Source: Nitrosopumilaceae archaeon
Lineage (GTDB): Archaea > Thermoproteota > Nitrososphaeria > Nitrososphaerales > Nitrosopumilaceae
Reading direction: 5' to 3'
DNA length: 64,000 bases
NCBI GenBank assembly: GCA_965208905.1
Contig: OZ242365.1
Coordinates: 1,504,001-1,568,000, forward strand
The translations under genes were made by a program, and so were the position numbers. How positions within the stretch are numbered: position 1 is the stretch's first letter; every line of letters begins with the position of its first letter. The notes beneath the pieces were generated by a model. That model did no database searches. It worked only from the letters and a program-made list of their open reading frames with translations, and was not told where the DNA came from. Shown here piece after piece: positions 1 to 64,000 of the stretch.

Positions 1-1199
1 TAGTCGATCATTCTTTTTGCCATGTTCAGGGCACTCTTCTCACCGAACCGCCTTGTGGACACCACAAACTCGTGGGCGCACCGCCGGTCATACGGCACAT
101 CAAATATATCCCTTATGAGACCCAAAAGGTAGTTTGCATTCAGGAGGGCGGCCTCCGAGACATTCACAATGTCGGATCCCCACGATTTGATATACGCCAA
201 GGCCCTGAGCATGATTCCAAAGTTTCCATAGAACGAGTGGATCCTGCCGACGCTCTTATCGTAGTTATAGTCTAGATCAAACGTGGGGCCACCATCATGC
301 CTCACAATCCTCGGCACTGGCAGGTACTCCTCTAGGAATGATCTGACACCCAAGGCGCCGCCACCGGGCCCGCCGCCACCGTGCGGGGTGGAGAAGGTCT
401 TGTGCAGGTTCAAGTGCATCATGTCAAATCCCTGCTCCGCAGGCTTGCTGATTCCCAGCATCGCGTTCATGTTTGCCCCGTCGCAGTACAGAAGCGTTCC
501 GTGCTTCCTTGATAGTTCAGTTATCTCCTGAAGGTGCTCCTCGTAGAATCCCAGCGTGTTGGGGTTTGTGATCATCACCACAGCCACGTCGTCCCCTATG
601 GCCTTCCGGAACCCGTCCAAATCCATGTTACCGCGCTCATCGCTACGTACCGTTACGGTCTGGAACCGGCATGTGGCGGCAGTGGCGGGATTCGTTCCGT
701 GCGCCGAGTCCGGAATTATTATCCGGGTGCGCCTCTCGCCCATCTCTGCAAAGTATCTCTTGGCGATCATGACCCCCAGCAGCTCCCCCTGAGAGCCGGC
801 TGCAGGCTGCAGGCTGAATGCATCCATGCCGGTGATCTCCTTTAGGGCCTCCTGCAGATCCCACATGACCTCCAGCGCGCCCTGCGCGTGGGACGGTGGG
901 GCGTGAGGGTGCATGCCTGCGAATCCGGGGAGCCTGGCCATATCCTCGTTTACGCGCGGGTTGTACTTCATGGTACACGAGCCCAGTGGGTATATGCCGG
1001 TGTCTATTCCATAGTTTTTTCTGGAGAGCTCCGTATAGTGGCGGATCACCTGTATCTCGCTTACATCCGGCAGGGGCAAGTAGTCCCGTTCGGGAAACTG
1101 GTCTTTTATGCCATCTTCATCTGTGCGGATGTGTCCGGTGTTTGCTTGGTCGTAATCAAAGATAAGATTCTCAGGTGTGTCCTGGTCTTGCGCAATCAT
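1..1199 (-). CDS. gcvPB: Glycine dehydrogenase (decarboxylating) subunit 2, partial (runs off window start)
   Basis: Not in the ORF track. Read manually from ATG at 1199, which overlaps the gcvPA stop (ATGA): MIAQDQDTPENLIF...LPDVSEIQVIRHYTELSRKNYGIDTGIYPLGSCTMKYNP, and later HLNLHKTFSTPHGGGGPG (PLP-lysine motif). Confidence 0.93.
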   Translation of the reverse strand, partial: MIAQDQDTPENLIFDYDQANTGHIRTDEDGIKDQFPERDYLPLPDVSEIQVIRHYTELSRKNYGIDTGIYPLGSCTMKYNPRVNEDMARLPGFAGMHPHAPPSHAQGALEVMWDLQEALKEITGMDAFSLQPAAGSQGELLGVMIAKRYFAEMGERRTRIIIPDSAHGTNPATAATCRFQTVTVRSDERGNMDLDGFRKAIGDDVAVVMITNPNTLGFYEEHLQEITELSRKHGTLLYCDGANMNAMLGISKPAEQGFDMMHLNLHKTFSTPHGGGGPGGGALGVRSFLEEYLPVPRIVRHDGGPTFDLDYNYDKSVGRIHSFYGNFGIMLRALAYIKSWGSDIVNVSEAALLNANYLLGLIRDIFDVPYDRRCAHEFVVSTRRFGEKSALNMAKRMID

Positions 1200-2452
1200 T
1201 GCATGGATACACCCCTCACATACGTCTCCATGTCTGGTACGGTATTCTTTTCTGTGCAGCATACAAGCAGCCGGTGGTCGTCCACTGCGATTCCGCCCAG
1301 TATGCCGCACCGCTGTAGGCGTTCTAGTATGTCTGTTGCGGACCTTGGTGTCTCTACAAGAAACTCGTTGTAGAACGGACCCGGCGTTATGGTTCGGAAC
1401 CCCCTTGTGTGAAGCATCTGCTGCAGCCGGTGCGCCCGACGGTACGAGGTATGGGCAACCGACCGAAGGCCGGTCCTTCCCAGCAGGGCCAGATATATGG
1501 TTGCAGACAGCGCCAAGAGCGTCTGGTTTGTCGTTATGTTGCTGGTGGCGCGTTCCCGCCTGATGAACTGCTCTCTTGCCTGTAGCGTAAGGACAAATCC
1601 CCGCCTGCCGGACCCGTCTTGAGTAGCGCCCACTATCCTTCCGGGTAGTTTCTTGGTAAGCGTATTCCTGACTGCCATGAATCCCAGACACGGGCCTCCA
1701 AAGCTTTTGGGTATTCCGAACGACTGCCCCTCGCCCGTCACAATGTCCGCCCCTGCCTCTCCGGGGGGACGCATGATGGCCAGTGATGTGGGATCCGATA
1801 TGCAGCTTATGAAGAGAGATCCATTCCGGTGAGCCTTCTCTGCCATGTGTGTGGGATCCTTTATGGAACCATCAAAGGCAGGTACCTGTTGTATGACGCA
1901 TGCCACATCGTCGTTTATGGTATCTGAGATGAAGATGTCGGCTCCCTCACAGTATGTCCTGAGAACCTGAAGGTATGCTGGATTCAATCCCGCATCCACG
2001 AAAACGCCTCTTCTTTTTGTGTATGAGTGGGCCAAGAGTACGGCTTCTGCCAGGGCCGAGGCTCCGTCATACAGTGACGCGTTGGAGACGTCCATTCCGG
2101 TGAGCAGGCATATGTATGATTGGTATTCATATAGAGCCTGCAGCACCCCTTGACTTGCCTCTGCCTGATACGGGGTGTATGCGGTGAGAAATTCCCCCCT
2201 TAGAACTATGTGACTTATGGCAGAGGGGATGTAGTGGTCGTATGAGCCGCCCCCGGCAAAGCACTTGGTCTGTGTGTTCTTTGCTGCAAGCGACTCGATA
2301 TATGATACCACATCCATCTCGCTCATTGGTTCGCCGAGGTCCAGCCTTGCTGCCCGGGGAACCTGATCCGGTACAAGCTCATCAACCGTCCGGCAGTCTA
2401 TTGCGGCGAGCATCTTTGATATGTGCTCACCTGTGTGCGGAATATAGTTCAT
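1196..2452 (-). CDS. gcvPA: Glycine dehydrogenase (decarboxylating) subunit 1
   Basis: Motifs FLTAYTPYQAEASQG, NASLYDGASALAEA, LQAREQFIRRERATSNI. Confidence 0.96.
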   Translation of the reverse strand: MNYIPHTGEHISKMLAAIDCRTVDELVPDQVPRAARLDLGEPMSEMDVVSYIESLAAKNTQTKCFAGGGSYDHYIPSAISHIVLRGEFLTAYTPYQAEASQGVLQALYEYQSYICLLTGMDVSNASLYDGASALAEAVLLAHSYTKRRGVFVDAGLNPAYLQVLRTYCEGADIFISDTINDDVACVIQQVPAFDGSIKDPTHMAEKAHRNGSLFISCISDPTSLAIMRPPGEAGADIVTGEGQSFGIPKSFGGPCLGFMAVRNTLTKKLPGRIVGATQDGSGRRGFVLTLQAREQFIRRERATSNITTNQTLLALSATIYLALLGRTGLRSVAHTSYRRAHRLQQMLHTRGFRTITPGPFYNEFLVETPRSATDILERLQRCGILGGIAVDDHRLLVCCTEKNTVPDMETYVRGVSMQ

Positions 2453-2848
2453 TTATTTCTCAGCGTTCCCAACCGATTCGTCGTACTGATCCCGAGTGAG
2501 CAAAGATTCCAGCTGGGCCGGATTCTCCGGCGCCATCTTTACAATCCACCCGTCCTGATATGGTGACTTGTTGATCAGTTCGGGCTGTGATAGCAGGTTC
2601 TCGTTGACATGTGTAACCCGCCCATCCACCGGACTGTATACATCCGTTGATGTCTTTACGGAGTCTATTATTGCTATGGCATCATTATACCTGTAAGAGA
2701 CACCGACCTCGGGCAGTTCAACAGAGACCACATCTCCGAGCTGATCCTGTGCAAATTCCGTAATTCCCACGATTATGCCGTCGTCTGCTGTGTCCACCCA
2801 TTCGTGCTCCTTGGTGTATCTCCTAGCCAACAGGTCAGATTTGGACAT
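2453..2848 (-). CDS. gcvH: Glycine cleavage system H protein
   Basis: YTKEHEW, GITEFAQDQLGDV, lipoyl-lysine motif DSVKT, INKSPYQDGW. Confidence 0.96.
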   Translation of the reverse strand: MSKSDLLARRYTKEHEWVDTADDGIIVGITEFAQDQLGDVVSVELPEVGVSYRYNDAIAIIDSVKTSTDVYSPVDGRVTHVNENLLSQPELINKSPYQDGWIVKMAPENPAQLESLLTRDQYDESVGNAEK

Positions 2849-2889
2849 CTTCTTTAAAAAGCTATTCGCTCATATTCCGGGATTTATCC

Positions 2890-3600
2890 TTGTTACTGAC
2901 ATTTAAATACTAATTTTGTATCACATAGTATAAACAAACAACCAGCAAACGACTCCGAAAAGCCTGTTAAAGATCTGCCCCTAGCGAAGTTATTCAAGAT
3001 ATTTCCCGATGAAGAATCCGCCATGAAGTGGTTCGAAGCCAACATATGACCGGATGGCCAAGTATTTCCTCGGTGCGGATACAAGTATACCCACGTCAGC
3101 AAACATAAGGAGATGCTGTACTTCTGCGTCGAGTGCAAGAGGCACTTTAGTGTCAAAAATAGGCACTGTAATGGAGCACTCCAAAATAAGCTACCGGAGA
3201 TGGGCCGTGACCACACACCTGCTTGCAACGCGCCCCAAGGGAATACCCAGCGTACAACTAGGTCGTGATCTAGATATAAAGCAGAGATCTGCCTGGCTAC
3301 AACACAAGTTCAGGGAGTCGCGGAGCACCGTAGCGGGGCCGAACCTAATGTCCGGCCCCGTCTAGATGCATCTGAGAGGATGCGAGAAGAACAAACATAC
3401 AGACAAGAAGTGCAAAAATAAAAAGATTGCCGTTGTGGGCATCAAGGACCGAAAGACTGGAACCGTTAGGGCCATACCCGTGCCGGAGACCGCCGCGGCA
3501 CGCCTCTTGGCATTTATCGAGGCCAATGTAGACCCCAATTCCAAGAAATTCACCGACGAGAACCGGACATACAACGTTAAAAAAGACATAAAGCATATAC
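2890..3600 (+). pseudogene. IS1595-family transposase remnant
   Basis: FPDEESAMKWFEANI*PDG...C..CKRHFSVKIGTVMEHSKISYRRW...GIPSVQLGRDL; KIAVVGIKDRKTG...FTDE. Contains internal stops and frameshifts; boundaries approximate. Confidence 0.85.
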
Positions 3601-4643
3601 TAATGAGTTATCTACCTATGACGTATCGGAGTGTTTTGCGGGATATTTTTGTGAGAGAGTCTGCGCATTTCTTTTATGGTATCATGGTTAATACACTTTG
3701 GTAAGTAGTTTGACACATCAAAAAGGCGCTCAACCACTCGTGTCTGGCGGGGAAATTACATAGGTGTTTGACTGGCTGCTGGTCGCATAGCGGCCCGATG
3801 TGTCTTGGAACTATCACGAGGACGGAAACGACTGCCCGTATTACCGTTCTTCACAAATAGCCATGTCTTTAGGCCTGCCCGTCTTCCGCAACCAGTCCGC
3901 GACAGGCGATGAGGTGGTAATGTCTATCGATTTATTCTGAGTTTTCCATTTTTTTGGCGAGTACTATGCGCATAGAAAGGCGACGGCACTTTGCATGAAT
4001 TAATGATCTACGCTATAGTAATGAGAAACAGCCAGAACATACCGTCATCTGGCAAGTATCGGAAGCACTTGACCGAGGCGGTAGAAGCTGGCATGCAGTC
4101 CTCCTTCTAAACTACCAACCATGATAACCCAAAACATATTTTTACAGAACGTGTTTGTGTATGTCACTGAGATCACTCATCAGAATAGCTCAGGGATGCC
4201 ACCAGCCTGTCTCAACACCCTTCGGAAAGACTTGTTAAAACAATTTCCTAGTGCCGCCAGACACAAAAGTATGCTGGTAGTGTGGTGTTTTAAGGTAGGA
4301 GCATACAGAGTGTTGCAGTAGAAGGCAAAACAAGCAAGGCATCTATGTCAGACAGACAACAAAAAACTGCCTAAAAAGTATGGAAGACTATGCGCAACGA
4401 TAGGTGGACGAGGTGGGCAGAACATATGGAAAGTATTGAGAAGTTCATGCCGATCAGGCAGATGTCTGAACTAACCCACCCGAAGGCCAACAAGCCGCCT
4501 GATACCAGTATACGCGAGGAATCGTAAACGTGTTTAATAAAACACCATCGGATATAGTCTACAGTAGATTTTTGGAGTTAAGATGGGTAGACGGTTGTCC
4601 ACTGGACATCAGCTACTACCTTAGAGGAACAATGTGAGGAAAT

Positions 4644-4853
4644 ATGAAGTTGTCTCCACTAAAACCCGAGCATATACTAAATGCTATCGACGAGGCATTT
4701 GCTAACATTGAGCAACCATCAACCTTCAACACGGGAGAGCTCTCGGATTCCCTCATGTATACGGTCCTGATGGAGAAAGTTGTTGACCGGTTGGAACTAC
4801 AAAGCAAGCACAAGGTTGCACTCCTAAGCAAGATGGAAAAGCATAACATTTAG
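4644..4853 (+). CDS. Small hypothetical protein, possibly a remnant
   Basis: 69-aa ORF with protein-like composition; no recognisable motif. Confidence 0.3.
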   Translation: MKLSPLKPEHILNAIDEAFANIEQPSTFNTGELSDSLMYTVLMEKVVDRLELQSKHKVALLSKMEKHNI

Positions 4854-5374
4854 TTCCTGCTAGACAAACCACGAAGGCAGACAATCTGCGCATAAAGTAT
4901 CAACACTGATGTTGTTGCCAAACGATGGGAGAAGGCTGCAGCTACACCTAAGGAGAGAACAAACTGCGCCGAAATGGTCAGCAACATAGGATATGACACA
5001 TGAATAAGACTGGATCCAATCTGTCTCATCTACAGGTGACAAGAACATTATCAAGAGATCATCAACTACCTGTTTTCAAGATTGGAACCGAAAAGAATTA
5101 TTGGGTACGCCGAGAGGGTTATGAAAGACCATCAAGATACTAGGGATGCAAGCGTTGACATGTCCTGATCCAACCACTTCTGTGAGGACTCAAGCTGGAG
5201 TCGGAAGATTCAACTTGATCAGAGAAAACGAATCTACAAGTTTTTTATGATAATCTAACAGGAGGTACCCAATATCAAAAATTTCACTGTGTAAAGAGGC
5301 TGCATAATGTGGAGGGTTTTGGGCCTAGATTACAAACCCATGACATGCAATTGCTACAGTTCCGACTTTATGGG

Positions 5375-6334
5375 CTAGGTAAAATCCAATAAATTCGTGG
5401 CCCGGCCATGCATTTGATCCAGCGCCCGCCGTACACGACTTCCATCCAACCGTTCTATCTTGTCCTTTAGTTTTAAGAACGCTTCGTTGTATCTGGAACC
5501 ACCACGCGTTCTTCTGGTATAGTATAACAGATAATATGCGGTTCTACCATGATCTCCACGAATTTTAATATCGTCTCCAATCGGCTTACCCAGAATTTTT
5601 TTCACCTGTTCGGCATACTTCGTTTCTAACGACTTTTCGGCCAGTTCGCGCAGAACCGTCTTTGCATCCTCACCGAAGTATTCCTCTGTAGGTTGTGCTC
5701 TGTTCGGCATGTTTCGCTTTGTTTGACCTACAACACGCGATGCACCCTGCGCATTAACATTGATCAGAAAATCACAATTTTTGAACCGATCACTTATTGC
5801 TTTTAGTGTTTTAAACTTAATTTCCATCCCCTCGGGATCAACGAACACCAGTATAATTGGTTTTTTAAATTTACTTTCGATCTTGTCCAGTACATCTGTA
5901 ATGGCTTTATTAGAGTCATCGTTGATAACCCAAGACTCTACCTGCGGAATCTTTGATATTCTTTCTTTGAGACAGTTGCAACGTTCACGATTCTTCTCTA
6001 TCATTATACCGTAGTCAAACCCCTTTCCACTTTTGGTTGCACATAGCGCCGAACCTGCAACAATATCGCCGGCATCACCTACTTTTACAAGGCCTGCACC
6101 CGCAAACAAGTCTATGTAAACTGTGCCGTCAAATCCTTGTACTTCACGATTGGCGCTTCCAGCCACGCGGGTAAAAACATCAGACATATAATATACCGTA
6201 ATAAGTTTGAGCGCTGTGTGATAATCATACTTGTTTGCAATACCACCATCACTCACTTCTTGGCCGATCTCAGTTATAATTCTTAACTTTTCTTTGATCC
6301 AATCTAACTCACTCTGTGCCCTTGGCAACGTCAC
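5375..6334 (-). CDS. tcmP: Three-Cys-motif partner protein TcmP family (SAM-binding methyltransferase-like)
   Basis: HTALKL, YIDLFAGAG (SAM-binding-like), FVDPEG, YYLLYYT; near a DUF5131 gene. Confidence 0.8.
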   Translation of the reverse strand: MTLPRAQSELDWIKEKLRIITEIGQEVSDGGIANKYDYHTALKLITVYYMSDVFTRVAGSANREVQGFDGTVYIDLFAGAGLVKVGDAGDIVAGSALCATKSGKGFDYGIMIEKNRERCNCLKERISKIPQVESWVINDDSNKAITDVLDKIESKFKKPIILVFVDPEGMEIKFKTLKAISDRFKNCDFLINVNAQGASRVVGQTKRNMPNRAQPTEEYFGEDAKTVLRELAEKSLETKYAEQVKKILGKPIGDDIKIRGDHGRTAYYLLYYTRRTRGGSRYNEAFLKLKDKIERLDGSRVRRALDQMHGRATNLLDFT

Positions 6335-6449
6335 TTGTTTTTTTATAATCTAATAAATATTTGTGAATTTTATAAGTATTGACTCAGGACCCTCAAAGCG
6401 GGCATCATCATAGTTGCCTGTGATGTTAATTCAGCATTAGTATACCACT

Positions 6450-7500
6450 GCTACCGGCGCGACCAGATCCTAGATCTCCTACTCGGGCGGCGGCTTGAAC
6501 AGCCTCCAGTCCGGATCCCTGATCAAGCACCCCACCGCGGTCCGCGAAAAAATGCCCAGCTTACGGCAGGTACACGCCACTGAGACCAGCACCGAGAAAA
6601 CCTCCCTTCCCTCTATCGTGGGCAGCTGGTAGCGCACGTTCCTGTGCAGGACGGCGGCGTCACGTATCTACAACTCGGCGCCGTTATTGTGGGGCGGTAT
6701 GGCCGGATATCTGAGGAAGGTGAATAGGTGGGGGACGGCCCCCTCCAGTTTGATCCTGAACTTGTGATCCTCCGGGTAGGATGATGCCATCTCCAGGACG
6801 GTCTTCTCCAAGGAGAAGCACTCGGAGCTGCAGACCAGCTCTCTACCCCTGATGGTCCTGTATACGGATAGCAGCCGGCAGTAGCAGGATATGTCAGGTC
6901 CGCCGTTCCTGATGGCGCACTCTTCTGCCTCACGCAGGAAGTGCACCCAACACCTCTGCCGGACGGGCAGCACGTTGTATGTGACGTACCCGTCCGAGAC
7001 TACCGGGACGCCCACCTCTAGCAGGTCCCTGACGGCCTTGCGCGTGTTCCAGATAGCATTCGGAGATATGGTAAACCCGTAGAGCACGTCGAAAAAGTGG
7101 GATATGGTCTAGTCGGTGCACCTCCCCGCATAGTACTCCTTGACGAACTCCCGGATCTCAGGTCCAAACGACATTCCCGGTATGGTAGGCACCGTCGCGG
7201 TGGTGATCGTCCCGCCGCACCTCTTGCAGGACCCCTTTCCCATCACGTACGCGACGCACTTCACGGCCATTGACTTGCCGCCGGCAAAATCATAGACCGT
7301 CTTGACTACCGGCTACAGCTTCCTGAGGTGGTCGCGCCCGCACATGCTGCACCGGTAGACCCACAACACGACCGTCCGATCCGCCTTGTTCTGATGGGAG
7401 GCGCCTATGTGTCTGGTCGGCGGTCCCCTGTGGGATAGCCCATCCTTCATCTACCCTGTCCTTGCCACGAAAGCAGAGTCCCTTATTGATGTCTGCAACC
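6450..7500 (-). pseudogene. IS66-family transposase remnant
   Basis: VVSDGYVTY...RQRCWVHFLR...PPHNNGAEL; broken by stops and frameshifts; GC-richer than its flanks; boundaries approximate. Confidence 0.85.
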
Positions 7501-7540
7501 ACAAGATGTTAATAAGTACTTGAGTATCATAACCTCAAGC

Positions 7541-8353
7541 ATGGCTAATGTGTCTGGTATAGAGTGGACAGAAGCAACTTGGAATCCCACCACAGGTTGC
7601 ACAAAGGTTTCTAGAGGGTGCCAAAACTGCTATGCCGAGGCACTCTCCAAAAGGTTGAGAGCAATGAAGATCAATAAATACAGAAACAACTTCAAATTCA
7701 CACAGCACGAGAACGAGGTTGACCTGCCACTGCGCTGGAAGAAACCAAGAAAAGTATTTGTCAACAGCATGTCGGATCTATTTCATGAAGACGTTGAGAT
7801 GGATTTTGTTGGACGATGCTTCTTTACTATGGTACAGGCGCACTGGCACATCTACCAGATCCTCACCAAACGTCCCGAAAGGATGCATGAGTTCTCCAGA
7901 ACATTTACCGCCTACTCCAATTCACCAATTCCTAATCATATCTGGATGGGTGTGAGTGTGGAGGACAACGATACTGTGTGGAGAATCAGTGAGTTGAAGC
8001 GTGTCAAGTGCTCTGTACGCTTTGTAAGTTTTGAGCCCTTGCTTGAGGATCTGAAAAATGTAGATTTACGAGGAATAGACTGGGCCATCATAGGTGGAGA
8101 GAGTGGTCGACAATACAGGGCAGTAAAGGAAACTTGGGTGCGTAATCTCATTGAGAAGTGTCTTAGTCAGGATGTGAAGGTATTTTTCAAACAGTGGGGT
8201 GGACCTAGGCCCAAGTCCGGCGGCCGTAAGATTAATGGGAGAACATACGACCAATTTCCTGATACAAGAGCAGATCGAGCATCTTGCGTGAAAATTATGG
8301 AGGCACTACAGCATAACTCGTCGTGGTTTGGGGATACTACAGACTATACATAA
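7541..8353 (+). CDS. DUF5131 (phage Gp37/Gp68-like, three-Cys motif) family protein
   Basis: IEWTEATWNPTTGCTKVSRGCQNCYA, FVNSMSDLFH, YQILTKRP, FVSFEPLL, WAIIGGESG, FFKQWGG. Confidence 0.92.
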   Translation: MANVSGIEWTEATWNPTTGCTKVSRGCQNCYAEALSKRLRAMKINKYRNNFKFTQHENEVDLPLRWKKPRKVFVNSMSDLFHEDVEMDFVGRCFFTMVQAHWHIYQILTKRPERMHEFSRTFTAYSNSPIPNHIWMGVSVEDNDTVWRISELKRVKCSVRFVSFEPLLEDLKNVDLRGIDWAIIGGESGRQYRAVKETWVRNLIEKCLSQDVKVFFKQWGGPRPKSGGRKINGRTYDQFPDTRADRASCVKIMEALQHNSSWFGDTTDYT

Positions 8354-8565
8354 TCGTGGGTGTAGGGGTGGGTCATACTACTATGAGCAATACTAAAATT
8401 TCTTTATTACTAGGGCCCATAGGTGCGTTGATCCTGAGCCCGCAGTAAGCCACTTAGACTGGTTTTGAGAATAGTCAGTTCTAATTGCAGTTACGACACT
8501 GTGTATGTGATTTGCCACACTCCGAGGCAGATATGCGCATCAAATGCGTTCATCTTCTTAATGTA

Positions 8566-10094
8566 TAGCGGCGTACATAAGTTTCTGTACATTTTCTAGA
8601 AATAATTCATCCTCCAACACCATAAGAGTCATCGATGTGAAAACCATGTTGGGTTTTTACACTGCATTATGTTGATAGTACGTCTTTCTAAGATATGTGG
8701 CAAAAACATATTGTATAATATTACACGATCTTTATAGCGCGCCGATTGGAAAAGTCAAAAATTTATTTCCCGTACTTGTAGTATGGCAGATGCCAAATTA
8801 TTGCAACAGGTCCGTAGTTCCGAAAAGTCAGGATGTGCTGCACGCAGATTAGGCATGTTGATAGTACTACTCAATATGGGGAATATCTGCAGCAACAGCC
8901 ATCACATATTCCTGTGACAGGCGTACGGTGGCATTGTGGGATGGGAGGGTGCCTCAGAATATAGATGTATTTGGTTATATACGAAGTGCACTTATCGATA
9001 TGCCCCTGTCCAGGCGCCCAACAAAAATACCGCGAAAACTGCTTGCAAAGGCAGAAGCGTGGCGATTGAACAGTGCGTTTACCACGACGGAGCTCTGCAT
9101 TACATGTAAGAGATCTCAGGTGTAAGGCTAAGCCCATCACAGGCAAGACGTTATGCCAAAAAGTGGGGGTATTCGCGCAAAAAGACATCCCCCCGTGCAC
9201 GTGAACAAGGCCACCATACAGGATGTGGAAGGATGGAGAGAAAGTGTTTTCCATATGGTCGCATAATCTAGGTTATGCTATTGCAACTCAGGATGAGTCA
9301 AACTATGCAGGATGCCAACTGTCGGGAAAATACTGGGCAAGGGTTGGATTGCGTATATTTATGTCATACGGTCAGGGGGCCATCAGAAGTTTTCTGTATT
9401 CTGTACCATGATATCAGACGGTAGATACTTCTTCAGCCACCCCAAGACGGCGGACACGACAAGTTTCCTGACACATATAGAGGAGGCGTACAAAATGGTG
9501 GGAAAGATGGTGCTGTTTCTGGACCGGGAGCCCCAGCATACATCTGCCGCGACCAAGGGGTTCTTTGAGAGTCACGATATCATTGTACAGTGGTATCCGG
9601 TGGGACATTCATATCGTAACCCTGTAGAGAAGGTCTGGAGCGTGTTGAAACACGCATTTCTACATTCCGTCCGCTATGCCAATACTGCCACACATTTAAC
9701 ATCAGTGTACAGGTTCATCTGGAACTATAAATGTGACTATTGTTTTTTCAAATACTGGAAACAAGGCCATCAGAGGGAATTATACGACCATTTGTACGGT
9801 CAGGCGGCCCGTTAGACCCGGCAATAGAAAAGTTGCGTGTAAACAGCGCCAAGAAACGCCGCCGTTACAAAAAACGGTAAAATATACAAAACCACGGCTG
9901 TTGCCACATGTCCTATACGGCCTTGAAATGCCGTATATGTAGTCATATAGAAACATGGTAGTGGCGCATAAAAAGTGCAGTACTGGCCACAATCGTATGA
10001 TGTTTTATCAAAATCAGGCGCACAGTCCTGCCAACCTGACCTGTGGGCATACCTAGGCGATTTTCAATTGTGCAGGAACTTTTGCGTGCCGCTA
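8566..10094 (+). mobile_element. IS630-family element, transposase disrupted
   Basis: Imperfect TIRs TAGCGGCGTACATAAGTTTCTGTACA / TGTGCAGGAACTTTTGCGTGCCGCTA flanked by TA. DDE pieces ATQDES, FLDREPQH, RNPVEKVW lie in split frames. Confidence 0.85.
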
Positions 10095-10311
10095 TATTGC
10101 CCCAGTCTGATGATTTATAGATCAAGTTCAAACAAGCTACTGCATCTGTAGGTGACAAAATTCGGGAATTTCATATGAAACCAATCACCAAGAGTGGCAG
10201 ATCCTGGCAGTTTTGCACCAGTCCAGCCCATCGGAAGCAGATTAGCCCGGTATGGTGGACGCGGCGGTCATCGGCACAGATACGACGTGCATTCGAATAC
10301 AAGCGTGGTCG

Positions 10312-12732
10312 TTATGTTGCAGAGGACACGGCGCCTTCTACCGTTATGCTGGATGTGCCCTGAACTCCTTCCCGCACGTTCAGCACGTAGGGCAATGCCT
10401 CTTTCACATCCTCTATGTGGGTTATGACCAGAATTTGCCTGAATTGATCAGACAATGTTTGGAGAGCGTCAAGTATGTTTCTCTTTCTTTCCTCATCTTG
10501 GCTGCCAAAGATCTCATCTAATGCGATGAAGTTGGCCTACACCCATCCGGATCTCTCTGATAGTTCTTGCGATATTGCAATGCGCAGGCAAAGGTTGGCA
10601 AGATCTTCCTCACCGCCCGAGAACCGGTCCGTCGTAAAGATCTCCCCGTCGTCCTCGACTAGTATGTTGTAGTCATCATCCATCTCTATTGTGGCATACT
10701 TACCCCGCGTAATCGCATCAAGCAGTTCTGATGCCCTCTGTGAGAGCATGGGCCGTATTCTGGATATAAGATCCAACCTAAAGTTACCCATTACCTGTTC
10801 CAGTTTGCTCCTTGACTCCATCTTTTCCTTTTCTGCGTCTATCTTTGTCCGCTTTTTTGTTTCCTCGCTGATGTCCTCTGCAATCCGCGCCAATTGCCGC
10901 TCTACGTCTTGGGCCTTGCTTTTCAACTGAGCGCTCTTTACTCTGGCATTGACGAGTTTGGTAGTGATCTTCTCTGATGCTCGCTTAGCTTTCCGGTGAT
11001 CTGCACTATCGTACCCGATCATACTGAGGCTTTTTTCTTCAGTCTCTTGTTTCCTTTTTAGTACTGAGATCTCTTTTATGCATTTCGTGTGCCGTCTCTT
11101 CAGGACGGGTATCCGCTTTACATTCTCGGAGAGGCCTATAGACTTGTCCTTGACCCGTTGAAGTTTGTTATGCTTAGTAGTTACAGCTCGGTGGAGGGCA
11201 CGGTCATATACCAAACTTAAGTGACTATCAAGCCTCATTGCCAGCTTCGACTCTTCCTTTTTTAAAGATTCAAGACGCTTTTTGTCACTATCTAATTTAT
11301 CTAAAAGGTACGTCTTTTTGTGCACTAAAGCTACTGTTCGCTTGATTCTCTCGGAGATTCTCACCTCGGCATCTCTGGCCGACTGCAAGCGTGACTCAAG
11401 TCTCTCTTTTTTGTCTTGATCAGCACTCATCTTTTTTTCCAGTTTGGAGATGTTATCGGCAAACTGCTTGGAGACAAGTGGGAGGTAGTCTTGCAATGGC
11501 CGTCTGCATGTGGGACAGGTGCCGTCCTGACCCTGCTTTTTCATTCTAGCAAGATTCGTACTATACTCGCGCTTTTGTCTCTTGGCTTCCTTGATTTTCG
11601 CTGATACGTCGCTGACCTGCACGGTGAGAGCCGCTATGCAGGCCTTCTTATTTTGCAGATCAGCGTCTTGTCTTGTTATTTTTGCCTTAAGGTCCTGCAT
11701 GTCAGAGAGATTATTTTCGATGCGTTCGTTTGACCGGGTAACCTTTCTCATCTTCGAGGCTAGTGAGACACGCTGTCTCTCCAGTTCCTTTTTTTCCTTA
11801 AATTTGCCATGGGCCATGTCAAGATCTTCTTTTTGGTGTTTTATGGTTTCGTATTCAGCCAATTGTGGCTGTATATCCAGTAGCTGTCCCTTTGAGACCT
11901 GAGCGTTCCTTTGGTCAGCCTCGATGGTCTTCTTTTCTTTCTCCCTAGACTTTACCTTCTCTACGATACCTGTAAGTTTATTGTTGATTGTATTGTGCTT
12001 TCGATACATCTCCTCATGAACAGAAAAGTCGGTTTTTGCCTTCTTTGCAACTACTGTCACATCCCTGATTATTCCATTGTGTCTGTTGATCTGCACATCC
12101 GTTTGCTTCTTCTCTCTTGTCACCTGCCTTTGCTTTGCTATTAGTTCGTTCATGTCCTTCAGGTTGTCTTTGAGAATCTGAATCATGTTTGCGCTCTCCC
12201 GAATGTCTTTTCTTATTTCGGACAAGGCCTCGTCTATCCTGTTTATCCTGAGCAGTCTCATTATAGTCTTCTTTCTGTCTCCCGGTTGTAGTTCCGAAAA
12301 TGCGTTGAGTTCCTTTTGTTGTGCAAACACCGAAGCAAAAAATGCAACACGATCCATTCCGGTCCTCTTTGCAATATAGTCTGAAACCTCTCTTGATCCG
12401 TGTATGTGAGTAACCGTGTCTCCATTAAGGAAGACGCTGGCACGCATCAACATGCTCTTACCCTTCAACTCCCGGACTACCCTGACTGCATCAGAATCTA
12501 GCACAAATTCGAGCGTGACACTACAGTCCTCACCAGCCACCCCGGTCGTCTTTATCTCCTCGCCTTTCGTCCTAGCCGCAGTGTTTCCGTACAGGCACCA
12601 GCCTATGGCCTCAATCAAAGTGGATTTGCCGGAGCCGTTCTTACCCACTATTCCTATGATGCCCGAGGGAAAATCAATGCTTTGGCTTCTGTACTTGCGA
12701 TAGTTCTTAAGGTGTATACTCCTTAGCCGCAT
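10312..12732 (-). pseudogene. rad50: Rad50/SbcC-family SMC-like ATPase with one in-frame TAG at 10537-10539
   Basis: Walker A GKNGSGKS, coiled coil, Zn-hook CPTC, signature FSGGE. After the TAG the same frame continues ANFIALDEIFGSQD...ILVITH (Walker B, D-loop, H-loop) to TAA at 10312. Confidence 0.88.
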
Positions 12733-12737
12733 TACGC

Positions 12738-13847
12738 CTACCTCTCTTCAACATCAGTGAGGTACTCTTGGCCCAAGGACAGGACTTTTACCATCATGCC
12801 GGGTTCAAGATCCTGATTTCTGACATAGTTCTCAAACTCATCGCCTATGGAACCGATCTGGGACGATGAGATGCTACCATCTTCGAGAGAATGGTTGTAG
12901 CCGAATTCATAGTGTAGTGCGCCAGATACAATCTGTCGGATTCTTTTGTTATCCAGAGCAGAGCGGACGTGACGCGGAATGTTGTCAAAAACCACTCGGA
13001 TGATCTTACCGTTTACCTTACCTGACACCATCTTTTCGAGCTCGTTTACTATCTTGGTCGCGCTGAGATCCTTACAGTCTATCGGCTCAAAAGAGACCAT
13101 GTCTCTTACATTGGTGCGTATATGCTTGACGGAAAGAGGATCCAGGCTAACATCCAAGAAGCCACTTATGTATCCGACCTCCTTGAATCTGAGCCTCTCA
13201 GGAGAGCCACAGTAGTAGGCGTTGTCCTTGATTTTCAAGAATTTGTGGTAGTGACCCAATGCAATATAGTCAAAGCCACTTTTTAGTGACGACACAGGAA
13301 GGATCTGGTCCTTGAACTCTCCCCATGATGCTTCCTGAACGCCTCTTATGGCAGCGTGAGCAACCATGATATTGAATTTGGATGTCTTGTCCGGACGCAA
13401 CCTCTTGATGCTCTTCTGCAAATCCTCATCAGAGTATGTATGCGGGATTGTGTGTATCGCGCAGTCGCAGATCCTTAATCGTTCGTATTTTCCACCAAAT
13501 ACCGGATAGATGTGCGGGAAGTATTGCAGGATCTTAAATACACTCTCAGTTGACCGTAGCCGTGGTGTGGAATGGTTTCCAGCAATGATCACGATCGGAA
13601 TCTGTTCCTTAGATAGTCTGAGTAGCTGTTCCAAGGCAACGCTGATCGCCCTGTTTGAAGGGCGCACGCTGTCGAATATGTCTCCAGCATGTATTGCCAG
13701 ATCAGGTTTTGTTCTGATGATATAGTCCACTATCTCTTTGAAGACACGATAGATATCCTCTTCTCGTTTGTTTATTCCAGATTCAAAAGTGATTTTTCCA
13801 TAGTCCGCATGTCCCAGATGGGTATCTGAAAAATGCACTAGTCTCAT
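12738..13847 (-). CDS. mre11: Mre11/SbcD-family nuclease
   Basis: Metallophosphoesterase motifs SDTHLG, AGDIFD, AGNHS, AH, ALGHYH; directly upstream of rad50. Confidence 0.92.
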   Translation of the reverse strand: MRLVHFSDTHLGHADYGKITFESGINKREEDIYRVFKEIVDYIIRTKPDLAIHAGDIFDSVRPSNRAISVALEQLLRLSKEQIPIVIIAGNHSTPRLRSTESVFKILQYFPHIYPVFGGKYERLRICDCAIHTIPHTYSDEDLQKSIKRLRPDKTSKFNIMVAHAAIRGVQEASWGEFKDQILPVSSLKSGFDYIALGHYHKFLKIKDNAYYCGSPERLRFKEVGYISGFLDVSLDPLSVKHIRTNVRDMVSFEPIDCKDLSATKIVNELEKMVSGKVNGKIIRVVFDNIPRHVRSALDNKRIRQIVSGALHYEFGYNHSLEDGSISSSQIGSIGDEFENYVRNQDLEPGMMVKVLSLGQEYLTDVEER

Positions 13848-14066
13848 ACTCTTTGTGGCAAAATAGTCATGTATATGAGTATTGGTACGAGGGGCTAAAC
13901 CACATATACTTCTACTATCCCATCTGTATTCAAATTTGTAACTACATTCTAATTCAAAACCGCTATCGTATGGTTAAATAGTTTTTTGGTGTAAGTCTTT
14001 TCAGATAACCACAAATGAAGAAACTTACACACTATCATAACTGGACAAAAACAGAATATAATCATC

Positions 14067-15260
14067 ATGAACCGACGAGGCGGAGATATAGCGCATGACA
14101 CGTCAAGAGCGCTTGTCGTACGTGAGTTTAAGAACAATCTGACCGTACGAGCCAATATCATGAAACATTTGGAGGATGCAATCTCACCATTGGTTGACAT
14201 TCCTACCAAGCACAGCTCATTATACAATATGCAGGATTTCAATCGTGGAATGATGCGGGCAGTTTGTGCTGACTCTTCCGTAGGAGGGTGCGCATTTGGC
14301 GTGTCGGCAGGCAATTATGCAAGAATTTCCCCTAGCGATGAATGGGTCTGGAGACTGTTGGCTACGATGTATACAGATAATGTTCAAAAGATGTTTAAAG
14401 AATCAGTAGCAAAATAGCTTCTCAAACTAAAGCATCTGAATTTGCTGCCCAAAGACGGCATAGTTGTTGTAATAGATATGCACCTCATATCCGGATACGA
14501 CTGTACACGGGGAGATGAGTTGACAATATACAGGTACAAGAACGGGACCAAATATTTTGAGTGGTACATAACAATACAATGTGCCAACGACAGTATTCGT
14601 CTCAATCTAGTATGCCTGCCGGTCCCGGCTCTAACATCAGTTCCAGATATGGTGCATATTATCATACAAGAGTGCCTAAACTATGGCATAATGATCAAAC
14701 TATGTTTGTTTGATCGTGAGTTCTTTTCGGCTGAGAATATATCAAATCTGAATAAATTGAACATACCTTAGCTAATGCCCTGCCGTAACACTCATGGTGT
14801 GGTAGAGAAACTACATTATTTTGCAACTAACCCCTTTGAGGATGTATTGTACAATACTCTGACAGGATACAATGCAACTGCCTCATATAGTATAGCGATA
14901 GCCAAACGGAAAAAATGCAATTCTAAAAAGGATGAAAAATTACCTGAAAATATGTACATTGGTTTTGCTACTAATCTACCGTGGATTGACGTTATTGTAT
15001 ATGCCGTTAGGTGGGGAATCGAGTCTAGATACGCAATGATAGAGTCTATGAGGGCAAAGACGGGGAGTCGTGAGCCTGGGGCACGCCTGTTTTGTTTTCT
15101 ATACACACTAATGATGTTCAACGTCTGGATGCTGGTAAAGGTTGTACTAACAGCCTTGGTAGTATCCATGTCACGCCGCAGGAGAACAATTACACAACGG
15201 GCATTCAAGGAGGTGCTCAGGTCCATAATAGACAGAACTGGTTCAGGGCCTCCCAACTGA
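14067..15260 (+). pseudogene. ISH3-family (IS4-like) transposase, interrupted by two in-frame TAG stops
   Basis: Three collinear ORFs in one frame with VVIDMH, LFDREFFS, GFATN and YAVRWGIESRY motifs. Confidence 0.82.
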
Positions 15261-15479
15261 TGCTATAGCCATGTACATGATACCCGCAGCTGCGTATAAT
15301 AGACAGGACGGGCTCAGGACCTCCTTCCCAGCCTATGCAGTTGAGGATGTGCATCCGGGGAGTCTGCGCATGGGTTGGAGTATCAAGTGCTGACAAGTGT
15401 ATACTAAAACGTCAGATGTGTAGGCAGATACAATAAACTGGCGTACTCCCGTTAAACCAATTTAACGAATCTGCCTTTA

Positions 15480-15868
15480 ATTTGCAGATCACTTATGGGT
15501 GAGCTGCCTTTGTCTTCATATTTTTACTCCTTCTAAAGTTTTTTTGAAATATCATTGGCAACGGTGATCTCGCCGATTATTCGTTTGAGGTTCTCTATCT
15601 CTTTGGTCTAGTTTTTTGTTGCGTCTCCACGGCTTGCAGGTGCCTGCTTGCCACCTTGTAGGAACTTGTCCTTCCAGTCCTGAAATGTAACAGGAGATAC
15701 ATTGTGTTTGCGACACAACTCGGCAGCAGATATGTGGGTGTTAAAAAAACTCCATTACTATGCTGACCTTTTCTTGTGGGCTACCGCCTCTTGCTCATGT
15801 TCTCGCTACTACCTCCTGCACCCATAAGCATTCGGTTTTGTTCGGGTTCACTCTAGCGGGCCCCACCA
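15480..15868 (-). pseudogene. IS3-family OrfA remnant with left IR
   Basis: SAAELCRKHNVSPVTFQDWKDKFL...LKRIIGEITVAND is homologous to OrfA at 22310. End TGGTGGGGCCCGCTAGAG resembles the IR at 22238. Confidence 0.8.
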
Positions 15869-16000
15869 AACTGTGCGCATACGCCCCCATGTCAGCATAA
15901 TAATATACTAGCTGGTATACGATCAATTACCTTCTGATATTGTGTGTTTAATATCGCTCTGATTAGACTTTAATATACTATACATGGTGTATAGTATGAT

Positions 16001-16228
16001 ATGTCGGATGTCACACTAGACGCCACAGGACTCTTCTGTCCAGAGCCGGTATTTCGCACAAAGATCGCAATAGAAAAGATGCAGGCAGGTCAGACCATTC
16101 AGGTGTCTGCAGACGACCCCGCTGCTGAAGAGGACATATCCCGTTGGGCCAACCGCAGTGGTCACCAGCTACTGAACATAGAACGGGACGGGGAAAGACT
16201 AACCTTTGTGATAAAAAAGGTGAAGTAA
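16001..16228 (+). CDS. tusA: TusA/SirA-family sulfur carrier
   Basis: LDATGLFCPEPV, ADDPAAEEDI. Confidence 0.9.
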   Translation: MSDVTLDATGLFCPEPVFRTKIAIEKMQAGQTIQVSADDPAAEEDISRWANRSGHQLLNIERDGERLTFVIKKVK

Positions 16229-17221
16229 GTGGCTAGTGTTGTATATAAGCAAGATACAATATCCCGTGTAGGGAACACGCCACTTGTACAATTAGAGTCA
16301 CTACAAAACAGTACAACCTCATATTGGGCCAAGCTGGAAGGACACAATCCATTTGGTTCTGTAAAGGACAGGGCAGCACTATACATGATACGAGATGCAG
16401 AAGAAAGAGGCATACTAAAGAAGAACAAAAGTGTCATAATAGAGCCCACATCTGGAAATACGGGGATAGCCCTTGTGGGAATAGCCCGAATTCTAGGGTA
16501 TAAGGTCGAGATAGTGATACCTGAAAAGGCCAGCGAAGAGACCAAACAGATACTACGTAACTTGGGTGCCAAGATGTATGAGACTTCTGATGATCTCTGC
16601 CCAAAGGTAGGAGTAGGTACTGAGCAGAGTATTGCGCTTGCCACATCCATAGCAGCATCAAGACCAGACACATACTACTCGCCAAACCAATACAGCAATG
16701 ATGCCAACTTTAAGGGCCATTACACTGCTACCGGTCCTGAAATATGGAAGCAGACTCAGGGTAAGATAACACACTTCTTTACGGGTGTGGGTACAGGAGG
16801 TACGATAACTGGTATAGGCACATACCTCAAAGAGAAGAATCCAGACATACGCATAATTGGTTGCCAGCCACAGTTGAACCATCTAATACAGGGGTGGCGC
16901 AACTTTGAAGAGTCCGCAAAGCCGGACCTATTCTTAAGAAGAGAAGGTGTAGTAGATGACTGGGTCGATGTGACCAATGATGAGGCATTTGGTGTCGTAC
17001 AAGAGATATACAAATCCGACAACCTGCTTGTAAGTCCTTCATCGGCCGCCGTATACGCCTGTATGAAAAAGTATGACGTATCATCAGGTGTAGTGGTGGG
17101 CATATTTGCCGATGATGGGCGCAAGTTCGGCAGCATATACAAAGAGAGAGATATATTCACAGAGAAGCAGTTCCAGCAGGCAGTACTAGACTCATCACAT
17201 ATGTCAAAGCTGGCATACTAG
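16229..17221 (+). CDS. cysK: PLP-dependent cysteine synthase family protein
   Basis: VGNTPLV, KLEGHNPFGSVKDRAA, PTSGNTG, GVGTGGT. Confidence 0.9.
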   Translation: MASVVYKQDTISRVGNTPLVQLESLQNSTTSYWAKLEGHNPFGSVKDRAALYMIRDAEERGILKKNKSVIIEPTSGNTGIALVGIARILGYKVEIVIPEKASEETKQILRNLGAKMYETSDDLCPKVGVGTEQSIALATSIAASRPDTYYSPNQYSNDANFKGHYTATGPEIWKQTQGKITHFFTGVGTGGTITGIGTYLKEKNPDIRIIGCQPQLNHLIQGWRNFEESAKPDLFLRREGVVDDWVDVTNDEAFGVVQEIYKSDNLLVSPSSAAVYACMKKYDVSSGVVVGIFADDGRKFGSIYKERDIFTEKQFQQAVLDSSHMSKLAY

Positions 17222-18126
17222 TTTAGATACTTGTCCACATCAATGGCTGCCTGACAGCCAAAACCTGCAGCAGTAACTGCTTGACGGTACTGCCTATCAT
17301 GCACATCGCCAGCAGCAAAGACACCCTCCACGCTGGTGCGTGTGCCATTCATCACAATGTACCCCTCATCGTCCAGCTCCAACACGTCCTTAAACAGTGA
17401 TGTGTTGGGGTTGTGTCCTATTGCCACAAATACAGCTCCGGCACTCAAACGAGTCTCTTGGCCCGATGTAATATTCTGTATTGTTACAGACTCTACTTTA
17501 TTCTCGCCGGATATGTCAACTAGTTTTGAGTTCCAGTGGAACTGTATCTTTTCATTGGCAAAGGCGCGGCTCTGCATCGCCTGACTAGCGCGCAGTTTAT
17601 CGCGTCTGTGTATCACATGTATCCGTCGTCCAAACTTTGTAAGGAATAGAGCCTCCTCCATGGCAGTATCACCTCCGCCAACTACAAAGATGTCCTGGCC
17701 TCTAAAGAATGGTCCATCACATGTAGCACAATATGAGACCCCATGGCCGCCCAGTGTACTCTCACCTTTCAGACCCAGCTTGCGGGGATCTGCACCCGTG
17801 GCTATGATTATTGCTCTGCCCTCAAACCACTCATCTGTCCCTTTGACGCGCAGGGGACCACCAAAGTCCACCTGCTGAACAGCATCATCGATTATTCTAG
17901 TTCCCATCTTGGCGGTCTGTGCTCTCATATTTATCATCAGGTCAGGGCCCATTATACCATCTTGAAAGCCTGGATAGTTCTCCACATCTGTTGTGTTGAC
18001 CAGCTGCCCACCCGGCAGAATTCCAGACAGTAGTAGTGTGTTGTGGCCGGCTCTAGAGCAGTATATGCCGGCAGTATATCCGGCAGGTCCCGCTCCCACA
18101 ATTATGACATCATATCGTTCTGCCAT
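17218..18126 (-). CDS. trxB: Thioredoxin-disulfide reductase
   Basis: GAGPAG, SYCATCDG, GGGDTAMEE, FAAGD. Confidence 0.96.
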   Translation of the reverse strand: MAERYDVIIVGAGPAGYTAGIYCSRAGHNTLLLSGILPGGQLVNTTDVENYPGFQDGIMGPDLMINMRAQTAKMGTRIIDDAVQQVDFGGPLRVKGTDEWFEGRAIIIATGADPRKLGLKGESTLGGHGVSYCATCDGPFFRGQDIFVVGGGDTAMEEALFLTKFGRRIHVIHRRDKLRASQAMQSRAFANEKIQFHWNSKLVDISGENKVESVTIQNITSGQETRLSAGAVFVAIGHNPNTSLFKDVLELDDEGYIVMNGTRTSVEGVFAAGDVHDRQYRQAVTAAGFGCQAAIDVDKYLN

Positions 18127-18435
18127 ACTGTGCAACAGTATTTTTTGGTAAATTAAAGGTAGTGAAATTTTGAATCATGTCAATTAATTATACTTGAAGA
18201 ACAATAGTGGAAAATATAGAAGAAACAGAGCACACTCGCTGCAATATACTATCAGGTATAATCACAAGGGGAATCGCGTATTATGATTTGTAATGTCATG
18301 ACTTGGAGCGTTAACAGCATAGCTTTATTGTATCTGATGTACACAGGATATGCTTTGCTGTCATACACATATGGTCAACTCAAATGTACGATTAATTTCA
18401 GATAGTTACATCATACTTGAAGTTAAATCATACAT

Positions 18436-19170
18436 CTACATCTGCCTGAAGAGATCATTATTATGTCGTATCAAATCCTGAACACTGCCATCACCTATCA
18501 TATCATCAACACCCCGCAGTATGGCCATAGGGATATAGTCTGTCTTTCCCATTACCAGCTCAGCAGCGCCCGCCAGTTGGTCAGCAACAGCAGTCACACT
18601 GACGCGCAGCACCCTCCCATACACATCATGATTCCCGGTGTGATCCAATAGAGGGGCAACTCCCGAGCATCCCACACATACATCAGTCTGGCCAACTCTA
18701 AAGGGCCTCCCCAAAGTATCAGATATTATGACGCCCACATCCATCTGCATGTGATGTCTTATCTTATCGCGTATGTGTTGCGCACTGGTATCACTACTCT
18801 TTGGCAGCAATAAAGCATGATCTGGGGGTACATTACTTGTATCCACGCCCGAGTTGGCACATATATGGCCATCATATCTTTGTGTAATTATTATACCATT
18901 GTCCATGCGAACTATAAACCGGGCCTCCTGCAGTACAAGCTGTATAACTCGGGCATCCTTGCCGTATTCGCCAGCGATGCCCCGGGCCAGCTCCGATGGA
19001 GACACGTCAGATAGTCGTATCAGTTGTCCCTCGGCCTTGGATACTATCTTTTGCGCAACAACTATGATATCATTTGGTTGTAGTTCTGCATGTTCTATTA
19101 TTATATCAGATATGTCGTCTCTGTGTTTGACATCTTGGCTCACATGTATGGGTATTACTTTTATCATCAT
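18436..19170 (-). CDS. cofE: Coenzyme F420-0:L-glutamate ligase
   Basis: QKIVSKAEG, CANSGVDTSN, ISDTLGRPFR. Confidence 0.93.
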   Translation of the reverse strand: MMIKVIPIHVSQDVKHRDDISDIIIEHAELQPNDIIVVAQKIVSKAEGQLIRLSDVSPSELARGIAGEYGKDARVIQLVLQEARFIVRMDNGIIITQRYDGHICANSGVDTSNVPPDHALLLPKSSDTSAQHIRDKIRHHMQMDVGVIISDTLGRPFRVGQTDVCVGCSGVAPLLDHTGNHDVYGRVLRVSVTAVADQLAGAAELVMGKTDYIPMAILRGVDDMIGDGSVQDLIRHNNDLFRQM

Positions 19171-19796
19171 GTATGGCCCATGTGGGCATCTATAAGAGGA
19201 ATTATGCGGACAAGATTCTTTTCATCCAAGATTGCAGTTGCCCTATCCTTTACCACATCCTGAGCCCTAAAAGCTATGCTCATGCCAGATATATCAAAGA
19301 GTTTCAAATCGTTGGCACCATCAACCACACATATAATGTCATCCTTCTTCTCTCCCCACTGTTTAATTATGTTTTTAGCGCTCTTTGACTTGTCCGAGTC
19401 CACATTTATGCGGACATCATCTAGTCGGCCATCTGTGAATATCAACTCATTGGACACCACATAATCTAGCTGCAGTTCTCTCTTTAAACGATCCGTCATT
19501 ATGGTAAAGCCTCCAGATACCGCAATTATACGATATCCTCTACTCTTTAGTATACGGCATGCCTTTCGCGCACCGGTCATTATGGGTAGTGAGTCTGCCA
19601 CTTCACGACATGTTGCATAGTCCAAACCCCGCAGGGCACGTATCCTTGTACGGAGGCCATCCTCCCAATTTATGACTCCCTGAATACCCTGCTTTGTTAT
19701 CTCCCATATCTCATTCTCTTTGTTTACCTTTTCGGCCAATATGGGCAGATACTCGGCGTCATACAACACTCCTTCCACATCAAAGATTACTAGCAA
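19167..19796 (-). CDS. serB: Phosphoserine phosphatase (HAD family)
   Basis: FDVEGVL, VSGGF, DGANDL. Confidence 0.88.
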   Translation of the reverse strand: MLVIFDVEGVLYDAEYLPILAEKVNKENEIWEITKQGIQGVINWEDGLRTRIRALRGLDYATCREVADSLPIMTGARKACRILKSRGYRIIAVSGGFTIMTDRLKRELQLDYVVSNELIFTDGRLDDVRINVDSDKSKSAKNIIKQWGEKKDDIICVVDGANDLKLFDISGMSIAFRAQDVVKDRATAILDEKNLVRIIPLIDAHMGHT

Positions 19797-19865
19797 TCTA
19801 ATTCACATGAAAAAAGCTAAATATATTAAAGTTTGAAATATTACTCGATAATACGAACAGGTGTA

Positions 19866-20153
19866 ATGATGAAAGAACTAGAACACAAATACGAAGTAAA
19901 AGTACAAAAACGAGATAAAGCCATGCGTTTTGATGCGTCAACAAAACAGGCCCTACGGGAGGCGGGCATGTTAAACGAGAAGAACAAGTTCAAGATAAAT
20001 GGTGTAAGCCCAAAGATGCTCAAAGCCATGAAACAAGAGTATGTAGACTGTCCAATCATGGAGCGGGAAGTACAGTTTGTACAGTGCTTTGCATGCCCCA
20101 ACTTTCAGAGCAGATCAAACGGTGTCGTCCTTTGTAGAGGAGACTCGTTATAA
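19866..20153 (+). CDS. Small Cys-containing hypothetical protein
   Basis: Clean ORF directly upstream of proS with C-terminal CP...CFACP...C pattern. Confidence 0.7.
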   Translation: MMKELEHKYEVKVQKRDKAMRFDASTKQALREAGMLNEKNKFKINGVSPKMLKAMKQEYVDCPIMEREVQFVQCFACPNFQSRSNGVVLCRGDSL

Positions 20154-20157
20154 TAAA

Positions 20158-21591
20158 ATGTCAAAAAAAGAGCACATCGGCATAACAGAGTCCAAGAGTG
20201 GCAACTTTAGCGAGTGGTATACGCAGATAGTACTAAAGGCAAGACTAGCAGACTATGCCCCCGTAAAGGGCATGATCGTACTGCGGCCGGACGGCTATGC
20301 CATATGGGAGACGCTCAGAGCTGCATTAGACAAAAAGTTTGCACAAGAAGGTGTCAGTAATGCGTTCCTGCCAGTTCTCATACCAGAGTCTCTACTGGTT
20401 CGTGAAAAGGCACACTTTGAAGGATTCAACCCCGAGGTATATTGGGTCACGCATTCAGGAGATACGCCCATCGGCGACAGATTGGCTCTGCGGCCCACTT
20501 CTGAGACGGTACTGTATCACATGTACTCCAAATGGGTCAAGTCCTGGCGCGATCTGCCACTAAAACTCAACTTTTGGAATACAGCTTTACGCGCAGAGAT
20601 AAAGTCCACCAAGCCATTCCTGAGAACCTCGGAGTTCCTATGGCAGGAGGGGCACACTGTACATGAGAGTCGTCAAGAGGCCGAATCTCAGGTGGAAAAG
20701 ATGCTAGACATCTACAGAGAAGTGACAGAACAGCATCTAGCAATACCAGTACAGTATGGTAAAAAGAGCTCCAAAGAGCAGTTTGTTGGTGGCGAATATA
20801 CGCTTACAATAGAGTCCATAATGCCTGATGGTCGGGCACTACAGATGGGCACCAGTCACATGTTGGGTCAAAACTTTGCCAAACCATTCTCTGTAAAGTA
20901 TGCAGACAGTAACAATATAGAACACTACGCCTGGCAGACATCGTGGGGAGTCTCATGGAGGCTGTTGGGCGCAATGATAATGGTACACGGTGATGATCAT
21001 GGTCTGGTGCTGCCGCCTAAAATGGCGCACATACAGGTAGTAATAGTACCCATACTATTTGCAGATACCGATACTGTAATGAAGGCTGTACAGTCACTTG
21101 CCGAATCATTGTCAGGTATGGGTGTGCGTATACACGTAGATGCCCGAGAGAACGTCTCACCGGGATTCAAGTTCAACGATTGGGAGTTGAGGGGGGTGCC
21201 TCTTCGTGTCGAGATGGGTCCTAGAGATATAAAGGCAGGCACAATGGTCGTGGCACGTCGGGACACTTTATCAAAGGATACGATACAGATTGATGGTGCG
21301 CCAGATATGATACAGCAGATGTTACGCACAATGCAGGATGACATGTTAGAGAAGGCCAAAGAGCAGGCATCAAAACTCACCGGTGAGGCATCCGACTATA
21401 TGGCCCTCAAGGAGGGCATACGAGCAGGGGGGTTCTGGTGGGCCGACTGGTGCGGCAAAGAGTTATGCGAGGATACAATAAAAGAGGAGACTGGAGCCGA
21501 CATACGTCTGTTATCACCCAAGACCGGAGGTACATGTATAGTCTGTCAGAGTGGCAATAGTACCCGGGCATTGTTTGCACGGGGATACTGA
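20158..21591 (+). CDS. proS: Proline--tRNA ligase (archaeal/eukaryotic type)
   Basis: FSEWY, LRPTSET, PFLRTSEFLWQEGHT, QMGTSH, C-terminal FARGY; start chosen at MSKKEH. Confidence 0.97.
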   Translation: MSKKEHIGITESKSGNFSEWYTQIVLKARLADYAPVKGMIVLRPDGYAIWETLRAALDKKFAQEGVSNAFLPVLIPESLLVREKAHFEGFNPEVYWVTHSGDTPIGDRLALRPTSETVLYHMYSKWVKSWRDLPLKLNFWNTALRAEIKSTKPFLRTSEFLWQEGHTVHESRQEAESQVEKMLDIYREVTEQHLAIPVQYGKKSSKEQFVGGEYTLTIESIMPDGRALQMGTSHMLGQNFAKPFSVKYADSNNIEHYAWQTSWGVSWRLLGAMIMVHGDDHGLVLPPKMAHIQVVIVPILFADTDTVMKAVQSLAESLSGMGVRIHVDARENVSPGFKFNDWELRGVPLRVEMGPRDIKAGTMVVARRDTLSKDTIQIDGAPDMIQQMLRTMQDDMLEKAKEQASKLTGEASDYMALKEGIRAGGFWWADWCGKELCEDTIKEETGADIRLLSPKTGGTCIVCQSGNSTRALFARGY

Positions 21592-21631
21592 TTATATACA
21601 GCCCATACGGACGTGTAACTTCAAACTTGAT

Positions 21632-21650
21632 TAGAGTTTATGCGTAATTG
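21632..21650. repeat. IS5-type terminal inverted repeat TAGAGTTTATGCGTAATTG
   Basis: Identical to the left end of the IS5-family element at 60408-60426. Confidence 0.85.
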
Positions 21651-22237
21651 CACAACTTGGCAGCATTGGGTGGTCCCGGCCCGTTCTGGCCGGCACCGCC
21701 CACCCCGGTACAGCCCATCGGCTCACCGCCGACGGAATTCTGGCGTTCCGGTTTGTGCGCCCCCGACAGATGCCATTCGGCATCTGCACTACGGCCCTCT
21801 AACAGCCGCATGATGTTAAGGAGTGTAATTCTCCGACCATGCGTGAGTGTACGGTCGGCGGCCGCCTTTTTCAGCAGCCGTATTATGTGATATAGTGTGG
21901 GGTCTGGTGACCCAAGTGGTGTATGACACATTAGGGCCAATATGGTACGAAATAGTATGTTGGCACCCGCGTTGGCATCCCGTTCCCTAATTGTACGACA
22001 TGTATAGCACCACATGTCGCGGGTCGGTATTTTACCGGTATTTGTCCCGATATGTTTTAGACTGCCGCCACACTTGAGACATTTCGCGGATGTATTTCGC
22101 GGTTCGATGCCTATATGCGGCAGACCCTCGGACTCGGCTGCATTTTTGAGTGCGTTCTGTCTTTGGCCTGTATTCAGTGTGGATTTTGTTTTGCCACGGA
22201 TAAATGGTGATATTGTATAGTTTTTGGTGTACAGTCG
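21638..22237 (-). pseudogene. tnpB: 3' part of a TnpB-like RNA-guided nuclease gene, 5' end removed at the IS3 junction
   Basis: IEPRNTSAKCLKCG...WCYTC...RERDANAGANIL (Zn finger plus RuvC-III). The stop codon lies inside the TIR at 21632-21650. Confidence 0.8.
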
Positions 22238-23484
22238 TGGTGGGGACCCCGCTAGAATGAGAACACTCACGTTCATACAGCTTAAAGTCGTAATGGGAGG
22301 GATGATGCCATGGTAAGAACAAAGTTTACTCCAGACCAAAAGATCCAGATCGTTTTGGAATCAATCAAGACCAATATTGGCACGGCCGAGCTGTGCCGCA
22401 AGCACAACGTTCATCCCCAAACGTTTCAAGCCTGGCGGCAAAAGTTCATGGACGCAGGCAAGTCCGGACTGACCCATCACGGAAAGAAGGATCCGATAAA
22501 GGCCATCAAAAAGGAGAACGGCGACCTAAAGCGAATCATAGGGGATCTGACAATCGCAAACGACGCTTTAAAAAAAACCTTGGAGGCAAGCAACGATTGA
22601 ACGCGGTAAAAATCATGCAGGAACAACATTTGAGCCTGCGCAAGTCGCTAGGGTATGCGGGCGTATCCAGGCGCCAATGGTACTACAAACCCAAGCCCAG
22701 AGACATGGGATTGAATCCGGATATATTGAGCACTGTGCTAGATACGAGCAGAAAGAGGCCCACGTACGGCACACGGCGCATGGCGGCCCAGATAACGCGC
22801 GATACGGGAATTGTGGTGAACCGCAAGCAGATACAGCGGATATATCGCAAAATGGGCTACATCCAGCCACAAAATACCAAAAACGACATCATTCGAGCGG
22901 GTCAAAAGCTCTTCAAACCCAAAGCCCCACACCAGTTGTGGGAGACGGACATCACATACATCTGGTGCGGTATAGACGGCTGGTGCTACTGCTTCAACGT
23001 AATTGACTGCTTTACGCGCAAGTGGATCGCCTACGCGTTTGATGTCAATGCCACACGAGACATTGCAATCACCTCAATCACCAACGCGGTTGCCGCAGAG
23101 AAACCTGACTGCTCACAATTACGATTGCGTACGGACAACGGCAACCAGTATACGAGCCGCGACTTTAGACATGCGGTTCAGGCCCTTGGCATCGGCAAAC
23201 ATGAATTCATCTACAAGAATACGCCGGAGCAGAACGGACATGTCGAATCATTTCACAAGACGCTGAAAAAGGAATACATCTGGCCGCACGAGTTTGCGAA
23301 CTATCAGGAGGCAGAGACGATCATTGCAAAGGCCTTTGTAGATTACAACACCGAGAGGATTCATTCCTCTATCGGATACATGACACCAGTAGAATTTGCC
23401 GAACAGTTGGAGATGACAAATAAATGATGGAAGATGTATGTAAAATCATGCCGAAAACAGTAACATTCTATGGGGTCCACTCCA
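22238..23484 (+). mobile_element. IS3-family element, apparently intact (OrfA 22310-22600; OrfB to 23427 via -1 frameshift)
   Basis: TG...CA ends with imperfect IRs (TGGTGGGGACCCCGCTAGAATG / CATTCTATGGGGTCCACTCCA); A-run at ~22570; integrase-core motifs WETDITY, RTDNG, NGHVESF. Confidence 0.93.
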
Positions 23485-23655
23485 GTATAGGTTGAATCAA
23501 CCATATACTAACAACACCAACAACTAAAATTGTAACAGATGCCAAAGCTATAATGGATACCTTATTCATGATAAATAACAATCAATCATGTATAAAATGA
23601 TTGTGAGCCTGAGGAATGTCAAAAAGTTGTGTAATGTGTTGTATTATCAAATTTC

Positions 23656-23868
23656 CTATATAATGGACATATTATGAGATTGGTTTGTCATTGTTTCATT
23701 CTGGAATAGATGAGAAAAGATGCATATGAATGACAGTATATTCTCCTGTTGCTCAACCCATCTTGGATCTTCTGATTTAGGTAGGTTAGATAGGTATTCA
23801 CATAATGATATTGATAGACCTCCCAATACTACGACGGCCAGTAAACCAACTATTACTTTATATCTCAT
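23656..23868 (-). CDS. Small membrane-anchored hypothetical protein
   Basis: N-terminal hydrophobic helix VIVGLLAVVVLGGLSI. Confidence 0.4.
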   Translation of the reverse strand: MRYKVIVGLLAVVVLGGLSISLCEYLSNLPKSEDPRWVEQQENILSFICIFSHLFQNETMTNQSHNMSII

Positions 23869-24166
23869 AATTGCCCCCTTTATTCTGTCGTATTCTGTAC
23901 TTGCATTCCTGATGCCAGTAATATTTTAAAAAAGCATCTGCTATGGTCTCATAAGATATGGTACGGGAAGGCTTGTTTTGTGCCGCATGCTCAATCAGAA
24001 ATCTGGCCAGAGCCAATTTGTAGGTGTTATCTTTTCGCCCCTTTGTTATTATATGCTGAAAGTACGTAGATATTTCAGATTTAGATGGATCACCACTTGT
24101 GTATTCGTTCCAGTTATTCGTATATCTCTTTGAACTACCCGATGCACTCATTTCATCACGCCCCAC
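23858..24166 (-). pseudogene. N-terminal fragment of an HNH-endonuclease-type restriction protein
   Basis: KDNTYKLALARFL...IADAFLKYYW resembles the N-terminus of HNH restriction-like proteins; no HNH domain follows. Confidence 0.55.
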
Positions 24167-25318
24167 AACGACACAAGACGTAATCTAACTATATAAATAA
24201 AAAGTCACTGCTGCATATCACATCTAAAACATTTATGCAGTCCGCAAAAGCCAACACGGCATATGCATCCATATTTCATGTCACATATGCAATGCTGTCC
24301 ACACACCTGTCTGTATCAATGGCTGGCTAAACATTAGTGCACACAAAGTACCATACTACTCCAGAATGTATAATCGACATGTAACATTAACCGTATATGC
24401 CCAACTCAGATTTTTTGGGCACAACAGACAGGTAAGGGGGGCGAGACTTTCCAAAAACAGTAATTTTTGCTAGTTTATTATTATATGTTTGATATGATAT
24501 AACATATTTGCTAATATATTAATATCATTATTTGTTCTTAAATATATTCATAATAAGTAAATTTTATTTTAATAATCATATGTGTTTTAAAATTATACAG
24601 AAAATATATCATAGCTTCTAAAATAATGAATTTATTATGATATTTATCATAAATAACTAAATTTATTGTAACAGTATAACATGTATGAATCGACAAAAAA
24701 TCACAATACCATACAAGATACCGTTGATTGCATCATATGTATGTGGCACATATACCTAAAATGTAGCCAAAGTCACACTTTACAGCCAGACCTACATCTT
24801 TTGACGATATAACATATATTCCATTATGATATATCTATCCATTTAACTCTAGCAATTTGTCAAGTATGTTCAACTCCTGCCAAAGTGTCTCGTCCCCAAT
24901 GGATGTTGCCTCTGCATCAAAATAATCCCGGAATGCAGATATCAAAAGTGGATACGTGCCAGACACCTGTAGCGGCAAAGATGTTCTTTCCCACGTGCCC
25001 AGATTCCAATGTGAATATTCTGGAACAAAAACTCCATACTACTGTGAAGATAATTCACAAACATAGATAGAAGATAACCTATTAGAACATAAAGCGGTTC
25101 AAGAAACTATCAAAGTCATAGTAGCGATTGTAGCAGACAAACCAGATACTGTAGTTGCGGCCAGAGATATGATAACAGACATACAAAATGAGGTATTCGC
25201 AGAAATGGTTAGAAATGGAAGTGCGACCATAAACTGTAACGAACCTGATGCAAGTGAAACAGTAAAAGACGTGTGCAGTAGGCTAGATGAAAAGTAATTA
25301 GATTATTACAAAGTTAAT

Positions 25319-25789
25319 TTAATCAACCAATTCAAGATAGAGTGCGTCAATCTCAGGACTAATATTTTGGGCTCCAAGTACGGTTGTAGATTCGTGAAGT
25401 CCAGTAACAGTACCATATATGTCGACTATGTCATCTTCAAGTATGCGAGGTCCACTGTAATGAACAGCTAACCGATCTAGACTCCACTCTTCACTTTCTG
25501 GGGCTACAACGAGTAGATATGTCTCATCAAACCTATGAATCACCTGAACAACTTCCCCACGATAAAACACAATATCTCCAACATAGTCCTCATTATGTCG
25601 TAATAAGGTATCATATTCCAAACCATACAACGCAGCCAGTTTAACTTCATTAAGGCTCATGGTAGGTGTTTGAAGTTCTTCCTGTTGCTGGTCTTGCATA
25701 CTGGAGATCGATACACCAACCACTATGAGTAGGATAAACAGTGACAAAATAACTAATCCACCTATACCTAGTTTACGCTTCCATCCCAT
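25319..25789 (-). CDS. Membrane-anchored protein with OB-fold-like extracellular domain
   Basis: N-terminal TM helix; GDIVFYRGEVVQV...ILEDDIVDIYGTVTG pattern. Confidence 0.7.
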   Translation of the reverse strand: MGWKRKLGIGGLVILSLFILLIVVGVSISSMQDQQQEELQTPTMSLNEVKLAALYGLEYDTLLRHNEDYVGDIVFYRGEVVQVIHRFDETYLLVVAPESEEWSLDRLAVHYSGPRILEDDIVDIYGTVTGLHESTTVLGAQNISPEIDALYLELVD

Positions 25790-25987
25790 TAGCCACTAAG
25801 ACCTTTCTGATTATATAAGTCAAACAACCTCAAATTTAAATTTTTAAAAACAGTGGTTATACTTATAATATCATTAAGTATGTAGTTCTCGCTAAAATAT
25901 AATTAGGTGTATGTTTATAGTATTCTGTGGATACAGTACAAACAACTAAACCGCCTACCTGGTTTGAACTGTTAATAGAAAAGAAAA

Positions 25988-26275
25988 TCAAATCGGGCCA
26001 GGAGCATTCCTCATAGCTTGTGTATAGTCAACTCCCTCTTTAATTTCAAGATTACCCTCATTGAGACCAATTACGCATTGTGGACACATTCGTATATCAT
26101 ATGTTGCTTCACCATACTCAAATTTGGTAATATATACCGACCCAGGATGCTCAAAACATGATACGCTGATATGGTCATAACATGTAGCCACTGCCAAGTT
26201 AACTGTCTGTTGATTACAACTTGACATCACACATTTATTGATTATTTGTGCTGCTGATGTTTCAGATTTATTCAT
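25988..26275 (-). CDS. Small Cys-rich hypothetical protein
   Basis: 95-aa ORF containing CPQC; AT-rich TATA-like sequence upstream. Confidence 0.45.
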   Translation of the reverse strand: MNKSETSAAQIINKCVMSSCNQQTVNLAVATCYDHISVSCFEHPGSVYITKFEYGEATYDIRMCPQCVIGLNEGNLEIKEGVDYTQAMRNAPGPI

Positions 26276-26688
26276 TGTACATCATCATCATACATAATCT
26301 ACATTATATACTGATTTATAGACTATACTCGAATGTGTAACACTATCTAATGAGATTGTTATAAAGTATATATTTCCCAAAATTATCATGTGTTTCAAAA
26401 ATACATAATATGTGCATCCGACGATGGGTGGTTTATTTTATGTATTTTGATATTGGACAAATTGCATATCGACGCTTTCACTACAAATGTCAGATATCAA
26501 TTTTAGTAGGAATTGCACATGTATTCAGACAAGCTGACTCTGTCACATACAACAAATGTACTGGTGTTACGTTTTAGCACACATTGTTTTTAGTATTTTT
26601 TTACCACACGCATGATGTCAAAATAGGTGGTCGGCCACATAGACTATAACTGCAAAAACACTGTGCATGCATAACAGTCGTAAATTAT

Positions 26689-26720
26689 TGATATTTCTAA
26701 ATTCGAATTTAGAAATATCA
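26689..26720. repeat. Perfect 32-bp palindrome TGATATTTCTAAATTCGAATTTAGAAATATCA
   Basis: Read directly; the core recurs at 38458-38479 and, with one mismatch, at ~39000-39021. Confidence 0.9.
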
Positions 26721-27514
26721 TAAAATAAGCACTACAAAGCATGACATGCGTGGGCAGCTGGCAAGCTGTTACGAATTTCAAGAGGCATGCGTCTTGTGAT
26801 ATGTCTCTAAATTCAGATATGATAACATGCATGATAACATAAAAAAAAATAAAAAATGAATGATTAAAGGAATGGTCCAATGTTTGCTGTCAGACTTATC
26901 ATAATGGTTATGAATATGGCACCCCAAACACGGCCAGCAACCATATAGATATTACTAAATGACAGAACCGATAAATTATAGACACATCCTAAAACTAGAC
27001 GTCTTTGAGGGGTATGCCAGCCTGCATTTCCACATATGTTGGTGAACTGCCATTCAGATCGAGATGTCCTTTGTTGGTAAAGCAAACAAGCCCAACCTTT
27101 GGACAGTTGTTTTTCAGTTGTTAGAGTGAGCTCCGAACCTTTGTTTGATCAGACTGGTTATGTCAATATCAAATATTTCATCCAACACCCAAAATTAACA
27201 TCAACTAAAATATCAACAATTTAGAGACCTCATATAAGCATCCCAACTCAAGTTAACGACATTTATCGTTAATATTCCAAAACCACTGTAACCCATTAAC
27301 GTCTGTTTACACATAGTCTGTCATGAAGGAAGAGTTACAGTCTAAACTCCGCGCCAAACATGACCAACTTCGTCAGGCCGAGGCCAAGTTGGTTGTATTA
27401 CGGGACGAGGCCGCCAAGTCGATTGGTGCCGTTGAGGCGCAGGTACGTAAAGTCGAAGTAACATACACAGAAACAAGCGACATTGAAGACGAAATCGTGC
27501 ATTCTTCGTGACAG

Positions 27515-28050
27515 GTGGGTGAAATATTGTGCATTCGAAGGGCAAATATGACCCCAAAACCCCTACCTTTTTGGGTCAAAAGTACCCCATGTAATTACGC
27601 CTACATATGGCGCATATGTCGTGTTTGGTCTAAAAGTACCATACAAATAATGCCCAAGTTATACAGGGCAGTCTGAAAAACCAAAAGTCACACAAACATC
27701 ATCTTTTAACCCTTACTGGGGCGACAACATACACCATGTGGGTGAAATATTGTGCATTCGAAGGGCAAATATGACCCCAAAACCCCTACCTTTTTGGGTC
27801 AAAAGTACACCATGCAATTACGCCTACATATGGCGCATATGTCGTGTTTGGTCTAAAAGTACCATACAAATAATGCCCAAGTTATACAGGGCAGTCTGAA
27901 AAACCAAAAGTCACACAAACATCATCTTTTAACCCTTACTGGGGCGACAACATACACCATGTGGGTGAAATATTGTGCATTCGAAGGGCAAATGTGACCC
28001 CTAAACCCCTACCTTTTTGGGTCAAAAGTACACCATGCAATTACGCCTAC
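27515..28050. repeat. 223-bp tandem repeat, about 2.4 near-identical copies
   Basis: Unit start GTGGGTGAAATATTGTGCATTCGAAGGGC at 27515, 27738 and 27961. Confidence 0.95.
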
Positions 28051-28370
28051 AACATGTTGCACGTACACCAAAAAGTGCCATACACGACACATGTACCATT
28101 TCACGCCTAAAAGCTAAACCCCCCATATACAATGTGCTATTTACGCCTAAAGCCAGATGTAGTAAATTTATCGATTTTGAGGGGGGTTTAGTGTTTACGC
28201 ATGATATAGGTAACCAATACTCAAAGCATGAAGATGTCATACCAAGATACATGGTCAAAATCTATTTCACGCCTAAAAGCTAAACCCCCACTCTTGTACG
28301 TATAGAAAGTATGGCTATATCACACACTAGTGTATATGATGTGAAATTATGCGGATTCCGAGTAAACATA

Positions 28371-31645
<3,275 letters not shown>

Positions 31646-31649
<4 letters not shown>

Positions 31650-34600
31650 TGTATCATCATACTGTACAATATACGGGGCCTACCAATCTCCCGGCGATAG
31701 CCGTATGGTTTCTTAAATATTGATTCAAGTTGTTCCAATATTGTACGATCATCCAGCCCATCTTTATTTATCCTCTTTCGAAGATGGCTAAGGCTCCTGT
31801 ATGGTTGCCTGTTTGTGACTATCATCTGCGTAATCTTTGGTATCAGCACCTTTGCACGCCTTCCAAGCAGGCGATCTTCTGCCATATCTCGTAGTTTTCG
31901 CTCAAAATATTTTTGAATCTTTGAGGTCTGTTTTCTTGCCTGCTCATCTTTTACATCACGGGTGAATGTTCGCCATGCGTAATTTAACATGTCGTCATAC
32001 GAGGAGTCGATCTGAATTTTATTCCTCTTGGAGTCATTGCCCAGATATTTGAGAAACAAAGATGCAGTCATCTTTGTGATATCACCATCCTCTACATTAT
32101 AGTATCTCCGGAATGTCTTTGTCTTTATAATATCATCATCTAGAATTATCTTTTCATCTGCTTCGCATGCAACAAGCAGTCTCCCAGAACCAGTGGCACT
32201 ACGTATGCCAAGCGGAAGGGACTCTATCTTTTCTTTTAGTTTGTCATCCCCCAGTATCTTTTCTGCGTCAAGCTCAGATGCCGTCTGGACTACATCTAGT
32301 ATTCCATCAGGGTCATCATCCAGCACACTGTCCTGACCGGAATAGATGTCTATTACGGCATCCTTGTCAATTTTTTCAGACTCCTCTAGTATTTTTTGGT
32401 CGTGTCCGATTATCTTGCGTATGGTCTCTATCTTTTTTGCCACCCTCTCTTTGAGTCCCAAGTGTTGTTCGATCTTGCTAGTAGGAAGAAAGTTTATGAC
32501 ATCTACGGTGTTGTGTTTGGAGCCAATTCTATCTATGCGGCCCACTCTTTGTATCAGCCTTACCGGATTCCAGTGAAAGTCATAGTTAATTACAACCCGA
32601 CCCGCCTGTAGATTGACACCCTCAGAGAGCACATCTGTACTTATCAGTATGTCAAGTTGGTCCTCTAGCGGGATGTTGGCATTGTTATTGATTGGATCAA
32701 ACCTACGGACTAGATCTCTCTTTGTACGGGCAGATTTTAGAGAATCAATCTGGCCTATTTTGGCGCTAGGCATGTTTTTCTCAAGGTAGTCATATACGTA
32801 TATGGCAGTCTTGAGGGATTCTGTAAACAATAGTATCTTTTGGTTACTGTACGATTCCAGTATGCCACGCAATGTATGGAGCTTGTCATCATACTTGTGG
32901 AATTTTTTCTCATTTGGTAGTAGTTTCAGCATGGATTCAAATATTGCTATGTCATCTTTAATGTCTGCCTTCCACCGGTCTACATCAAATGCCTCTATAT
33001 CATATGTGGACTGGCCCAATTCATCATCAATATCGGCATCGGACATTATGCTCTTGTATATGCTGTCCTGAGAGTCCTTGCCTATCGGCACTACACCATC
33101 TTTTAGATACTCTAGAAACTTGTCAGAACCTTTTGCATAGTTTTTAACACTAGAGTAGAATGCCGCAATGCTGGACTCCATCCTTTTTAGCAGCACAGTA
33201 CGGACTATACCGGTAAGTAAGTTCATTGAGGCTGCCAGGTCGTTGTATTTTTTGTGTTGGGGGATGTGTGGTGTCCTGATACTCTTCCCGGAGATAGTTG
33301 CCCGGAGTGTACCGTGCAAGCTTTAGTGAATCCACATACTCCTGTATACGCTCAAATGCATTCTGGTACACCATGTCAATGTCATATTCCTGTGGATTGT
33401 CCAGTTTTCTCTTTGGAAAGTACTTTCTTTCAGATTCTGATTCCAGATAGTACCTGTCGCCGTCTTTTTTGGCATAGTTGTCCTGAATATACTTTCTTGT
33501 ACGGCGGATGAGAACATGTCGAAGTAACTCCCTAATTTTCTCCTCACCCTCGGGAGTCAGCTGATGCTGCTGCTCTGCGCCCTTAAAGTACTCATCAAGA
33601 TTGGCGTTTCCCAAAGCAGGTATATTTAAGATCGTATCTGCAGGGAATAATTTCAACTGGTTTTTGAGATCATTAACACTATTGGATATGGGTGTTGCAG
33701 TCAGCATTATTATGTAAGAGTCATCTGGCTGCTGCTCCATAAAGCAGCACAGTGCATTATACGCATTGTTCTTGTTTCTAAAGTTGTGACTCTCATCCAC
33801 AAGTACGACGTCACAATTGGTGTACTGTCTCAGTAGGTTTTCATCCATCCCTATCTTGTATCTTGAGAGTACATCGGCATTGACACCAAACTCCTTCATG
33901 TAGTCCTTCCACATTCCTATTAGGTGTGGCGGGCATATGATGAGGGGTTTTGATCTGTTTTTCTCTTGCAGGTGTTTGAGCAGCATGCTGCCGATGTATG
34001 ATTTGCCGGTTCCCACGACATCTGCTATTATGACCCCACCATACTCATTTATCTTGTATATGGCATTTTTGACTGCCATCTTTTGAAAGTCAAATAGTTT
34101 TAGATGTTCTGACTCTTCTACCTCTATTTCATCAAGCGTACCATGCTCATGCAGTGCTGCCTTTTGATATACCTCTTGGGGCGTGCGGGGCTTTATCCAA
34201 GAATCATCCATCATGCGTGCCATCTCTTCTGTAAACTCTTCGGATTCATCCCAGTGGCGGTTAAACCATTCAAGTAACTTTTCAGAGTCATTATCAACGT
34301 TGGTGCGCAGGTTCAGTTCAGTATTCTCCCTTATACCGGATATCGAGAGGTTGCTTGAACCTACTATGGACATTCGAGGAAGTGATGGGTGGTCAAGCTC
34401 AAATATGTACGCCTTTGCATGTAGGCGCTCTTTGGCATATACCCGAATCTGCAGCTTTTTCTTGCGTACTAAATTGATCAGTTTTGTGACTGCCTCCTGA
34501 TCTTTTTGTGACTGCGGCATGTGTCCCAGCGAGTCACGCACCTGTTGTATTACAATCGCTCTACCATTTTTTATGCTTGATGATGCCTTGCGCTGCACAT

Positions 34601-34853
34601 ACTCAAGGGACTCGTTGGATGCAAGCAGTGCCTCGGCCGTAAGCTTGTTGGTGGTAGGCGATATGAGGAGGCGTATGACGTAATTCGGGTTGTTGCTAGA
34701 TTCAATCTTTAAAAAACTGTTCATTATCTCAGCAAACCCAGATATGAAGAAATATCCGACGGCAATGCTGGCTCTGGTTGTATTTGGAAGATGTAGTTTT
34801 AGCTGATCCAGAAGAACCACATTCTCATTATCTATTACACTCTCGTTTGACAA
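31646..34853 (-). pseudogene. PLD-domain/SNF2-type helicase split by a single frameshift at a 5-nt G run (33259-33263)
   Basis: PLD LHAKAYIF...GSSNLS; Walker A ADVVGTGKS; VDESH; TATP. Second ORF has SEGVNLQ and WNPVRLIQRVGRIDR. Removing one base gives continuous ...QDTTHPQHKKYNDL. Confidence 0.85.
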
Positions 34854-34957
34854 TGCTGTATGAGAAATATTTTTTTGGATTTATCTGTTACTTAATAAAG
34901 GTAGGGGATAAACCCCAAGATACTTGCGTCCATACAATAAAAACTAAAAACCCACAC

Positions 34958-36034
34958 GGCACTGGTAAGAAATACTGACCACGTCCCCATTTCTACTCCA
35001 GACCCACATTTCTAGTCTGGTGTTTTGACCTCTGTTTCCAATCTAGGTCAGCAATTATACAGTCTCGGCTAGGTCAGCAGGGTTATACAGTCTCGTTGAA
35101 ATATCTTGGTTCTACATGTCATACGGTAAACTATCTGAGACCATGAATGTACCTCATATGAGGACCAACTATCGTCACAGTATTCACGGGTTGGCATGCA
35201 ATAATACCATGATATCGTAAAGAATCGCATACTAGACAAGATTGCGAAGAGGTACCCCCATGTTGAGGGATGAATCTCACAGACAGAAGATCAAGTTGCC
35301 GCCGGATGTGACCTATTAATACATCTATAATTTTCCCGGAGGCCCCACTAACATTATCCGGGAGACCGCTAGGCCGATTCCTGCATGTTTTGAGTCCCAC
35401 ATACTGTGGGCGCATATCACTCAGCCCTTTAATTGTAGCGTGTATTATATGGTGGTATGAATGACCTGAACAATCTCCTTACAAAACAAAAGATAATGCG
35501 AAATGAGATAAAACGACTTAAAGAAGAGTATGGGAAACAACAAGATAAAACATATGGGGAGATTATGAGACTGCGAGATGTTGAAGCAAAGTTGAAAAAG
35601 TATTATGAGGCAGATGTTAAAATAGCAGATGAGATCTACAAACTAACCCATTGAGGCCAACTCTTTCCTCGTCTTTCTTATGTCAGCAATCAACTCGTCC
35701 TGCCACTCGCTGATTTCTTTAGGTGTCATGTGTATAATTGGTTGTTGTTGTTTATAAATTGTATTGGTGTGTGGGGAAGTAACAGGCGAGGGCGCTAGGC
35801 TAGCAGACGATCTACTAACCCATTACAACCAACCTGTTTCTAAATCTTTCAGATGAACTATTCCAAATATGGCGCCTGTTGTATAATGACACCTCATTGC
35901 TTAACATACCTCCATTTCCACTCCATTATATGGACCTCATTTCCAGTTCACGCATGGGGTGTGGTGTATCTACGTTTCCAGTCTAGGTCGGTTTTTTACC
36001 ACTCTTGTCTAGGTCAGCATTTCTTACCAGCTCC
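34958..36034. mobile_element. Non-autonomous TIR element (~1.08 kb) with 23-bp TIRs and an 8-bp target duplication
   Basis: GGCACTGGTAAGAAATACTGACC / GGTCAGCATTTCTTACCAGCTCC; flanks ACCCACAC / ACCTGCAC; uninterrupted paralogous site at 60243-60340. Confidence 0.85.
35457..35654 (+). CDS. Small coiled-coil hypothetical protein (cargo of the TIR element)
   Basis: 65-aa charged helical ORF preceded by TTTAA and GGTGG. Confidence 0.5.
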   Translation: MNDLNNLLTKQKIMRNEIKRLKEEYGKQQDKTYGEIMRLRDVEAKLKKYYEADVKIADEIYKLTH

Positions 36035-36360
36035 ACCTGCACTGTCGTAAATCTTTAACAAGTATGCCGGGTCGGTACGACAACATGAAATTAAAGGCTC
36101 AATTTAGCTTGTACATATGTTGAACTTTATCGTATGTTTGGGGCATCTTGTGACAACATTGTTTACGTATACGAGTTCACGATTGTAGTTAAAAAATTTA
36201 CAAAGTCACTAAAATACTGCATAATCTTTTACACCAATCTGACCTGATATTGACCATTAAGTTCGCATAGGCCAATCAATTGTAAACCCATTCATCATGC
36301 CATATTACTCTACAGAATCAAAATAGTACAGATAAACAAGTGTGGTACATTATTTTTCTA

Positions 36361-38456
36361 GTAACATGTCACCTCCCCCCAACCTGTTTAGGCACAGGCA
36401 TGAACATCGTGCAAAATCACACCGGAATCGGTAATGGGATGTGTAATATGACCATGTCATGCAAGTGTACGTCCACAGGCTGTTGCGGATTTGACGTGAA
36501 TTGGTTTGTTGTGCGGTATGGGCCGTTGCCACATATGTGATATCAAAATGATGTGCGCAGCCTTGTGCGTCCCTGTGCGGGCTGGTGTTTTCCTATGGCC
36601 CTGCATGTACAGGGATTCAAGTCATATTCCAAAGAGTCGCTCAAGCTCTGTCTGGGCGTTTCTGCCCTGAAGCTTCCACGTCTCAAGGCAGCTTGCAATA
36701 GTGCAGTATCTTTGCGCCCCACGCAGCGTGGCAAATCTGTATATCACCTTGCGCCGAATCACGTACCTGCGCAGCAGACGCTCGGCAAGGTTGTTTGTAA
36801 ACTCCATGGACGTGTGGGTGACTGCAGTGAACAGGTATGGTGCACAGTTGCGCACGCAGGTTCCGGCATTTATGCCCTCCTGCAAGAGGAGTCGGCCTAT
36901 TGTCTCTGTTTCGGATATGAGGTGTTGTATGTATTGTATTGGCGTGTCAGGCAGCAGATCCTTGACATGATGGTATATGTTCATGAGCCGGTGATAAAGA
37001 TACTGTCCTGTAGGGGCGTCGTTCTTGATGACCCCGTTTTCAACCTTGGTCTTGACGTGTGCCCAGCACAGCTGCCGTACCTGAAAATAATTGTGTGCGG
37101 GATACGCATCACAGTGTATCGGCAGGTCTGGATACGGAAAATTCGCCATCATCTCGGCTTTGGTGCGTGTCTGGGCGGCCATGTACCTGACCCAATTTCT
37201 GTCCCCGACCATGACCCACATACGGCCGTCTTTGCCTGCCCTGCCCCGGTTATCATCATTACCATTACCGCCTGCCCTGCCATGGGTCTTGCAGTCATAT
37301 GTGTTCCTGTCCCGGCCAAGGGGCATGACTGTATCATCAAGGTGACCCGACTCGGATTTTGCGATATTGGCCTGTATTGTATCGATCTCCGGCCGCAACG
37401 GGGCTTGGCTTGTCTCCAATGCCTTCTTGAGTGTATCGCGGCACAACCTTTTGCCGTATGCTATCTCGATTGTCTCGCTTAACTCCGACATGCTCTTGTT
37501 GGTGTGAGACAATCTGATAATTTTGATCAACCACTTCTTGCCTATGCTGGTGCCGTTAAGCATCCAGTCGGGCTCGGTGGATATGGGACCGCACGTGCCG
37601 CACATGTAAAGATACACGTCGTACAGCTTCTCTGTAACTCCGATTTTCTCAAGCTCAAGTGCCACCTTGGAGTATCGGTCCAGCCGTACAAGCGGCCGGC
37701 CGCAGCCAGGACATGCGTCAAGTGAAAGGTCCACCCTGTCATCCACATCATATGCGGAGTGATGGCCCGTGTGACCCTTTGGCGGGCCCATCTTGGCCGG
37801 GGTTGCGGCCTGTTCGTTTTCTTGCTGGTGCCGCGCCCTTATCTGCTGCCGTGTTATGGTGCCGTGTGAGGGCGGCGTCGATCCCGAGTCGTTTGCAGCG
37901 TCCCTGCGCTCAATATCCTTCATCCTTGCCTTGAGCTCCTCCACCTCACCGGCCATGGCGGCAAGTCTTTTCATTATCTCCTTTGTTTCCCGGCTTTTGT
38001 GGTCTGCATATTCTACAGTGGAACGTGACAGGTCCAACAGTATCTGCTCTCTGGCGGTTGCGTCATATTTTCCCCTCGTGAAGAGCATATTGCAGCGCTC
38101 GGTGATTTTACATACACTACTGTCTATCTTTACATACACTGCATCCTTTTCATCATACATTTGGGAATTATGCTTGATGTCTGCCTTTAGACGTGCTATC
38201 TCATCCATCTGTTGTGTTATCAGGGCGTCACGTTCATCTCCTATTGACCGATTATCGTTAAATATGCTTTTTGCAAGTGTTTGTTGGTGATGTTGCTGTC
38301 TTCTCATTTTGTAGTGATCATGAGAAGATCGTAACATCGCTATTTAAGCACAACATATTGGCTCTCGTTGCCGTTTAACACATAATCTTGGCATAGATAA
38401 TGACGCCTGTTTGATAGATGCCATGCCTACAGAAAGTAGGGGAGGTGACATGTTAC
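36361..38456 (-). mobile_element. IS66-family element with a single intact transposase ORF (36622-38337)
   Basis: TIRs GTAACATGTCACCTCCCC / GGGGAGGTGACATGTTAC; perfect 8-bp TSD TTTTTCTA; motifs CPGCG, HLDDT, HCDAY, QLCWAH, TNNLAERLLR. Confidence 0.95.
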
Positions 38457-39113
38457 TTTTTCTAAATTCGAATTTAGAAACAAAGTACTTTGATACCTTC
38501 GTAGCCATCAAAAAAAGTTGTAAGTCTAACAGGCAGCATATGACTAAATGCACATTCAATACTTACACACTTTGCATTCGCTAGCCCGGTCCATCAGCAG
38601 TATATTGCTAACAGACACGCATCAAGCGATATACAAAATTTCGACAAACACTGTACAACATGCTCCTGATGGTACATTACCACATATTCATTGTGCGGGT
38701 TGGGTCAGCACCATGATCAGATTCAGGCATGCAGGCGATTAAAGGTGGTTAACGCCAGAAACATAAAATTATTTTGTCATGTATGTAGGTGCGCAGTCGA
38801 TCTCATGTAGAGCAAAAACAGTGGTCATTGCGTACTCAATTAAAAATGGTGATTCACAGGCATAGCTGTATTGATAAAAAAATAGATAGTGAGAGAAGCT
38901 GCGCAAGTTGACTGCATTTTGATTCACTGAAGTTGTAATTGCAATATTGCCCACTAAGATTTCTCAGGACTGCTGTCAAAGATGCGTTGATGACATATAT
39001 TTCTTAATTCGAATTTAGAAATAAAGCTTTTGACCACAGATTAGATATCTAAAATACTCCATTGATACGCCCGGTGCGCTTGCTATATACGGGTGTTGTG
39101 TTCAATCAAATCA

Positions 39114-39605
39114 ATGATGCGAATAGGCATGGTAGTAGTTCTAGGGGCCGTAATAGGATCCATGGTAATAGCACTGTATGCATATACATTGTATCAACCA
39201 AACCTAATTGAGGTGTCGCATGGTGAGCCGGTAATAGTGGGGCCCATAGAGTACGCCATCATGCTAGAAGATGTGCATGATGGAGTAGATGATGTCAGGC
39301 CAAATGACAGGTTTGTAAAGGTACGAATAAACATGATGAACATAGATACGCAAAGCGCAACTGTCAGTGGCGGACAGTTCTACTTTGTAGACGCTAATGA
39401 TGAAAGGCACTGGCCCATATATGGAAATGGTACATTTGGTCAGGAGGATCTCTTGCGCGAAACATTACAGGGTGGCGAGCACATAACTCGCACCACCCAG
39501 TTTGACGTACCATACAATTCTGATGAAACATACAGTGTCATCATCAGGCCAGCGAAGGAACACAACAGTGTCGATCTGGCCATCGTATGCCTGACAAACT
39601 GCTAA
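39114..39605 (+). CDS. DUF4352-like membrane-anchored Ig-fold protein
   Basis: N-terminal TM helix; FVKVRINMMN...QFYFVD...FDVP pattern. Confidence 0.75.
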   Translation: MMRIGMVVVLGAVIGSMVIALYAYTLYQPNLIEVSHGEPVIVGPIEYAIMLEDVHDGVDDVRPNDRFVKVRINMMNIDTQSATVSGGQFYFVDANDERHWPIYGNGTFGQEDLLRETLQGGEHITRTTQFDVPYNSDETYSVIIRPAKEHNSVDLAIVCLTNC

Positions 39606-39668
39606 TTTTTTTATATTTTTAGATTCAAATTTTAATAAAAAATATCTGCATGTAGGTATTACAGTAAA

Positions 39669-40202
39669 CTAGTTGTTCGAGTTAGATGACTCTAGTACGT
39701 TGGTGATGGCACGATTCAGTATCGCCATGGTCAAATAATCATAATACGAGTCAGGTTGCTGGTTCTCTTTCGGGTTGCGTATCTGGGATAAAATGTTGTC
39801 AAGTGTTTTGTTTATTCTACTGGTAGTATTATGAATAAGTTTTTGATAATTCTCCTCAAAAGTTTCATCGACATCATAGTTTAACAGACGAATCTTTGTA
39901 CCGTATTGTTTTATTACGGTGCCTCGAACCTCATCAATTTGAGTTACATCAATCATTTTAGCTTCACGTAGTACTCGAATGTGGTGTCGGATGGTATTCA
40001 CCGATTTATCGATTCCGGCATCTTCTAACTCTTTCACTATTTCATCGACGGTCAGGCTGCGCCTGTACAATATCTCGACTATCTTGGCTCGGGCCACATC
40101 AGATATTGCGTTTGCCTGGGTTGTTGTGATTGCTAATGTATGGTTCGTCTTGACCGGTGTTCGTAGTATTGTAGACATTATCTTTGTTGTTGTTATGGGC
40201 AT
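39669..40202 (-). CDS. ArsR-like winged-helix transcriptional regulator
   Basis: AISDVARAKIVEIL...LTVDEI...TIRHHIRVLREAKMI. Confidence 0.85.
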   Translation of the reverse strand: MPITTTKIMSTILRTPVKTNHTLAITTTQANAISDVARAKIVEILYRRSLTVDEIVKELEDAGIDKSVNTIRHHIRVLREAKMIDVTQIDEVRGTVIKQYGTKIRLLNYDVDETFEENYQKLIHNTTSRINKTLDNILSQIRNPKENQQPDSYYDYLTMAILNRAITNVLESSNSNN

Positions 40203-41001
40203 ATAACACAGTATGTGAAATTTTATTGTCAGAATGGTGTAAAATATATGACAGTATGCATAGTTATGTCATAATATTTTATGTTAAAATATTTTAATTA
40301 CAAATTTACGCTAGTATTATTATAATATTAATTTTATGTTTAATTTATTGACGTGGGATGAATAATTTTAGTTTTCCTATCATCAAAATAGTCTTAATCA
40401 ATATGCAAAATTACCATTCGCTGCCGCGAATTAGAAAAAAAATGAGTTGGGCATCCTTGTATGGACAATATACCGACTTTGAGGAGTCATTAAACGGTTC
40501 CAGAATATGCGAAAGAAAATCCCAGAGGCAGTAGTCGAGTATTACACTACATGTGTAGAGGGTGAGGCCATAGTGTCAGCGTACTTGGTCAGGTCGTGCT
40601 TATTTCTACAGGTAAAAGACAACTTTTTACACATGTATACTATTCCGGCCTGCCAAATTATCATTTTTTTTCTTTATTTTCTCACCTCCTGTACAGTAAA
40701 TCAAACCCGACCAGCGGAACACTCCCATTCGTGCTCAATGTGGCAGTTTACTGTCCGCATACCTTGAGTCAATCTAACTCGCGCCCTTATGTATGGCAAG
40801 TGTCCAACTACTCTCAGATCCAACAAGGCAGGTACAACGCTCAGATTAATAATGTCGACACATAGTATCTAACTCCTTGAAACGAGTTAGTGTCACAACC
40901 CCGCCTGAACTAGCAAAAATTGGGCAAACTTCACGCCTAGAATTTAGGGTATGACAATAACTCCTTGAAACAATAACTATATACGCATCACACAAAAGGT
41001 A

Positions 41002-43677
41002 ATGTATGTGACTAAAGGGCCTAGCCTACCCGAACCAAGAGTAGTAAAATTCTCAACACTCATGTATGATATTTCAGAGGGAAAGATCAAAATACCACAG
41101 TTTCAGCGCTATTTTGTATGGAGTATGAAAGAATCGGCAAGGCTACTAGATAGCATATTGAAGGGTTATCCTATTGGCACGTTCATTATGTGGAATACAG
41201 ATGAACGTTTACACGCGGTTAGAGATATTGGAAGCATTAAACTCCCTGAACCAAACGAAAACGAGTATGTGAATTTTGTACTAGATGGCCAGCAAAGGAT
41301 AACGAGTATATTTGCGGCATTAAATGGGGAGACAATCGAACTAAAAGATGGTAAGAAGGAGGAATTTTCAGATATTGTGGTAGATCTTGACGCTAAGTTA
41401 GATGAGGATATAATCACTACCAAACAAGATGCCGACAAATCACATACCACCATACAGTTAACGACTCTGCTGTATGGGGGATTGTTCGAACTATCCAAAT
41501 TCGACCAGAAATACCACGAAAAGTTGGACGATTACAAGGAAAAAATAAACGCCTACAATTATTCCGTGATACAGGTGAGTCACGCAACCATAGATGTTGC
41601 AGCCGAGATATTTGAAAGGACAAATGTTGGAGGGAAACGTCTAGATACCTTTCAGATAATGGTGGCCAAAACATATGACCATGCAAGTGGGTTCGACTTG
41701 GCAGAGAAGTCTGATGAATTAGTGGAAAAGTTAAGGGCCGTAAAATACGATACACTGCCCAAGCACACAGCGCTACACCTTATCTCACTAATTCTTAAAG
41801 GTGAGGTTAAGAGGAAGGCTATGCTTTCCCTACAGAAAGACGATGTTAAAGGTAAATGGGAATATGCAGTTAATGCCATACAGGAGGCAGTAGACTACCT
41901 TAGGAGTTACTACCGCATACCAGTATCTAGACTACTCCCATATGATTCACTTGTCGTCCTAATAGCATACTTCTTCTACAAAAATCATGGTAAACCGCCT
42001 AACGTAAACCAAGCAAAATACCTAGACGACCTCTTCTGGAGAGTGTCATTAACTGGACGATATGCTGGTTCATCAGATACTAAGATAGCCCAGGATGCAA
42101 AACACGTCAATAAGATAATAGATGGTCAACGACCAGAATACGACTGGCCCATAAATATTTCTGTCAAGCGTAGCGGGGAGTTTAAAGTTGGAGGGGCTTT
42201 TAGTAAAGCCATTATCTGTATTTACGCGTATTATGAACCTAAATCCTTCAAAAATGACGCTAAGGTAAGTATAGACAACAACTGGCTTAAGCGTACAAGT
42301 AGCATGAACTATCATCATTTCTTCCCTAAAAGTTACTTGAAGGTTAAAGGTGTAGCGGACCAAGAGATTAACAACGTGCTTAACATCACCCTTGTAGATG
42401 ATTACTTAAACAAGCAGGAGATACGCGGCCGAGCACCGTCTGACTACATGAAGGAGTTTAGTAAGAAAAATAAAAGGCTTTCACAAACTATGAAGACCCA
42501 CCTCATAAACGACCTAGATGAATTTGGAGTGTGGAGTGATGATTACCAAACTTTCCTGAATAAACGCGCATTAGCTGTTGATGACGCCATTAAGAAGAGA
42601 ATAATTTTAAAAGAAGGGGAGTCAGTTATGTCAAATACAACTGAATTAGAGCAGAATACTAGTGATAAACCACTACATACTATCAAATATGTCAGAGGTA
42701 TGAAATGTCCTATTAGTATAATATGCTCAGGTAGGCAGGCGCCTATACAATCATGGGTGGATGTGCTCTATGAGGTGGCAGCATATCTAGTGAAGAATCG
42801 GCATCTTAACAACTCACATTGTCCAATACCGATAGGGAAGGAGAACATGCTACTACACACAAAATCAACCCATCAGAATGGTAAACCATTCTCCACGTAT
42901 AGGAGAGTTGGGGAGTTATATCTTAACACCAATCTCAGTCCTACTAATGCCCTAAAGCATGCTATAAAACTGATAAAGTTAGCCAAGAGGGACCAAAACT
43001 ATTTCAAACTAATCTTCAGCAACCCGAATATTAATAACAGCGCATCGTCGGTTTGGCCTGTGTGGGCGCGCGAGTCGTTCAAGCTAGAGGACTCGGAGGT
43101 TGCATACACATGTGACACGGATCCGTCCCTTACCCTGCCTATGACCGAAATGCCCAACCAGGAGTTCAAGTCCAGTTTCAAACATGACTATAAGGCAGAA
43201 TATTTTAGACAAAATAAAAAAGCTCTAGGCGCACATATAGAAAAACTCGTCAAGTCCACTGACGGCAAGGGTTTGCAGTATGAGGTTGCCAAGAGCATAG
43301 TTGGCATGGCAAACTCAGAACATGATGCCGGACGTATATGGGTCGGTGTCGGAGACCCAGAATCTGGCGGGAAACCAAAACTACTGGGGCTATCCAAAGA
43401 CTTCAAAAAGAATTACAACAAAGAAGAAATCAGGCGCAGGATACAAAATTGGCTTAGTAACTGCATCAGAGATTACCCCTTGGTTGACTCAGATATTGAC
43501 ATACGGTTCCCAAAAATGCAAGGCGTTGAGGTGTGTCTGATAACGGTGCGTAAGCGTAACAGTGCATCACATACCATAAATGGTAAATTTTGGCTTCGTG
43601 ACATGAATGCTCCCCGTACAACTGAACCTAACAGTTCTGTCCTTCTTGCTTACACAAAAAAGCGCTTCCAAAATTGA
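41002..43677 (+). CDS. GmrSD-like DUF262-HNH protein with an extra middle domain and a C-terminal Schlafen/AlbA_2 domain
   Basis: IPQFQRYFVW, DSILKGYPIG, LDGQQRITS, FERTN; HHFFPK...NITL...N; C-terminal EFKSS...VGMANS..GRIWVGVGD...FWLR. Confidence 0.82.
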   Translation: MYVTKGPSLPEPRVVKFSTLMYDISEGKIKIPQFQRYFVWSMKESARLLDSILKGYPIGTFIMWNTDERLHAVRDIGSIKLPEPNENEYVNFVLDGQQRITSIFAALNGETIELKDGKKEEFSDIVVDLDAKLDEDIITTKQDADKSHTTIQLTTLLYGGLFELSKFDQKYHEKLDDYKEKINAYNYSVIQVSHATIDVAAEIFERTNVGGKRLDTFQIMVAKTYDHASGFDLAEKSDELVEKLRAVKYDTLPKHTALHLISLILKGEVKRKAMLSLQKDDVKGKWEYAVNAIQEAVDYLRSYYRIPVSRLLPYDSLVVLIAYFFYKNHGKPPNVNQAKYLDDLFWRVSLTGRYAGSSDTKIAQDAKHVNKIIDGQRPEYDWPINISVKRSGEFKVGGAFSKAIICIYAYYEPKSFKNDAKVSIDNNWLKRTSSMNYHHFFPKSYLKVKGVADQEINNVLNITLVDDYLNKQEIRGRAPSDYMKEFSKKNKRLSQTMKTHLINDLDEFGVWSDDYQTFLNKRALAVDDAIKKRIILKEGESVMSNTTELEQNTSDKPLHTIKYVRGMKCPISIICSGRQAPIQSWVDVLYEVAAYLVKNRHLNNSHCPIPIGKENMLLHTKSTHQNGKPFSTYRRVGELYLNTNLSPTNALKHAIKLIKLAKRDQNYFKLIFSNPNINNSASSVWPVWARESFKLEDSEVAYTCDTDPSLTLPMTEMPNQEFKSSFKHDYKAEYFRQNKKALGAHIEKLVKSTDGKGLQYEVAKSIVGMANSEHDAGRIWVGVGDPESGGKPKLLGLSKDFKKNYNKEEIRRRIQNWLSNCIRDYPLVDSDIDIRFPKMQGVEVCLITVRKRNSASHTINGKFWLRDMNAPRTTEPNSSVLLAYTKKRFQN

Positions 43678-43754
43678 TCTAGTTGGCTTGATGATTGCCA
43701 TGCATAACTAGAATGGTTACAGACTAATTGAATTAGATTAAATTGTTTCATGTA

Positions 43755-43990
43755 TAGCGGCACACAAAAGTTCCTGCACAATTGAAAATCGCCCATACAT
43801 GCACACAGTTCAGGTTGGCAGGACTATGTGCGCCTGATTTTGATAAAACATCATACAATTGTGGTCAATACTGCACCTTTTATACGCCACTGCCACATTT
43901 TCATATGGTCACATGTCTGGTATTTCACGGCTGTACAGGATGTGCGGTAACAGTTGTGATTTTGTATATTCTATCGTTTTTTTTGGAGTG
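43755..43990 (-). mobile_element. Right-end fragment of an IS630 element related to 8566-10094
   Basis: TAGCGGCACACAAAAGTTCCTGCACAATTGAAAATCGCC... is the diverged reverse complement of ~9860-10094. Confidence 0.8.
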
Positions 43991-44303
43991 GTCTTCTCTT
44001 TTTAGAATCGATTTTTGCAATATTTTATTCGCACTTTTTACCTCCCATATATATGACATTCCCGTGGGAGGGTGTCAAAAACGAGTCCTATACGGTATAG
44101 TTAAAAGAGGTCTGGACTGGAAATTGTAGTTTTTGTGCAACAGGAGTGTGGAGTAGAAATAAGGTCTGTTTTTAACTGAGTGGAAAAATGATCATCTGAC
44201 CCCTATTCTCACTCAATATTTGTCGTTCAAAGCGATTCATATGTGTTGCTTGGGGGTTAACCTAATATCAATGACTTCATATTAGTTGCAGTTACGTCAT
44301 TTG

Positions 44304-45194
44304 TTAACTAGAACCAAGTTCTACATCACTACCTTCAGTATAGACTATACTCTCAAAATATACTGCACCTTTTTCCAATTTTTTTGTTGAATGAATTAAT
44401 GGTTTGTCCATTGACATATTCAAACCATGTATTTTAAAAAATAATTCTGGGGTAATTAATGCTGAATCAATGTTCTCATCTCTGCATCGAGTACATTTTA
44501 CCATTAATTTATGCTCTAAGTCAACTCTTGAAGCATCTAAACCACATTTTTTTAAAAAAATTTCCTTTGGGTAAGATATACTCGTAGGACGACATAATGG
44601 ATCTTTTGGACGGTGAACCAACGATATATCCTTAATTTGTAGACCTTCACGAATCACCGAACATCGTTCATCATCATAGATCTGATTCTCAATATGCGTA
44701 CATTTTTCATTAAGTATATCCAAACCACAAATCGAACACACCATCTTTTTGTAGGTTACGCCTACACTACAACCCATTGAGCCAAGTCCATCAGATTTCA
44801 ATTGAATGGGGCAGCTTACTGCAACATGATGTTCTGTCTCAAACCAGACACATCCATATTGTTTTATAATCAGTTGTACCAACTCATTCATGATGTCAAT
44901 ATAGTGATTGGTGTTTTCCCTACTGATCTTTGAGCATTCGTTCAGATATCTAATTGCAAGAAACATCCTCCCCTTAAACTCATCTAATGATTCACGGTCA
45001 GGCAAATATGGCCTATTGTAAAAATATTCAGCTTTTACCAACAGGTAAGATTCTCTCAAATCTGGTGAACAGTTTTGTTTTTTTGCCAAAGTTCTAATGA
45101 CACGTTTGTACAACCGGCCTGCCTCATCCCATTTTCCTGATTTTATTGCTTTTCTTGCGCTTAGAATTAGATCATCAGGCGTCATCTTGATCAC
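44304..45194 (-). CDS. Hypothetical protein: helical N-terminus plus Cys/His-rich domain reminiscent of phage prohead-protease Zn inserts
   Basis: SVG....CSICG...CTH...IY...C...ISLV..P.DP, plus a later CTRC. Confidence 0.6.
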   Translation of the reverse strand: MIKMTPDDLILSARKAIKSGKWDEAGRLYKRVIRTLAKKQNCSPDLRESYLLVKAEYFYNRPYLPDRESLDEFKGRMFLAIRYLNECSKISRENTNHYIDIMNELVQLIIKQYGCVWFETEHHVAVSCPIQLKSDGLGSMGCSVGVTYKKMVCSICGLDILNEKCTHIENQIYDDERCSVIREGLQIKDISLVHRPKDPLCRPTSISYPKEIFLKKCGLDASRVDLEHKLMVKCTRCRDENIDSALITPELFFKIHGLNMSMDKPLIHSTKKLEKGAVYFESIVYTEGSDVELGSS

Positions 45195-45633
45195 ACAACC
45201 CTCTTAGAATCCTTAAAACATCTTCTGCTTCTTCGGCCTTTATACTTATCATCTTGGATTTTTCAGTACGAAAAATATCGACGCTGATCTTGGGCATTTT
45301 CTGGTGATCCGTAGCGTGTGCCATGTAAGACTGTATCTTGTGGGTGATCCAACCACTAAGACACCCGACTAACACAGGTAGTGCAATCTCGCTAACTAAA
45401 TATGCTGCAAATATGTATTCTTCGCCTCGGTAATCAAAATAGGTTGGTTCGTTAGAATTTACAATAATTAATTTGTTATCCTGTCTAATTTGCTTTATTA
45501 TGTCAACATCGTTGACACTTATCATGTCGTCTTTGGTAATAACTGTGAAACTATTTTTACGGTATTTTTCTTTAAATTCAAGATTTTGCTGTGCAAAGAC
45601 TTCTTCGAGCGTGGAATTTTTCCATTCTATCAT
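45175..45633 (-). CDS. Hypothetical protein with one hydrophobic helix, coupled to the downstream gene
   Basis: YIFAAYLVSEIALPVLVGCLSGWI; overlaps the next ORF by 20 nt. Confidence 0.65.
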   Translation of the reverse strand: MIEWKNSTLEEVFAQQNLEFKEKYRKNSFTVITKDDMISVNDVDIIKQIRQDNKLIIVNSNEPTYFDYRGEEYIFAAYLVSEIALPVLVGCLSGWITHKIQSYMAHATDHQKMPKISVDIFRTEKSKMISIKAEEAEDVLRILRGLCDQDDA

Positions 45634-45692
45634 TAGTGACAGACATAACCCCGAACGTTAATATATCTAACGTGTAAGTGTCTCCAAGTATA

Positions 45693-46798
45693 TAGTGAGG
45701 TGCATAAATAACCCGACACTAATTTTACGCCGGTAGAATTTTGTCCAAATTTCTGAACAGAATGTTGCGCGGCTTAAACTTTATTTCCAGTGAATCGTAT
45801 ATCGGCATGATTTTTCTTCGGAAATATCTTTTGGCCGGCCGCCTGAAAGTTCGCCATATCCTTGCCGTTGAGCCATAACCATTCGGCCGGATTTAAAAAC
45901 GGCGAGTACGGAGGCAAGAATATCAGTTTGACGAAATTATTATTCTTTTTCAAGTATCGCTTTACGCGGTTAGAGTTGTGATATGCGGCATTATCCAATA
46001 TTACGGCAACCTTGCCGAACCGTTTTTTCGTCTTGTTCAAATACCGGATAAAGGACCTGTCGTTGGCCTTGCTAGCGGCCATATAGCATGTCTGCCCGTC
46101 CAGCGTGATGCCGCCGTATATGGTCTGGCGCTGGTTGCCGAGTGGCGTTTGTACCGGTATGGCATCACCGCGTGTATAGACTGCGCCGCTGCCAAACATG
46201 CTCAAATTTTGGTGGCTTTCATCCGATATTATAGGCGTGAATCCATCTTTTTTTCAGTATTTTTATCTCATTTGTAGTATCTTTCTGCCAGATTTCGAGA
46301 TCTTTCCTTGGTGGAATTCGGTCGGATATCCGGGGAGTCTTCCGTATAGTAAAGCCAAGAGACCTAAGGATGCGGCGCGCTTGCGATTCGCTGTATTTTA
46401 TGCCGGTCTTTTTCTCAGCCAGTTTAACAAATCCGTAGGCGGTGAATTGCTTGGCACCGTTAATTATATTCTCTAATGTGTGGCGCGGTACGAAAGATGG
46501 ACGGCCAGGCCTCGCACCATCGGCGAGGCCATCCAGGCCTTTATGGTCGTAGACATTAAGCCAATCACATATGGTGCTACGATCGACACCAAGCACATCC
46601 GCTGCCGCAGAGATTGTATATCCTTTAATGCGCACCATATTTACGGCTACGATACGGGCGTATTGCGTTGTACTCTTAGTCTGTTTTAGAGCAGCCTTTA
46701 TTTTTTGGGCATCAGTTTGGTTACTCATATAATTAGTTAGTGATTTTGATCATTTATGTATTTCTAATAGAGTGTAGGATTATTTATGCTCCCAACTA
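45693..46798 (-). mobile_element. IS630-family element, full length but frameshifted
   Basis: TIRs TAGTGAGGTGCATAAATAACCCGACACT / AGTGTAGGATTATTTATGCTCCCAACTA with TA flanks; HTH ORF plus SDES, ILDNAAYH, LPPYSPFLNPAE. Confidence 0.92.
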
Positions 46799-46904
46799 TA
46801 TCTAATCAAAAATGTAAACGTCAAAGTATATCCTTAACTACAGTAATCTGAATTTTTCTCAGTCAATATACACTATTTGAGTATTGACCGTTAATGTAAC
46901 AAAA

Positions 46905-48449
46905 TTACATAAAGAATCTGTAGTGATCCTGTAATACTTTATCTTTTTCCAATTCAGATAAAATCTTACCTACTTCTTCAGCAAATCTAATTGTAATTGG
47001 AAGAGCGGTTGAAAATGCAGTGGTGTTCCAATTTAGTTTTGTTAACCCAAGAATCTCTCTTGCGACGTCTTCATTCTGAGAGTTCCCTATATGTAATATG
47101 CGTAATGCGTTAGGAATCTTATGGCCTGCATACGAACGTATTCTTGGTGAAAACCCAGATGAATAAAGCAAAAATTCATTATTTGTTATTTCTACCAATG
47201 TTCCACGAAGAACAGGATAATTACCTAACCGAATAAAGTTAATCCATCCATGACTTGGACTTATTGTAACAAAGTCTTTTTCAGGAATCTTCTGTCCGTA
47301 TATTGCCTTGTTAAACCCAGTTTGTTCGTCTTCAGAAAATATAGATGACTTGTGTACTACAACTCGAGTTGGATTTCGTCCAGATGAAGTATGGTACTTT
47401 TTCAGAGCACATTCCATGAGAGTTTGTGCTTGGTTTTTTTTCATGTATGGTTGTTTTGTTTTTTCATCAATATCAACTTCGGTTCCTCGAAGCACGAGTC
47501 CCTCTCCATTATGTGTAAAGACTTGTGCCATTGAGATCTGTATATCGCGATTTGGACTTAGTTTGTCTCTAAAGAATGAAATTCCTATATAGCATGTATC
47601 TTGTCGTAGTTTTGCAAGTCTCCAAGGTTTTCCATTTGCTTTGTAGTATAATGCAGTACTGAAGTTCCAGCTAAACGTAGCAGGATCTTCTTTTGTGTTA
47701 TTTTTGAAGTTTTCATACTTTAGAACATGTTTTAATGTACTTTCTCTGATCAACTGGATTGGAATTCCATACTTCATTGCTTTGCCTTTAAGTGAGTTTC
47801 TAAAATCAAATCCCTTCTCTTTTATCTCTACATCGTTGACAGGAGCAAATCCCCATTGTGTTAGAAAGCTTTGGTGGTTTGCTTTTAGGTCTGCAGTTTT
47901 TAGCTCTAATGGTGAAGGCTTAGCAGTCTTTGCACCATATGTGTGCTCTCCAATTCCACAGTACAATTCTGCAGGTTTTGGAAGTGTACAGACAATTACG
48001 TTTGGTAGGTCATCACCTTCAGCAATTTTTTCTATTTTTTCGAGATATAGATTTACTGCATAACCAATCCTTTCATTAGGATTCTCAATATTTTCTATTT
48101 TGTGGAGTTCCAAATCATCCGACAACGACGCATTCCAATTTTTTGAGGTTTTTATAGTACACTTAAATTTACTTTTATTGTTCATTCCGGGATAATCAGC
48201 AAAAAGCCATCTGTTTAACTTGTAACTAGGAACAGGTTGTTCTATGAACCTTAAAATATCTTTAACAAGACGTGTACATTCTTTGTTTCCAATTATACCA
48301 ACTCTAACACTTTCCAACGGTGAGGATTCTTCCTGATGAAAAAATGGACCAAATTGTCCGAGGCCAATTCTAGGATCCTTGTCTTCGTTCTGGTTTCCAA
48401 AGATCAGGTCAGGTTCTGGAATATATTTTGCAACAAACTTAGGAACCAA
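46905..48449 (-). CDS. ago: Short prokaryotic Argonaute (MID-PIWI, slicer tetrad absent)
   Basis: EPDLIFG..DPRIGL..FGP; FRNSLK...IPIQLIRESTL; ALYYKANGKPW; CYIGISF; AQVF; VVVHKS; VLRGT; ILGLTKLNWN; PITIRFA; C-terminal YRFFM. No N or PAZ domain. Confidence 0.93.
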   Translation of the reverse strand: MVPKFVAKYIPEPDLIFGNQNEDKDPRIGLGQFGPFFHQEESSPLESVRVGIIGNKECTRLVKDILRFIEQPVPSYKLNRWLFADYPGMNNKSKFKCTIKTSKNWNASLSDDLELHKIENIENPNERIGYAVNLYLEKIEKIAEGDDLPNVIVCTLPKPAELYCGIGEHTYGAKTAKPSPLELKTADLKANHQSFLTQWGFAPVNDVEIKEKGFDFRNSLKGKAMKYGIPIQLIRESTLKHVLKYENFKNNTKEDPATFSWNFSTALYYKANGKPWRLAKLRQDTCYIGISFFRDKLSPNRDIQISMAQVFTHNGEGLVLRGTEVDIDEKTKQPYMKKNQAQTLMECALKKYHTSSGRNPTRVVVHKSSIFSEDEQTGFNKAIYGQKIPEKDFVTISPSHGWINFIRLGNYPVLRGTLVEITNNEFLLYSSGFSPRIRSYAGHKIPNALRILHIGNSQNEDVAREILGLTKLNWNTTAFSTALPITIRFAEEVGKILSELEKDKVLQDHYRFFM

Positions 48450-49932
48450 AAATTTCCTCCTCTAACTCTCCCTCATCATCCATTTCTGCATCAAATTCTT
48501 CAATATACTGATTAAAGTCTGCTGGAGGAATATCCCAAGTTATTCCAACTTCCATGCTTGTTTGTACTGATTTGTTTGATATTACAAAGTCTTTGATTAC
48601 CAATACATTGTTTCCATCGCCAAGCTTGTTAATCCAAAATAGAATGTTATTAAGCTGTTGTTTATTGTAAACTCTGTATGTTTGTGCTGTTATGATTGTT
48701 CCTGTTTTCATTCCAATCATAGGTGTACTTCCATCATTTGTGATCATCATGGTGGGATTCAACATAAGATAAAATTTTTCATCAATCATTATGACTCTGG
48801 CCCTGATTGATCCATGTGAATATACAAATCGTTTTAATTTGTCAGACCACATTTTTTTAGCAACTTGTTTTTTCTGAACCCCCCTGTATCTAGTAGCCCA
48901 TTCTTCTTTGCGCTCGTTTTCATAACTTGGCATTGTATAGTAGAATTTTTTGGTTTTATTATCGTAACATAATCCTTGTCGTTCTGCTTTAGCAGTAAAT
49001 TCCTTATTTAGTAAAGAAATGATTATCTTTTTCTTGTCAGGATCTTCTAACCAATTGACAACAGATTCTTGAAGTATTTTATCACGTTGAACAATCTCAC
49101 TATGAACGTCCATTGGATTGGTCAGATTTGCAAAGGTTACTATTTTATCTTCATACTGTCTATATTTTAATTGAAAATATTTTTGTTCAGGATGTACAAG
49201 CCGTAGTGTTTTAATTAGTTCTGCAAATGATTTATGTTTTGCAATACCGATGTAAACTTTTGCTGGAATGTTTTTTACTTCAAATAAATTGCTGTAAAGA
49301 ACCTCATGAATTTCTTCAGGTTCACCACTAAGAATCGACAATCGGTATTCTTCTTTTGTAAGACGTTTTTTGATTAACTTTATTTCATAATTAGAAGCGG
49401 GTACACTTTGTGTTCCTCGTCTTGTATATATGGTATTTTTTAGAACAACAGTCTTTTCATGCCCTTTTATGTAATATTTTATATCGTTTTTTGGGATCAT
49501 TATTTTAGGTGAAGGTAGAAAATAAATCAGGGCAAATTTTCTTTGTGTCTTGTTTATTATACGAAAAAATTCTGTGTATTGAATAGTGATTGGTTCATCT
49601 AAATATGAATTAATTTTTTCTTGCAATGATGCATCCTCTAACTCAAAATCATCAGCTAAACCAACTTTAACAAACTTCCCCTTAATTTTAGGATTGAAAT
49701 AATCATTTTGTTTTACACCAAGAACTAACCACCCTCCACCATAATTTGAAAATGCATAAACATCCTTGATTATCTTTAGAAAATCATGAGAGTTTTTTGT
49801 TAAATCAATAGTCATCTTAAAATCATGAAAAGTAGTTTCCTTTGTCTGAGATAAGAGATAATCACAAACATACTCACCTGTTGGATCTGATACTTCATTG
49901 TTGATTAACACATTGCCTCTAAAATCAGACAT
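48439..49932 (-). CDS. Schlafen/AlbA_2-APAZ fusion (pAgo partner)
   Basis: N-terminal ETTFHDFK...IKDVYAFSNYGGGWLVLGV...IYTRRGTQS (AlbA_2). From EVLYSNLFEV to YLMLNPTMMITNDG...YNKQQLNNILFW it matches the APAZ pattern. Overlaps the pAgo start by 11 nt. Confidence 0.85.
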   Translation of the reverse strand: MSDFRGNVLINNEVSDPTGEYVCDYLLSQTKETTFHDFKMTIDLTKNSHDFLKIIKDVYAFSNYGGGWLVLGVKQNDYFNPKIKGKFVKVGLADDFELEDASLQEKINSYLDEPITIQYTEFFRIINKTQRKFALIYFLPSPKIMIPKNDIKYYIKGHEKTVVLKNTIYTRRGTQSVPASNYEIKLIKKRLTKEEYRLSILSGEPEEIHEVLYSNLFEVKNIPAKVYIGIAKHKSFAELIKTLRLVHPEQKYFQLKYRQYEDKIVTFANLTNPMDVHSEIVQRDKILQESVVNWLEDPDKKKIIISLLNKEFTAKAERQGLCYDNKTKKFYYTMPSYENERKEEWATRYRGVQKKQVAKKMWSDKLKRFVYSHGSIRARVIMIDEKFYLMLNPTMMITNDGSTPMIGMKTGTIITAQTYRVYNKQQLNNILFWINKLGDGNNVLVIKDFVISNKSVQTSMEVGITWDIPPADFNQYIEEFDAEMDDEGELEEEIFGS

Positions 49933-49949
49933 GATCCTTTAGTATATTT

Positions 49950-49968
49950 CTACCTTTATATAAATAAC
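49950..49968 (-). promoter_or_regulatory. Putative archaeal TATA box of the Schlafen-APAZ/pAgo operon
   Basis: TTTATATAAA on the - strand about 20-30 nt upstream of the ATG at 49932. Confidence 0.55.
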
Positions 49969-49970
49969 TC

Positions 49971-50586
49971 AAGATCTCGAAATCTGGCAGAAAGATGCTA
50001 AAAATGAGATAGAAACACTAGAAAAAGACGGATTCACGCCTATAATGTCGGACGAAAGCCACCAAAATTTGAGCATGTTTGGCAGCGGCGCAGTCTATAC
50101 ACGCGGTGATGCCATACCGGTACAAACGCCACTTTGCAACCAGCGCCAGACCATATACGGCTGCATCACGCTGGACGGGCAGACATGCTATATGGCCGCT
50201 AGCAAGGCCAACGACAGGTCCTTTATCAGGTATTTGAATAAGACAAAAAAACGGTTCGGTAAGGTTGCCGTAATACTGGATAATGCTGCATATCACAACT
50301 CTAGCCGCATAAAGCGATACTTGAAAAAGAATAGTGATTTTGTCAAACTGTTATTCTTGCCGCCGTACTCGCCGTTTTTGAATCCGGCCGAATGGCTGTG
50401 GCTCAACGGCAAGACAAGGATACGGCGAACTTTCAGGCAGCCGGCCAAAAGATATTTCCGAAGAAAAATCATGCCGATATACGATTCACTGGAAATAAAG
50501 TTTAAGCCGCGCAACATTCTGTTCAGAAATTTGGACAAAATTCTACCGACGTAAAACTGGTGTCGGGTTATTTATGCACCTGACTA
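49971..50586 (+). mobile_element. 5'-truncated IS630 copy, inverted relative to 45693-46798
   Basis: Near-identical DDE half (50045-50554) and right TIR GTGTCGGGTTATTTATGCACCTGACTA followed by TA. Confidence 0.92.
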
Positions 50587-50738
50587 TAATTTGGGCCTAA
50601 TGCTTAATGGTTTATTTTGTGTAACATGTAATTTTGTTTTTATATGTCTGATGGCATACTGTTGCATATGGAAAACCATACGACGCGTATACTGCATCAA
50701 TGCATTGTGTTTTGGGACATCAAACGTGAGGGATTGAT

Positions 50739-51437
50739 TTGCAGACAAATGTAACGCATAAAAACAGAAAACCCCCATATCCGAACACTGTGTTGGGAGA
50801 AACACTTTGGTATATTGTCTGTAAAATATATGACAAAAACTTGGAGCCATATAAATATAAAAATGTGGTATTGGGACTAGTATTCCTTAAACACACGTTT
50901 GATGTATTCATGACGAACCCAAAAACGATAAAAACAATCCCCGGAAAATTCCAAAGTCATGAGAAACATACCATTAATCTCCTTTTGGTCCCAAATGATT
51001 ATCACTGGTTTAATATTACTCGGCAAGTACATCAGCCAAACACGGGACAAATAATGGATTATGCTATGTCGTTTTACTCTACACCAATACAAATTTGTAT
51101 CAAGATTTTATCTAAAAAGTGCAATAAAGGGGACGTACTGTTTAGTGATATGCGTATGATGAGTCACATGAAAGACAGGACATGCCACATTCTTAACGAT
51201 ATACCGCAAATAACCTATGATGCTTGGTGCAATCATTATTACAAAGATATATCTGGGTTTTGTAAAAGTGTCAACACGGTTGAAATAAACCTGCAATATT
51301 ATATGTTGGAGTCATGGCGTTATGTGGGAGAAATCAGTTCTAGCGATGTATCATCTGTTTGGTGGCAGGACAATTTATTTACAAAGTATAACAAACCACA
51401 GGACAAGACAGAGGGTTCGGGAGTCATACATAAATGA
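50739..51437 (+). pseudogene. hsdM: Internally deleted type I R-M HsdM remnant
   Basis: N-terminal YKNVVLGLVFLK and C-terminal GFCKSV..EI...RYVG are retained; SAM-binding and NPPF motifs are missing. Confidence 0.65.
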
Positions 51438-51856
51438 GTCTTGATGTTACCTCCTTAAAGAGCGCCATAGACCAGTTGCAGGATGCGCTTGCAGTATATG
51501 ATTCGGAACTTGTCCGCGACCATCCGTATCTTAAAAAACACCTGCGAAGCGCATGCATACAGGCTTTTGAGTTCACATATGAACTCTCTCTCAAGATGGT
51601 TAAGCGTTCACTGAAGACTTATTTTGAGATGGATGTTTTTAACATGACGTTTAACAGAATAATTCGAGAAGCCTATGCGCGTCAAATCATTGATTCTGAG
51701 CTTTCGGTCTGGCAAAAATACCGTCAGAACCGTACAATCACAAGTCATACGTATGCTGAGAAGGATGCGCAAGAAGTCTTTGAGGGTACTCCGGACTTTC
51801 TGGTTGAGGCCAAATATCTTTTGTCTCGGCTGCAGGAGTTAAACAAATATGACTAG
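51434..51856 (+). CDS. HEPN-family (HI0074-like) toxin / nucleotidyltransferase substrate-binding protein
   Basis: IQAFEFTYEL, RTITSHTY (Rx4H). Confidence 0.88.
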   Translation: MSLDVTSLKSAIDQLQDALAVYDSELVRDHPYLKKHLRSACIQAFEFTYELSLKMVKRSLKTYFEMDVFNMTFNRIIREAYARQIIDSELSVWQKYRQNRTITSHTYAEKDAQEVFEGTPDFLVEAKYLLSRLQELNKYD

Positions 51857-52157
51857 TCCAATTGACATCAACCCATACCATCTGGATATTGTGCGGGATA
51901 TATTGCACAAATATTTGCCAACTGGATTTAGCGTCTGGGTGTTTGGTAGCCGGGCCATCTGGACAACAAGATTTTCATCTGATCTGGATATTGCTGTCCA
52001 AGGAAAAGACAAGTTAGACTATGATTCCAAGCTTGCGTTGGATATTGCCTTTGATGAGTCGGCGCTACCGTATACGGTGGATATAATTGATCTAAATAAT
52101 GTCAATCCACAGTTTAAACTGATTGTTGACAAGGAAAAGGTACCACTTCCAATGTAA
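51849..52157 (+). CDS. Minimal nucleotidyltransferase (MNT) antitoxin
   Basis: VFGSRA...SDLDIAV...VDIID; the stop codon is supplied by the adjacent IS66 end. Confidence 0.88.
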   Translation: MTSPIDINPYHLDIVRDILHKYLPTGFSVWVFGSRAIWTTRFSSDLDIAVQGKDKLDYDSKLALDIAFDESALPYTVDIIDLNNVNPQFKLIVDKEKVPLPM

Positions 52158-53720
52158 CAGGATGTCAATAAGATTGTGGAGTTTTTTAGTAAAAAATTCG
52201 ATGTACAGGACAGGGAAATTGCACAGAAGGACGATACAATAGCACAATTACAGGACCGGATAAAGCAGCTGGAGGAGGAAGTCACACAGACGAAATCGCG
52301 TAGGTATGGCGGCAAAAAATCCCGGTCATATAACATCCGTAAATACAAGGACTACCCACACCAGCACACGCCAAGAAACAGGCCCGACAACTCTGACTCG
52401 CACCAATTTCGTACAATACAACAGGTGGCCGATATTGTATTCTGTCCCACGTGCGGCAAACATCTTGCAGATACTGCTGTATCACGCACCCGGAAATCCG
52501 AGGATGTGTTAGACGGGCGATGGACCGTAACTGAATGGGTAGTACGCCGGCGATACTGCAAACACTGCCGTACGCAACACTCTGCAACCATTCCGGGTGT
52601 GCTGTATAATGGACATTTTGGCACTACAATAATGGCCCAGATATTTGCAATGCGGTGCCTTGCCATACCGTATGAAAAAATTCAAACCATAATACACATG
52701 CTGTTTGGCAGGTTCATCGACACATCCGTAGTTATAGACATGTGCGATGCCGTTGCAGACCGGTGCGAGCCGTTATACAATGAGATGTTGGAGGCTATAC
52801 AGCATACCGATATAGTATTTGGGGATGGCTCCGGATGGTTCCTTAATGGTGTACACTGGTGGGTCTGGGCGTTTATCACCTCACACATAGTACTGTTTCA
52901 TCTGTCTCCGTCCCGCAGCAAGCTTGTAACTGAGGCCATACTGGAGGGGTTTGATGGGATAATTGTAGGTGATTCACATTCCTCGTGGAATGATATAGGC
53001 CTGGAAAAACAGAGGTGTCTTCTGCACTATTTCCGTGACATGTACCGCACGCTAGAAAAGAACAATAGTCCAGAGTTCAAGCAGCTATTCACCGAGCTGC
53101 ATTCCATACTAAAGGATGTAATAAAGCTGCGGGAAGAACACCGGAAAACACCCGAATTGTACATACGTCGTCTACAGAGCCGCATATGTACTCTTGCAAA
53201 TGCACAATACACGGATTCGGACTGTATACGATACGCCAAGCGTTTAAGGCGCGAGGGCGGACAGCTTTTGACGTTTCTAAAACATGATGACATACCGTAC
53301 CACAACAACACAAGTGAGCGCGCCCTACGGACATTTGCACTAATGAGAAAGGTCTGTTACGGAAACCGCGCAAGGCGCGGCATAAAGACCGCTGAAATAC
53401 TGGCGAGCATATATGCAACCTGCCGTGTACGCGGCATAAACCCGTACTATTTTATGAAGGATTATCTTGACGGCAATACGGACACGATTCCACTGCCGCA
53501 AGACTCCATGATTCCAGTTGCCATCAGTACGTGATGCATAAATTGTTGCAGGACATCAGTCAGATACATCCACCTGTCTCTATTTCCAGTTGCCATCAGT
53601 ATGTGATGCGTAAATTATTGCAGGAAAGGTCAATACGATACTGCCGTGTGTATATGATTATGGATGGTTCACCGTATTTGTGTTGTGTGTGATCCCAGCT
53701 TCACAATCACGAGCTGTTAC
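52154..53720 (+). mobile_element. IS66-family element (transposase 52176-53534)
   Basis: Ends GTAACAG...CTGTTAC; CPTCG, CKHC, QRCLLH, HNNTSERALR. No TSD seen; ~42-bp direct repeat at 53512 and 53584. Confidence 0.85.
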
Positions 53721-53844
53721 GCATAAACTCCATTATTCATAATTGCAGAAAAAGGTGGTTTTAACGCCTGATAGATAGGCCGATCAAGCGTATATGAACA
53801 ATGTCTAGTTTTTATATCTAAATGTATTAAACGAGGTTAGGTCT

Positions 53845-54501
53845 ATGTTCAGAGTTAAAAACGTCAACAAAGCGATTAAAATTCTACTTGGAGTCATGAT
53901 TCCAATAGTCGTCGCATCTACGGTAATAGATATTATTGTATATGATGCAGAGGGTAATTACAGTTCAATTGTCTCTGGAAGTGTAGGCATACTTATGTCG
54001 GTGTTTATTGCATCACTAATCCTACTTGTCCATAAGGATAACGTTGAATGGAGGAGATGTCAGGAATTGGAGTTGAAGTGTAGTGTACTGGATGGAACCT
54101 ATATTGAATTAGATGATGTCTACAGCCATATTAAATCAAGACGTGATCTCTACATATATGAAAAACCGGGAGAGCCGCCCGTAGAGTTTACCAACGCATA
54201 TTTTTATCATGACACGTACGACAAAGTCCTTAATTCACTTCAAATACATAGTTATGGGCTTAAAATAAATAAAATAAAAAAGATAATTCACAACATTAAA
54301 GAACATAACAGAATTTGGCTAAAGTTTGATTCTATAGTCCCAGACTTTTATGATAAAGAACCAGAAATTAAAGACGATACACAAATTCAACTATATTATA
54401 GAAGATTGGAAGGTTACGAAAAAATTCTGATTAAAGAAATACCCATAGTTTTACAATACATAAAGAGTGCTCGGGATCGCCTTTCTAACCATCAATCTTA
54501 G
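53845..54501 (+). CDS. Hypothetical membrane protein (two N-terminal TM helices)
   Basis: Two hydrophobic segments followed by a soluble helical domain. Confidence 0.7.
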   Translation: MFRVKNVNKAIKILLGVMIPIVVASTVIDIIVYDAEGNYSSIVSGSVGILMSVFIASLILLVHKDNVEWRRCQELELKCSVLDGTYIELDDVYSHIKSRRDLYIYEKPGEPPVEFTNAYFYHDTYDKVLNSLQIHSYGLKINKIKKIIHNIKEHNRIWLKFDSIVPDFYDKEPEIKDDTQIQLYYRRLEGYEKILIKEIPIVLQYIKSARDRLSNHQS

Positions 54502-55382
54502 GGTCATATGGTCTAAGTCTTGCACCACTGGGAGTTCGATATTTTTTTGGCCATCCAGATCCACTTTTTGATGGTTCTCTAGAATTTGGATTGAGGTTGG
54601 AGCTGTCCGTCTTTTTCATGACATAATAACGTGCACACATCTTTTAAAGTTTAGCGGACATGATGCTATTTCCGAACCGTTTAACATCAAATGACCCCCA
54701 CATCCTATGTTATGTAAGTCACATCTACAAAAGATCAGCAACAAAACCACACTATCACACTGCAACCGGGATGTGAGGTTCGTTTTGAAAAGTATTTGCC
54801 TGCGGGACATACCCCATAAAATCAATGTTAATTATGCATAAACTCTAATATCCGTAATTCTTACTTTCATGTCAAATCCAGGTTCAAATATTCTGATTTC
54901 AATTAATTCCACATATTGTCTAATGTTCAGTGCATCAGAGGCAAATCCAGAAAAAACCGTGCCATCATAAGCGTACGATTTACCGAAAGGCTCAAGGGTT
55001 CGCCCATATCCATCAAAACCACAACTTCATTACGCCTGCTCCGACAAGCTTGTCGTAATTGAATAATTAGTATTTATCGTGGCGGCGCGAGGCACTTCCA
55101 GAAAAAACATCGGGGTCAAATCCTGTCGAGATTTCTCCTTAAATAATAACCATGTCACATTTCAAGATCGTTTGTATGTCGAACCTAAGAATACCGTATT
55201 TTTCTAGGCCTCCTGTGGGGTCTGACCGTTTTTCTGTGGGATGCCCTTCGGGTGCCGTTTCTGGTCAAAATTACCATACCGGTGCATATAACTGCAGCAA
55301 ATTTTGTCTGTTTTCTGGCTCTAGTTTGAAAATGAGTGCATTATTTTGGATAGTCTTATGTGCATCAGGGCAGGTTCCCGGA

Positions 55383-56315
55383 TCATTCGGCATTGACCAG
55401 TTTGACAAGTCTCTGCAGATATATAGTAAATTGGTCTACAAACCCGTTGAATTTTTTTTCATCTATTTCTGTAACCAGCAAATCTTTTTCCCCGCCCCAT
55501 TCGAATATATTGTCTTGTTCGACAAGCATTCTTTTTTGCGCGAAATTATTCCTAAATCTTTCATAGCGCAGCAGCGCAAAGTCAATTTTTTTAATTACAC
55601 AACCTTCAATATCTTCTACGTCTATTCCGAATTCCTCGGAAATCATGTACACATCTAAAAAATCTCGAGCTTTGGTTCCTCTTCTGGTTAAGAGTGCCCT
55701 GATCTTCTCACTCATAATTTCTTTTATGTCATATATCCTAAAAGGTATCGAAGAGGAGTATTGATCATATTCGTCAAACACACCCTCCAGATCTTTGTGT
55801 TCGTCTCCAATCAGGCTCCGAAGGGCCCCGTATTGCGGTTTCATGCACAAATCTTCTACAAAGTTTATTTGCACTTTCAAATCCACATTTCTGTTTAGTA
55901 TTACAGAGTTATAGCGGATGTGGAATGTAGTGATCCTTCCACCGTTGTTTAATTCCACGTAATTCCTGTTGCCTTTATCCCACTTGAAATCAAGGTTGCA
56001 CCCGGCCGCGATGCCTTCCAACATGTTTCCAGTCTGTTCCAGCACATCTTCCAAATACTTGACAATCCAGCTCGTTGTTTTTCCGACAAACTCTTCCTGT
56101 TTCCGCCATGTAAAGTCCAAGTCTTCGGAGAACCTGTAATATCCGAGATAATATTTTATCAGGCAGGTCCCACCCTTGAAAAGAAAATTATCGGCAAAGA
56201 ACCCATCTCTGGACAGGTCTGCAAGTATTTGATGTAAGACAAAGTCTTTTTCAATTTGTTCCATTCTCGAAATCTTTGTCAGCGTCGAGACTTGATTTAT
56301 GAAGTACGAATTCAT
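55383..56315 (-). CDS. abiEii: AbiEii-family nucleotidyltransferase toxin (type IV TA)
   Basis: IEKDFV, FKGGTCL..YY...YRFSEDLDF, EKIRAL..R..ARDFLD. Confidence 0.92.
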   Translation of the reverse strand: MNSYFINQVSTLTKISRMEQIEKDFVLHQILADLSRDGFFADNFLFKGGTCLIKYYLGYYRFSEDLDFTWRKQEEFVGKTTSWIVKYLEDVLEQTGNMLEGIAAGCNLDFKWDKGNRNYVELNNGGRITTFHIRYNSVILNRNVDLKVQINFVEDLCMKPQYGALRSLIGDEHKDLEGVFDEYDQYSSSIPFRIYDIKEIMSEKIRALLTRRGTKARDFLDVYMISEEFGIDVEDIEGCVIKKIDFALLRYERFRNNFAQKRMLVEQDNIFEWGGEKDLLVTEIDEKKFNGFVDQFTIYLQRLVKLVNAE

Positions 56316-56947
56316 TAAACCATCCTATCCACCATTTTTGCTACCGATTTTGGATAGTTTACGGCATATCTCTGCATCTTTTTTTGGGATACGTTTTCAG
56401 CCCATTCAGAGGTATCCATCATAATTCTTTCACTGTTCTTTCCTTCTTGCCGCCACAAATAAACAAAGTCCAAAATTGTCTTTTCTGGATCAGAGTAGCG
56501 AAGTAGTCCTTCGGTCTTTATTCCAAAACCAAGCAGGGAAGGGACAATCTTGATAAAGTCGAAATAGTATCCTGTTATCTTTATTGGTTTTTGACGAAAT
56601 ATAGAATCATTGATCACCTTCTCAATCACAAAATATTCATGCGTCATGTTGTTGAGTTTCAATGCGGAATGAAGGCCAAAGTGCCAGTTTTTTACACCCT
56701 TTAACTCCATACCTTTTGCTACCAGTTCCAGATGGTTGTATCTTTCCTTTCTTAGTACCATATCCTCGGGAGGCCTAACATAAAATATTCCCCTAAAGAT
56801 CCTTGTCAGGTGACCACGGTGAACAAAGTTTCTGACAGTTGTGTCGTAATCCAAGTGCAGTTTAATGCAGTAACCTTTTAGGACCTCGGCGGTGACAAAT
56901 TCTTCTTTCTCCACCCATAGCTTGTTGAGTAGCTTACTTATCTTCAT
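56315..56947 (-). CDS. abiEi: AbiEi-like antitoxin / transcriptional regulator
   Basis: wHTH-like N-terminus (RIFRGIFY), SAL, SDPEKTILD; TAATG coupling to the toxin gene. Confidence 0.8.
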   Translation of the reverse strand: MKISKLLNKLWVEKEEFVTAEVLKGYCIKLHLDYDTTVRNFVHRGHLTRIFRGIFYVRPPEDMVLRKERYNHLELVAKGMELKGVKNWHFGLHSALKLNNMTHEYFVIEKVINDSIFRQKPIKITGYYFDFIKIVPSLLGFGIKTEGLLRYSDPEKTILDFVYLWRQEGKNSERIMMDTSEWAENVSQKKMQRYAVNYPKSVAKMVDRMV

Positions 56948-56951
56948 GTGT

Positions 56952-57024
56952 ATAACAACCTCTCACTTAGTGAGAGTTTATGATATATATAATAACATCT
57001 CACTTAATGAGAGGTTATGATATA
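56952..57024. promoter_or_regulatory. Two tandem palindromic operators upstream of abiEi
   Basis: CTCTCACT-T-AGTGAGAG (56960-56976) and a second copy TCTCACTTAATGAGA at ~56998, each followed by TTATGATATA. Confidence 0.75.
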
Positions 57025-57162
57025 CAACAGTCTTCCAATGTCGGGCTGTAAGGAAATCTTGAACAAATTACGTACCTCAGGGCGCTTAGACCAGAGTACT
57101 CCAAGGCGTCGTGCCTGTTAAACGTGCTTCCAAGAGGCAGGTCGGTTACTATCCTAACCACT

Positions 57163-58636
57163 CTAGAGTTTATGCGTAATCAGAGTTAGTAGAGTTTATG
57201 CGTAATCAAACCACTTTCAAGCGATCTGAAACACATAACACGCTGTTGGTGTTTCCACCATCCAGAGGTATACATTGAGCCTTCCGCGTACCGGGAAGGG
57301 TTGCTCCAACCACGGGGGGAGTCATACCCGTGTCAAGATGTATCTGCCCTCTCGAGGCCAGTCTGACCTCGCGCTGGAGTTTCTGCACGGCGCGAATCCG
57401 CGCAGACCACCAGACGATTGCAAAAGTGTATAGTATATTGAATGCTGCGTTTACATCCGCGTGTATTGTTTTACGACTGTTCATGACAGGTTAATTTCCG
57501 GCCTTCGCGCAATGTGTTATATCTGCAGCACATAAAGCACATCTTTGAGGTGTTGCGGGGGTTGACCTCTGCATATTCGACGTTGTGTCGTGTGGAGCCA
57601 TACGCCATGTAATTCCGTGCCTCGCCGCACTTTGACTGTCGCATCTTTTTGTTCTTCTCTGTCTGTCCCGGGCCGGCGCGCGTCAGGGTATCAAGCCCCA
57701 TCCCCTCAAAGATTATCTTGTCACACTGCTCGAATAGTTTTTTGGCGAACTTTCTGAGTCTGTCGCGCTGACGATTCTTCATCTTTCTGTATATGGCGTT
57801 TAACTGTTTTTTGAGATTGACATATTTCCGCGAACCTGCTGTGCAGCGCGACATGCGCTGGTGCAGCCCGCGTATCTTGTGTAGTGTGATCTTTTCGCGT
57901 AATGACAATACATTTGCGGTTCCATCGGACTTGGCAACTACCATGGTATGGTGCCCACCCATGTCTACTCCGGCGAACACACCGGTACATACGCGGTCCG
58001 GTATATGCTCACGAACTGTCACATGTAGCTCGAACTGCCGTTCCTTATCAGAGTGGTTTGTAACGTCTACTATCTTGTACGACTGGGAGTCTTTGGGCAG
58101 CTCGCCTTTCTGCAAGTAGAATGGAACACTGCAACACGGAAAGTAGACCACATTGCCGGTGGACTTTTTTCCCAGCGGCCTGGCGCTATACAATGGATAT
58201 GTATGGTTGCCATACGGTACAACCCTCTTGTGTTGTACGTCTGGTGTCTTGCACTTGCACACATCTTCAGGTGAGCCGCACGATGTACAGCTGCCCTGCA
58301 TCTTTCTGCCGACCTGTATCGCCCCGTACGCGAATGCTTGTGGTATAGTAGATACAAGCGTTACGACCTTTGCGCAGTCAATGAACGTCGCCCCAATGTT
58401 TCTGGCCTGCAGACCGGCGTTCAACCATACATGAGACTCGGACTCCATCGAATCAAAGTATGCAGTCAGCCGGGTGCTAGTCTTGAGACGATACGTTAGT
58501 GTGCGGGTCACATGCTTGGTTCCCTGATACTTTGGTATAATGTACTGTACAGTCTATACAATATACATGATCCGACATATATATACAATTTTAAAAATTA
58601 TAATAGTCAGATTTTTCGATTACGCATAACCTCTAG
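57163..58636 (-). mobile_element. Non-autonomous element bounded by IS5-type TIRs carrying only a tnpB-like gene
   Basis: CTAGAGTTTATGCGTAATC (57163; core repeated at 57190) and GATTACGCATAACCTCTAG (58618-58636). Confidence 0.85.
57206..58511 (-). pseudogene. tnpB: TnpB-like RNA-guided nuclease with one frameshift near 57485
   Basis: RuvC-I GVDMG, RuvC-II IIFEGM, VNPRNTSKMCFMC; RuvC-III HADVNAAFNIL lies in the next frame. Confidence 0.88.
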
Positions 58637-58639
58637 TGT

Positions 58640-59100
58640 CATAACCCCTTACGAGTTTGGCTTATTGGTGTCACTGGGGTACGCTCTTGTCATTGCCATA
58701 GCCCCCTCTGAACACAAAACATCCTATTGTATCTTGAGACTGATCTCTTGTACAACATTCTCCCACTTTCTGGCGGCCACAGAATCTCCAAAAAATCTCT
58801 TAAATGAAGATGTTACTATCTCAACCAGCCATCTCAAGCCATATTTCACTCGCCTCTTCCACTTTTTTCGGTTAGACTCGCGCTCTTCCTTTGTCAGCTG
58901 CGCAAACCTTCTCGGGTCTGCAATGCCGTCGCCTAACTGATCAATAACTGCCATGGTCCTGTCCCTGCTGACACCACGGGAGCGTGTCGTTGCATTATGG
59001 TTTATCCGGACATAGGGTATGATACCAAGTTATTTGCATGTCTCAAATATCCTACGCGAATCAAACCCACCATCTGTGCGCATCACTATATTTGCAACAG
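58640..59100 (-). pseudogene. IS5-family (IS903-like) transposase 3' remnant
   Basis: GGFDSRRIF...WKRRVKYGLRWLVEIVTSSFKRFFG. Confidence 0.75.
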
Positions 59101-59359
59101 TTCGTAGCTGTGAAGTTAGGCGTGAAAAATCTGATACTTGGTCAGGTTATGTCTATTTCTTCAAGCAAAAGACTGCTTTTTACGCATGGATATCATGCTG
59201 ACCTGACTAAGTATAATTTTAGTATATAACCCAACCTCATAACGGCGAGATGTTACGATTTTTGATGTTTTGCTAGTTACACCTAAACGACATGGCGTCG
59301 GTACAAAAGGGACATCACATACCCAAAAATCTTTAAGATGGTGCACATCATAATAGTGT

Positions 59360-60280
59360 ATGGGAGCAACAAAACGTCAGGACGATGAAGATTTAGACGA
59401 AACATCGCATACTACAAAACAAAATGTAAAGAAACCAAGTGATAAGCATGCAACTTCTGATGTAGTATTTGATGACGGGTTACAGATACAACCACCAGAT
59501 GGACTTACTAGATTTGGTGAGTATTATTTTAGAGTTATGTCAAAGATAACAGATGACGAAGACTATATGGATTGGTTGATAAATACATTTGATGAGTACA
59601 AGCGCGATATACTTAGAGATATGACTTTAACGTTTCAGAGCATGTACGCTGTGGAATTTTTGGAAATCGTCAGAATGATAGGAAGTGCAGTTCTAGATGG
59701 AGGCACAGAACGTGCAATCATGATGGTAGAAAGTCTGGAACTAGATGTGGAAGAAACTGCAGGGCTGTATGCTAAAATATACATGGCGGCCGATAGGTGG
59801 GATGAAGCGTTGGATGGTCTCTTGAAGGTTCATTATGAGGAGTACGAGTTGAGTGGACTGTTTGAATTTATGACGGATATAGCATATAGAATGAACAAAA
59901 CTACGGAATTAGACAAGATGTGCAAGGAATGGGATAAACAAGGATATGACAGAATAAATCTCCACATAAATCGAGCTAGGGTAATGTGCAGAAAGGGGTT
60001 TTTGGATGACGGTCTAAATATGACCGATGCAATATTGACGTTGGAGCCTACTAATTCTATGGCGCATCTACTACGAGGCAACATTTTGGCTACACGTGGA
60101 ATGCACAAGGATGCCATTGGCGAGTTCAAAGAGGGTCTAAAACATGACGACGATCCCCTACTTAGTATCGGCCTTGCCAAGTCATTTTATGCAGTCGGTC
60201 AAAAACAGCAGGCACAAAAACTGCGCGATGATCTGCTAGACAGGGGAATAAACCCCAAGATACTTGTGTCCGTGCAATAA
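59360..60280 (+). CDS. TPR-repeat protein
   Basis: C-terminal TPR patterns (LEPTNSMAHLLRGNIL...DAIGEF; GLAKSFYAVGQKQQA). Confidence 0.8.
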   Translation: MGATKRQDDEDLDETSHTTKQNVKKPSDKHATSDVVFDDGLQIQPPDGLTRFGEYYFRVMSKITDDEDYMDWLINTFDEYKRDILRDMTLTFQSMYAVEFLEIVRMIGSAVLDGGTERAIMMVESLELDVEETAGLYAKIYMAADRWDEALDGLLKVHYEEYELSGLFEFMTDIAYRMNKTTELDKMCKEWDKQGYDRINLHINRARVMCRKGFLDDGLNMTDAILTLEPTNSMAHLLRGNILATRGMHKDAIGEFKEGLKHDDDPLLSIGLAKSFYAVGQKQQAQKLRDDLLDRGINPKILVSVQ

Positions 60281-60406
60281 AAACTAAAAACCCACACTGT
60301 CGTAAATCTTTAGCAAGTATGCCGGGTCGGTAAGACAACAAGTAATACACAAAATTTCAACAAATACCATACAACAAACTCCCGTTAGCACATCACCACA
60401 TACTTA

Positions 60407-61995
60407 CTAGAGTTTATGCGTAATTGACATGCATATTGTATAGATGGTTATGATCAATTTACACTATTTGGTAAATATTCTAAATATGGGACAAAATTGG
60501 ATGAATTTTGGCATTATGCTATGTAAAACAGATCTCCAGTCAAACTTTTAGCGATACGTGTTTTCGACAGTGCCGACGGCCCGGTTGATATTCCCAAAAG
60601 TTGTGTGCAGTCTCGTGCATGTAAATCATGGTCCGCTGTATAAGCAGGTGGTACCAAGTACCGCCATACGTCATGATGATGCCCTCATACGGAGTATCTT
60701 GTCCTTCCAGATATGGTAGGTACCATCCCTGTGCATCTTGCGCATGTCATACATATGGCATTAAAGTCGTCATTGAACTCTTGTGTTGTACCATCATATC
60801 TGCCGGATATGCGCGTCCAGTTTTTAACATGCGCAAAGACATTCTCAACTTTTATTCTTCTTTTAGAATGGGTCCTGTTGTATGCCCGTTTAGTCTTTGG
60901 GAGTTCCTTATTTTTTGGCTTTATGTATGGAACGCGCTCATCTACACCGGCAAAGTATTTTTTCAAATCCTGATGTATACTATCCCCAACAACCTGTATA
61001 CGTTCCTCTCTTGGGATTTCATTATGCTGCATTCTGTCCAACCATTTACCAAAATTAGGCATATTCTCCCTGAATACTGTAATATCATGACAGCTTCCCT
61101 CCCTAGAATTGGTTATTATACACAACGTAACTCTTCTTGTTGGTTAGGGCGGTCGTGCTGATGGCAAACATCTTGCCCTTGCCCGAATACTATTTCTTTC
61201 GCTCGGTACTATTTTGGGGACGGGTTGTCTCGACCAGTGTGCCGTCCGGTATAATCTCGCCACCCTGACGCCCGGGCAGTATCTCTTTTAATTCTTCAAT
61301 GGTTTTGGTAGATTCTATTAATTTTGTAATGTTGTGCGATGTCACCAGCAGTACATCATCATCATGTGTAGCCACAAACTTGAGATAGCGTAATTTGATC
61401 TATTCTGAACATTTCACCCAGTACAAACTGTGGCATGTTGAGGGCCCGCCGCATGAGCGACATCAAAAATATATGTCGTATGTGTAGTAGACATTGATTT
61501 CCAGCATCAGACTTTCTACTTTTATCATCCCTGAAATGAGGCACATCAGGACTATTCCGTATAATTTTATCGAACAGGGCAAGAGCCTCCTTAAACTCAC
61601 CCCTACGAAGCCGTGTAAAACGGTACATTATTTCATCATTGCCGATTATTCTATTCCATCATCAATACCATATCAGGAGGCAGGTCAGATGTGTGCCGCT
61701 GTTTGCCAGTATCGGTAATCCAGAATTTGTTATCCCGCTTGATAAGTTCATTTAATTCTGTTATCTGCCTAGTATTTTCTGCTAGTTCCTTATCCTTCTT
61801 TGCTAGTTCCACATTCTTCTCTACCAATTCCTTATCCTTTTTTGCCAGGAGCGTCCATAACTGCCTGTCATCAAGTGATTGCATGATTTCTATCCTTGAA
61901 ATTATATTTAACAGTACAAATTAGAAAATTTAACTAATGGTCAATAAAATTATAGTAAGCGGTTTTTAAGATCATCAATTATGCATAAACTCTAG
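60407..61995 (-). mobile_element. IS5-family (DDE_Tnp_4/ISL2-like) element, transposase fragmented
   Basis: TIRs CTAGAGTTTATGCGTAATTGA / TCAATTATGCATAAACTCTAG; fragments IIPDGTLVETTRP, SCHDI, VGDS, YNRTHSKRRIKVENVFAHVKNW. Confidence 0.88.
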
Positions 61996-62072
61996 TCCAT
62001 ATACAGCACCGCACACCATCCACTTGTGAGACATTATTTACCAGTTTTATAAAAATAAAGTTTGGTAGACAA

Positions 62073-63002
62073 TTATGATTTTTTGCGTCTCTTGGTGGTT
62101 GTGTCTACGCCTGCATACGTGTTTGCCCCGCGAATGGATGCATTTTTGTATATGTCATCCATTGTATCAAGAAACTTTTCAGTGCCACGCCACATTGGAA
62201 AACCACCCCATTGTTTTATGGTTGCGGCATTATCCGAGGGTATCGACATACTCTCGTATGAACCAGTATCATTGTGACTGCCCCAAAATTTATCAAGGTT
62301 TATCGGTGAAGATTCAGATGCCAGTGGAACATCAGACTGTACGGTGTGATAATTATCCGGGGTGCCGGCCCTTATGCATGAGTGTTTAGGGTGTGCATCA
62401 GCAGGTACATCATCAAGAATGTCTAGTATGTGATGTCTGTCCACGCCCAGAATTCTCCAATACCAGAACGAGTCATGGTCAATCTCTTCGGCTAAAACCT
62501 GGCATATGGCCATGACGTGCTTGCATATTGAGTACCAGCGATGACAGGTACAATCTGTTTCTATGATCCAATTGAGACCAAGCATATCTGCCACTCCCGC
62601 CTCGGACAGCTCAGACGCCATCGCCTTTGTCATCTCTCCAGATAGTATCTTTGCCGCCAAGGCAGGCCTCTGCCGACATACCCCGGCAATGCTTTTGGCA
62701 TAGTCGTAATTTGGTATTTTAATCTTTATTGATGTCTGGTGGGGGGATGCCTGTGCACCCTGCACCATGCCGTACACATGGCCCCTCTGCACGTCTACTT
62801 GTAACACCTGACCCTTGCGGGCATACGTTCTGCCCTGTGTAAAAGTATCACCAGCGCCCGAATTGTATACCAGCTCAACCCAGTGGTCGGCCAGCCAGCT
62901 CTTGCCTATATCACCCTTTTTGGTTCGTATCTTTATTCCATTCTTCCGGGATCGGGGGCGCCTACGCCGGGGCCTAGAATTATAGTAATAATAATATGTC
63001 AT
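62073..63002 (-). CDS. SWIM zinc-finger protein
   Basis: GRTYARKGQV, VQG, DCTC....CKHVMA; coupled to the SNF2 gene. Confidence 0.88.
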   Translation of the reverse strand: MTYYYYYNSRPRRRRPRSRKNGIKIRTKKGDIGKSWLADHWVELVYNSGAGDTFTQGRTYARKGQVLQVDVQRGHVYGMVQGAQASPHQTSIKIKIPNYDYAKSIAGVCRQRPALAAKILSGEMTKAMASELSEAGVADMLGLNWIIETDCTCHRWYSICKHVMAICQVLAEEIDHDSFWYWRILGVDRHHILDILDDVPADAHPKHSCIRAGTPDNYHTVQSDVPLASESSPINLDKFWGSHNDTGSYESMSIPSDNAATIKQWGGFPMWRGTEKFLDTMDDIYKNASIRGANTYAGVDTTTKRRKKS

Positions 63003-64000
63003 ATTATGGCCGCCTCCCTACTCAGAGATAGAATATTTCGAAGATCGTTATTTGACATCTCTGTAAGCCAGCCCTCACCAGTGCCCACCACCTTGTCGGC
63101 AACAAGTTTTTTGGCCTCGATCATGTCATTTATCCTCTCTTCCAGCGTGCCCGCACACATCATTTTATGTACCTGGACGCTCCGTTTCTGGCCTATACGA
63201 AAGGCCCGGTCAGTTGCTTGATTCTCAACTGCAGGGTTCCACCAGCGATCAAAGTGAAATACGTGGTTGGCGGCAGTTAGGTTCAGTCCCGTCCCTCCAG
63301 CCTTCAACGACAGTATGAATATCGATGGACCGTCACCTCCCTGAAAATTATCCACCATCTCATCACGCTTGCTCTTTGGCACCGCACCATACAGAAACGG
63401 TACATCAACATTGAATATCTTTTTTAGATGACTCTGTAGCATCTTGCCCATCTCCGCATACTGGGTGAACACCAGCGCCCGCTCCCCTGCAGATATAACC
63501 TCATCCAGCATTCCAATCAGTCTGGCCAGCTTGCCTGAACGATCACCCATACTTGAGTTATCTCCCAGAAAGTGTGCGGGGTGATTACAGACCTGCTTGA
63601 GCCGGGTCAACGTACTCAGTATGATGCCCTTCCGTTGTATTCCTTCAGATGACGCAAGAGCCCTCTCCGTATCTTTTATAATCGACGCATACAATGATGC
63701 CTGCTCCTTTGTCAGTGGACAGAGTACATTCATCTCCATCTTTTCAGGCAAGTCCGATATTATACTCTTGTCGGTCTTTACTCTCCGAAGTATAAAGGGT
63801 CCGGTGGCCCGCTTGAGTCTGTCTGCTACCTCCTCATCATGTCTTGTCTGTACCGGAGTCATGTAATTACGCTGGAACTGTCCCTGTGTACCTAAAAAGC
63901 CGGGATTTAAAAAGTCCATTATAGACCACAAGTCGCCCAAATGGTTCTCCACAGGCGTTCCGGTCAGGGCAAACTTGTACTCTGCTGTCAGTGAGCGGGT
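62999..64000 (-). CDS. SNF2-family helicase, C-terminal part (runs off window end)
   Basis: ALTGTPVEN, FILRRVK, RLKQVCNHP, SGKL, LKAGGTGLNL, WWNPAVENQATDRAFRIGQ. Confidence 0.93.
   Translation of the reverse strand, partial: TRSLTAEYKFALTGTPVENHLGDLWSIMDFLNPGFLGTQGQFQRNYMTPVQTRHDEEVADRLKRATGPFILRRVKTDKSIISDLPEKMEMNVLCPLTKEQASLYASIIKDTERALASSEGIQRKGIILSTLTRLKQVCNHPAHFLGDNSSMGDRSGKLARLIGMLDEVISAGERALVFTQYAEMGKMLQSHLKKIFNVDVPFLYGAVPKSKRDEMVDNFQGGDGPSIFILSLKAGGTGLNLTAANHVFHFDRWWNPAVENQATDRAFRIGQKRSVQVHKMMCAGTLEERINDMIEAKKLVADKVVGTGEGWLTEMSNNDLRNILSLSREAAII

Follow-up and report, generated by a model that had tools for sequence, protein, structure and literature searches.

Two TnpB lineages ending in one terminal inverted repeat: probable non-autonomous transposons with IS5-like ends in a Nitrosopumilaceae archaeon

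Why should a tnpB gene stop inside a terminal inverted repeat (TIR), and why should two dissimilar tnpB genes do so, in the same orientation, within a single stretch of archaeal DNA? The question is raised by a 64,000-nucleotide stretch of a Nitrosopumilaceae genome, here called the window, in which the 3′ half of a tnpB reads into a repeat that also ends a second, different TnpB 35 kb away. The first-pass annotation had argued from this arrangement for a family of TIR-TnpB elements and against a chance nested insertion. We traced both genes through the host genome (G000, one contig of 2,214,775 bp, estimated to be 99.6% complete), where tblastn finds about 50 TnpB places, and through related genomes. 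The locus itself comprises the following features.
21633..22237, minus strand: 3′ part (element positions 875-1477) of a TnpB-only TIR element, family A, encoding TnpB residues 267-465
21633..21648, minus strand: right-end TIR AGAGTTTATGCGTAAT, 16 bp, within which tnpB has its last three codons and its stop (21638-21640)
21630..21632, no strand: 3-bp flank ATT (AAT in the TnpB sense) at the position of a target-site duplication (TSD)

The minus-strand open reading frame runs from 22339 to 21638, and from 22237 downwards it is the C-terminal half of a TnpB. It contains a Cas12f1-like_TNB zinc-finger domain (Pfam PF07282, E 1.1e-08) and retains the RuvC-III motif RERDANAGANIL, followed by a tail of ~110 residues, which bears out its first description as a divergent tnpB 3′ half with a zinc finger and a long C-terminal extension. 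The protein ends in ...NAAKLCNYA*, its final four codons, AAT TAC GCA TAA, being the reverse complement of window 21638-21649, TTATGCGTAATT. The NYA* codons are therefore TIR sequence, as had been noticed, with the stop and last three codons falling in 21633-21648. BLAST against the genome places the fragment (genome 1525632-1526237) at 92.6% identity over 606 bp to a full copy, A1; the stretch first picked out, 21632-22237, is exactly the BLAST match span of that full-length copy, element positions 875-1477. By tblastn its protein is 91% identical to family A TnpB, residues 268-465.

The fragment stops where another insertion sequence begins.
22238..23484, plus strand: IS3-family insertion sequence truncating the TnpB element, with orfA at 22310-22600 and the orfB frame at 22393-23427 (Pfam HTH_Tnp_1, rve/rve_3)
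This 1247-bp insertion sequence adjoins element position 875 of the window copy and is present in the genome in 13 copies at no less than 99.7% identity, the window copy included. The missing 5′ part (element positions 4-880) lies in the opposite orientation at genome 1787775-1788651, where it adjoins an inverted IS3 copy (genome 1788648-1789897). The fragment and its displaced 5′ half, each next to IS3, would be explained by IS3 insertion into the family A element at position ~875-880, followed by recombination between inverted IS3 copies that would have inverted ~262 kb (genome ~1527485-1788647) and separated the element halves. The outer flanks of the split copy are AAT and, at the detached left end, AAG, with two of three bases equal (genome 1525632 and 1787772). 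The window copy is a dead element fragment. Separately, no insertion sequence of this genome seems to have been active more recently than this IS3 family.

The suggestion that BLAST might uncover full-length copies carrying the opposite TIR proved correct: three of family A and two of a second family, B, have the repeat inverted at the other end and a 3-bp TSD. The family A copies are 1477 bp long and 90-91% identical to one another (genome 63119-64595, 187534-189010 and 1028505-1029981), and each of these copies, A1-A3, has an unbroken 465-aa TnpB whose NYA-stop lies 6 bp before the last element base. BLAST also finds one old copy (69% identity) and several fragments. A 336-bp mini-element at genome 2020377-2020712 consists of the left 144 bp and the right 191 bp, which hold the RNA module described below, without tnpB; the same mini-element recurs as a contig joint in DNA run X4. 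Family B includes the other TnpB of the window, the one first noted.
57191..58634, minus strand: TnpB-only TIR element of family B, with AGT flanks at 57188-57190 and 58635-58637

Family B is 1446 bp long, with two full copies and a solo right end in the genome. The second full copy is 100% identical and lies in different surroundings at genome 1570174-1571619, with AGT on both sides. Its TnpB (57206-58511, minus strand) is split between two frames, 57471-58511 and 57206-57484, encoding 346 aa and then 92 aa with HADVNAAFNI, and the TGA that opens TGATTACGCATAA is its stop codon. Such copying of a frame-split tnpB would be anticipated were TnpB dispensable for movement. The pairing of two dissimilar TnpBs in one orientation to a single TIR, the second 35 kb away and also ending in the repeat, thus stands, but an alignment does not unite them in one close clade: A and B TnpB share 24% identity over 207 residues. 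The nearest kin of family B are instead a 12-copy IS605-like family of the same genome, 55-60% identical, with hairpin or palindromic ends and without the TIR. TnpB genes of two lineages between the same TIRs fit two captures. When family B-type TIR elements were sought in related genomes, G005 held only IS605-like relatives ~60% identical to the family B protein, and G002, G007, G008 and G023 held no match to it at E ≤1e-80.

Fixed-length duplications are a mark of DDE-type transposition. Taking the element as AGAG...CTCT and comparing three bases on either side, we read the intact TnpB elements of this genome as follows.
A1: flanks AAT/AAT
A2: flanks ACT/ACT
A3: flanks AAC/AAC
B1: flanks AGT/AGT
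B2: flanks AGT/AGT
All five thus have matching 3-bp TSDs. Among 24 family A loci examined, both ends are present in 19, and these flanks match in 16, although two of the 16 (L025 and L037) share flanks and are probably one site; the remaining three differ. In the related genomes alone both ends are present in 15 family A elements, of which 13 have matching flanks. The mismatched flanks in this genome are those of the family C element described below (C1, ACT vs AGT), the mini-element (ATA vs AGA), the 69% copy and the split window copy, which are old or rearranged copies.

The repeat itself is well represented. The 17-mer TAGAGTTTATGCGTAAT, at 21632-21648 in the fragment, recurs exactly at 57164, 57190 and 60408 on the plus strand, and with one or two mismatches at 53716, 54831, 58619 and 61978 on the minus strand. 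Its 12-mer core, allowing one mismatch, occurs seven times in the window against 0.63 expected, a count reached in none of 100 shuffles. In the 2.21-Mb genome the 17-mer with up to two mismatches occurs 30 times, 15 per strand, while the reversed control pattern gives 0 and 1. This common 17-mer is not a chance word. Families A and B, and a third, C, all start with AGAG(T/G)TTATGC(G/A)TAAT and have its reverse complement at the other end. Three of the window matches stand alone.
57165..57180, plus strand: solo TIR copy, 26 bp beyond the right end of the family B element
54831..54846, minus strand: solo TIR relic with one mismatch, a pattern match
53716-53732, minus strand: weaker solo TIR relic with two mismatches, a pattern match
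The copy at 57165 suggests that family B inserted into an older element, at its end; BLAST finds no repeated element in the stretches beside the solo TIRs at 54831 and 57165.

Several other structures were seen in the window. Between the solo TIR relics at 54831 and 57165, which face outwards, sits a minus-strand pair at 55383-56947, an AbiEii toxin gene (PF08843, E 2.2e-26) and, upstream of it, a gene weakly matching AbiEi (E 0.006). A 223-bp unit is repeated in three tandem copies, the third partial, at 27512-28051 (95-99% identical). An inverted repeat of ~600 bp (45691-46304 and 49971-50588, 89-97% complementary) encloses ~3.7 kb with two long minus-strand open reading frames, 46905-48449 and 48439-49932, and another of ~230 bp (9869-10096 and 43753-43982, 81-89% complementary) has arms 33.7 kb apart.

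The family A TnpB has 49 relatives at 45-88% identity in a large protein collection, and 19 aligned near-full-length homologs keep the tail ...GRNGPGPPNAAKLCxYA. Among genomes of 185,579 species, one per species, six records contain the family, at 27 loci in all; four of the records bear the title Nitrosopumilaceae and two Thaumarchaeota archaeon. Family A is present in five of nine same-genus genomes and in no others among the 40 relatives searched. Full-length homologs with no TIR at their 3′ end would speak against the element family, but the TIR is there in this genome and in G001, G006 and G009, where homologs at 53-63% protein identity likewise end within it. The repeat differs between genomes: G001 and G006 use the variant AGAGATTATGC(A/G)(C/T)AGAC, and G009 a third.

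The window also contains a transposase element with the same ends.
60409..61993, minus strand: family C, IS5-like DDE_Tnp_4 insertion sequence with the common TIR at both ends (Pfam PF13359, E 3e-10)
Family C is the only PF13359 match in the genome, and tblastn with an intact 395-aa relative shows its transposase gene to be decayed, with four or more pieces lying in different frames. That relative comes from G023, whose insertion sequence combines an intact DDE_Tnp_4 transposase with a TIR of the G000 type (TAGAGTTTATGCGTAATCA); this element is interrupted by an unrelated insertion sequence (L022 1121-2869) with 68-bp inverted repeats and a 454-aa open reading frame. G001 and G006 have 2038-bp DDE_Tnp_4 insertion sequences bounded by those genomes' own TIR variant, those of G001 sharing the variant of the TnpB elements, AGAGATTATGCATAGAC, and including a 578-aa frame in L054. 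Their TSDs are AAT/AAT (L054) and TCT/TCT (L055). The transposases of the relatives score 74.3, 78.8 and 74.6 bits with PF13359 (cut-off 24.8), and 76 and 51 bits against the NCBIfam IS5 equivalogs, below the cut-off of 140. Genome by genome the same variant bounds both kinds of element, so that the TIRs of TnpB elements and of DDE insertion sequences vary in step. This co-variation in sequence is the strongest argument that it is the DDE transposase that recognises the TnpB elements, and the TIR shared in each relative suggests that these are TIR/TSD elements moved by a DDE enzyme and not IS605-type.

An ordinary IS200/IS605 origin must be weighed here, in which the elements would be tnpB-only, of the IS1341 type, moved as single-stranded DNA by a Y1 TnpA, with the likeness of the TIRs accidental. 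Such TnpB-only elements are common, the genome has the 12 IS1341-type copies with hairpin ends related to family B, and the left flank of our elements has a conserved base pattern, like IS605 targets. IS200/IS605 elements have neither TIRs nor duplications, according to a recent review (PMC13565253), whereas the elements here have 16-bp TIRs and the 3-bp duplications of the five local and 13 of 15 related elements contradict the IS1341 reading. A Y1 transposase (PF01797) gives no match in the 99.6%-complete genome, in a search whose controls matched in six of 14 genomes, and neither does a serine TnpA/recombinase (PF00239; controls matched in 12 of 14). Together with DDE insertion sequences that carry the same ends, this leaves the IS1341 reading so improbable that we give it hardly any credence.

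Transposase and TnpB also occur in one element. Two composites, L056 positions 367-3525 (G006) and L058 positions 1231-4875 (G009), contain both DDE and TnpB parts within a single duplication, ATT and ATA respectively, and consist of a DDE insertion sequence lacking 140 bp at its far end joined to a TnpB element lacking 142 bp at its left end. The DDE gene is in two frames near residue 168 in L056 and in L057, a DDE-carrying element without a TnpB match, and near residue 225 in L058, and is continuous in L054 of G001; the two-frame genes may reflect decay or a programmed frameshift. These composites resemble fusions, and could be taken to favour chance nesting, that is, repeated insertion of TnpB elements into copies or relics of the DDE insertion sequences that own the TIRs. 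Nesting does happen, as seen in family B lying 26 bp inside a solo TIR and in the unrelated insertion sequence within the G023 element. Repeated chance events would not, however, be expected to give junctions that are identical across copies with the stop codon in the TIR in every one, nor three ~90%-identical A copies and two identical B copies at different sites with their own duplications. The TnpB elements have no second, internal pair of ends, and the arrangement is kept in the 53-63%-identical homologs of three other genomes. Nesting is accordingly a very unlikely origin. Full copies, inverted TIRs, their own TSDs and TIR ends in three related genomes uphold the original argument for an element family.

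The overlap of tnpB and TIR takes on further meaning at the RNA level.
21633..21812, minus strand: conserved structured RNA region, presumed ωRNA scaffold, overlapping the last ~58 tnpB codons and the TIR
Within family A, conservation is higher over the final ~190 nt than elsewhere. RNAalifold analysis of 16 copies from four genomes gives a fold of 54 pairs with 97.6% of cells paired, in which 17 pairs show compensatory change, compared with 6.1 ± 1.5 in 500 shuffles (none of which reached 17) and 3-7 with slid partners. In the terminal hairpin UUGUGC pairs with the TIR bases GCAUAA, and the G for A of the G009 TIR is matched by C for U in its partner, columns 185/208 being UA in nine and CG in six of the 16 sequences; the change in the six is probably one event. 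In the single-sequence fold of family B, too, TIR bases are paired with a stretch lying upstream (z -2.4). On this covariation the conserved ~180-nt 3′ fold is presumably the ωRNA. In the window no Rfam match attains its gathering score; over 21500-22300 a single hit has E ≤1, to Giardia U2 on the plus strand, opposite in strand to the presumed ωRNA, at 20.5 bits against a gathering score of 100, and was taken as chance. In three sponge metatranscriptome runs contigs 90-95% alike cover parts of the family A coding region (L024 ~1603-2870), and may be DNA; all of these contigs leave the final ~110 nt at the right end uncovered.

The protein retains the features of a nuclease. The RuvC residues D181, E262 and D354 (D-E-D) are invariant in 20 aligned family A proteins, as are C320, C323, C344 and C347 of a CxxC...CxxC zinc finger between RuvC-II and RuvC-III. 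PF07282 scores 35.6-35.8 bits (cut-off 26.3), and NCBIfam guided_TnpB just 40.9 bits (cut-off 100). The AlphaFold2 model is of moderate quality, with a mean pLDDT of 61 and values below 50 for residues 414-465; its top Foldseek matches are Cas12f (E 5e-11) and the ISDra2 TnpB structures 8exa (1.2e-06) and 8h1j (2.9e-06). Between pairs of copies 85-100 of 355 core codons differ, with 49-56 synonymous and 36-44 non-synonymous changes, a pattern that points to purifying selection on TnpB, and family A TnpB is probably an active nuclease, judging from these residues, substitutions and the model. Only 7-10 of 60 tail codons change. As the tail is predicted to be disordered (414-465), lies over the RNA region and changes less than the core, its conservation likely reflects the RNA.

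These data bear on whether TnpB matters to the element at all. The elements might be true TIR/TSD transposons in which TnpB is a decaying or exapted passenger and the 3′ region serves, for example, transposase binding or as a regulatory RNA. Such a view would accommodate the family B TnpB, frame-split yet copied, and the mini-element, which keeps its 144-bp left and 191-bp right parts with no TnpB, and a DDE break needs no extra nuclease, as the review states (PMC13565253). It sits poorly with family A, where TnpB is intact in all three full local copies and most relatives with catalytic and zinc residues invariant, where synonymous core changes equal or exceed non-synonymous ones as under purifying selection, and where the 3′ fold covaries as RNA. 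We regard a mere passenger as improbable.

Our preferred reading, which we hold with good confidence, is that this locus belongs to a non-autonomous transposon made up of tnpB and an overlapping ωRNA gene between IS5-like TIRs, the window copy having been inactivated by IS3. A DDE transposase would bind the TIRs and mobilise the TnpB elements in trans, by a cut-and-paste mechanism. An ωRNA would arise by transcription across the right end, with the ~180-nt fold that finishes in the TIR as its scaffold and the duplicated 3 bp plus flank as its guide. TnpB would then cut the emptied site, and recombination with the sister copy would restore the element, by analogy with IS605-type TnpB, for which cutting of the emptied site and recombinational restoration have been shown. 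Since the genome's only cognate DDE gene is broken, the TnpB elements are probably stranded, and immobile in this genome at present. With no intact cognate transposase in this genome, the 100% identity of B1 and B2 is hard to account for. The frame-split TnpB of family B, the two-frame DDE genes of L056, L057 and L058 and the mismatched flanks also weigh against this reading. The break left by DDE cut-and-paste already invites recombinational repair, as stated in the review (PMC13565253), so that the benefit of TnpB here is unclear.

A more ambitious extension of this reading is that, on at least two independent occasions in Nitrosopumilaceae, a DDE transposon that duplicates its target has acquired restorative homing guided by RNA. 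In it the TIR would double as transposase site and ωRNA 3′ hairpin, the guide would begin with the duplicated 3 bp, and one or more bases bordering the element on the left would act as the TAM. The left flank is indeed biased. Counting without one orthologous duplicate and the composites, and among copies that are kin, C precedes the left duplication (-1, TnpB sense) at 21 of 23 left ends but at 14 of 42 right-end mirror positions (Fisher 5.5e-06). By genome the left-end figure is 7/7 here, 9/10 in G001/G006 and 5/6 in G009, and here AC is found at all seven left ends while C stands at -1 in one of 12 right ends (P 1.6e-04). At the ends of DDE-only elements C occupies -1 in 10 of 15, a difference from the left ends that is not significant (P 0.09). 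Given that figure and the kinship of the copies, the bias, which resembles a TAM beside the prospective guide target (duplicate plus right flank) and may also be a target preference of the transposase, is held as a lead only, and the homing proposal is tentative and rather doubtful. If true, it would reveal a way for the guide and TAM of a TnpB to be reconciled with target-site duplication.

Cas12 descends from TnpB, itself a compact genome editor. To our knowledge, the natural role of TnpB is understood only in IS605/IS607 elements, whose excision leaves no scar. The present case bears on how TnpB serves cut-and-paste DDE transposons, which is also the situation of the eukaryotic Fanzors. The genus offers a natural series of autonomous DDE insertion sequences, two-gene composites and TnpB-only passengers of two lineages, to which this genome adds the 336-bp mini-element (ends and RNA module only) and TIR-less IS605-like cousins, the host of the TnpB passenger being an ammonia-oxidising archaeon. 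For annotation, tnpB genes of this sort should not be classed as IS200/IS605.

ISL2 and IS1031 are groups of the IS5 family. DDE partners of TnpB given in the 2026 review are ISL2, IS630 and IS1031, prokaryotic TnpB-DDE associations being described there as rare (PMC13565253). In the section of Altae-Tran 2023 on transposase associations, DDE-transposase-associated TnpBs form six branches (DDE-1 to DDE-6), all with inverted terminal repeats. Most of the tnpB genes end no more than 250 bp from the edge of the transposon, solo TnpBs whose ends resemble those of elements with a transposase are interpreted as mobilised in trans, and of these branches only the IS630-linked one is detailed (PMC10691335). 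As DDE-associated TnpBs with inverted repeats are published, the kind, first described in 2023, is already known and not new. Our literature search found no paper holding both TnpB and Nitrosopumilaceae and, for TnpB with IS5/Harbinger, only the review (PMC13565253). Within the literature so covered we did not find one TIR serving two lineages, co-variation of TIR and partner, TIR bases in an RNA hairpin or the flank bias.

The elements agree with the DDE-associated TnpBs of Altae-Tran 2023 in the inverted repeats around tnpB, in a 3′ end within 250 bp of the element end (here inside the TIR) and in a DDE element with matching ends, in trans (family C, G023, G001) or in cis (L056, L058). They differ from the IS630-linked branch in their IS5-like (DDE_Tnp_4) partner, 3-bp TSDs and Nitrosopumilaceae host, the likeness being one of ends and partner, and here two TnpB lineages at 24% identity have a common TIR in one genome. 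With the IS1341 group of IS200/IS605 they share a lone tnpB and a structured RNA running across its 3′ end to the right end, but that group lacks TIRs and duplications and is moved by a Y1 TnpA, whereas TIRs and 3-bp duplications are present here and a Y1 gene is not. Fanzor1 is likewise a TnpB-family nuclease in DDE transposons of the TIR and TSD type, according to the review (PMC13565253), and Fanzor structures are also listed, weakly, by the fold search; Fanzor1 is alike in element type and differs in its eukaryotic or viral hosts and much larger proteins. Finally, the short TIRs, 3-bp duplication and deletion derivatives such as the 336-bp mini-element recall the IS5 and PIF-Harbinger-like DDE_Tnp_4 elements and their MITEs, except that the non-autonomous derivatives described here carry the gene for an RNA-guided nuclease together with its RNA.

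Follow-up and report, generated by a model that had tools for sequence, protein, structure and literature searches.

An archaeal short Argonaute paired with a Schlafen/AlbA_2-APAZ protein: a candidate guide-triggered RNase system

Short Argonaute (pAgo) systems serve as programmable nucleic-acid detectors in which the effector sets the read-out, and a locus in which a short pAgo is accompanied by an APAZ protein with a Schlafen/AlbA_2 (SLFN) domain raises the question of what this read-out would be. In the literature covered here, functional or structural data concern four effector types, TIR, SIR2, DREN and HNH, and a Schlafen-APAZ system would bring an RNA- or tRNA-cleaving output. The locus analyzed here represents the system in an archaeon in intact form, its promoter and Shine-Dalgarno layout being clear, and we consider it probable that it constitutes a self-contained two-gene short pAgo defence system with a guide-triggered Schlafen RNase, acting through tRNA cleavage and abortive infection.

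An earlier note on this DNA had supposed that surveys may already have listed the class, and knew of no functional characterization. The first supposition was correct, as SLFN-APAZ/short-pAgo pairs were catalogued in papers from 2023 and 2026, and the second agrees with our own searches, which returned no functional study of such a pair in a body of literature outside of which subscription-only papers remained. The supplementary tables of Ryazansky 2018, Perez Taboada 2026, the Cash paper and Kuzmenko 2026 may list the family or this very protein. Note that three prokaryotic Schlafen tRNases, one of them a long-B Schlafen-pAgo, are reported as characterized in 2026, and because of these the combination of Argonaute and Schlafen is as a concept no longer surprising.

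Layout and genomic setting of the cassette

Two intact, AT-rich genes with an overlap of 11 nt had been described behind a TATA box, and all parts of this description were borne out (Table 1). Both reading frames are complete and share positions 48439-48449, and the GC content of the cassette is 33.3% (31.3% for the SLFN-APAZ gene and 35.9% for the pAgo gene), compared to 43.3% for the 64-kb window, the whole stretch of DNA that was analyzed. The TATA-like element TTTATATAAA precedes the ATG of the SLFN-APAZ gene by approximately 26 nt, measured from its centre, a position that would fit a leaderless archaeal promoter and implies that the first gene is leaderless. The predicted TTG start of the pAgo gene is supported both by the spacing of the Shine-Dalgarno-like element and by the closest related locus, L001, where an ATG occupies the equivalent position and GGAGG likewise precedes it by 6 nt.

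Table 1. Coordinates of the cassette, its signals and the adjoining IS630-like copies, as positions in the window.
Feature	Position	Strand	Basis and remarks
SLFN-APAZ gene, 497 aa	48439..49932	(-)	ORF, ATG start; Pfam and PADLOC matches
Short pAgo gene (MID-PIWI), 514 aa	46905..48449	(-)	ORF, TTG start; PADLOC pAgo_I
Schlafen/AlbA_2 domain, residues 32-179 (Pfam)	49396..49839	(-)	PF04326, E 7e-11
Ex4DxK motif E32, D37, K39 (ETTFHDFK)	49816..49839	(-)	Invariant; aligned to CbCash E17-D22-K24
APAZ region (PNTD1-PNTD2), residues ~201-494	48451..49332	(-)	PADLOC, PDB, Foldseek
Candidate MID pocket for guide 5' end (R217, K221, Q232)	47754..47801	(-)	Conservation and alignment
TATA-box-like element TTTATATAAA	49954..49963	(-)	Sequence reading; predicted promoter
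Shine-Dalgarno-like GGAGG	48456..48460	(-)	Within SLFN-APAZ 3' end, 6 nt upstream of pAgo TTG
Full-length IS630-like element, ~1113 bp	45689..46801	(-)	Abuts cassette 3' side; Pfam DDE_3 and HTH matches
IS630-like HTH orfA	46219-46728		Pfam
IS630-like DDE_3 orfB	45774-46205		Pfam
5'-truncated inverted copy of IS630-like element	49971..50588	(+)	End 8 nt upstream of TATA box

The assignment of the DNA to an archaeon is corroborated by eight TBP repeats at four places in the genome, equivalent to four TBP genes, and the same search in 14 control genomes was positive only in the four archaea among them. A methanogen host was rejected, as no McrA turned up in a genome that is 99.57% complete.

The cassette is situated between IS630-like copies inside a defence island. 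This element is present in the genome in 12 full-length copies with 91-100% identity, and the two neighbouring copies form inverted repeats (45691-46304 and 49971-50588, 89-97% complementary), with the truncated one covering IS query positions 92-705 only. A composite transposon was considered in view of the two flanking copies, but as one of these is truncated, mobility of the cassette as a unit is unproven. The cassette has probably been acquired horizontally by the archaeon, and its distribution is mobile and sporadic; it did not turn up in the nine genomes of the same genus that were searched. The earlier impression that many neighbours had decayed holds only in part: HsdM is truncated, as is one IS copy, and an HKD+Snf2 helicase is broken into two overlapping ORFs, but several other neighbours look intact. 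The proximity of the truncated IS copy to the TATA box counts, with respect to promoter context, against the interpretation of a guide-triggered RNase system that we favour.

A Schlafen/AlbA_2-APAZ protein beside a short Argonaute

[quoted passage not shown] PF04326 (SLFN_AlbA_2) scores 43.1 bits, the gathering cut-off being 25.3, over profile positions 1-117 of 118, and the match was also recovered in a search of the genome. An AF2 model of the entire protein (mean pLDDT 85.1) consists of two domains and a low-confidence linker at residues 199-206, and the N-terminal domain, folded across residues ~5-195, reached a pLDDT of 90.6 and a pTM of 0.86 when modelled alone. Foldseek yielded 14 matches to this domain in the PDB at E<=1e-3, and the best 17 PDB rows were all mammalian Schlafens (SLFN11, 13, 12, 14 and 5), although low TMq values of 0.31-0.38 and rmsd values of 8-13 Å mark the fold match as partial. 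With a family profile, SLFN13 (5yd0_A, E 1.9e-4) and CbCash (9ylu_A, E 2.6e-4) were found in the PDB. When the 497-aa protein was compared with the PDB as a single sequence, the APAZ match was the only one obtained, and RNase H chains that appeared with E ~0.5 were judged to be chance matches.

All motifs quoted previously were located, namely ETTFHDFK at residues 32-39, AFSNYGGGWLVLGV and YTRRG, as well as GIS and HKS in the pAgo. The three residues E32, D37 and K39 are invariant in three alignments, comprising 115/115 full-length relatives, 70/70, and 24/24 loci. In the profile alignment they coincide with E17, D22 and K24 of CbCash, with the RRG motif aligned as well, and these CbCash residues form a structurally defined catalytic centre whose mutants are reported to lack tRNA cleavage (PMC13462974). 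The same Ex4DxK motif is described for RorSlfn5, a Mn-dependent tRNase (PMC13056530). The position of the third acid in mammalian enzymes, the aspartate of GVDD in SLFN13, aligns to Q75. Within the family (n=115) this residue is mostly E (82 sequences), less often Q (25) or P (7), and D once, and an acid is found at positions 75-77 in 115/115, in the present protein as D77. Of the 32/115 sequences with Q or P at this site, to which this protein belongs, 30 have D77 and 2 have E76, and this co-variation suggests that D77 may compensate for Q75. The metal-binding geometry of the Q75/D77 variants may be shifted.

The C-terminal region, which had been described as APAZ-like, is matched by PADLOC Aga_*-PNTD1-PNTD2 profiles (best E 3.5e-27) and by the HNH-APAZ chain 9om4_A, for which a single-sequence search gave E 9.4e-11 and a profile search 3.1e-28. 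As anticipated in the earlier note, Foldseek retrieved APAZ chains of SPARDA, SPARHA and SPARTA with E-values down to 9.5e-16, and for APAZ-only chains the TM normalised to the target was 0.74-0.84. In the profile search, matches to DREN-APAZ chains were limited to the APAZ part, at query residues 213-403.

The 514-aa protein had been identified as a MID-PIWI Argonaute, in agreement with a PADLOC pAgo_I match over its full length (E 5.3e-143, profile positions 3-455 of 455). Its closest solved relatives are SPARDA pAgos (9qbp_B, E 2.5e-60; also 9jsb_A and 9qbl_B), with SPARHA 9om4_B at E 6.9e-52 and the SPARTA pAgos in the PDB at E ~1e-49 to 1e-50, and it aligns from end to end with the 471-507-aa short pAgos of SPARTA, SPARDA and SPARHA, so that it comprises MID and PIWI only. 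Pfam returned nothing for the pAgo at E<=1, and NCBIfam only sub-threshold Argonaute equivalog matches (28.9 bits against a cut-off of 700). The counterparts of GIS and HKS in the SPARDA pAgo are GIG and LKT, and judged by the motifs GxD and HRD of active PIWI domains, the two stretches presumably occupy positions of the DEDX tetrad. Among 22 family pAgos, residue 291 of GIS is S 20 times and A twice, and position 368 of HKS is taken by S, T, K or L without exception, and never by D or E. All short pAgos are described as being devoid of the catalytic tetrad (Koopal 2022). In the MID domain, a stretch with conserved R/K/Q residues aligns with FRDLLKAK...PTQIV of the SPARDA pAgo; K221 and Q232 are found in 22/22 family pAgos, whereas R217 is kept in 17 of them and replaced by H in the other 5. 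[quoted passage not shown]

The pair is conserved and sometimes fused: comparison with the closest known systems

The survey of homologous operons that the earlier note had suggested found the pair to be conserved. In 25 of the 27 related loci a pAgo is located directly downstream on the same strand, and the two exceptions are a locus at a contig end (L022) and one with a 117-aa fragment (L026). Archaeal titles are attached to 26 of the 27 loci, and L002 is nominally labelled 'Gammaproteobacteria'. Three Thorarchaeota loci (L023-L025) contain a single SLFN-APAZ-pAgo ORF of 967-981 aa in which Ex4DxK is kept, paralleling the S1A SPARSA-A fusions reported for another effector. No third conserved neighbour emerged among 369 flanking ORFs from the 27 loci and the window; a cluster of neighbours in five loci was discarded as a third gene, as it represents an antisense ORF inside the pAgo.

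With SPARDA (DREN/DUF4365-APAZ and short pAgo) the locus shares a two-gene operon in which the APAZ fusion is followed by a MID-PIWI pAgo, the closest solved pAgos, the APAZ by fold and profile, and the R/K/Q stretch in MID. Nevertheless it is not a member of that system, as it is without a DREN domain and has Schlafen/AlbA_2 at its N-terminus. The effector in SPARDA is the PD-(D/E)XK nuclease DREN with collateral activity on DNA and RNA, whereas here the predicted substrate is RNA (tRNA) and the distribution is archaeal. In sequence, the APAZ region matches none better than that of SPARHA (HNH-APAZ and short pAgo, PDB 9om4), which however uses an HNH DNase in place of the Schlafen RNase domain. 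SPARTA and SPARSA (TIR- or SIR2-APAZ and short pAgo) are similar in sensor logic and in the folds of APAZ and pAgo, but their effectors are NADases with NAD+ depletion as the output.

Coupling of an Argonaute sensor to an AlbA_2 Schlafen effector is likewise described for the RzAgo SLFN-pAgo, where tRNA is cleaved and infection aborted in response to an RNA guide and a DNA target (Kuzmenko et al. 2026 preprint, 10.64898/2026.05.29.728809). According to the same preprint, RzAgo is one extra-long polypeptide of the long-B type that contains PAZ/L1 and tetramerises by means of a GHKL ATPase, and SLFN-APAZ proteins have SLFN domains with only a distant relationship to the Clade II defined there. 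In contrast, the present locus has two genes, a pAgo of the short class and APAZ in place of PAZ, and neither protein showed a Pfam match to a GHKL ATPase, PF04326 being the sole match in the 497-aa protein; membership in the long-B RzAgo type was therefore rejected. The CRISPR-associated Schlafen CbCash (PDB 9ylu) resembles our protein in its single-lobe prokaryotic Schlafen domain, E-D-K centre and RRG motif, but it senses cA4 of type III CRISPR through a Csx15 domain instead of using Argonaute/APAZ, and it is reported to be activated by oligomerisation or filamentation (PMC13462974). The bacterial RorSlfn5 shares the Ex4DxK motif, but senses a phage T5 protein through an Ig-like domain, with no nucleic-acid guide, and its tRNase activity is described as being switched on by trigger-induced oligomerisation (PMC13056530).

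To us it is evenly balanced whether SLFN-APAZ with short pAgo forms a distinct, mainly archaeal fifth effector class, in which a guide-loaded, DNA-sensing Argonaute would assemble single-lobe Schlafen domains into a tRNase for translation shutdown and the Asgard fusions would reflect an early coupling of Argonaute and Schlafen. If this were true, these fusions would show that both modules were physically joined in those archaea that are closest to eukaryotes. Argonaute and Schlafen are immune modules common to eukaryotes, and they are linked here.

Proposed mechanism and its alternatives

The locus most likely encodes an RNA-guided sensor of invader DNA that would activate a tRNA-cleaving Schlafen nuclease, and this reading as a guide-activated tRNase, already put forward in the earlier note, draws on the analogy to the prokaryotic Schlafen tRNases of 2026. 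The presumably catalytically dead MID-PIWI pAgo would form a heterodimer with the APAZ of the upstream protein, an association for which the fused ORFs of three loci speak indirectly. It would load a small 5'-phosphorylated guide, most likely RNA, with bacterial relatives serving as the model for guide and target type. Pairing of the guide with invader DNA would trigger a conformational change or oligomerisation through which the single-lobe Schlafen domains at the N-terminus may become arranged for catalysis. The metal-dependent E32-D37-K39 centre would then cut host RNA, most likely in tRNA loops, whereby translation would stop and the infection be aborted.

With the same architecture, the activated Schlafen domain could also be a broad collateral nuclease for rRNA, mRNA or ssDNA/DNA rather than a tRNA-specific RNase. 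The nearest counterparts of both the pAgo and the APAZ belong to SPARDA and SPARHA, whose effectors are described as collateral nucleases, and mammalian Schlafens are reported to cut rRNA as well. However, RorSlfn5, CbCash and RzAgo, all three of the characterized prokaryotic Schlafen effectors, are reported to cleave tRNA, and for RorSlfn5 inactivity on DNA is stated (PMC13056530), and we hold a broad specificity to be rather unlikely. A further departure from the tRNase model would be that AlbA_2 is a non-catalytic nucleic-acid-binding module, serving to bind or sequester targets or to acquire guides, with no enzymatic effector at all. Ryazansky et al. 2018 term Schlafen/AlbA_2 a DNA-binding domain, several mammalian Schlafens are described as being without catalytic residues, and the present protein has Q at the third-acid position. 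We nevertheless regard such a role as very improbable in the face of the invariant E32, D37 and K39 that match a proven catalytic centre, the acid that is always retained at positions 75-77, and the presence of an enzyme in every characterized APAZ fusion.

It is also quite improbable that the cassette is carried along in this genome as a silent or non-functional passenger that was brought in or rearranged by IS activity and had its promoter context disrupted in the process. The truncated IS end so close to the TATA box, the broken genes nearby and the use of TTG as the pAgo start are compatible with such a fate, but both ORFs are of full length and contain all family-invariant residues, the TATA box and the internal Shine-Dalgarno element are intact, and L001 shares the layout of Shine-Dalgarno element and start. 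For the guide-triggered RNase interpretation, the analysis provides as resources the 115-sequence family alignment, the fused Asgard variants and the key residues E32, D37, K39 and Q75/D77.

Domain architecture and expression signals

The pair of AT-rich, overlapping genes proposed in the earlier note was recovered in the ORF listing with identical coordinates and an overlap of 11 nt, with a GC content of 31.3% for SLFN-APAZ and 35.9% for the short pAgo versus 43.3% for the window. The 497-aa product had been read as a Schlafen domain joined to APAZ, and both assignments hold. Residues 32-179 match SLFN_AlbA_2 in Pfam (PF04326, E 7e-11), scoring 43.1 bits where the cut-off is 25.3, and the N-terminal 200 residues, modelled alone with pLDDT 90.6 and pTM 0.86, yielded 14 PDB matches at E<=1e-3 in Foldseek. 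The best 17 matches listed were all mammalian Schlafens (SLFN11, 13, 12, 14 and 5), although the fold match is partial, as TM-scores are only 0.31-0.38. Residues ~201-494 match eight PADLOC profiles for APAZ (PNTD1-PNTD2; best E 3.5e-27) that in other systems are fused to SIR2, REase or TIR. This part also matches the HNH-APAZ protein of the short pAgo system SPARHA (9om4_A) with E 9.4e-11 as a single sequence and 3.1e-28 as a profile of 70 sequences, and the same profile matches the DREN-APAZ chains of SPARDA in the PDB. A full-length AlphaFold2 model built with 70 relatives (mean pLDDT 85.1) contains two well-folded domains and a low-confidence linker at residues 199-206; as evidenced by Foldseek, it resembles the APAZ chains of SPARDA, SPARHA and the TIR-APAZ system SPARTA in the PDB, with E-values down to 9.5e-16 and target-normalised TM-scores of 0.74-0.84 for APAZ-only chains.

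The 514-aa protein matches the PADLOC profile pAgo_I end to end (E 5.3e-143). Its closest solved relatives are the SPARDA pAgos 9qbp_B (2.5e-60), 9jsb_A and 9qbl_B, followed by SPARHA 9om4_B (6.9e-52) and the SPARTA pAgos (about 1e-49 to 1e-50). We aligned the query with the 21 related loci that gave at least 450 aligned residues, leaving out L003, L004, L013 and L014. All of these 22 pAgos share K221 and Q232, with an arginine (17) or a histidine (five) at position 217; the serine of the GIS motif is retained in 20 and replaced by alanine in two, and the residue after HK is acidic in none. We take the stretch of R217, K221 and Q232 to be a candidate MID pocket, and the GIS and HK(S) residues to be putative DEDX positions. 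According to the accessible text of Koopal et al. (2022), the tetrad is absent from all short pAgos.

The TATA-box-like TTTATATAAA, a putative promoter element, is centred ~26 nt from the ATG of SLFN-APAZ, where a TATA box would be expected for leaderless transcription in archaea. The internal TTG start of the pAgo gene is credible, since a GGAGG read from the sequence lies 6 nt upstream, and in L001, the closest related locus, an ATG at the homologous position is preceded by the same GGAGG and spacer.

Genomic setting and conservation

Coordinates of the cassette, its surroundings and related features
Feature	Sequence	Position	Strand	Remarks
Type ISP restriction-modification gene	window	28371-31649		intact-looking; adjoins HKD+Snf2 helicase
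HKD(PLD)+Snf2 helicase (PADLOC C3a139)	window	31646-34853	minus	two overlapping ORFs
GmrSD protein	window	41002-43677	plus	891 aa; GmrSD_N + GmrSD_C (DUF262/DUF1524-type)
Overlapping ORFs	window	44304-45633	minus	296 + 152 aa; between GmrSD gene and IS
IS630-like element, full	window	45689-46801		~1113 bp; one flank of cassette
Cassette	window	46802-49970		between IS630-like copies
Short pAgo gene	window	46905..48449	minus	ORF, 514 aa, TTG start
SLFN-APAZ gene	window	48439..49932	minus	ORF, 497 aa, ATG start
TATA-box-like TTTATATAAA	window	49963-49954		upstream of first ATG; read from sequence
IS630-like element, inverted, 5'-truncated	window	49971-50588		copy of same element; other flank of cassette
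HsdM remnant, then HEPN-like (NTase_sub_bind) + MNT (Polbeta) pair	window	50739-52157	plus	HsdM remnant 232 aa
IS66 transposase	window	52176-53534		after HEPN/MNT pair; further IS66 transposases in island
AbiEi/AbiEii toxin-antitoxin pair	window	55383-56947	minus
TnpB (OrfB_IS605)	window	57471-58511	minus
TBP genes, four separate	host genome G000:C1	678211-678726; 1630870-1631373; 1746894-1747394; 2045613-2046128
Fused SLFN-APAZ-pAgo ORFs	L023; L024; L025	1694-4597; 5983-8892; 5983-8928

The cassette is set in an island of defence genes and mobile elements. Its low GC content, its flanking IS copies and its sporadic distribution point to horizontal acquisition: the pAgo was not found in the nine same-genus genomes searched, and another short pAgo, with 37% identity, was found in one of 24 same-family genomes. 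The flanking IS630-like element is present genome-wide in 12 full-length copies of 91-100% identity and several fragments. The host genome is a single contig of 2,214,775 bp, 99.57% complete, in which no McrA was found; together with the four TBP genes this identifies the host as a non-methanogenic archaeon.

The decay of neighbouring genes described earlier is partly borne out, by the truncated IS, by the HsdM remnant, in which HsdM_N and the final third of the N6_Mtase profile are all that is left, and by the helicase, whose halves match positions 3-473 and 499-774 of the C3a139 profile and which is likely split by a frameshift; the type ISP gene looks intact. The 296- and 152-aa ORFs had no match in Pfam or PADLOC and may represent a defence pair not yet described. 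Note that the GmrSD protein, with PDC-M55C and HEC-05 as its best PADLOC matches, has an SLFN_AlbA_2 domain at its C-terminus (Pfam E 3.6e-7) with an Ex4ExK-like EMPNQEFK; this is a second domain of Schlafen type, 3 kb away from the cassette.

With each GTDB species represented by a single genome, the scan returned 27 related loci, and the titles of 26 are archaeal (Nitrososphaeria, DPANN groups, Methanoperedens, ANME-1, Bathyarchaeia, Thermoplasmata, Archaeoglobus and Thorarchaeota). In 25 of the 27, tblastn places the pAgo immediately downstream of its partner and in the same orientation; of the remaining two, L022 is a contig end and L026 a fragment of 117 aa. The pAgo is better conserved than its partner, with 82% versus 65% identity in L001, and a comparison of the flanks revealed no further conserved neighbour. 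The only record labelled bacterial, as a Gammaproteobacteria MAG (L002, contig CATQGX010000003.1), shares 54% identity in SLFN-APAZ and 62% in pAgo with the proteins of the window, and may stem from faulty binning or from inter-domain transfer.

Schlafen active site and predicted activity

Of 5505 candidates in the homologous protein search, 169 were relatives of the 497-aa protein at E<=1e-3; from the best 120 we aligned 115 sequences of 470-530 aa, leaving out five that were shorter. All 115 have E32, D37 and K39, and likewise K56, N63, G65, G67, G72, R171 and R172. A profile of 24 N-terminal domains matches SLFN13 (5yd0_A, E 1.9e-4) and the CRISPR-associated Schlafen CbCash (9ylu_A, E 2.6e-4), placing the E, D and K of the family on E17, D22 and K24 of CbCash and its RRG on the RRG of CbCash. 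In the accessible text of the Cash paper (PMC13462974), these three residues and a metal ion form the catalytic centre that acts on the tRNA T-loop; in that of Perez Taboada et al. 2026 (PMC13056530), Ex4(E/D)xK is the prokaryotic Schlafen active-site motif, and the Mn-dependent tRNase RorSlfn5, a bacterial Schlafen, is killed by E15A/D20A. Q75 aligns with the aspartate of GVDD, which is the third acid in mammalian Schlafens; at this position 82 of the 115 sequences have E, 25 have Q, seven P and one D. All 115 have an acid within positions 75-77, and since the 32 sequences with Q or P at position 75 carry either D77 (30) or E76 (two), we infer that the third acid is shifted within this stretch.

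By homology to SPARDA, SPARHA, SPARTA and RzAgo, the fused long-B SLFN-pAgo of Kuzmenko et al., a predicted dimer of pAgo and APAZ would most likely take up small RNA guides, and pairing of the guide with invader DNA would lead to oligomerisation and activate the fused effector. Single-lobe prokaryotic Schlafens are described in the accessible sources as active only once brought together, by filaments in CbCash, oligomerisation in RorSlfn5 and tetramers in RzAgo. Cleavage of tRNA loops with abortive infection is, on this comparison, the most likely output, and we consider it probable. That the Schlafen effector is a broader collateral nuclease is considerably less so, with CbCash and RorSlfn5 both acting on tRNA. 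A domain that only binds, without catalysis, recalls the accessible text of Ryazansky et al. 2018, where AlbA_2 is treated as DNA-binding and an orthogroup combines SIR2, Schlafen and APAZ; given the invariant E, D and K, this reading is very improbable. Hardly more probable is that the cassette, set among partly decayed neighbours, is a silent passenger.

Placement among short pAgo systems

The cassette belongs to a catalogued yet functionally uncharacterised class of short pAgo system, as the earlier note had guessed: the architecture appears in three listings, and in the full-text literature, subscription journals and supplements aside, we found no functional study of the pair. In the accessible text of these sources, 'Schlafen/Alba' is among the APAZ partners of the 2023 SPARTA preprint, Kuzmenko et al. 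(10.64898/2026.05.29.728809) include SLFN-APAZ as distantly related to their Clade II, and the Cash paper assigns short pAgos to Schlafen Cluster 6; that of Koopal et al. (2022) does not mention Schlafen. The cassette has neither GHKL nor PAZ and consists of two genes, which places it outside the RzAgo-type SLFN-pAgo family, and as it lacks a DREN domain it is not SPARDA. Its likely chemistry is predictable from the work of 2026. In three Thorarchaeota (Asgard) MAG loci, SLFN-APAZ and pAgo form a single ORF of 967, 969 and 981 aa with Ex4DxK intact, a Rosetta-stone fusion analogous to the SIR2-APAZ-pAgo fusions.

What the first reader, a model, noticed from the sequence alone, without database searches (positions are those of the whole stretch)
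57163..58636. TnpB enclosed by the TIRs of an IS5-family DDE transposon
Seen: a tnpB gene with all three RuvC acidic residues and one frameshift is the only cargo between CTAGAGTTTATGCGTAATC and GATTACGCATAACCTCTAG. These are essentially the TIRs and CTAG flanks that bound the IS5-family element at 60407-61995, and the tnpB stop sits at the inner TIR edge. No TnpA, serine recombinase or IS605-type ends were recognised. Established: TnpB normally travels with IS200/605 or IS607, which lack TIRs, while eukaryotic Fanzors were captured by TIR/DDE elements. Inference: a prokaryotic non-autonomous TIR element that has captured an RNA-guided nuclease and is moved in trans by the IS5 transposase.
Basis: partly seen in the sequence, partly recalled or inferred. 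Interest (0 to 1): 0.8.

Follow-up and report, generated by a model that had tools for sequence, protein, structure and literature searches.

The report
TnpB cargo inside IS5-type transposon ends
A gene for an RNA-guided nuclease (TnpB) sits alone between the inverted end repeats of a cut-and-paste (IS5-like) transposon and has been moved as a unit by a transposase made elsewhere. This kind of partnership was first described in 2023, and this archaeal genome shows it very clearly.

Summary
The mobile unit is 57191-58634 (1444 bp, AGAG...CTCT) with a 3-bp target duplication (AGT). The outer TIR at 57164 is a solo remnant and the CTAG flanks are coincidental.

A 100% identical copy lies 8.5 kb away. 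It interrupts a repeat whose other copies preserve the empty site with one AGT. Contigs of other public runs hold the unit between different flanks.

The genome has no Y1 TnpA and no serine recombinase. Its single DDE_Tnp_4 gene, the IS5-like element at 60409-61993, is a pseudogene.

In congeners the same TIRs and the same 3-bp (mostly A-N-T) duplications bound several element types:
- intact DDE-only ISs
- DDE+TnpB ISs
- ISs carrying only a second TnpB lineage
- MITEs

So this is a non-autonomous IS5-type element carrying tnpB and mobilised in trans. The window's tnpB has a 1-nt frameshift that copies in other samples lack.

The class is already published (Altae-Tran 2023: DDE-associated TnpBs, solos moved in trans), so this is a new member.

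What may be new is a TAM-like base pattern next to the duplication, on the tnpB-5' side only. It appears here and in a second, IS1595-linked tnpB family, in a genome with 75 tnpB matches.

The parts
57191..58634 (-). Non-autonomous IS5-type element ('T0'), 1444 bp, AGAG...CTCT. Its only cargo is tnpB with its 3' guide-RNA-like region.
   Evidence: A 100% identical copy at genome 1570174-1571619 matches only window 57190-58635. Contigs of other runs match only inside 57187-58639 and then run on unlike the window (table 7).
57188..57190 (.). Target-site duplication AGT on the RE side (tnpB 3' side).
   Evidence: The same triplet lies at 58635-58637. An empty paralogous site holds a single AGT for the sister copy.
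58635..58637 (.). Target-site duplication AGT on the LE side (tnpB 5' side).
57191..57207 (+). Right-end (RE) terminal inverted repeat. It overlaps the tnpB stop codon.
58618..58634 (-). Left-end (LE) terminal inverted repeat, with one mismatch to the RE repeat.
57471..58511 (-). tnpB 5' part (346 aa). It holds RuvC-I (D in DMGG), RuvC-II (E in FEGMG) and the first three Cys of the zinc finger.
   Evidence: Pfam OrfB_IS605 and Cas12f1-like_TNB. NCBIfam guided_TnpB at 78 bits, below the cut-off of 100. Alignment A1.
57206..57484 (-). tnpB 3' part (92 aa) in the +1 frame. It holds RuvC-III (HADVNAAFN).
   Evidence: Dropping one base at 57480 or 57482 gives one open 434-codon frame with all three motifs. 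Contigs of runs X5, X9 and X11 lack one base there (table 4).
57208..57400 (-). Guide-RNA (omega-RNA)-like scaffold region overlapping the tnpB 3' end. It runs up to the RE repeat.
   Evidence: Homologous to the conserved 3' region of 10 paralogous tnpB elements. The consensus fold has 33 pairs, 9 with compensatory changes. No RNA ends were mapped.
58638..58640 (-). TAM-like position: GAC (tnpB strand) immediately 5' of the LE-side duplication.
   Evidence: C at this -1 position in 20 of 22 tnpB-carrying elements on the LE side, against 6 of 22 on the RE side.
57164..57181 (+). Solo TIR remnant 9 bp outside the element.
   Evidence: Not part of the duplicated unit. The triplet before it does not repeat at the right end.
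60409..61993 (-). IS5-like (DDE_Tnp_4) element 'C' with the same TIRs. Its transposase is a pseudogene. Flanking triplets are ACT and AGT.
   Evidence: Pfam DDE_Tnp_4 on a 146-aa fragment. 3 frameshifts and 1 in-frame stop against an intact 398-aa homologue. Only copy in the genome.
21632..22240 (-). Truncated copy of the second tnpB lineage ('A-type') ending in the same TIR.
   Evidence: TIR at 21632. Match to residues 280-478 of the A-type TnpB at genome 1525641-1526240.
54830..54847 (-). Solo TIR-like remnant. Another lies at 53715-53732.

Best explanation
The unit at 57191-58634 is a non-autonomous member of an IS5-like (DDE_Tnp_4) insertion-sequence family of this archaeal genus. It keeps only the about 17-bp terminal inverted repeats and carries tnpB plus its 3' guide-RNA region as sole cargo.

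Shown:
- It has moved as a TIR-to-TIR unit.
- Each insertion duplicated 3 bp of target.
- Transposase-encoding elements with the same ends make the same kind of duplication in related genomes.

Inferred:
- The DDE transposase of a full-length family member bound the shared TIRs and cut and pasted the unit in trans.
- In this genome that helper is now dead, so the two copies are stranded.
- Their tnpB is also disabled by a one-base insertion.

Inferred, less certain:
- When intact, TnpB is loaded with an RNA that reads through the RE repeat into the duplicated triplet and the flank.
- It cuts chromosome copies that still have the empty site, which carries a short motif (...C|A) just 5' of the triplet.
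- Repair from the occupied copy then retains or spreads the insertion.
For: Unit and mobility:
- 1446 bp are 100% identical at genome 1570174-1571619, and identity stops at the TIRs.
- That copy interrupts a repeat. At least 2 other copies of that repeat (genome 299455 and 154223) read straight through with one AGT where the occupied site has AGT-element-AGT.
- Contigs of runs X5/X9 and X11 hold 90-99% similar copies. These run on into at least 3 different left and 4 different right flanks at 57187-57190 and 58633-58639.

Shared ends with a DDE family:
- The 17-nt TIR (<=2 mismatches) is found in 20 of 41 genomes searched, own genome included, and in 8 of 9 congeners.
- Between TIR pairs lie intact transposases of 389-451 aa with DDE_Tnp_4 +/- HTH_Tnp_4 (L013, L014, L015, L020).
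- Two-gene DDE+TnpB elements occur in G006, 3414 and 3161 bp.
- TnpB-only elements of a second lineage occur as well.
- MITEs of 327-336 bp also carry these ends.

Same chemistry:
- Perfect 3-bp duplications flank 19 of 22 unique tnpB-carrying elements.
- They flank 10 of 15 DDE-only elements, and 9 of those 10 are A-N-T.

No alternative machinery:
- 0 Y1_Tnp and 0 Resolvase matches in a 99.57%-complete genome.

Literature:
- The class is described in PMC10691335 section 9.

Homing part:
- C at -1 before the LE-side duplication in 20/22, against 6/22 on the RE side (Fisher p=3.5e-5) and 13/30 sides of DDE-only elements.
- All 7 non-A-N-T duplications are oriented with A toward LE.
- LE flanks from other runs read GTAC|ACT, ACAC|ACT, GCAC|ATG and ATAC|ACT.
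Against: - No functional cognate transposase exists in this genome. The only DDE_Tnp_4 relative has 3 frameshifts and 1 stop. Yet the two tnpB units are 100% identical. Either transposition was recent or gene conversion between the inverted copies homogenised them, and I cannot tell which.
- Element C's own flanking triplets differ (ACT and AGT).
- The transposases score far below NCBIfam's IS5 equivalog cut-offs (45-76 bits against 140), so 'IS5 family' rests on Pfam DDE_Tnp_4 and on end features.
- For the homing part, about 36 nt of lineage-specific linker plus the 17-nt TIR lie between the conserved RNA scaffold and the element boundary. Canonical TnpB RNAs have no such stretch.
- No RNA ends are mapped.
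- The related elements counted are kin, so the p-values overstate.
- Both tnpB copies in this genome are frameshifted.
Confidence: 0.85

Rival explanations
1. An ordinary IS605/IS607-type tnpB element happened to insert into an IS5-derived MITE. On this reading the TIRs are only a shell and tnpB still has its own ends inside.
For: TnpB is classically an IS200/IS605 or IS607 gene. NCBIfam's second and third hits are IS607_TnpB and IS200_TnpB, both far below cut-off. A perfect 10-bp palindrome lies in the 106-bp leader between the LE TIR and the start codon (read by eye).
Against: The stop codon overlaps the RE TIR, so there is no room for an inner right end. The unit always travels TIR-to-TIR with a 3-bp duplication. 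There is no Y1 or serine recombinase in the genome. All other tnpB families examined in this genome are also bounded by TIRs plus duplications.
Confidence: 0.04
2. The two identical copies arose by segmental duplication or gene conversion, not transposition. On this reading the TIR match to the IS5-like element is a relic of recombination between elements.
For: The copies are 8.5 kb apart, inverted and 100% identical, although no live transposase is present. The region is an IS graveyard with solo TIRs and DDE_Tnp_1 fragments.
Against: Identity ends exactly at the TIRs. Each copy has its own matching triplet. An empty paralogous site exists. The unit has other flanks in other samples. Conversion may explain the identity but not the origin of the copies.
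Confidence: 0.05
3. The TIR elements are moved by something other than the IS5-like DDE enzyme, such as another resident transposase that cross-recognises the ends, or TnpB-triggered recombination.
For: No intact cognate enzyme is found in this genome. The genome holds other live DDE transposases: 4 intact IS1595-type and several DDE_Tnp_1.
Against: The duplication length (3 bp) and the A-N-T preference equal those of DDE_Tnp_4 elements with the same TIR in congeners. The resident IS1595-type IS makes 8-bp duplications and has different TIRs.
Confidence: 0.06

Closest known systems
DDE-transposase-associated TnpB elements (six 'DDE' branches of Altae-Tran et al. 2023, PMC10691335). A 2026 review lists the partners as ISL2, IS630 and IS1031 (PMC13565253).
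   Same: Prokaryotic TnpB inside inverted terminal repeats. The tnpB 3' end lies within 250 bp of the transposon end. Solo TnpBs have ends nearly identical to transposase-bearing elements, and mobilisation in trans is inferred (section 9 read; review passages).
   Different: Here the helper and the cargo are mostly separate elements, and two unrelated TnpB lineages use one TIR. The host is a Nitrosopumilaceae archaeon (record titles). I could not see that paper's supplementary files, so I cannot say whether these very elements are in its data set. Its main text holds no 'TSD' and mentions TAM only in the Discussion.
IS1341-group (tnpB-only) members of IS200/IS605
   Same: A single tnpB gene of about 1.4 kb with a guide-RNA-like 3' region. 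Present in many copies in an archaeon without adjacent tnpA.
   Different: IS200/IS605 elements have no TIRs and no target duplication, and depend on a Y1 TnpA (stated in PMC3119063 table 4 and PMC13565253). This unit has TIRs and 3-bp duplications, and the genome has no Y1 gene.
Fanzor (eukaryotic TnpB homologues) in DDE/TIR and Helitron transposons
   Same: An RNA-guided nuclease carried as cargo of TIR transposons, often in non-autonomous copies. In Chlamydomonas the guide RNA extends across the 3' terminal repeat into the target duplication (PMC10312701 passage). That is the geometry inferred here.
   Different: This element is prokaryotic, has no introns or NLS, and its TnpB is 434 aa. 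By sequence the T0 clade is nearest to bacterial TnpB structures, not to Fanzor.
MITEs and other non-autonomous IS derivatives
   Same: They keep only the TIRs of a DDE IS and rely on a transposase supplied in trans. True MITEs (327-336 bp) of the same family exist here and in a congener.
   Different: This unit carries a full protein gene with its own presumed selfish function.

Membership tests
DDE/TIR transposon carrying TnpB, non-autonomous form | Terminal inverted repeats shared with a transposase-encoding IS | tested here: met
   The same 17-nt TIR bounds element C in the window and intact DDE_Tnp_4 genes in congeners.
DDE/TIR transposon carrying TnpB, non-autonomous form | Target-site duplication of the same length as the autonomous elements | tested here: met
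   3 bp: 19/22 tnpB elements and 10/15 DDE-only elements are perfect. An empty site holds a single copy.
DDE/TIR transposon carrying TnpB, non-autonomous form | Evidence of movement as a unit | tested here: met
   A second copy in the genome. Other flanks in contigs of runs X5/X9 and X11.
DDE/TIR transposon carrying TnpB, non-autonomous form | A functional cognate transposase available in the same cell | tested here: not met
   The only DDE_Tnp_4 relative in the genome is a pseudogene.
IS5 family (helper transposase) | DDE_Tnp_4/DDE_Tnp_1 catalytic domain with an N-terminal HTH | tested here: met
   Pfam DDE_Tnp_4 at 46-79 bits (cut-off 24.8). HTH_Tnp_4 above cut-off in L014.
IS5 family (helper transposase) | Score above NCBIfam's IS5 equivalog cut-off, which would allow a group assignment | tested here: not met
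   transpos_IS5_4 at 45-76 bits against a cut-off of 140. The group (ISL2, IS1031 or other) was not resolved.
IS200/IS605 (IS1341 group) | No TIRs, no target duplication, subterminal hairpins, Y1 TnpA in cis or trans | tested here: not met
   TIRs and a 3-bp duplication are present. 0 Y1_Tnp matches, while the control genomes ring in 6 of 14.
IS607 | Serine-recombinase TnpA | tested here: not met
   0 Resolvase matches. The control rings in 12 of 14 genomes.
TnpB RNA-guided nuclease | RuvC D-E-D triad | tested here: met
   DMGG, FEGMG and HADVNAAFN align with intact paralogues.
TnpB RNA-guided nuclease | Intact reading frame | tested here: not met
   +1 frameshift at about 57480-57482 in both genomic copies. 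The frame is continuous in contigs of X5, X9 and X11.
TnpB RNA-guided nuclease | C4 zinc finger between RuvC-II and RuvC-III | tested here: inconclusive
   Three Cys are conserved. The fourth position lies at the frameshift and is not Cys when the frame is read through. An extra Cys-rich 20-aa insertion is unique to this lineage.
TnpB RNA-guided nuclease | Structured guide RNA overlapping the gene's 3' end, with the guide taken from the flank | tested here: inconclusive
   A conserved fold is shared with paralogues, with 9 of 33 pairs compensatory. There is no Rfam family and no RNA ends are mapped.

The most novel reading that the evidence does not exclude
In DDE/TIR transposons the transposase does not supply TnpB's target-adjacent motif (TAM). 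Even so, tnpB-carrying copies sit almost only where such a motif lies immediately 5' of the target duplication on the tnpB-5' side.
- IS5-type ends: ...C|A-N-N.
- A second family with IS1595-type ends: A-T-N-G followed by the 8-bp duplication.

This would mean TnpB reads a guide through the TIR into the duplication and cuts the empty allele. Only TAM-adjacent insertions would then be driven or retained. That is a selection filter, and it offers a prokaryotic model for why Fanzor-like nucleases ride cut-and-paste transposons. It is seen in a sponge-associated Nitrosopumilaceae genome with 75 tnpB matches and no TnpA at all.
Probability: 0.5. Interest if true: 0.75.

Novelty: new member of a known kind. 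Interest (0 to 1): 0.5.

Why it matters
What TnpB does for transposons that excise by double-strand cuts is an open question. The accepted 'peel-and-paste rescue' logic was worked out for IS605, whose TnpA target is itself the TAM.

This genome offers a compact natural experiment:
- dozens of tnpB-only units with clean TIRs and target duplications
- two different DDE partner families
- empty sites
- intact and broken alleles across samples
- an end-specific flank motif that can be tested directly with a TAM screen and RNA end mapping

It also adds ammonia-oxidising archaea, here a sponge-associated lineage, to the hosts of DDE-linked TnpBs.

Tried and rejected
Duplication models tried and dropped:
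It fits the outer TIR and element C by coincidence but fails for T1, A1, A2 and A3.
- A TA dinucleotide duplication. The empty site excludes it.
- A 1-nt duplication. It fitted 14 of 16 but is simply the middle base of the 3-bp triplet.

Frameshift: my first reading was a 22-nt insertion. That is wrong. Contigs of other runs and a frame test show one extra base.

Internal-guide idea: the 36-nt linker between the conserved scaffold and the RE TIR might be a fixed guide. It has no match in the genome other than the three T0-type copies. Neither shown nor excluded.

Rfam: only sub-threshold miRNA-like hits on a palindrome at 56946-57028. Nothing on the element.

The search for related loci with the single protein found no relative. 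The allowed second scan, with alignment A1, gave 10 loci, 9 from one congener MAG.

A search of 61 genomes of the family (own genome included) with the T0 protein at E<=1e-40 matched only the own genome and G008. I therefore could not build a meaningful TnpB tree beyond the paralogues, and no tree was made.

K-mer search for the ends of the IS1595-type copies was noisy. The ends were instead taken from the extent of identity between two copies.

Expression:
- Run X23 is an RNA library whose contigs lie on 57188-57337, 57586-57866 and 57915-58176.
- Contigs of an RNA library do not show transcription, strand or ends, so I draw nothing from it.
- The window's flanks (56900-57186 and 58640-58900) had no or little cover in the four runs. 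This is not evidence of anything.

Other limits:
- Supplementary files of PMC10691335 (Additional Files 10 and 11, SI tables) could not be seen. They may already list these elements, the partner IS groups or an IS1595 link.
- Searches for print coverage: 'TnpB'+'IS1595' gave 9 papers, none about such a link by title or abstract start. 'Cenarchaeum'+'TnpB' gave 0 papers.

Rows left out of the count:
- Of the 30 loci, six had no LE within the fetched stretch (L058, L059, L064, L066, L078, L079).
- Six were truncated or at contig ends (L055, L056, L061, L072, L077, L080).
- L068 had the same flanks as L052.
- The own-genome copies were taken by their coordinates instead.
- The base lists for the DDE-only control were typed by hand and rechecked.
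Full report
**What is there.**
On the minus strand of 57206-58511 lies a tnpB gene split into a 346-aa and a 92-aa frame. Pfam finds OrfB_IS605 and Cas12f1-like_TNB in it. Aligned with ten intact paralogues, it has the RuvC-I Asp, the RuvC-II Glu and, in the second frame, the RuvC-III HAD motif.

It occurs 35 times in the whole 2.21-Mb single-contig genome.

There are two tandem copies on the left (57164 and 57190) and one inverted copy on the right (58618). The tnpB stop codon overlaps the inner left copy.

**The true unit.**
A blastn of the region against the genome finds a second copy at genome 1570174-1571619, which is 8.5 kb to the right and just outside the window, in inverted orientation. 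It is 100% identical over 1446 bp. The identity starts at 57190 and ends at 58635. The inner left repeat is therefore the working end, and 57164-57181 is a solo remnant.

The second copy interrupts a repeated sequence, the upstream part of a DDE_Tnp_1 IS. The two best-matching other copies of that repeat read ...GTCGTAC-AGT-ATAACCC... without interruption. The occupied site reads ...GTCGTAC-AGT-[AGAGG...CTCT]-AGT-ATAACCCC. Three further copies of the repeat differ in the bases just left of the site.

This fixes the termini as AGAG...CTCT and the target duplication as 3 bp. The window copy has the same arrangement, with AGT at 57188-57190 and 58635-58637.

**Whose ends are these?**
The neighbouring element C (60409-61993) has the same repeats and encodes fragments of a DDE_Tnp_4 transposase. 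Against an intact 398-aa homologue from a genome of the same family (54% identity) it shows three frame changes and one in-frame stop.

It is the only DDE_Tnp_4 match in the genome. It is also the only tblastn hit of four intact congener or family transposases. The genome is 99.57% complete and has no Y1_Tnp match and no Resolvase match.

In related genomes the picture is complete. The 17-nt repeat (<=2 mismatches) occurs in 20 of 41 genomes searched, own genome included, and in 8 of the 9 other genomes of the genus. Between pairs of it I found:
- intact transposases of 389-451 aa with DDE_Tnp_4 and, in one, HTH_Tnp_4 above cut-off (L013, L014, L015, L020)
- elements of about 1.5-1.7 kb whose only gene is a second, very different TnpB of 470-520 aa ('A-type', Cas12f1-like_TNB only), which also has three full copies in the own genome
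- two-gene elements in G006 (3414 and 3161 bp) with a 462-504-aa DDE gene and the A-type tnpB in divergent orientation inside one pair of related repeats
- MITEs of 327-336 bp

**Same transposition chemistry.**
Among 22 unique tnpB-carrying elements with these ends, 19 have a perfect 3-bp duplication. These comprise 6 from the own genome and 16 from congeners; one of the 23 examined was dropped as the same site. Among 15 DDE-only elements, 10 are perfect and 9 of those 10 read A-N-T.

Shared repeats, shared duplication length and shared target preference, together with the absence of any IS605/IS607 enzyme, make mobilisation by this DDE family the only supported mechanism.

**Independent samples.**
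I laid contigs of four public runs on 56900-58900. Contigs 90-99% similar to the element match only inside 57187-58639, then continue with sequence unlike the window. At least three different left flanks and four different right flanks appear (X5 and X9 show the same contigs; X11 differs, table 7).

The contigs that cross 57480-57482 lack one base there (table 4). Dropping one base at either place in the window sequence gives one open frame of 434 codons with all three RuvC motifs, the length of the paralogues. The window's tnpB is therefore a recent one-base-insertion pseudogene shared by both genomic copies, while intact alleles exist elsewhere.

**How it probably works beyond moving.**
The 3' 190 nt of the gene region is homologous to the conserved 3' region of the paralogous tnpB elements. 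It folds into a shared structure with 33 pairs, 9 of them with compensatory changes. About 36 nt of lineage-specific linker and the 17-nt repeat follow before the element ends.

If the guide is taken from beyond the end, as in known TnpBs and as shown for a Fanzor whose RNA runs across the terminal repeat into the duplication (PMC10312701 passage), it would start with the duplicated triplet. The matching target would be the empty site, and the TAM would lie just 5' of the triplet on the tnpB-5' (LE) side. That position is in fact conserved:
- The base before the LE-side triplet is C in 20 of 22 tnpB-carrying elements.
- It is C in 6 of 22 at the mirror position on the RE side (Fisher p=3.5e-5).
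- It is C in 13 of 30 sides of DDE-only elements.
- The first base of the triplet is A in 22 of 22, while the mirror base is T in only 13 of 22.
- All 7 non-palindromic triplets point their A toward LE.
- The four LE flanks seen in other runs read GTAC|ACT, ACAC|ACT, GCAC|ATG and ATAC|ACT.

The elements are relatives, so these p-values overstate. Still, a two-fold symmetric transposase should not produce an end-specific bias.

**A wider pattern in this genome (outside the finding).**
The genome has 75 matches to the TnpB TNB domain. Every tnpB family I looked at has its own inverted repeats.

The largest family has 13 full copies with repeats starting GGGAATTA. It has 8-bp duplications, perfect in 10 of 13. 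The four bases before the LE-side duplication read A-T-N-G: T at -3 and G at -1 together in 10 of 13, against 0 of 13 on the RE side.

A resident IS1595-type IS has a 323-aa transposase and two copies sharing 2144 bp. Its repeats start with the same 10-11 bases, and it makes 8-bp duplications. A second DDE family therefore appears to serve tnpB-only passengers, with the same geometry of a motif next to the duplication.

In a congener, a member of the T0 clade carries GGGAATTA-type repeats and an 8-bp duplication (L115). TnpB lineages therefore swap ends.

**Comparison with what is known.**
Altae-Tran et al. 2023 (PMC10691335; section 9 read in full, other passages by search) reported the following:
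- TnpBs associated with DDE transposases
- tnpB 3' ends within 250 bp of the transposon end

A 2026 review (PMC13565253, passages) names the partners as ISL2, IS630 and IS1031. Two of these are, from my recall of ISfinder, groups of the IS5 family.

The element fails the defining features of IS200/IS605 and IS607, and fits the DDE-associated class.

I could not place the transposase in a named IS5 group, because NCBIfam scores are far below cut-off. I also could not see the 2023 paper's supplements. That paper's main text does not mention target duplications, and mentions TAM only in the Discussion. The end-specific flank motif may therefore be unreported.

**Verdict.**
This is a real, well-bounded, non-autonomous IS5-type element with tnpB as cargo. 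It was mobilised in trans and is now stranded and frameshifted in this genome. It is a new member of a published class. Its value lies in the unusually clean system around it, and in the TAM-like asymmetry, which makes TnpB's role in cut-and-paste transposons testable.

Noticed in passing
Genome outside the window, e.g. G000:C1:102957-104422, 339644-341109, 456071-457536. IS1595-type IS at about 675271-677401 and 1211856-1213986.: The largest tnpB family has 13 full copies with repeats starting GGGAATTA. It has 8-bp target duplications and an A-T-N-G motif just 5' of the LE-side duplication. A resident IS1595-type IS shares the first 10-11 bases of the repeat and the 8-bp duplication. This looks like a second DDE family moving tnpB-only units. 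A search for 'TnpB'+'IS1595' found no paper on such a link.
   Followed up: partly
Whole genome G000: 75 matches to the TnpB TNB domain in 2.2 Mb, with no Y1 TnpA and no serine recombinase. Every tnpB family inspected has its own terminal inverted repeats.
   Followed up: partly
G000:C1:376978-378450, and the identical pair 1455264-1456902 / 2049469-2051107: Some tnpB elements have very long inverted repeats (about 85-110 bp). In these the left end holds an inverted copy of the 3' guide-RNA region. Function unknown; an antisense or regulatory role is possible.
   Followed up: no
G000:C1:1455264-1456902 and 2049469-2051107: Two identical tnpB elements have mismatched 8-bp flanks. The RE flank of one equals the LE flank of the other (GGAAATTA). 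A rearrangement by recombination between the copies would give this pattern.
   Followed up: no
window 55383-56947 and 56946-57028: An AbiEii-type nucleotidyltransferase toxin gene (Pfam 93.7 bits) has an overlapping upstream 210-aa partner gene with no Pfam match. In front of the pair lie two copies of a palindromic motif, possibly an operator, which Rfam scores weakly as miRNA-like hairpins.
   Followed up: partly
G000:C1:1402335-1402721 and at least 15 other places: A repeat of about 386 bp is present in many 100% identical copies across the genome. It was seen as a by-product of a blastn. Possibly a very active MITE.
   Followed up: no
G000:C1, about 1691500, just beyond the RE of the tnpB element at 1691748-1692713: A long tandem run of a 5-nt unit (CTACA-like, more than 25 units) directly flanks a tnpB element.
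   Followed up: no
L015 (G023:C1:256269-259499): An IS5-like element with the same repeats, carrying a nested second transposase gene (DDE_Tnp_IS240 + SWIM + rve, 467 aa) next to its own intact 398-aa transposase.
   Followed up: no
window about 58130-58190 (residues about 70-92 of the 346-aa frame): The T0 TnpB has a Cys-rich insertion of about 20 aa that is absent from all ten aligned paralogues. The fourth Cys of the usual zinc finger is missing.
   Followed up: no
window 58736-59146: A fragment of a DDE_Tnp_1 transposase with an in-frame stop lies right beside the LE of the element. The stretch from 53.7 kb to beyond the window's end is an IS graveyard.
   Followed up: no
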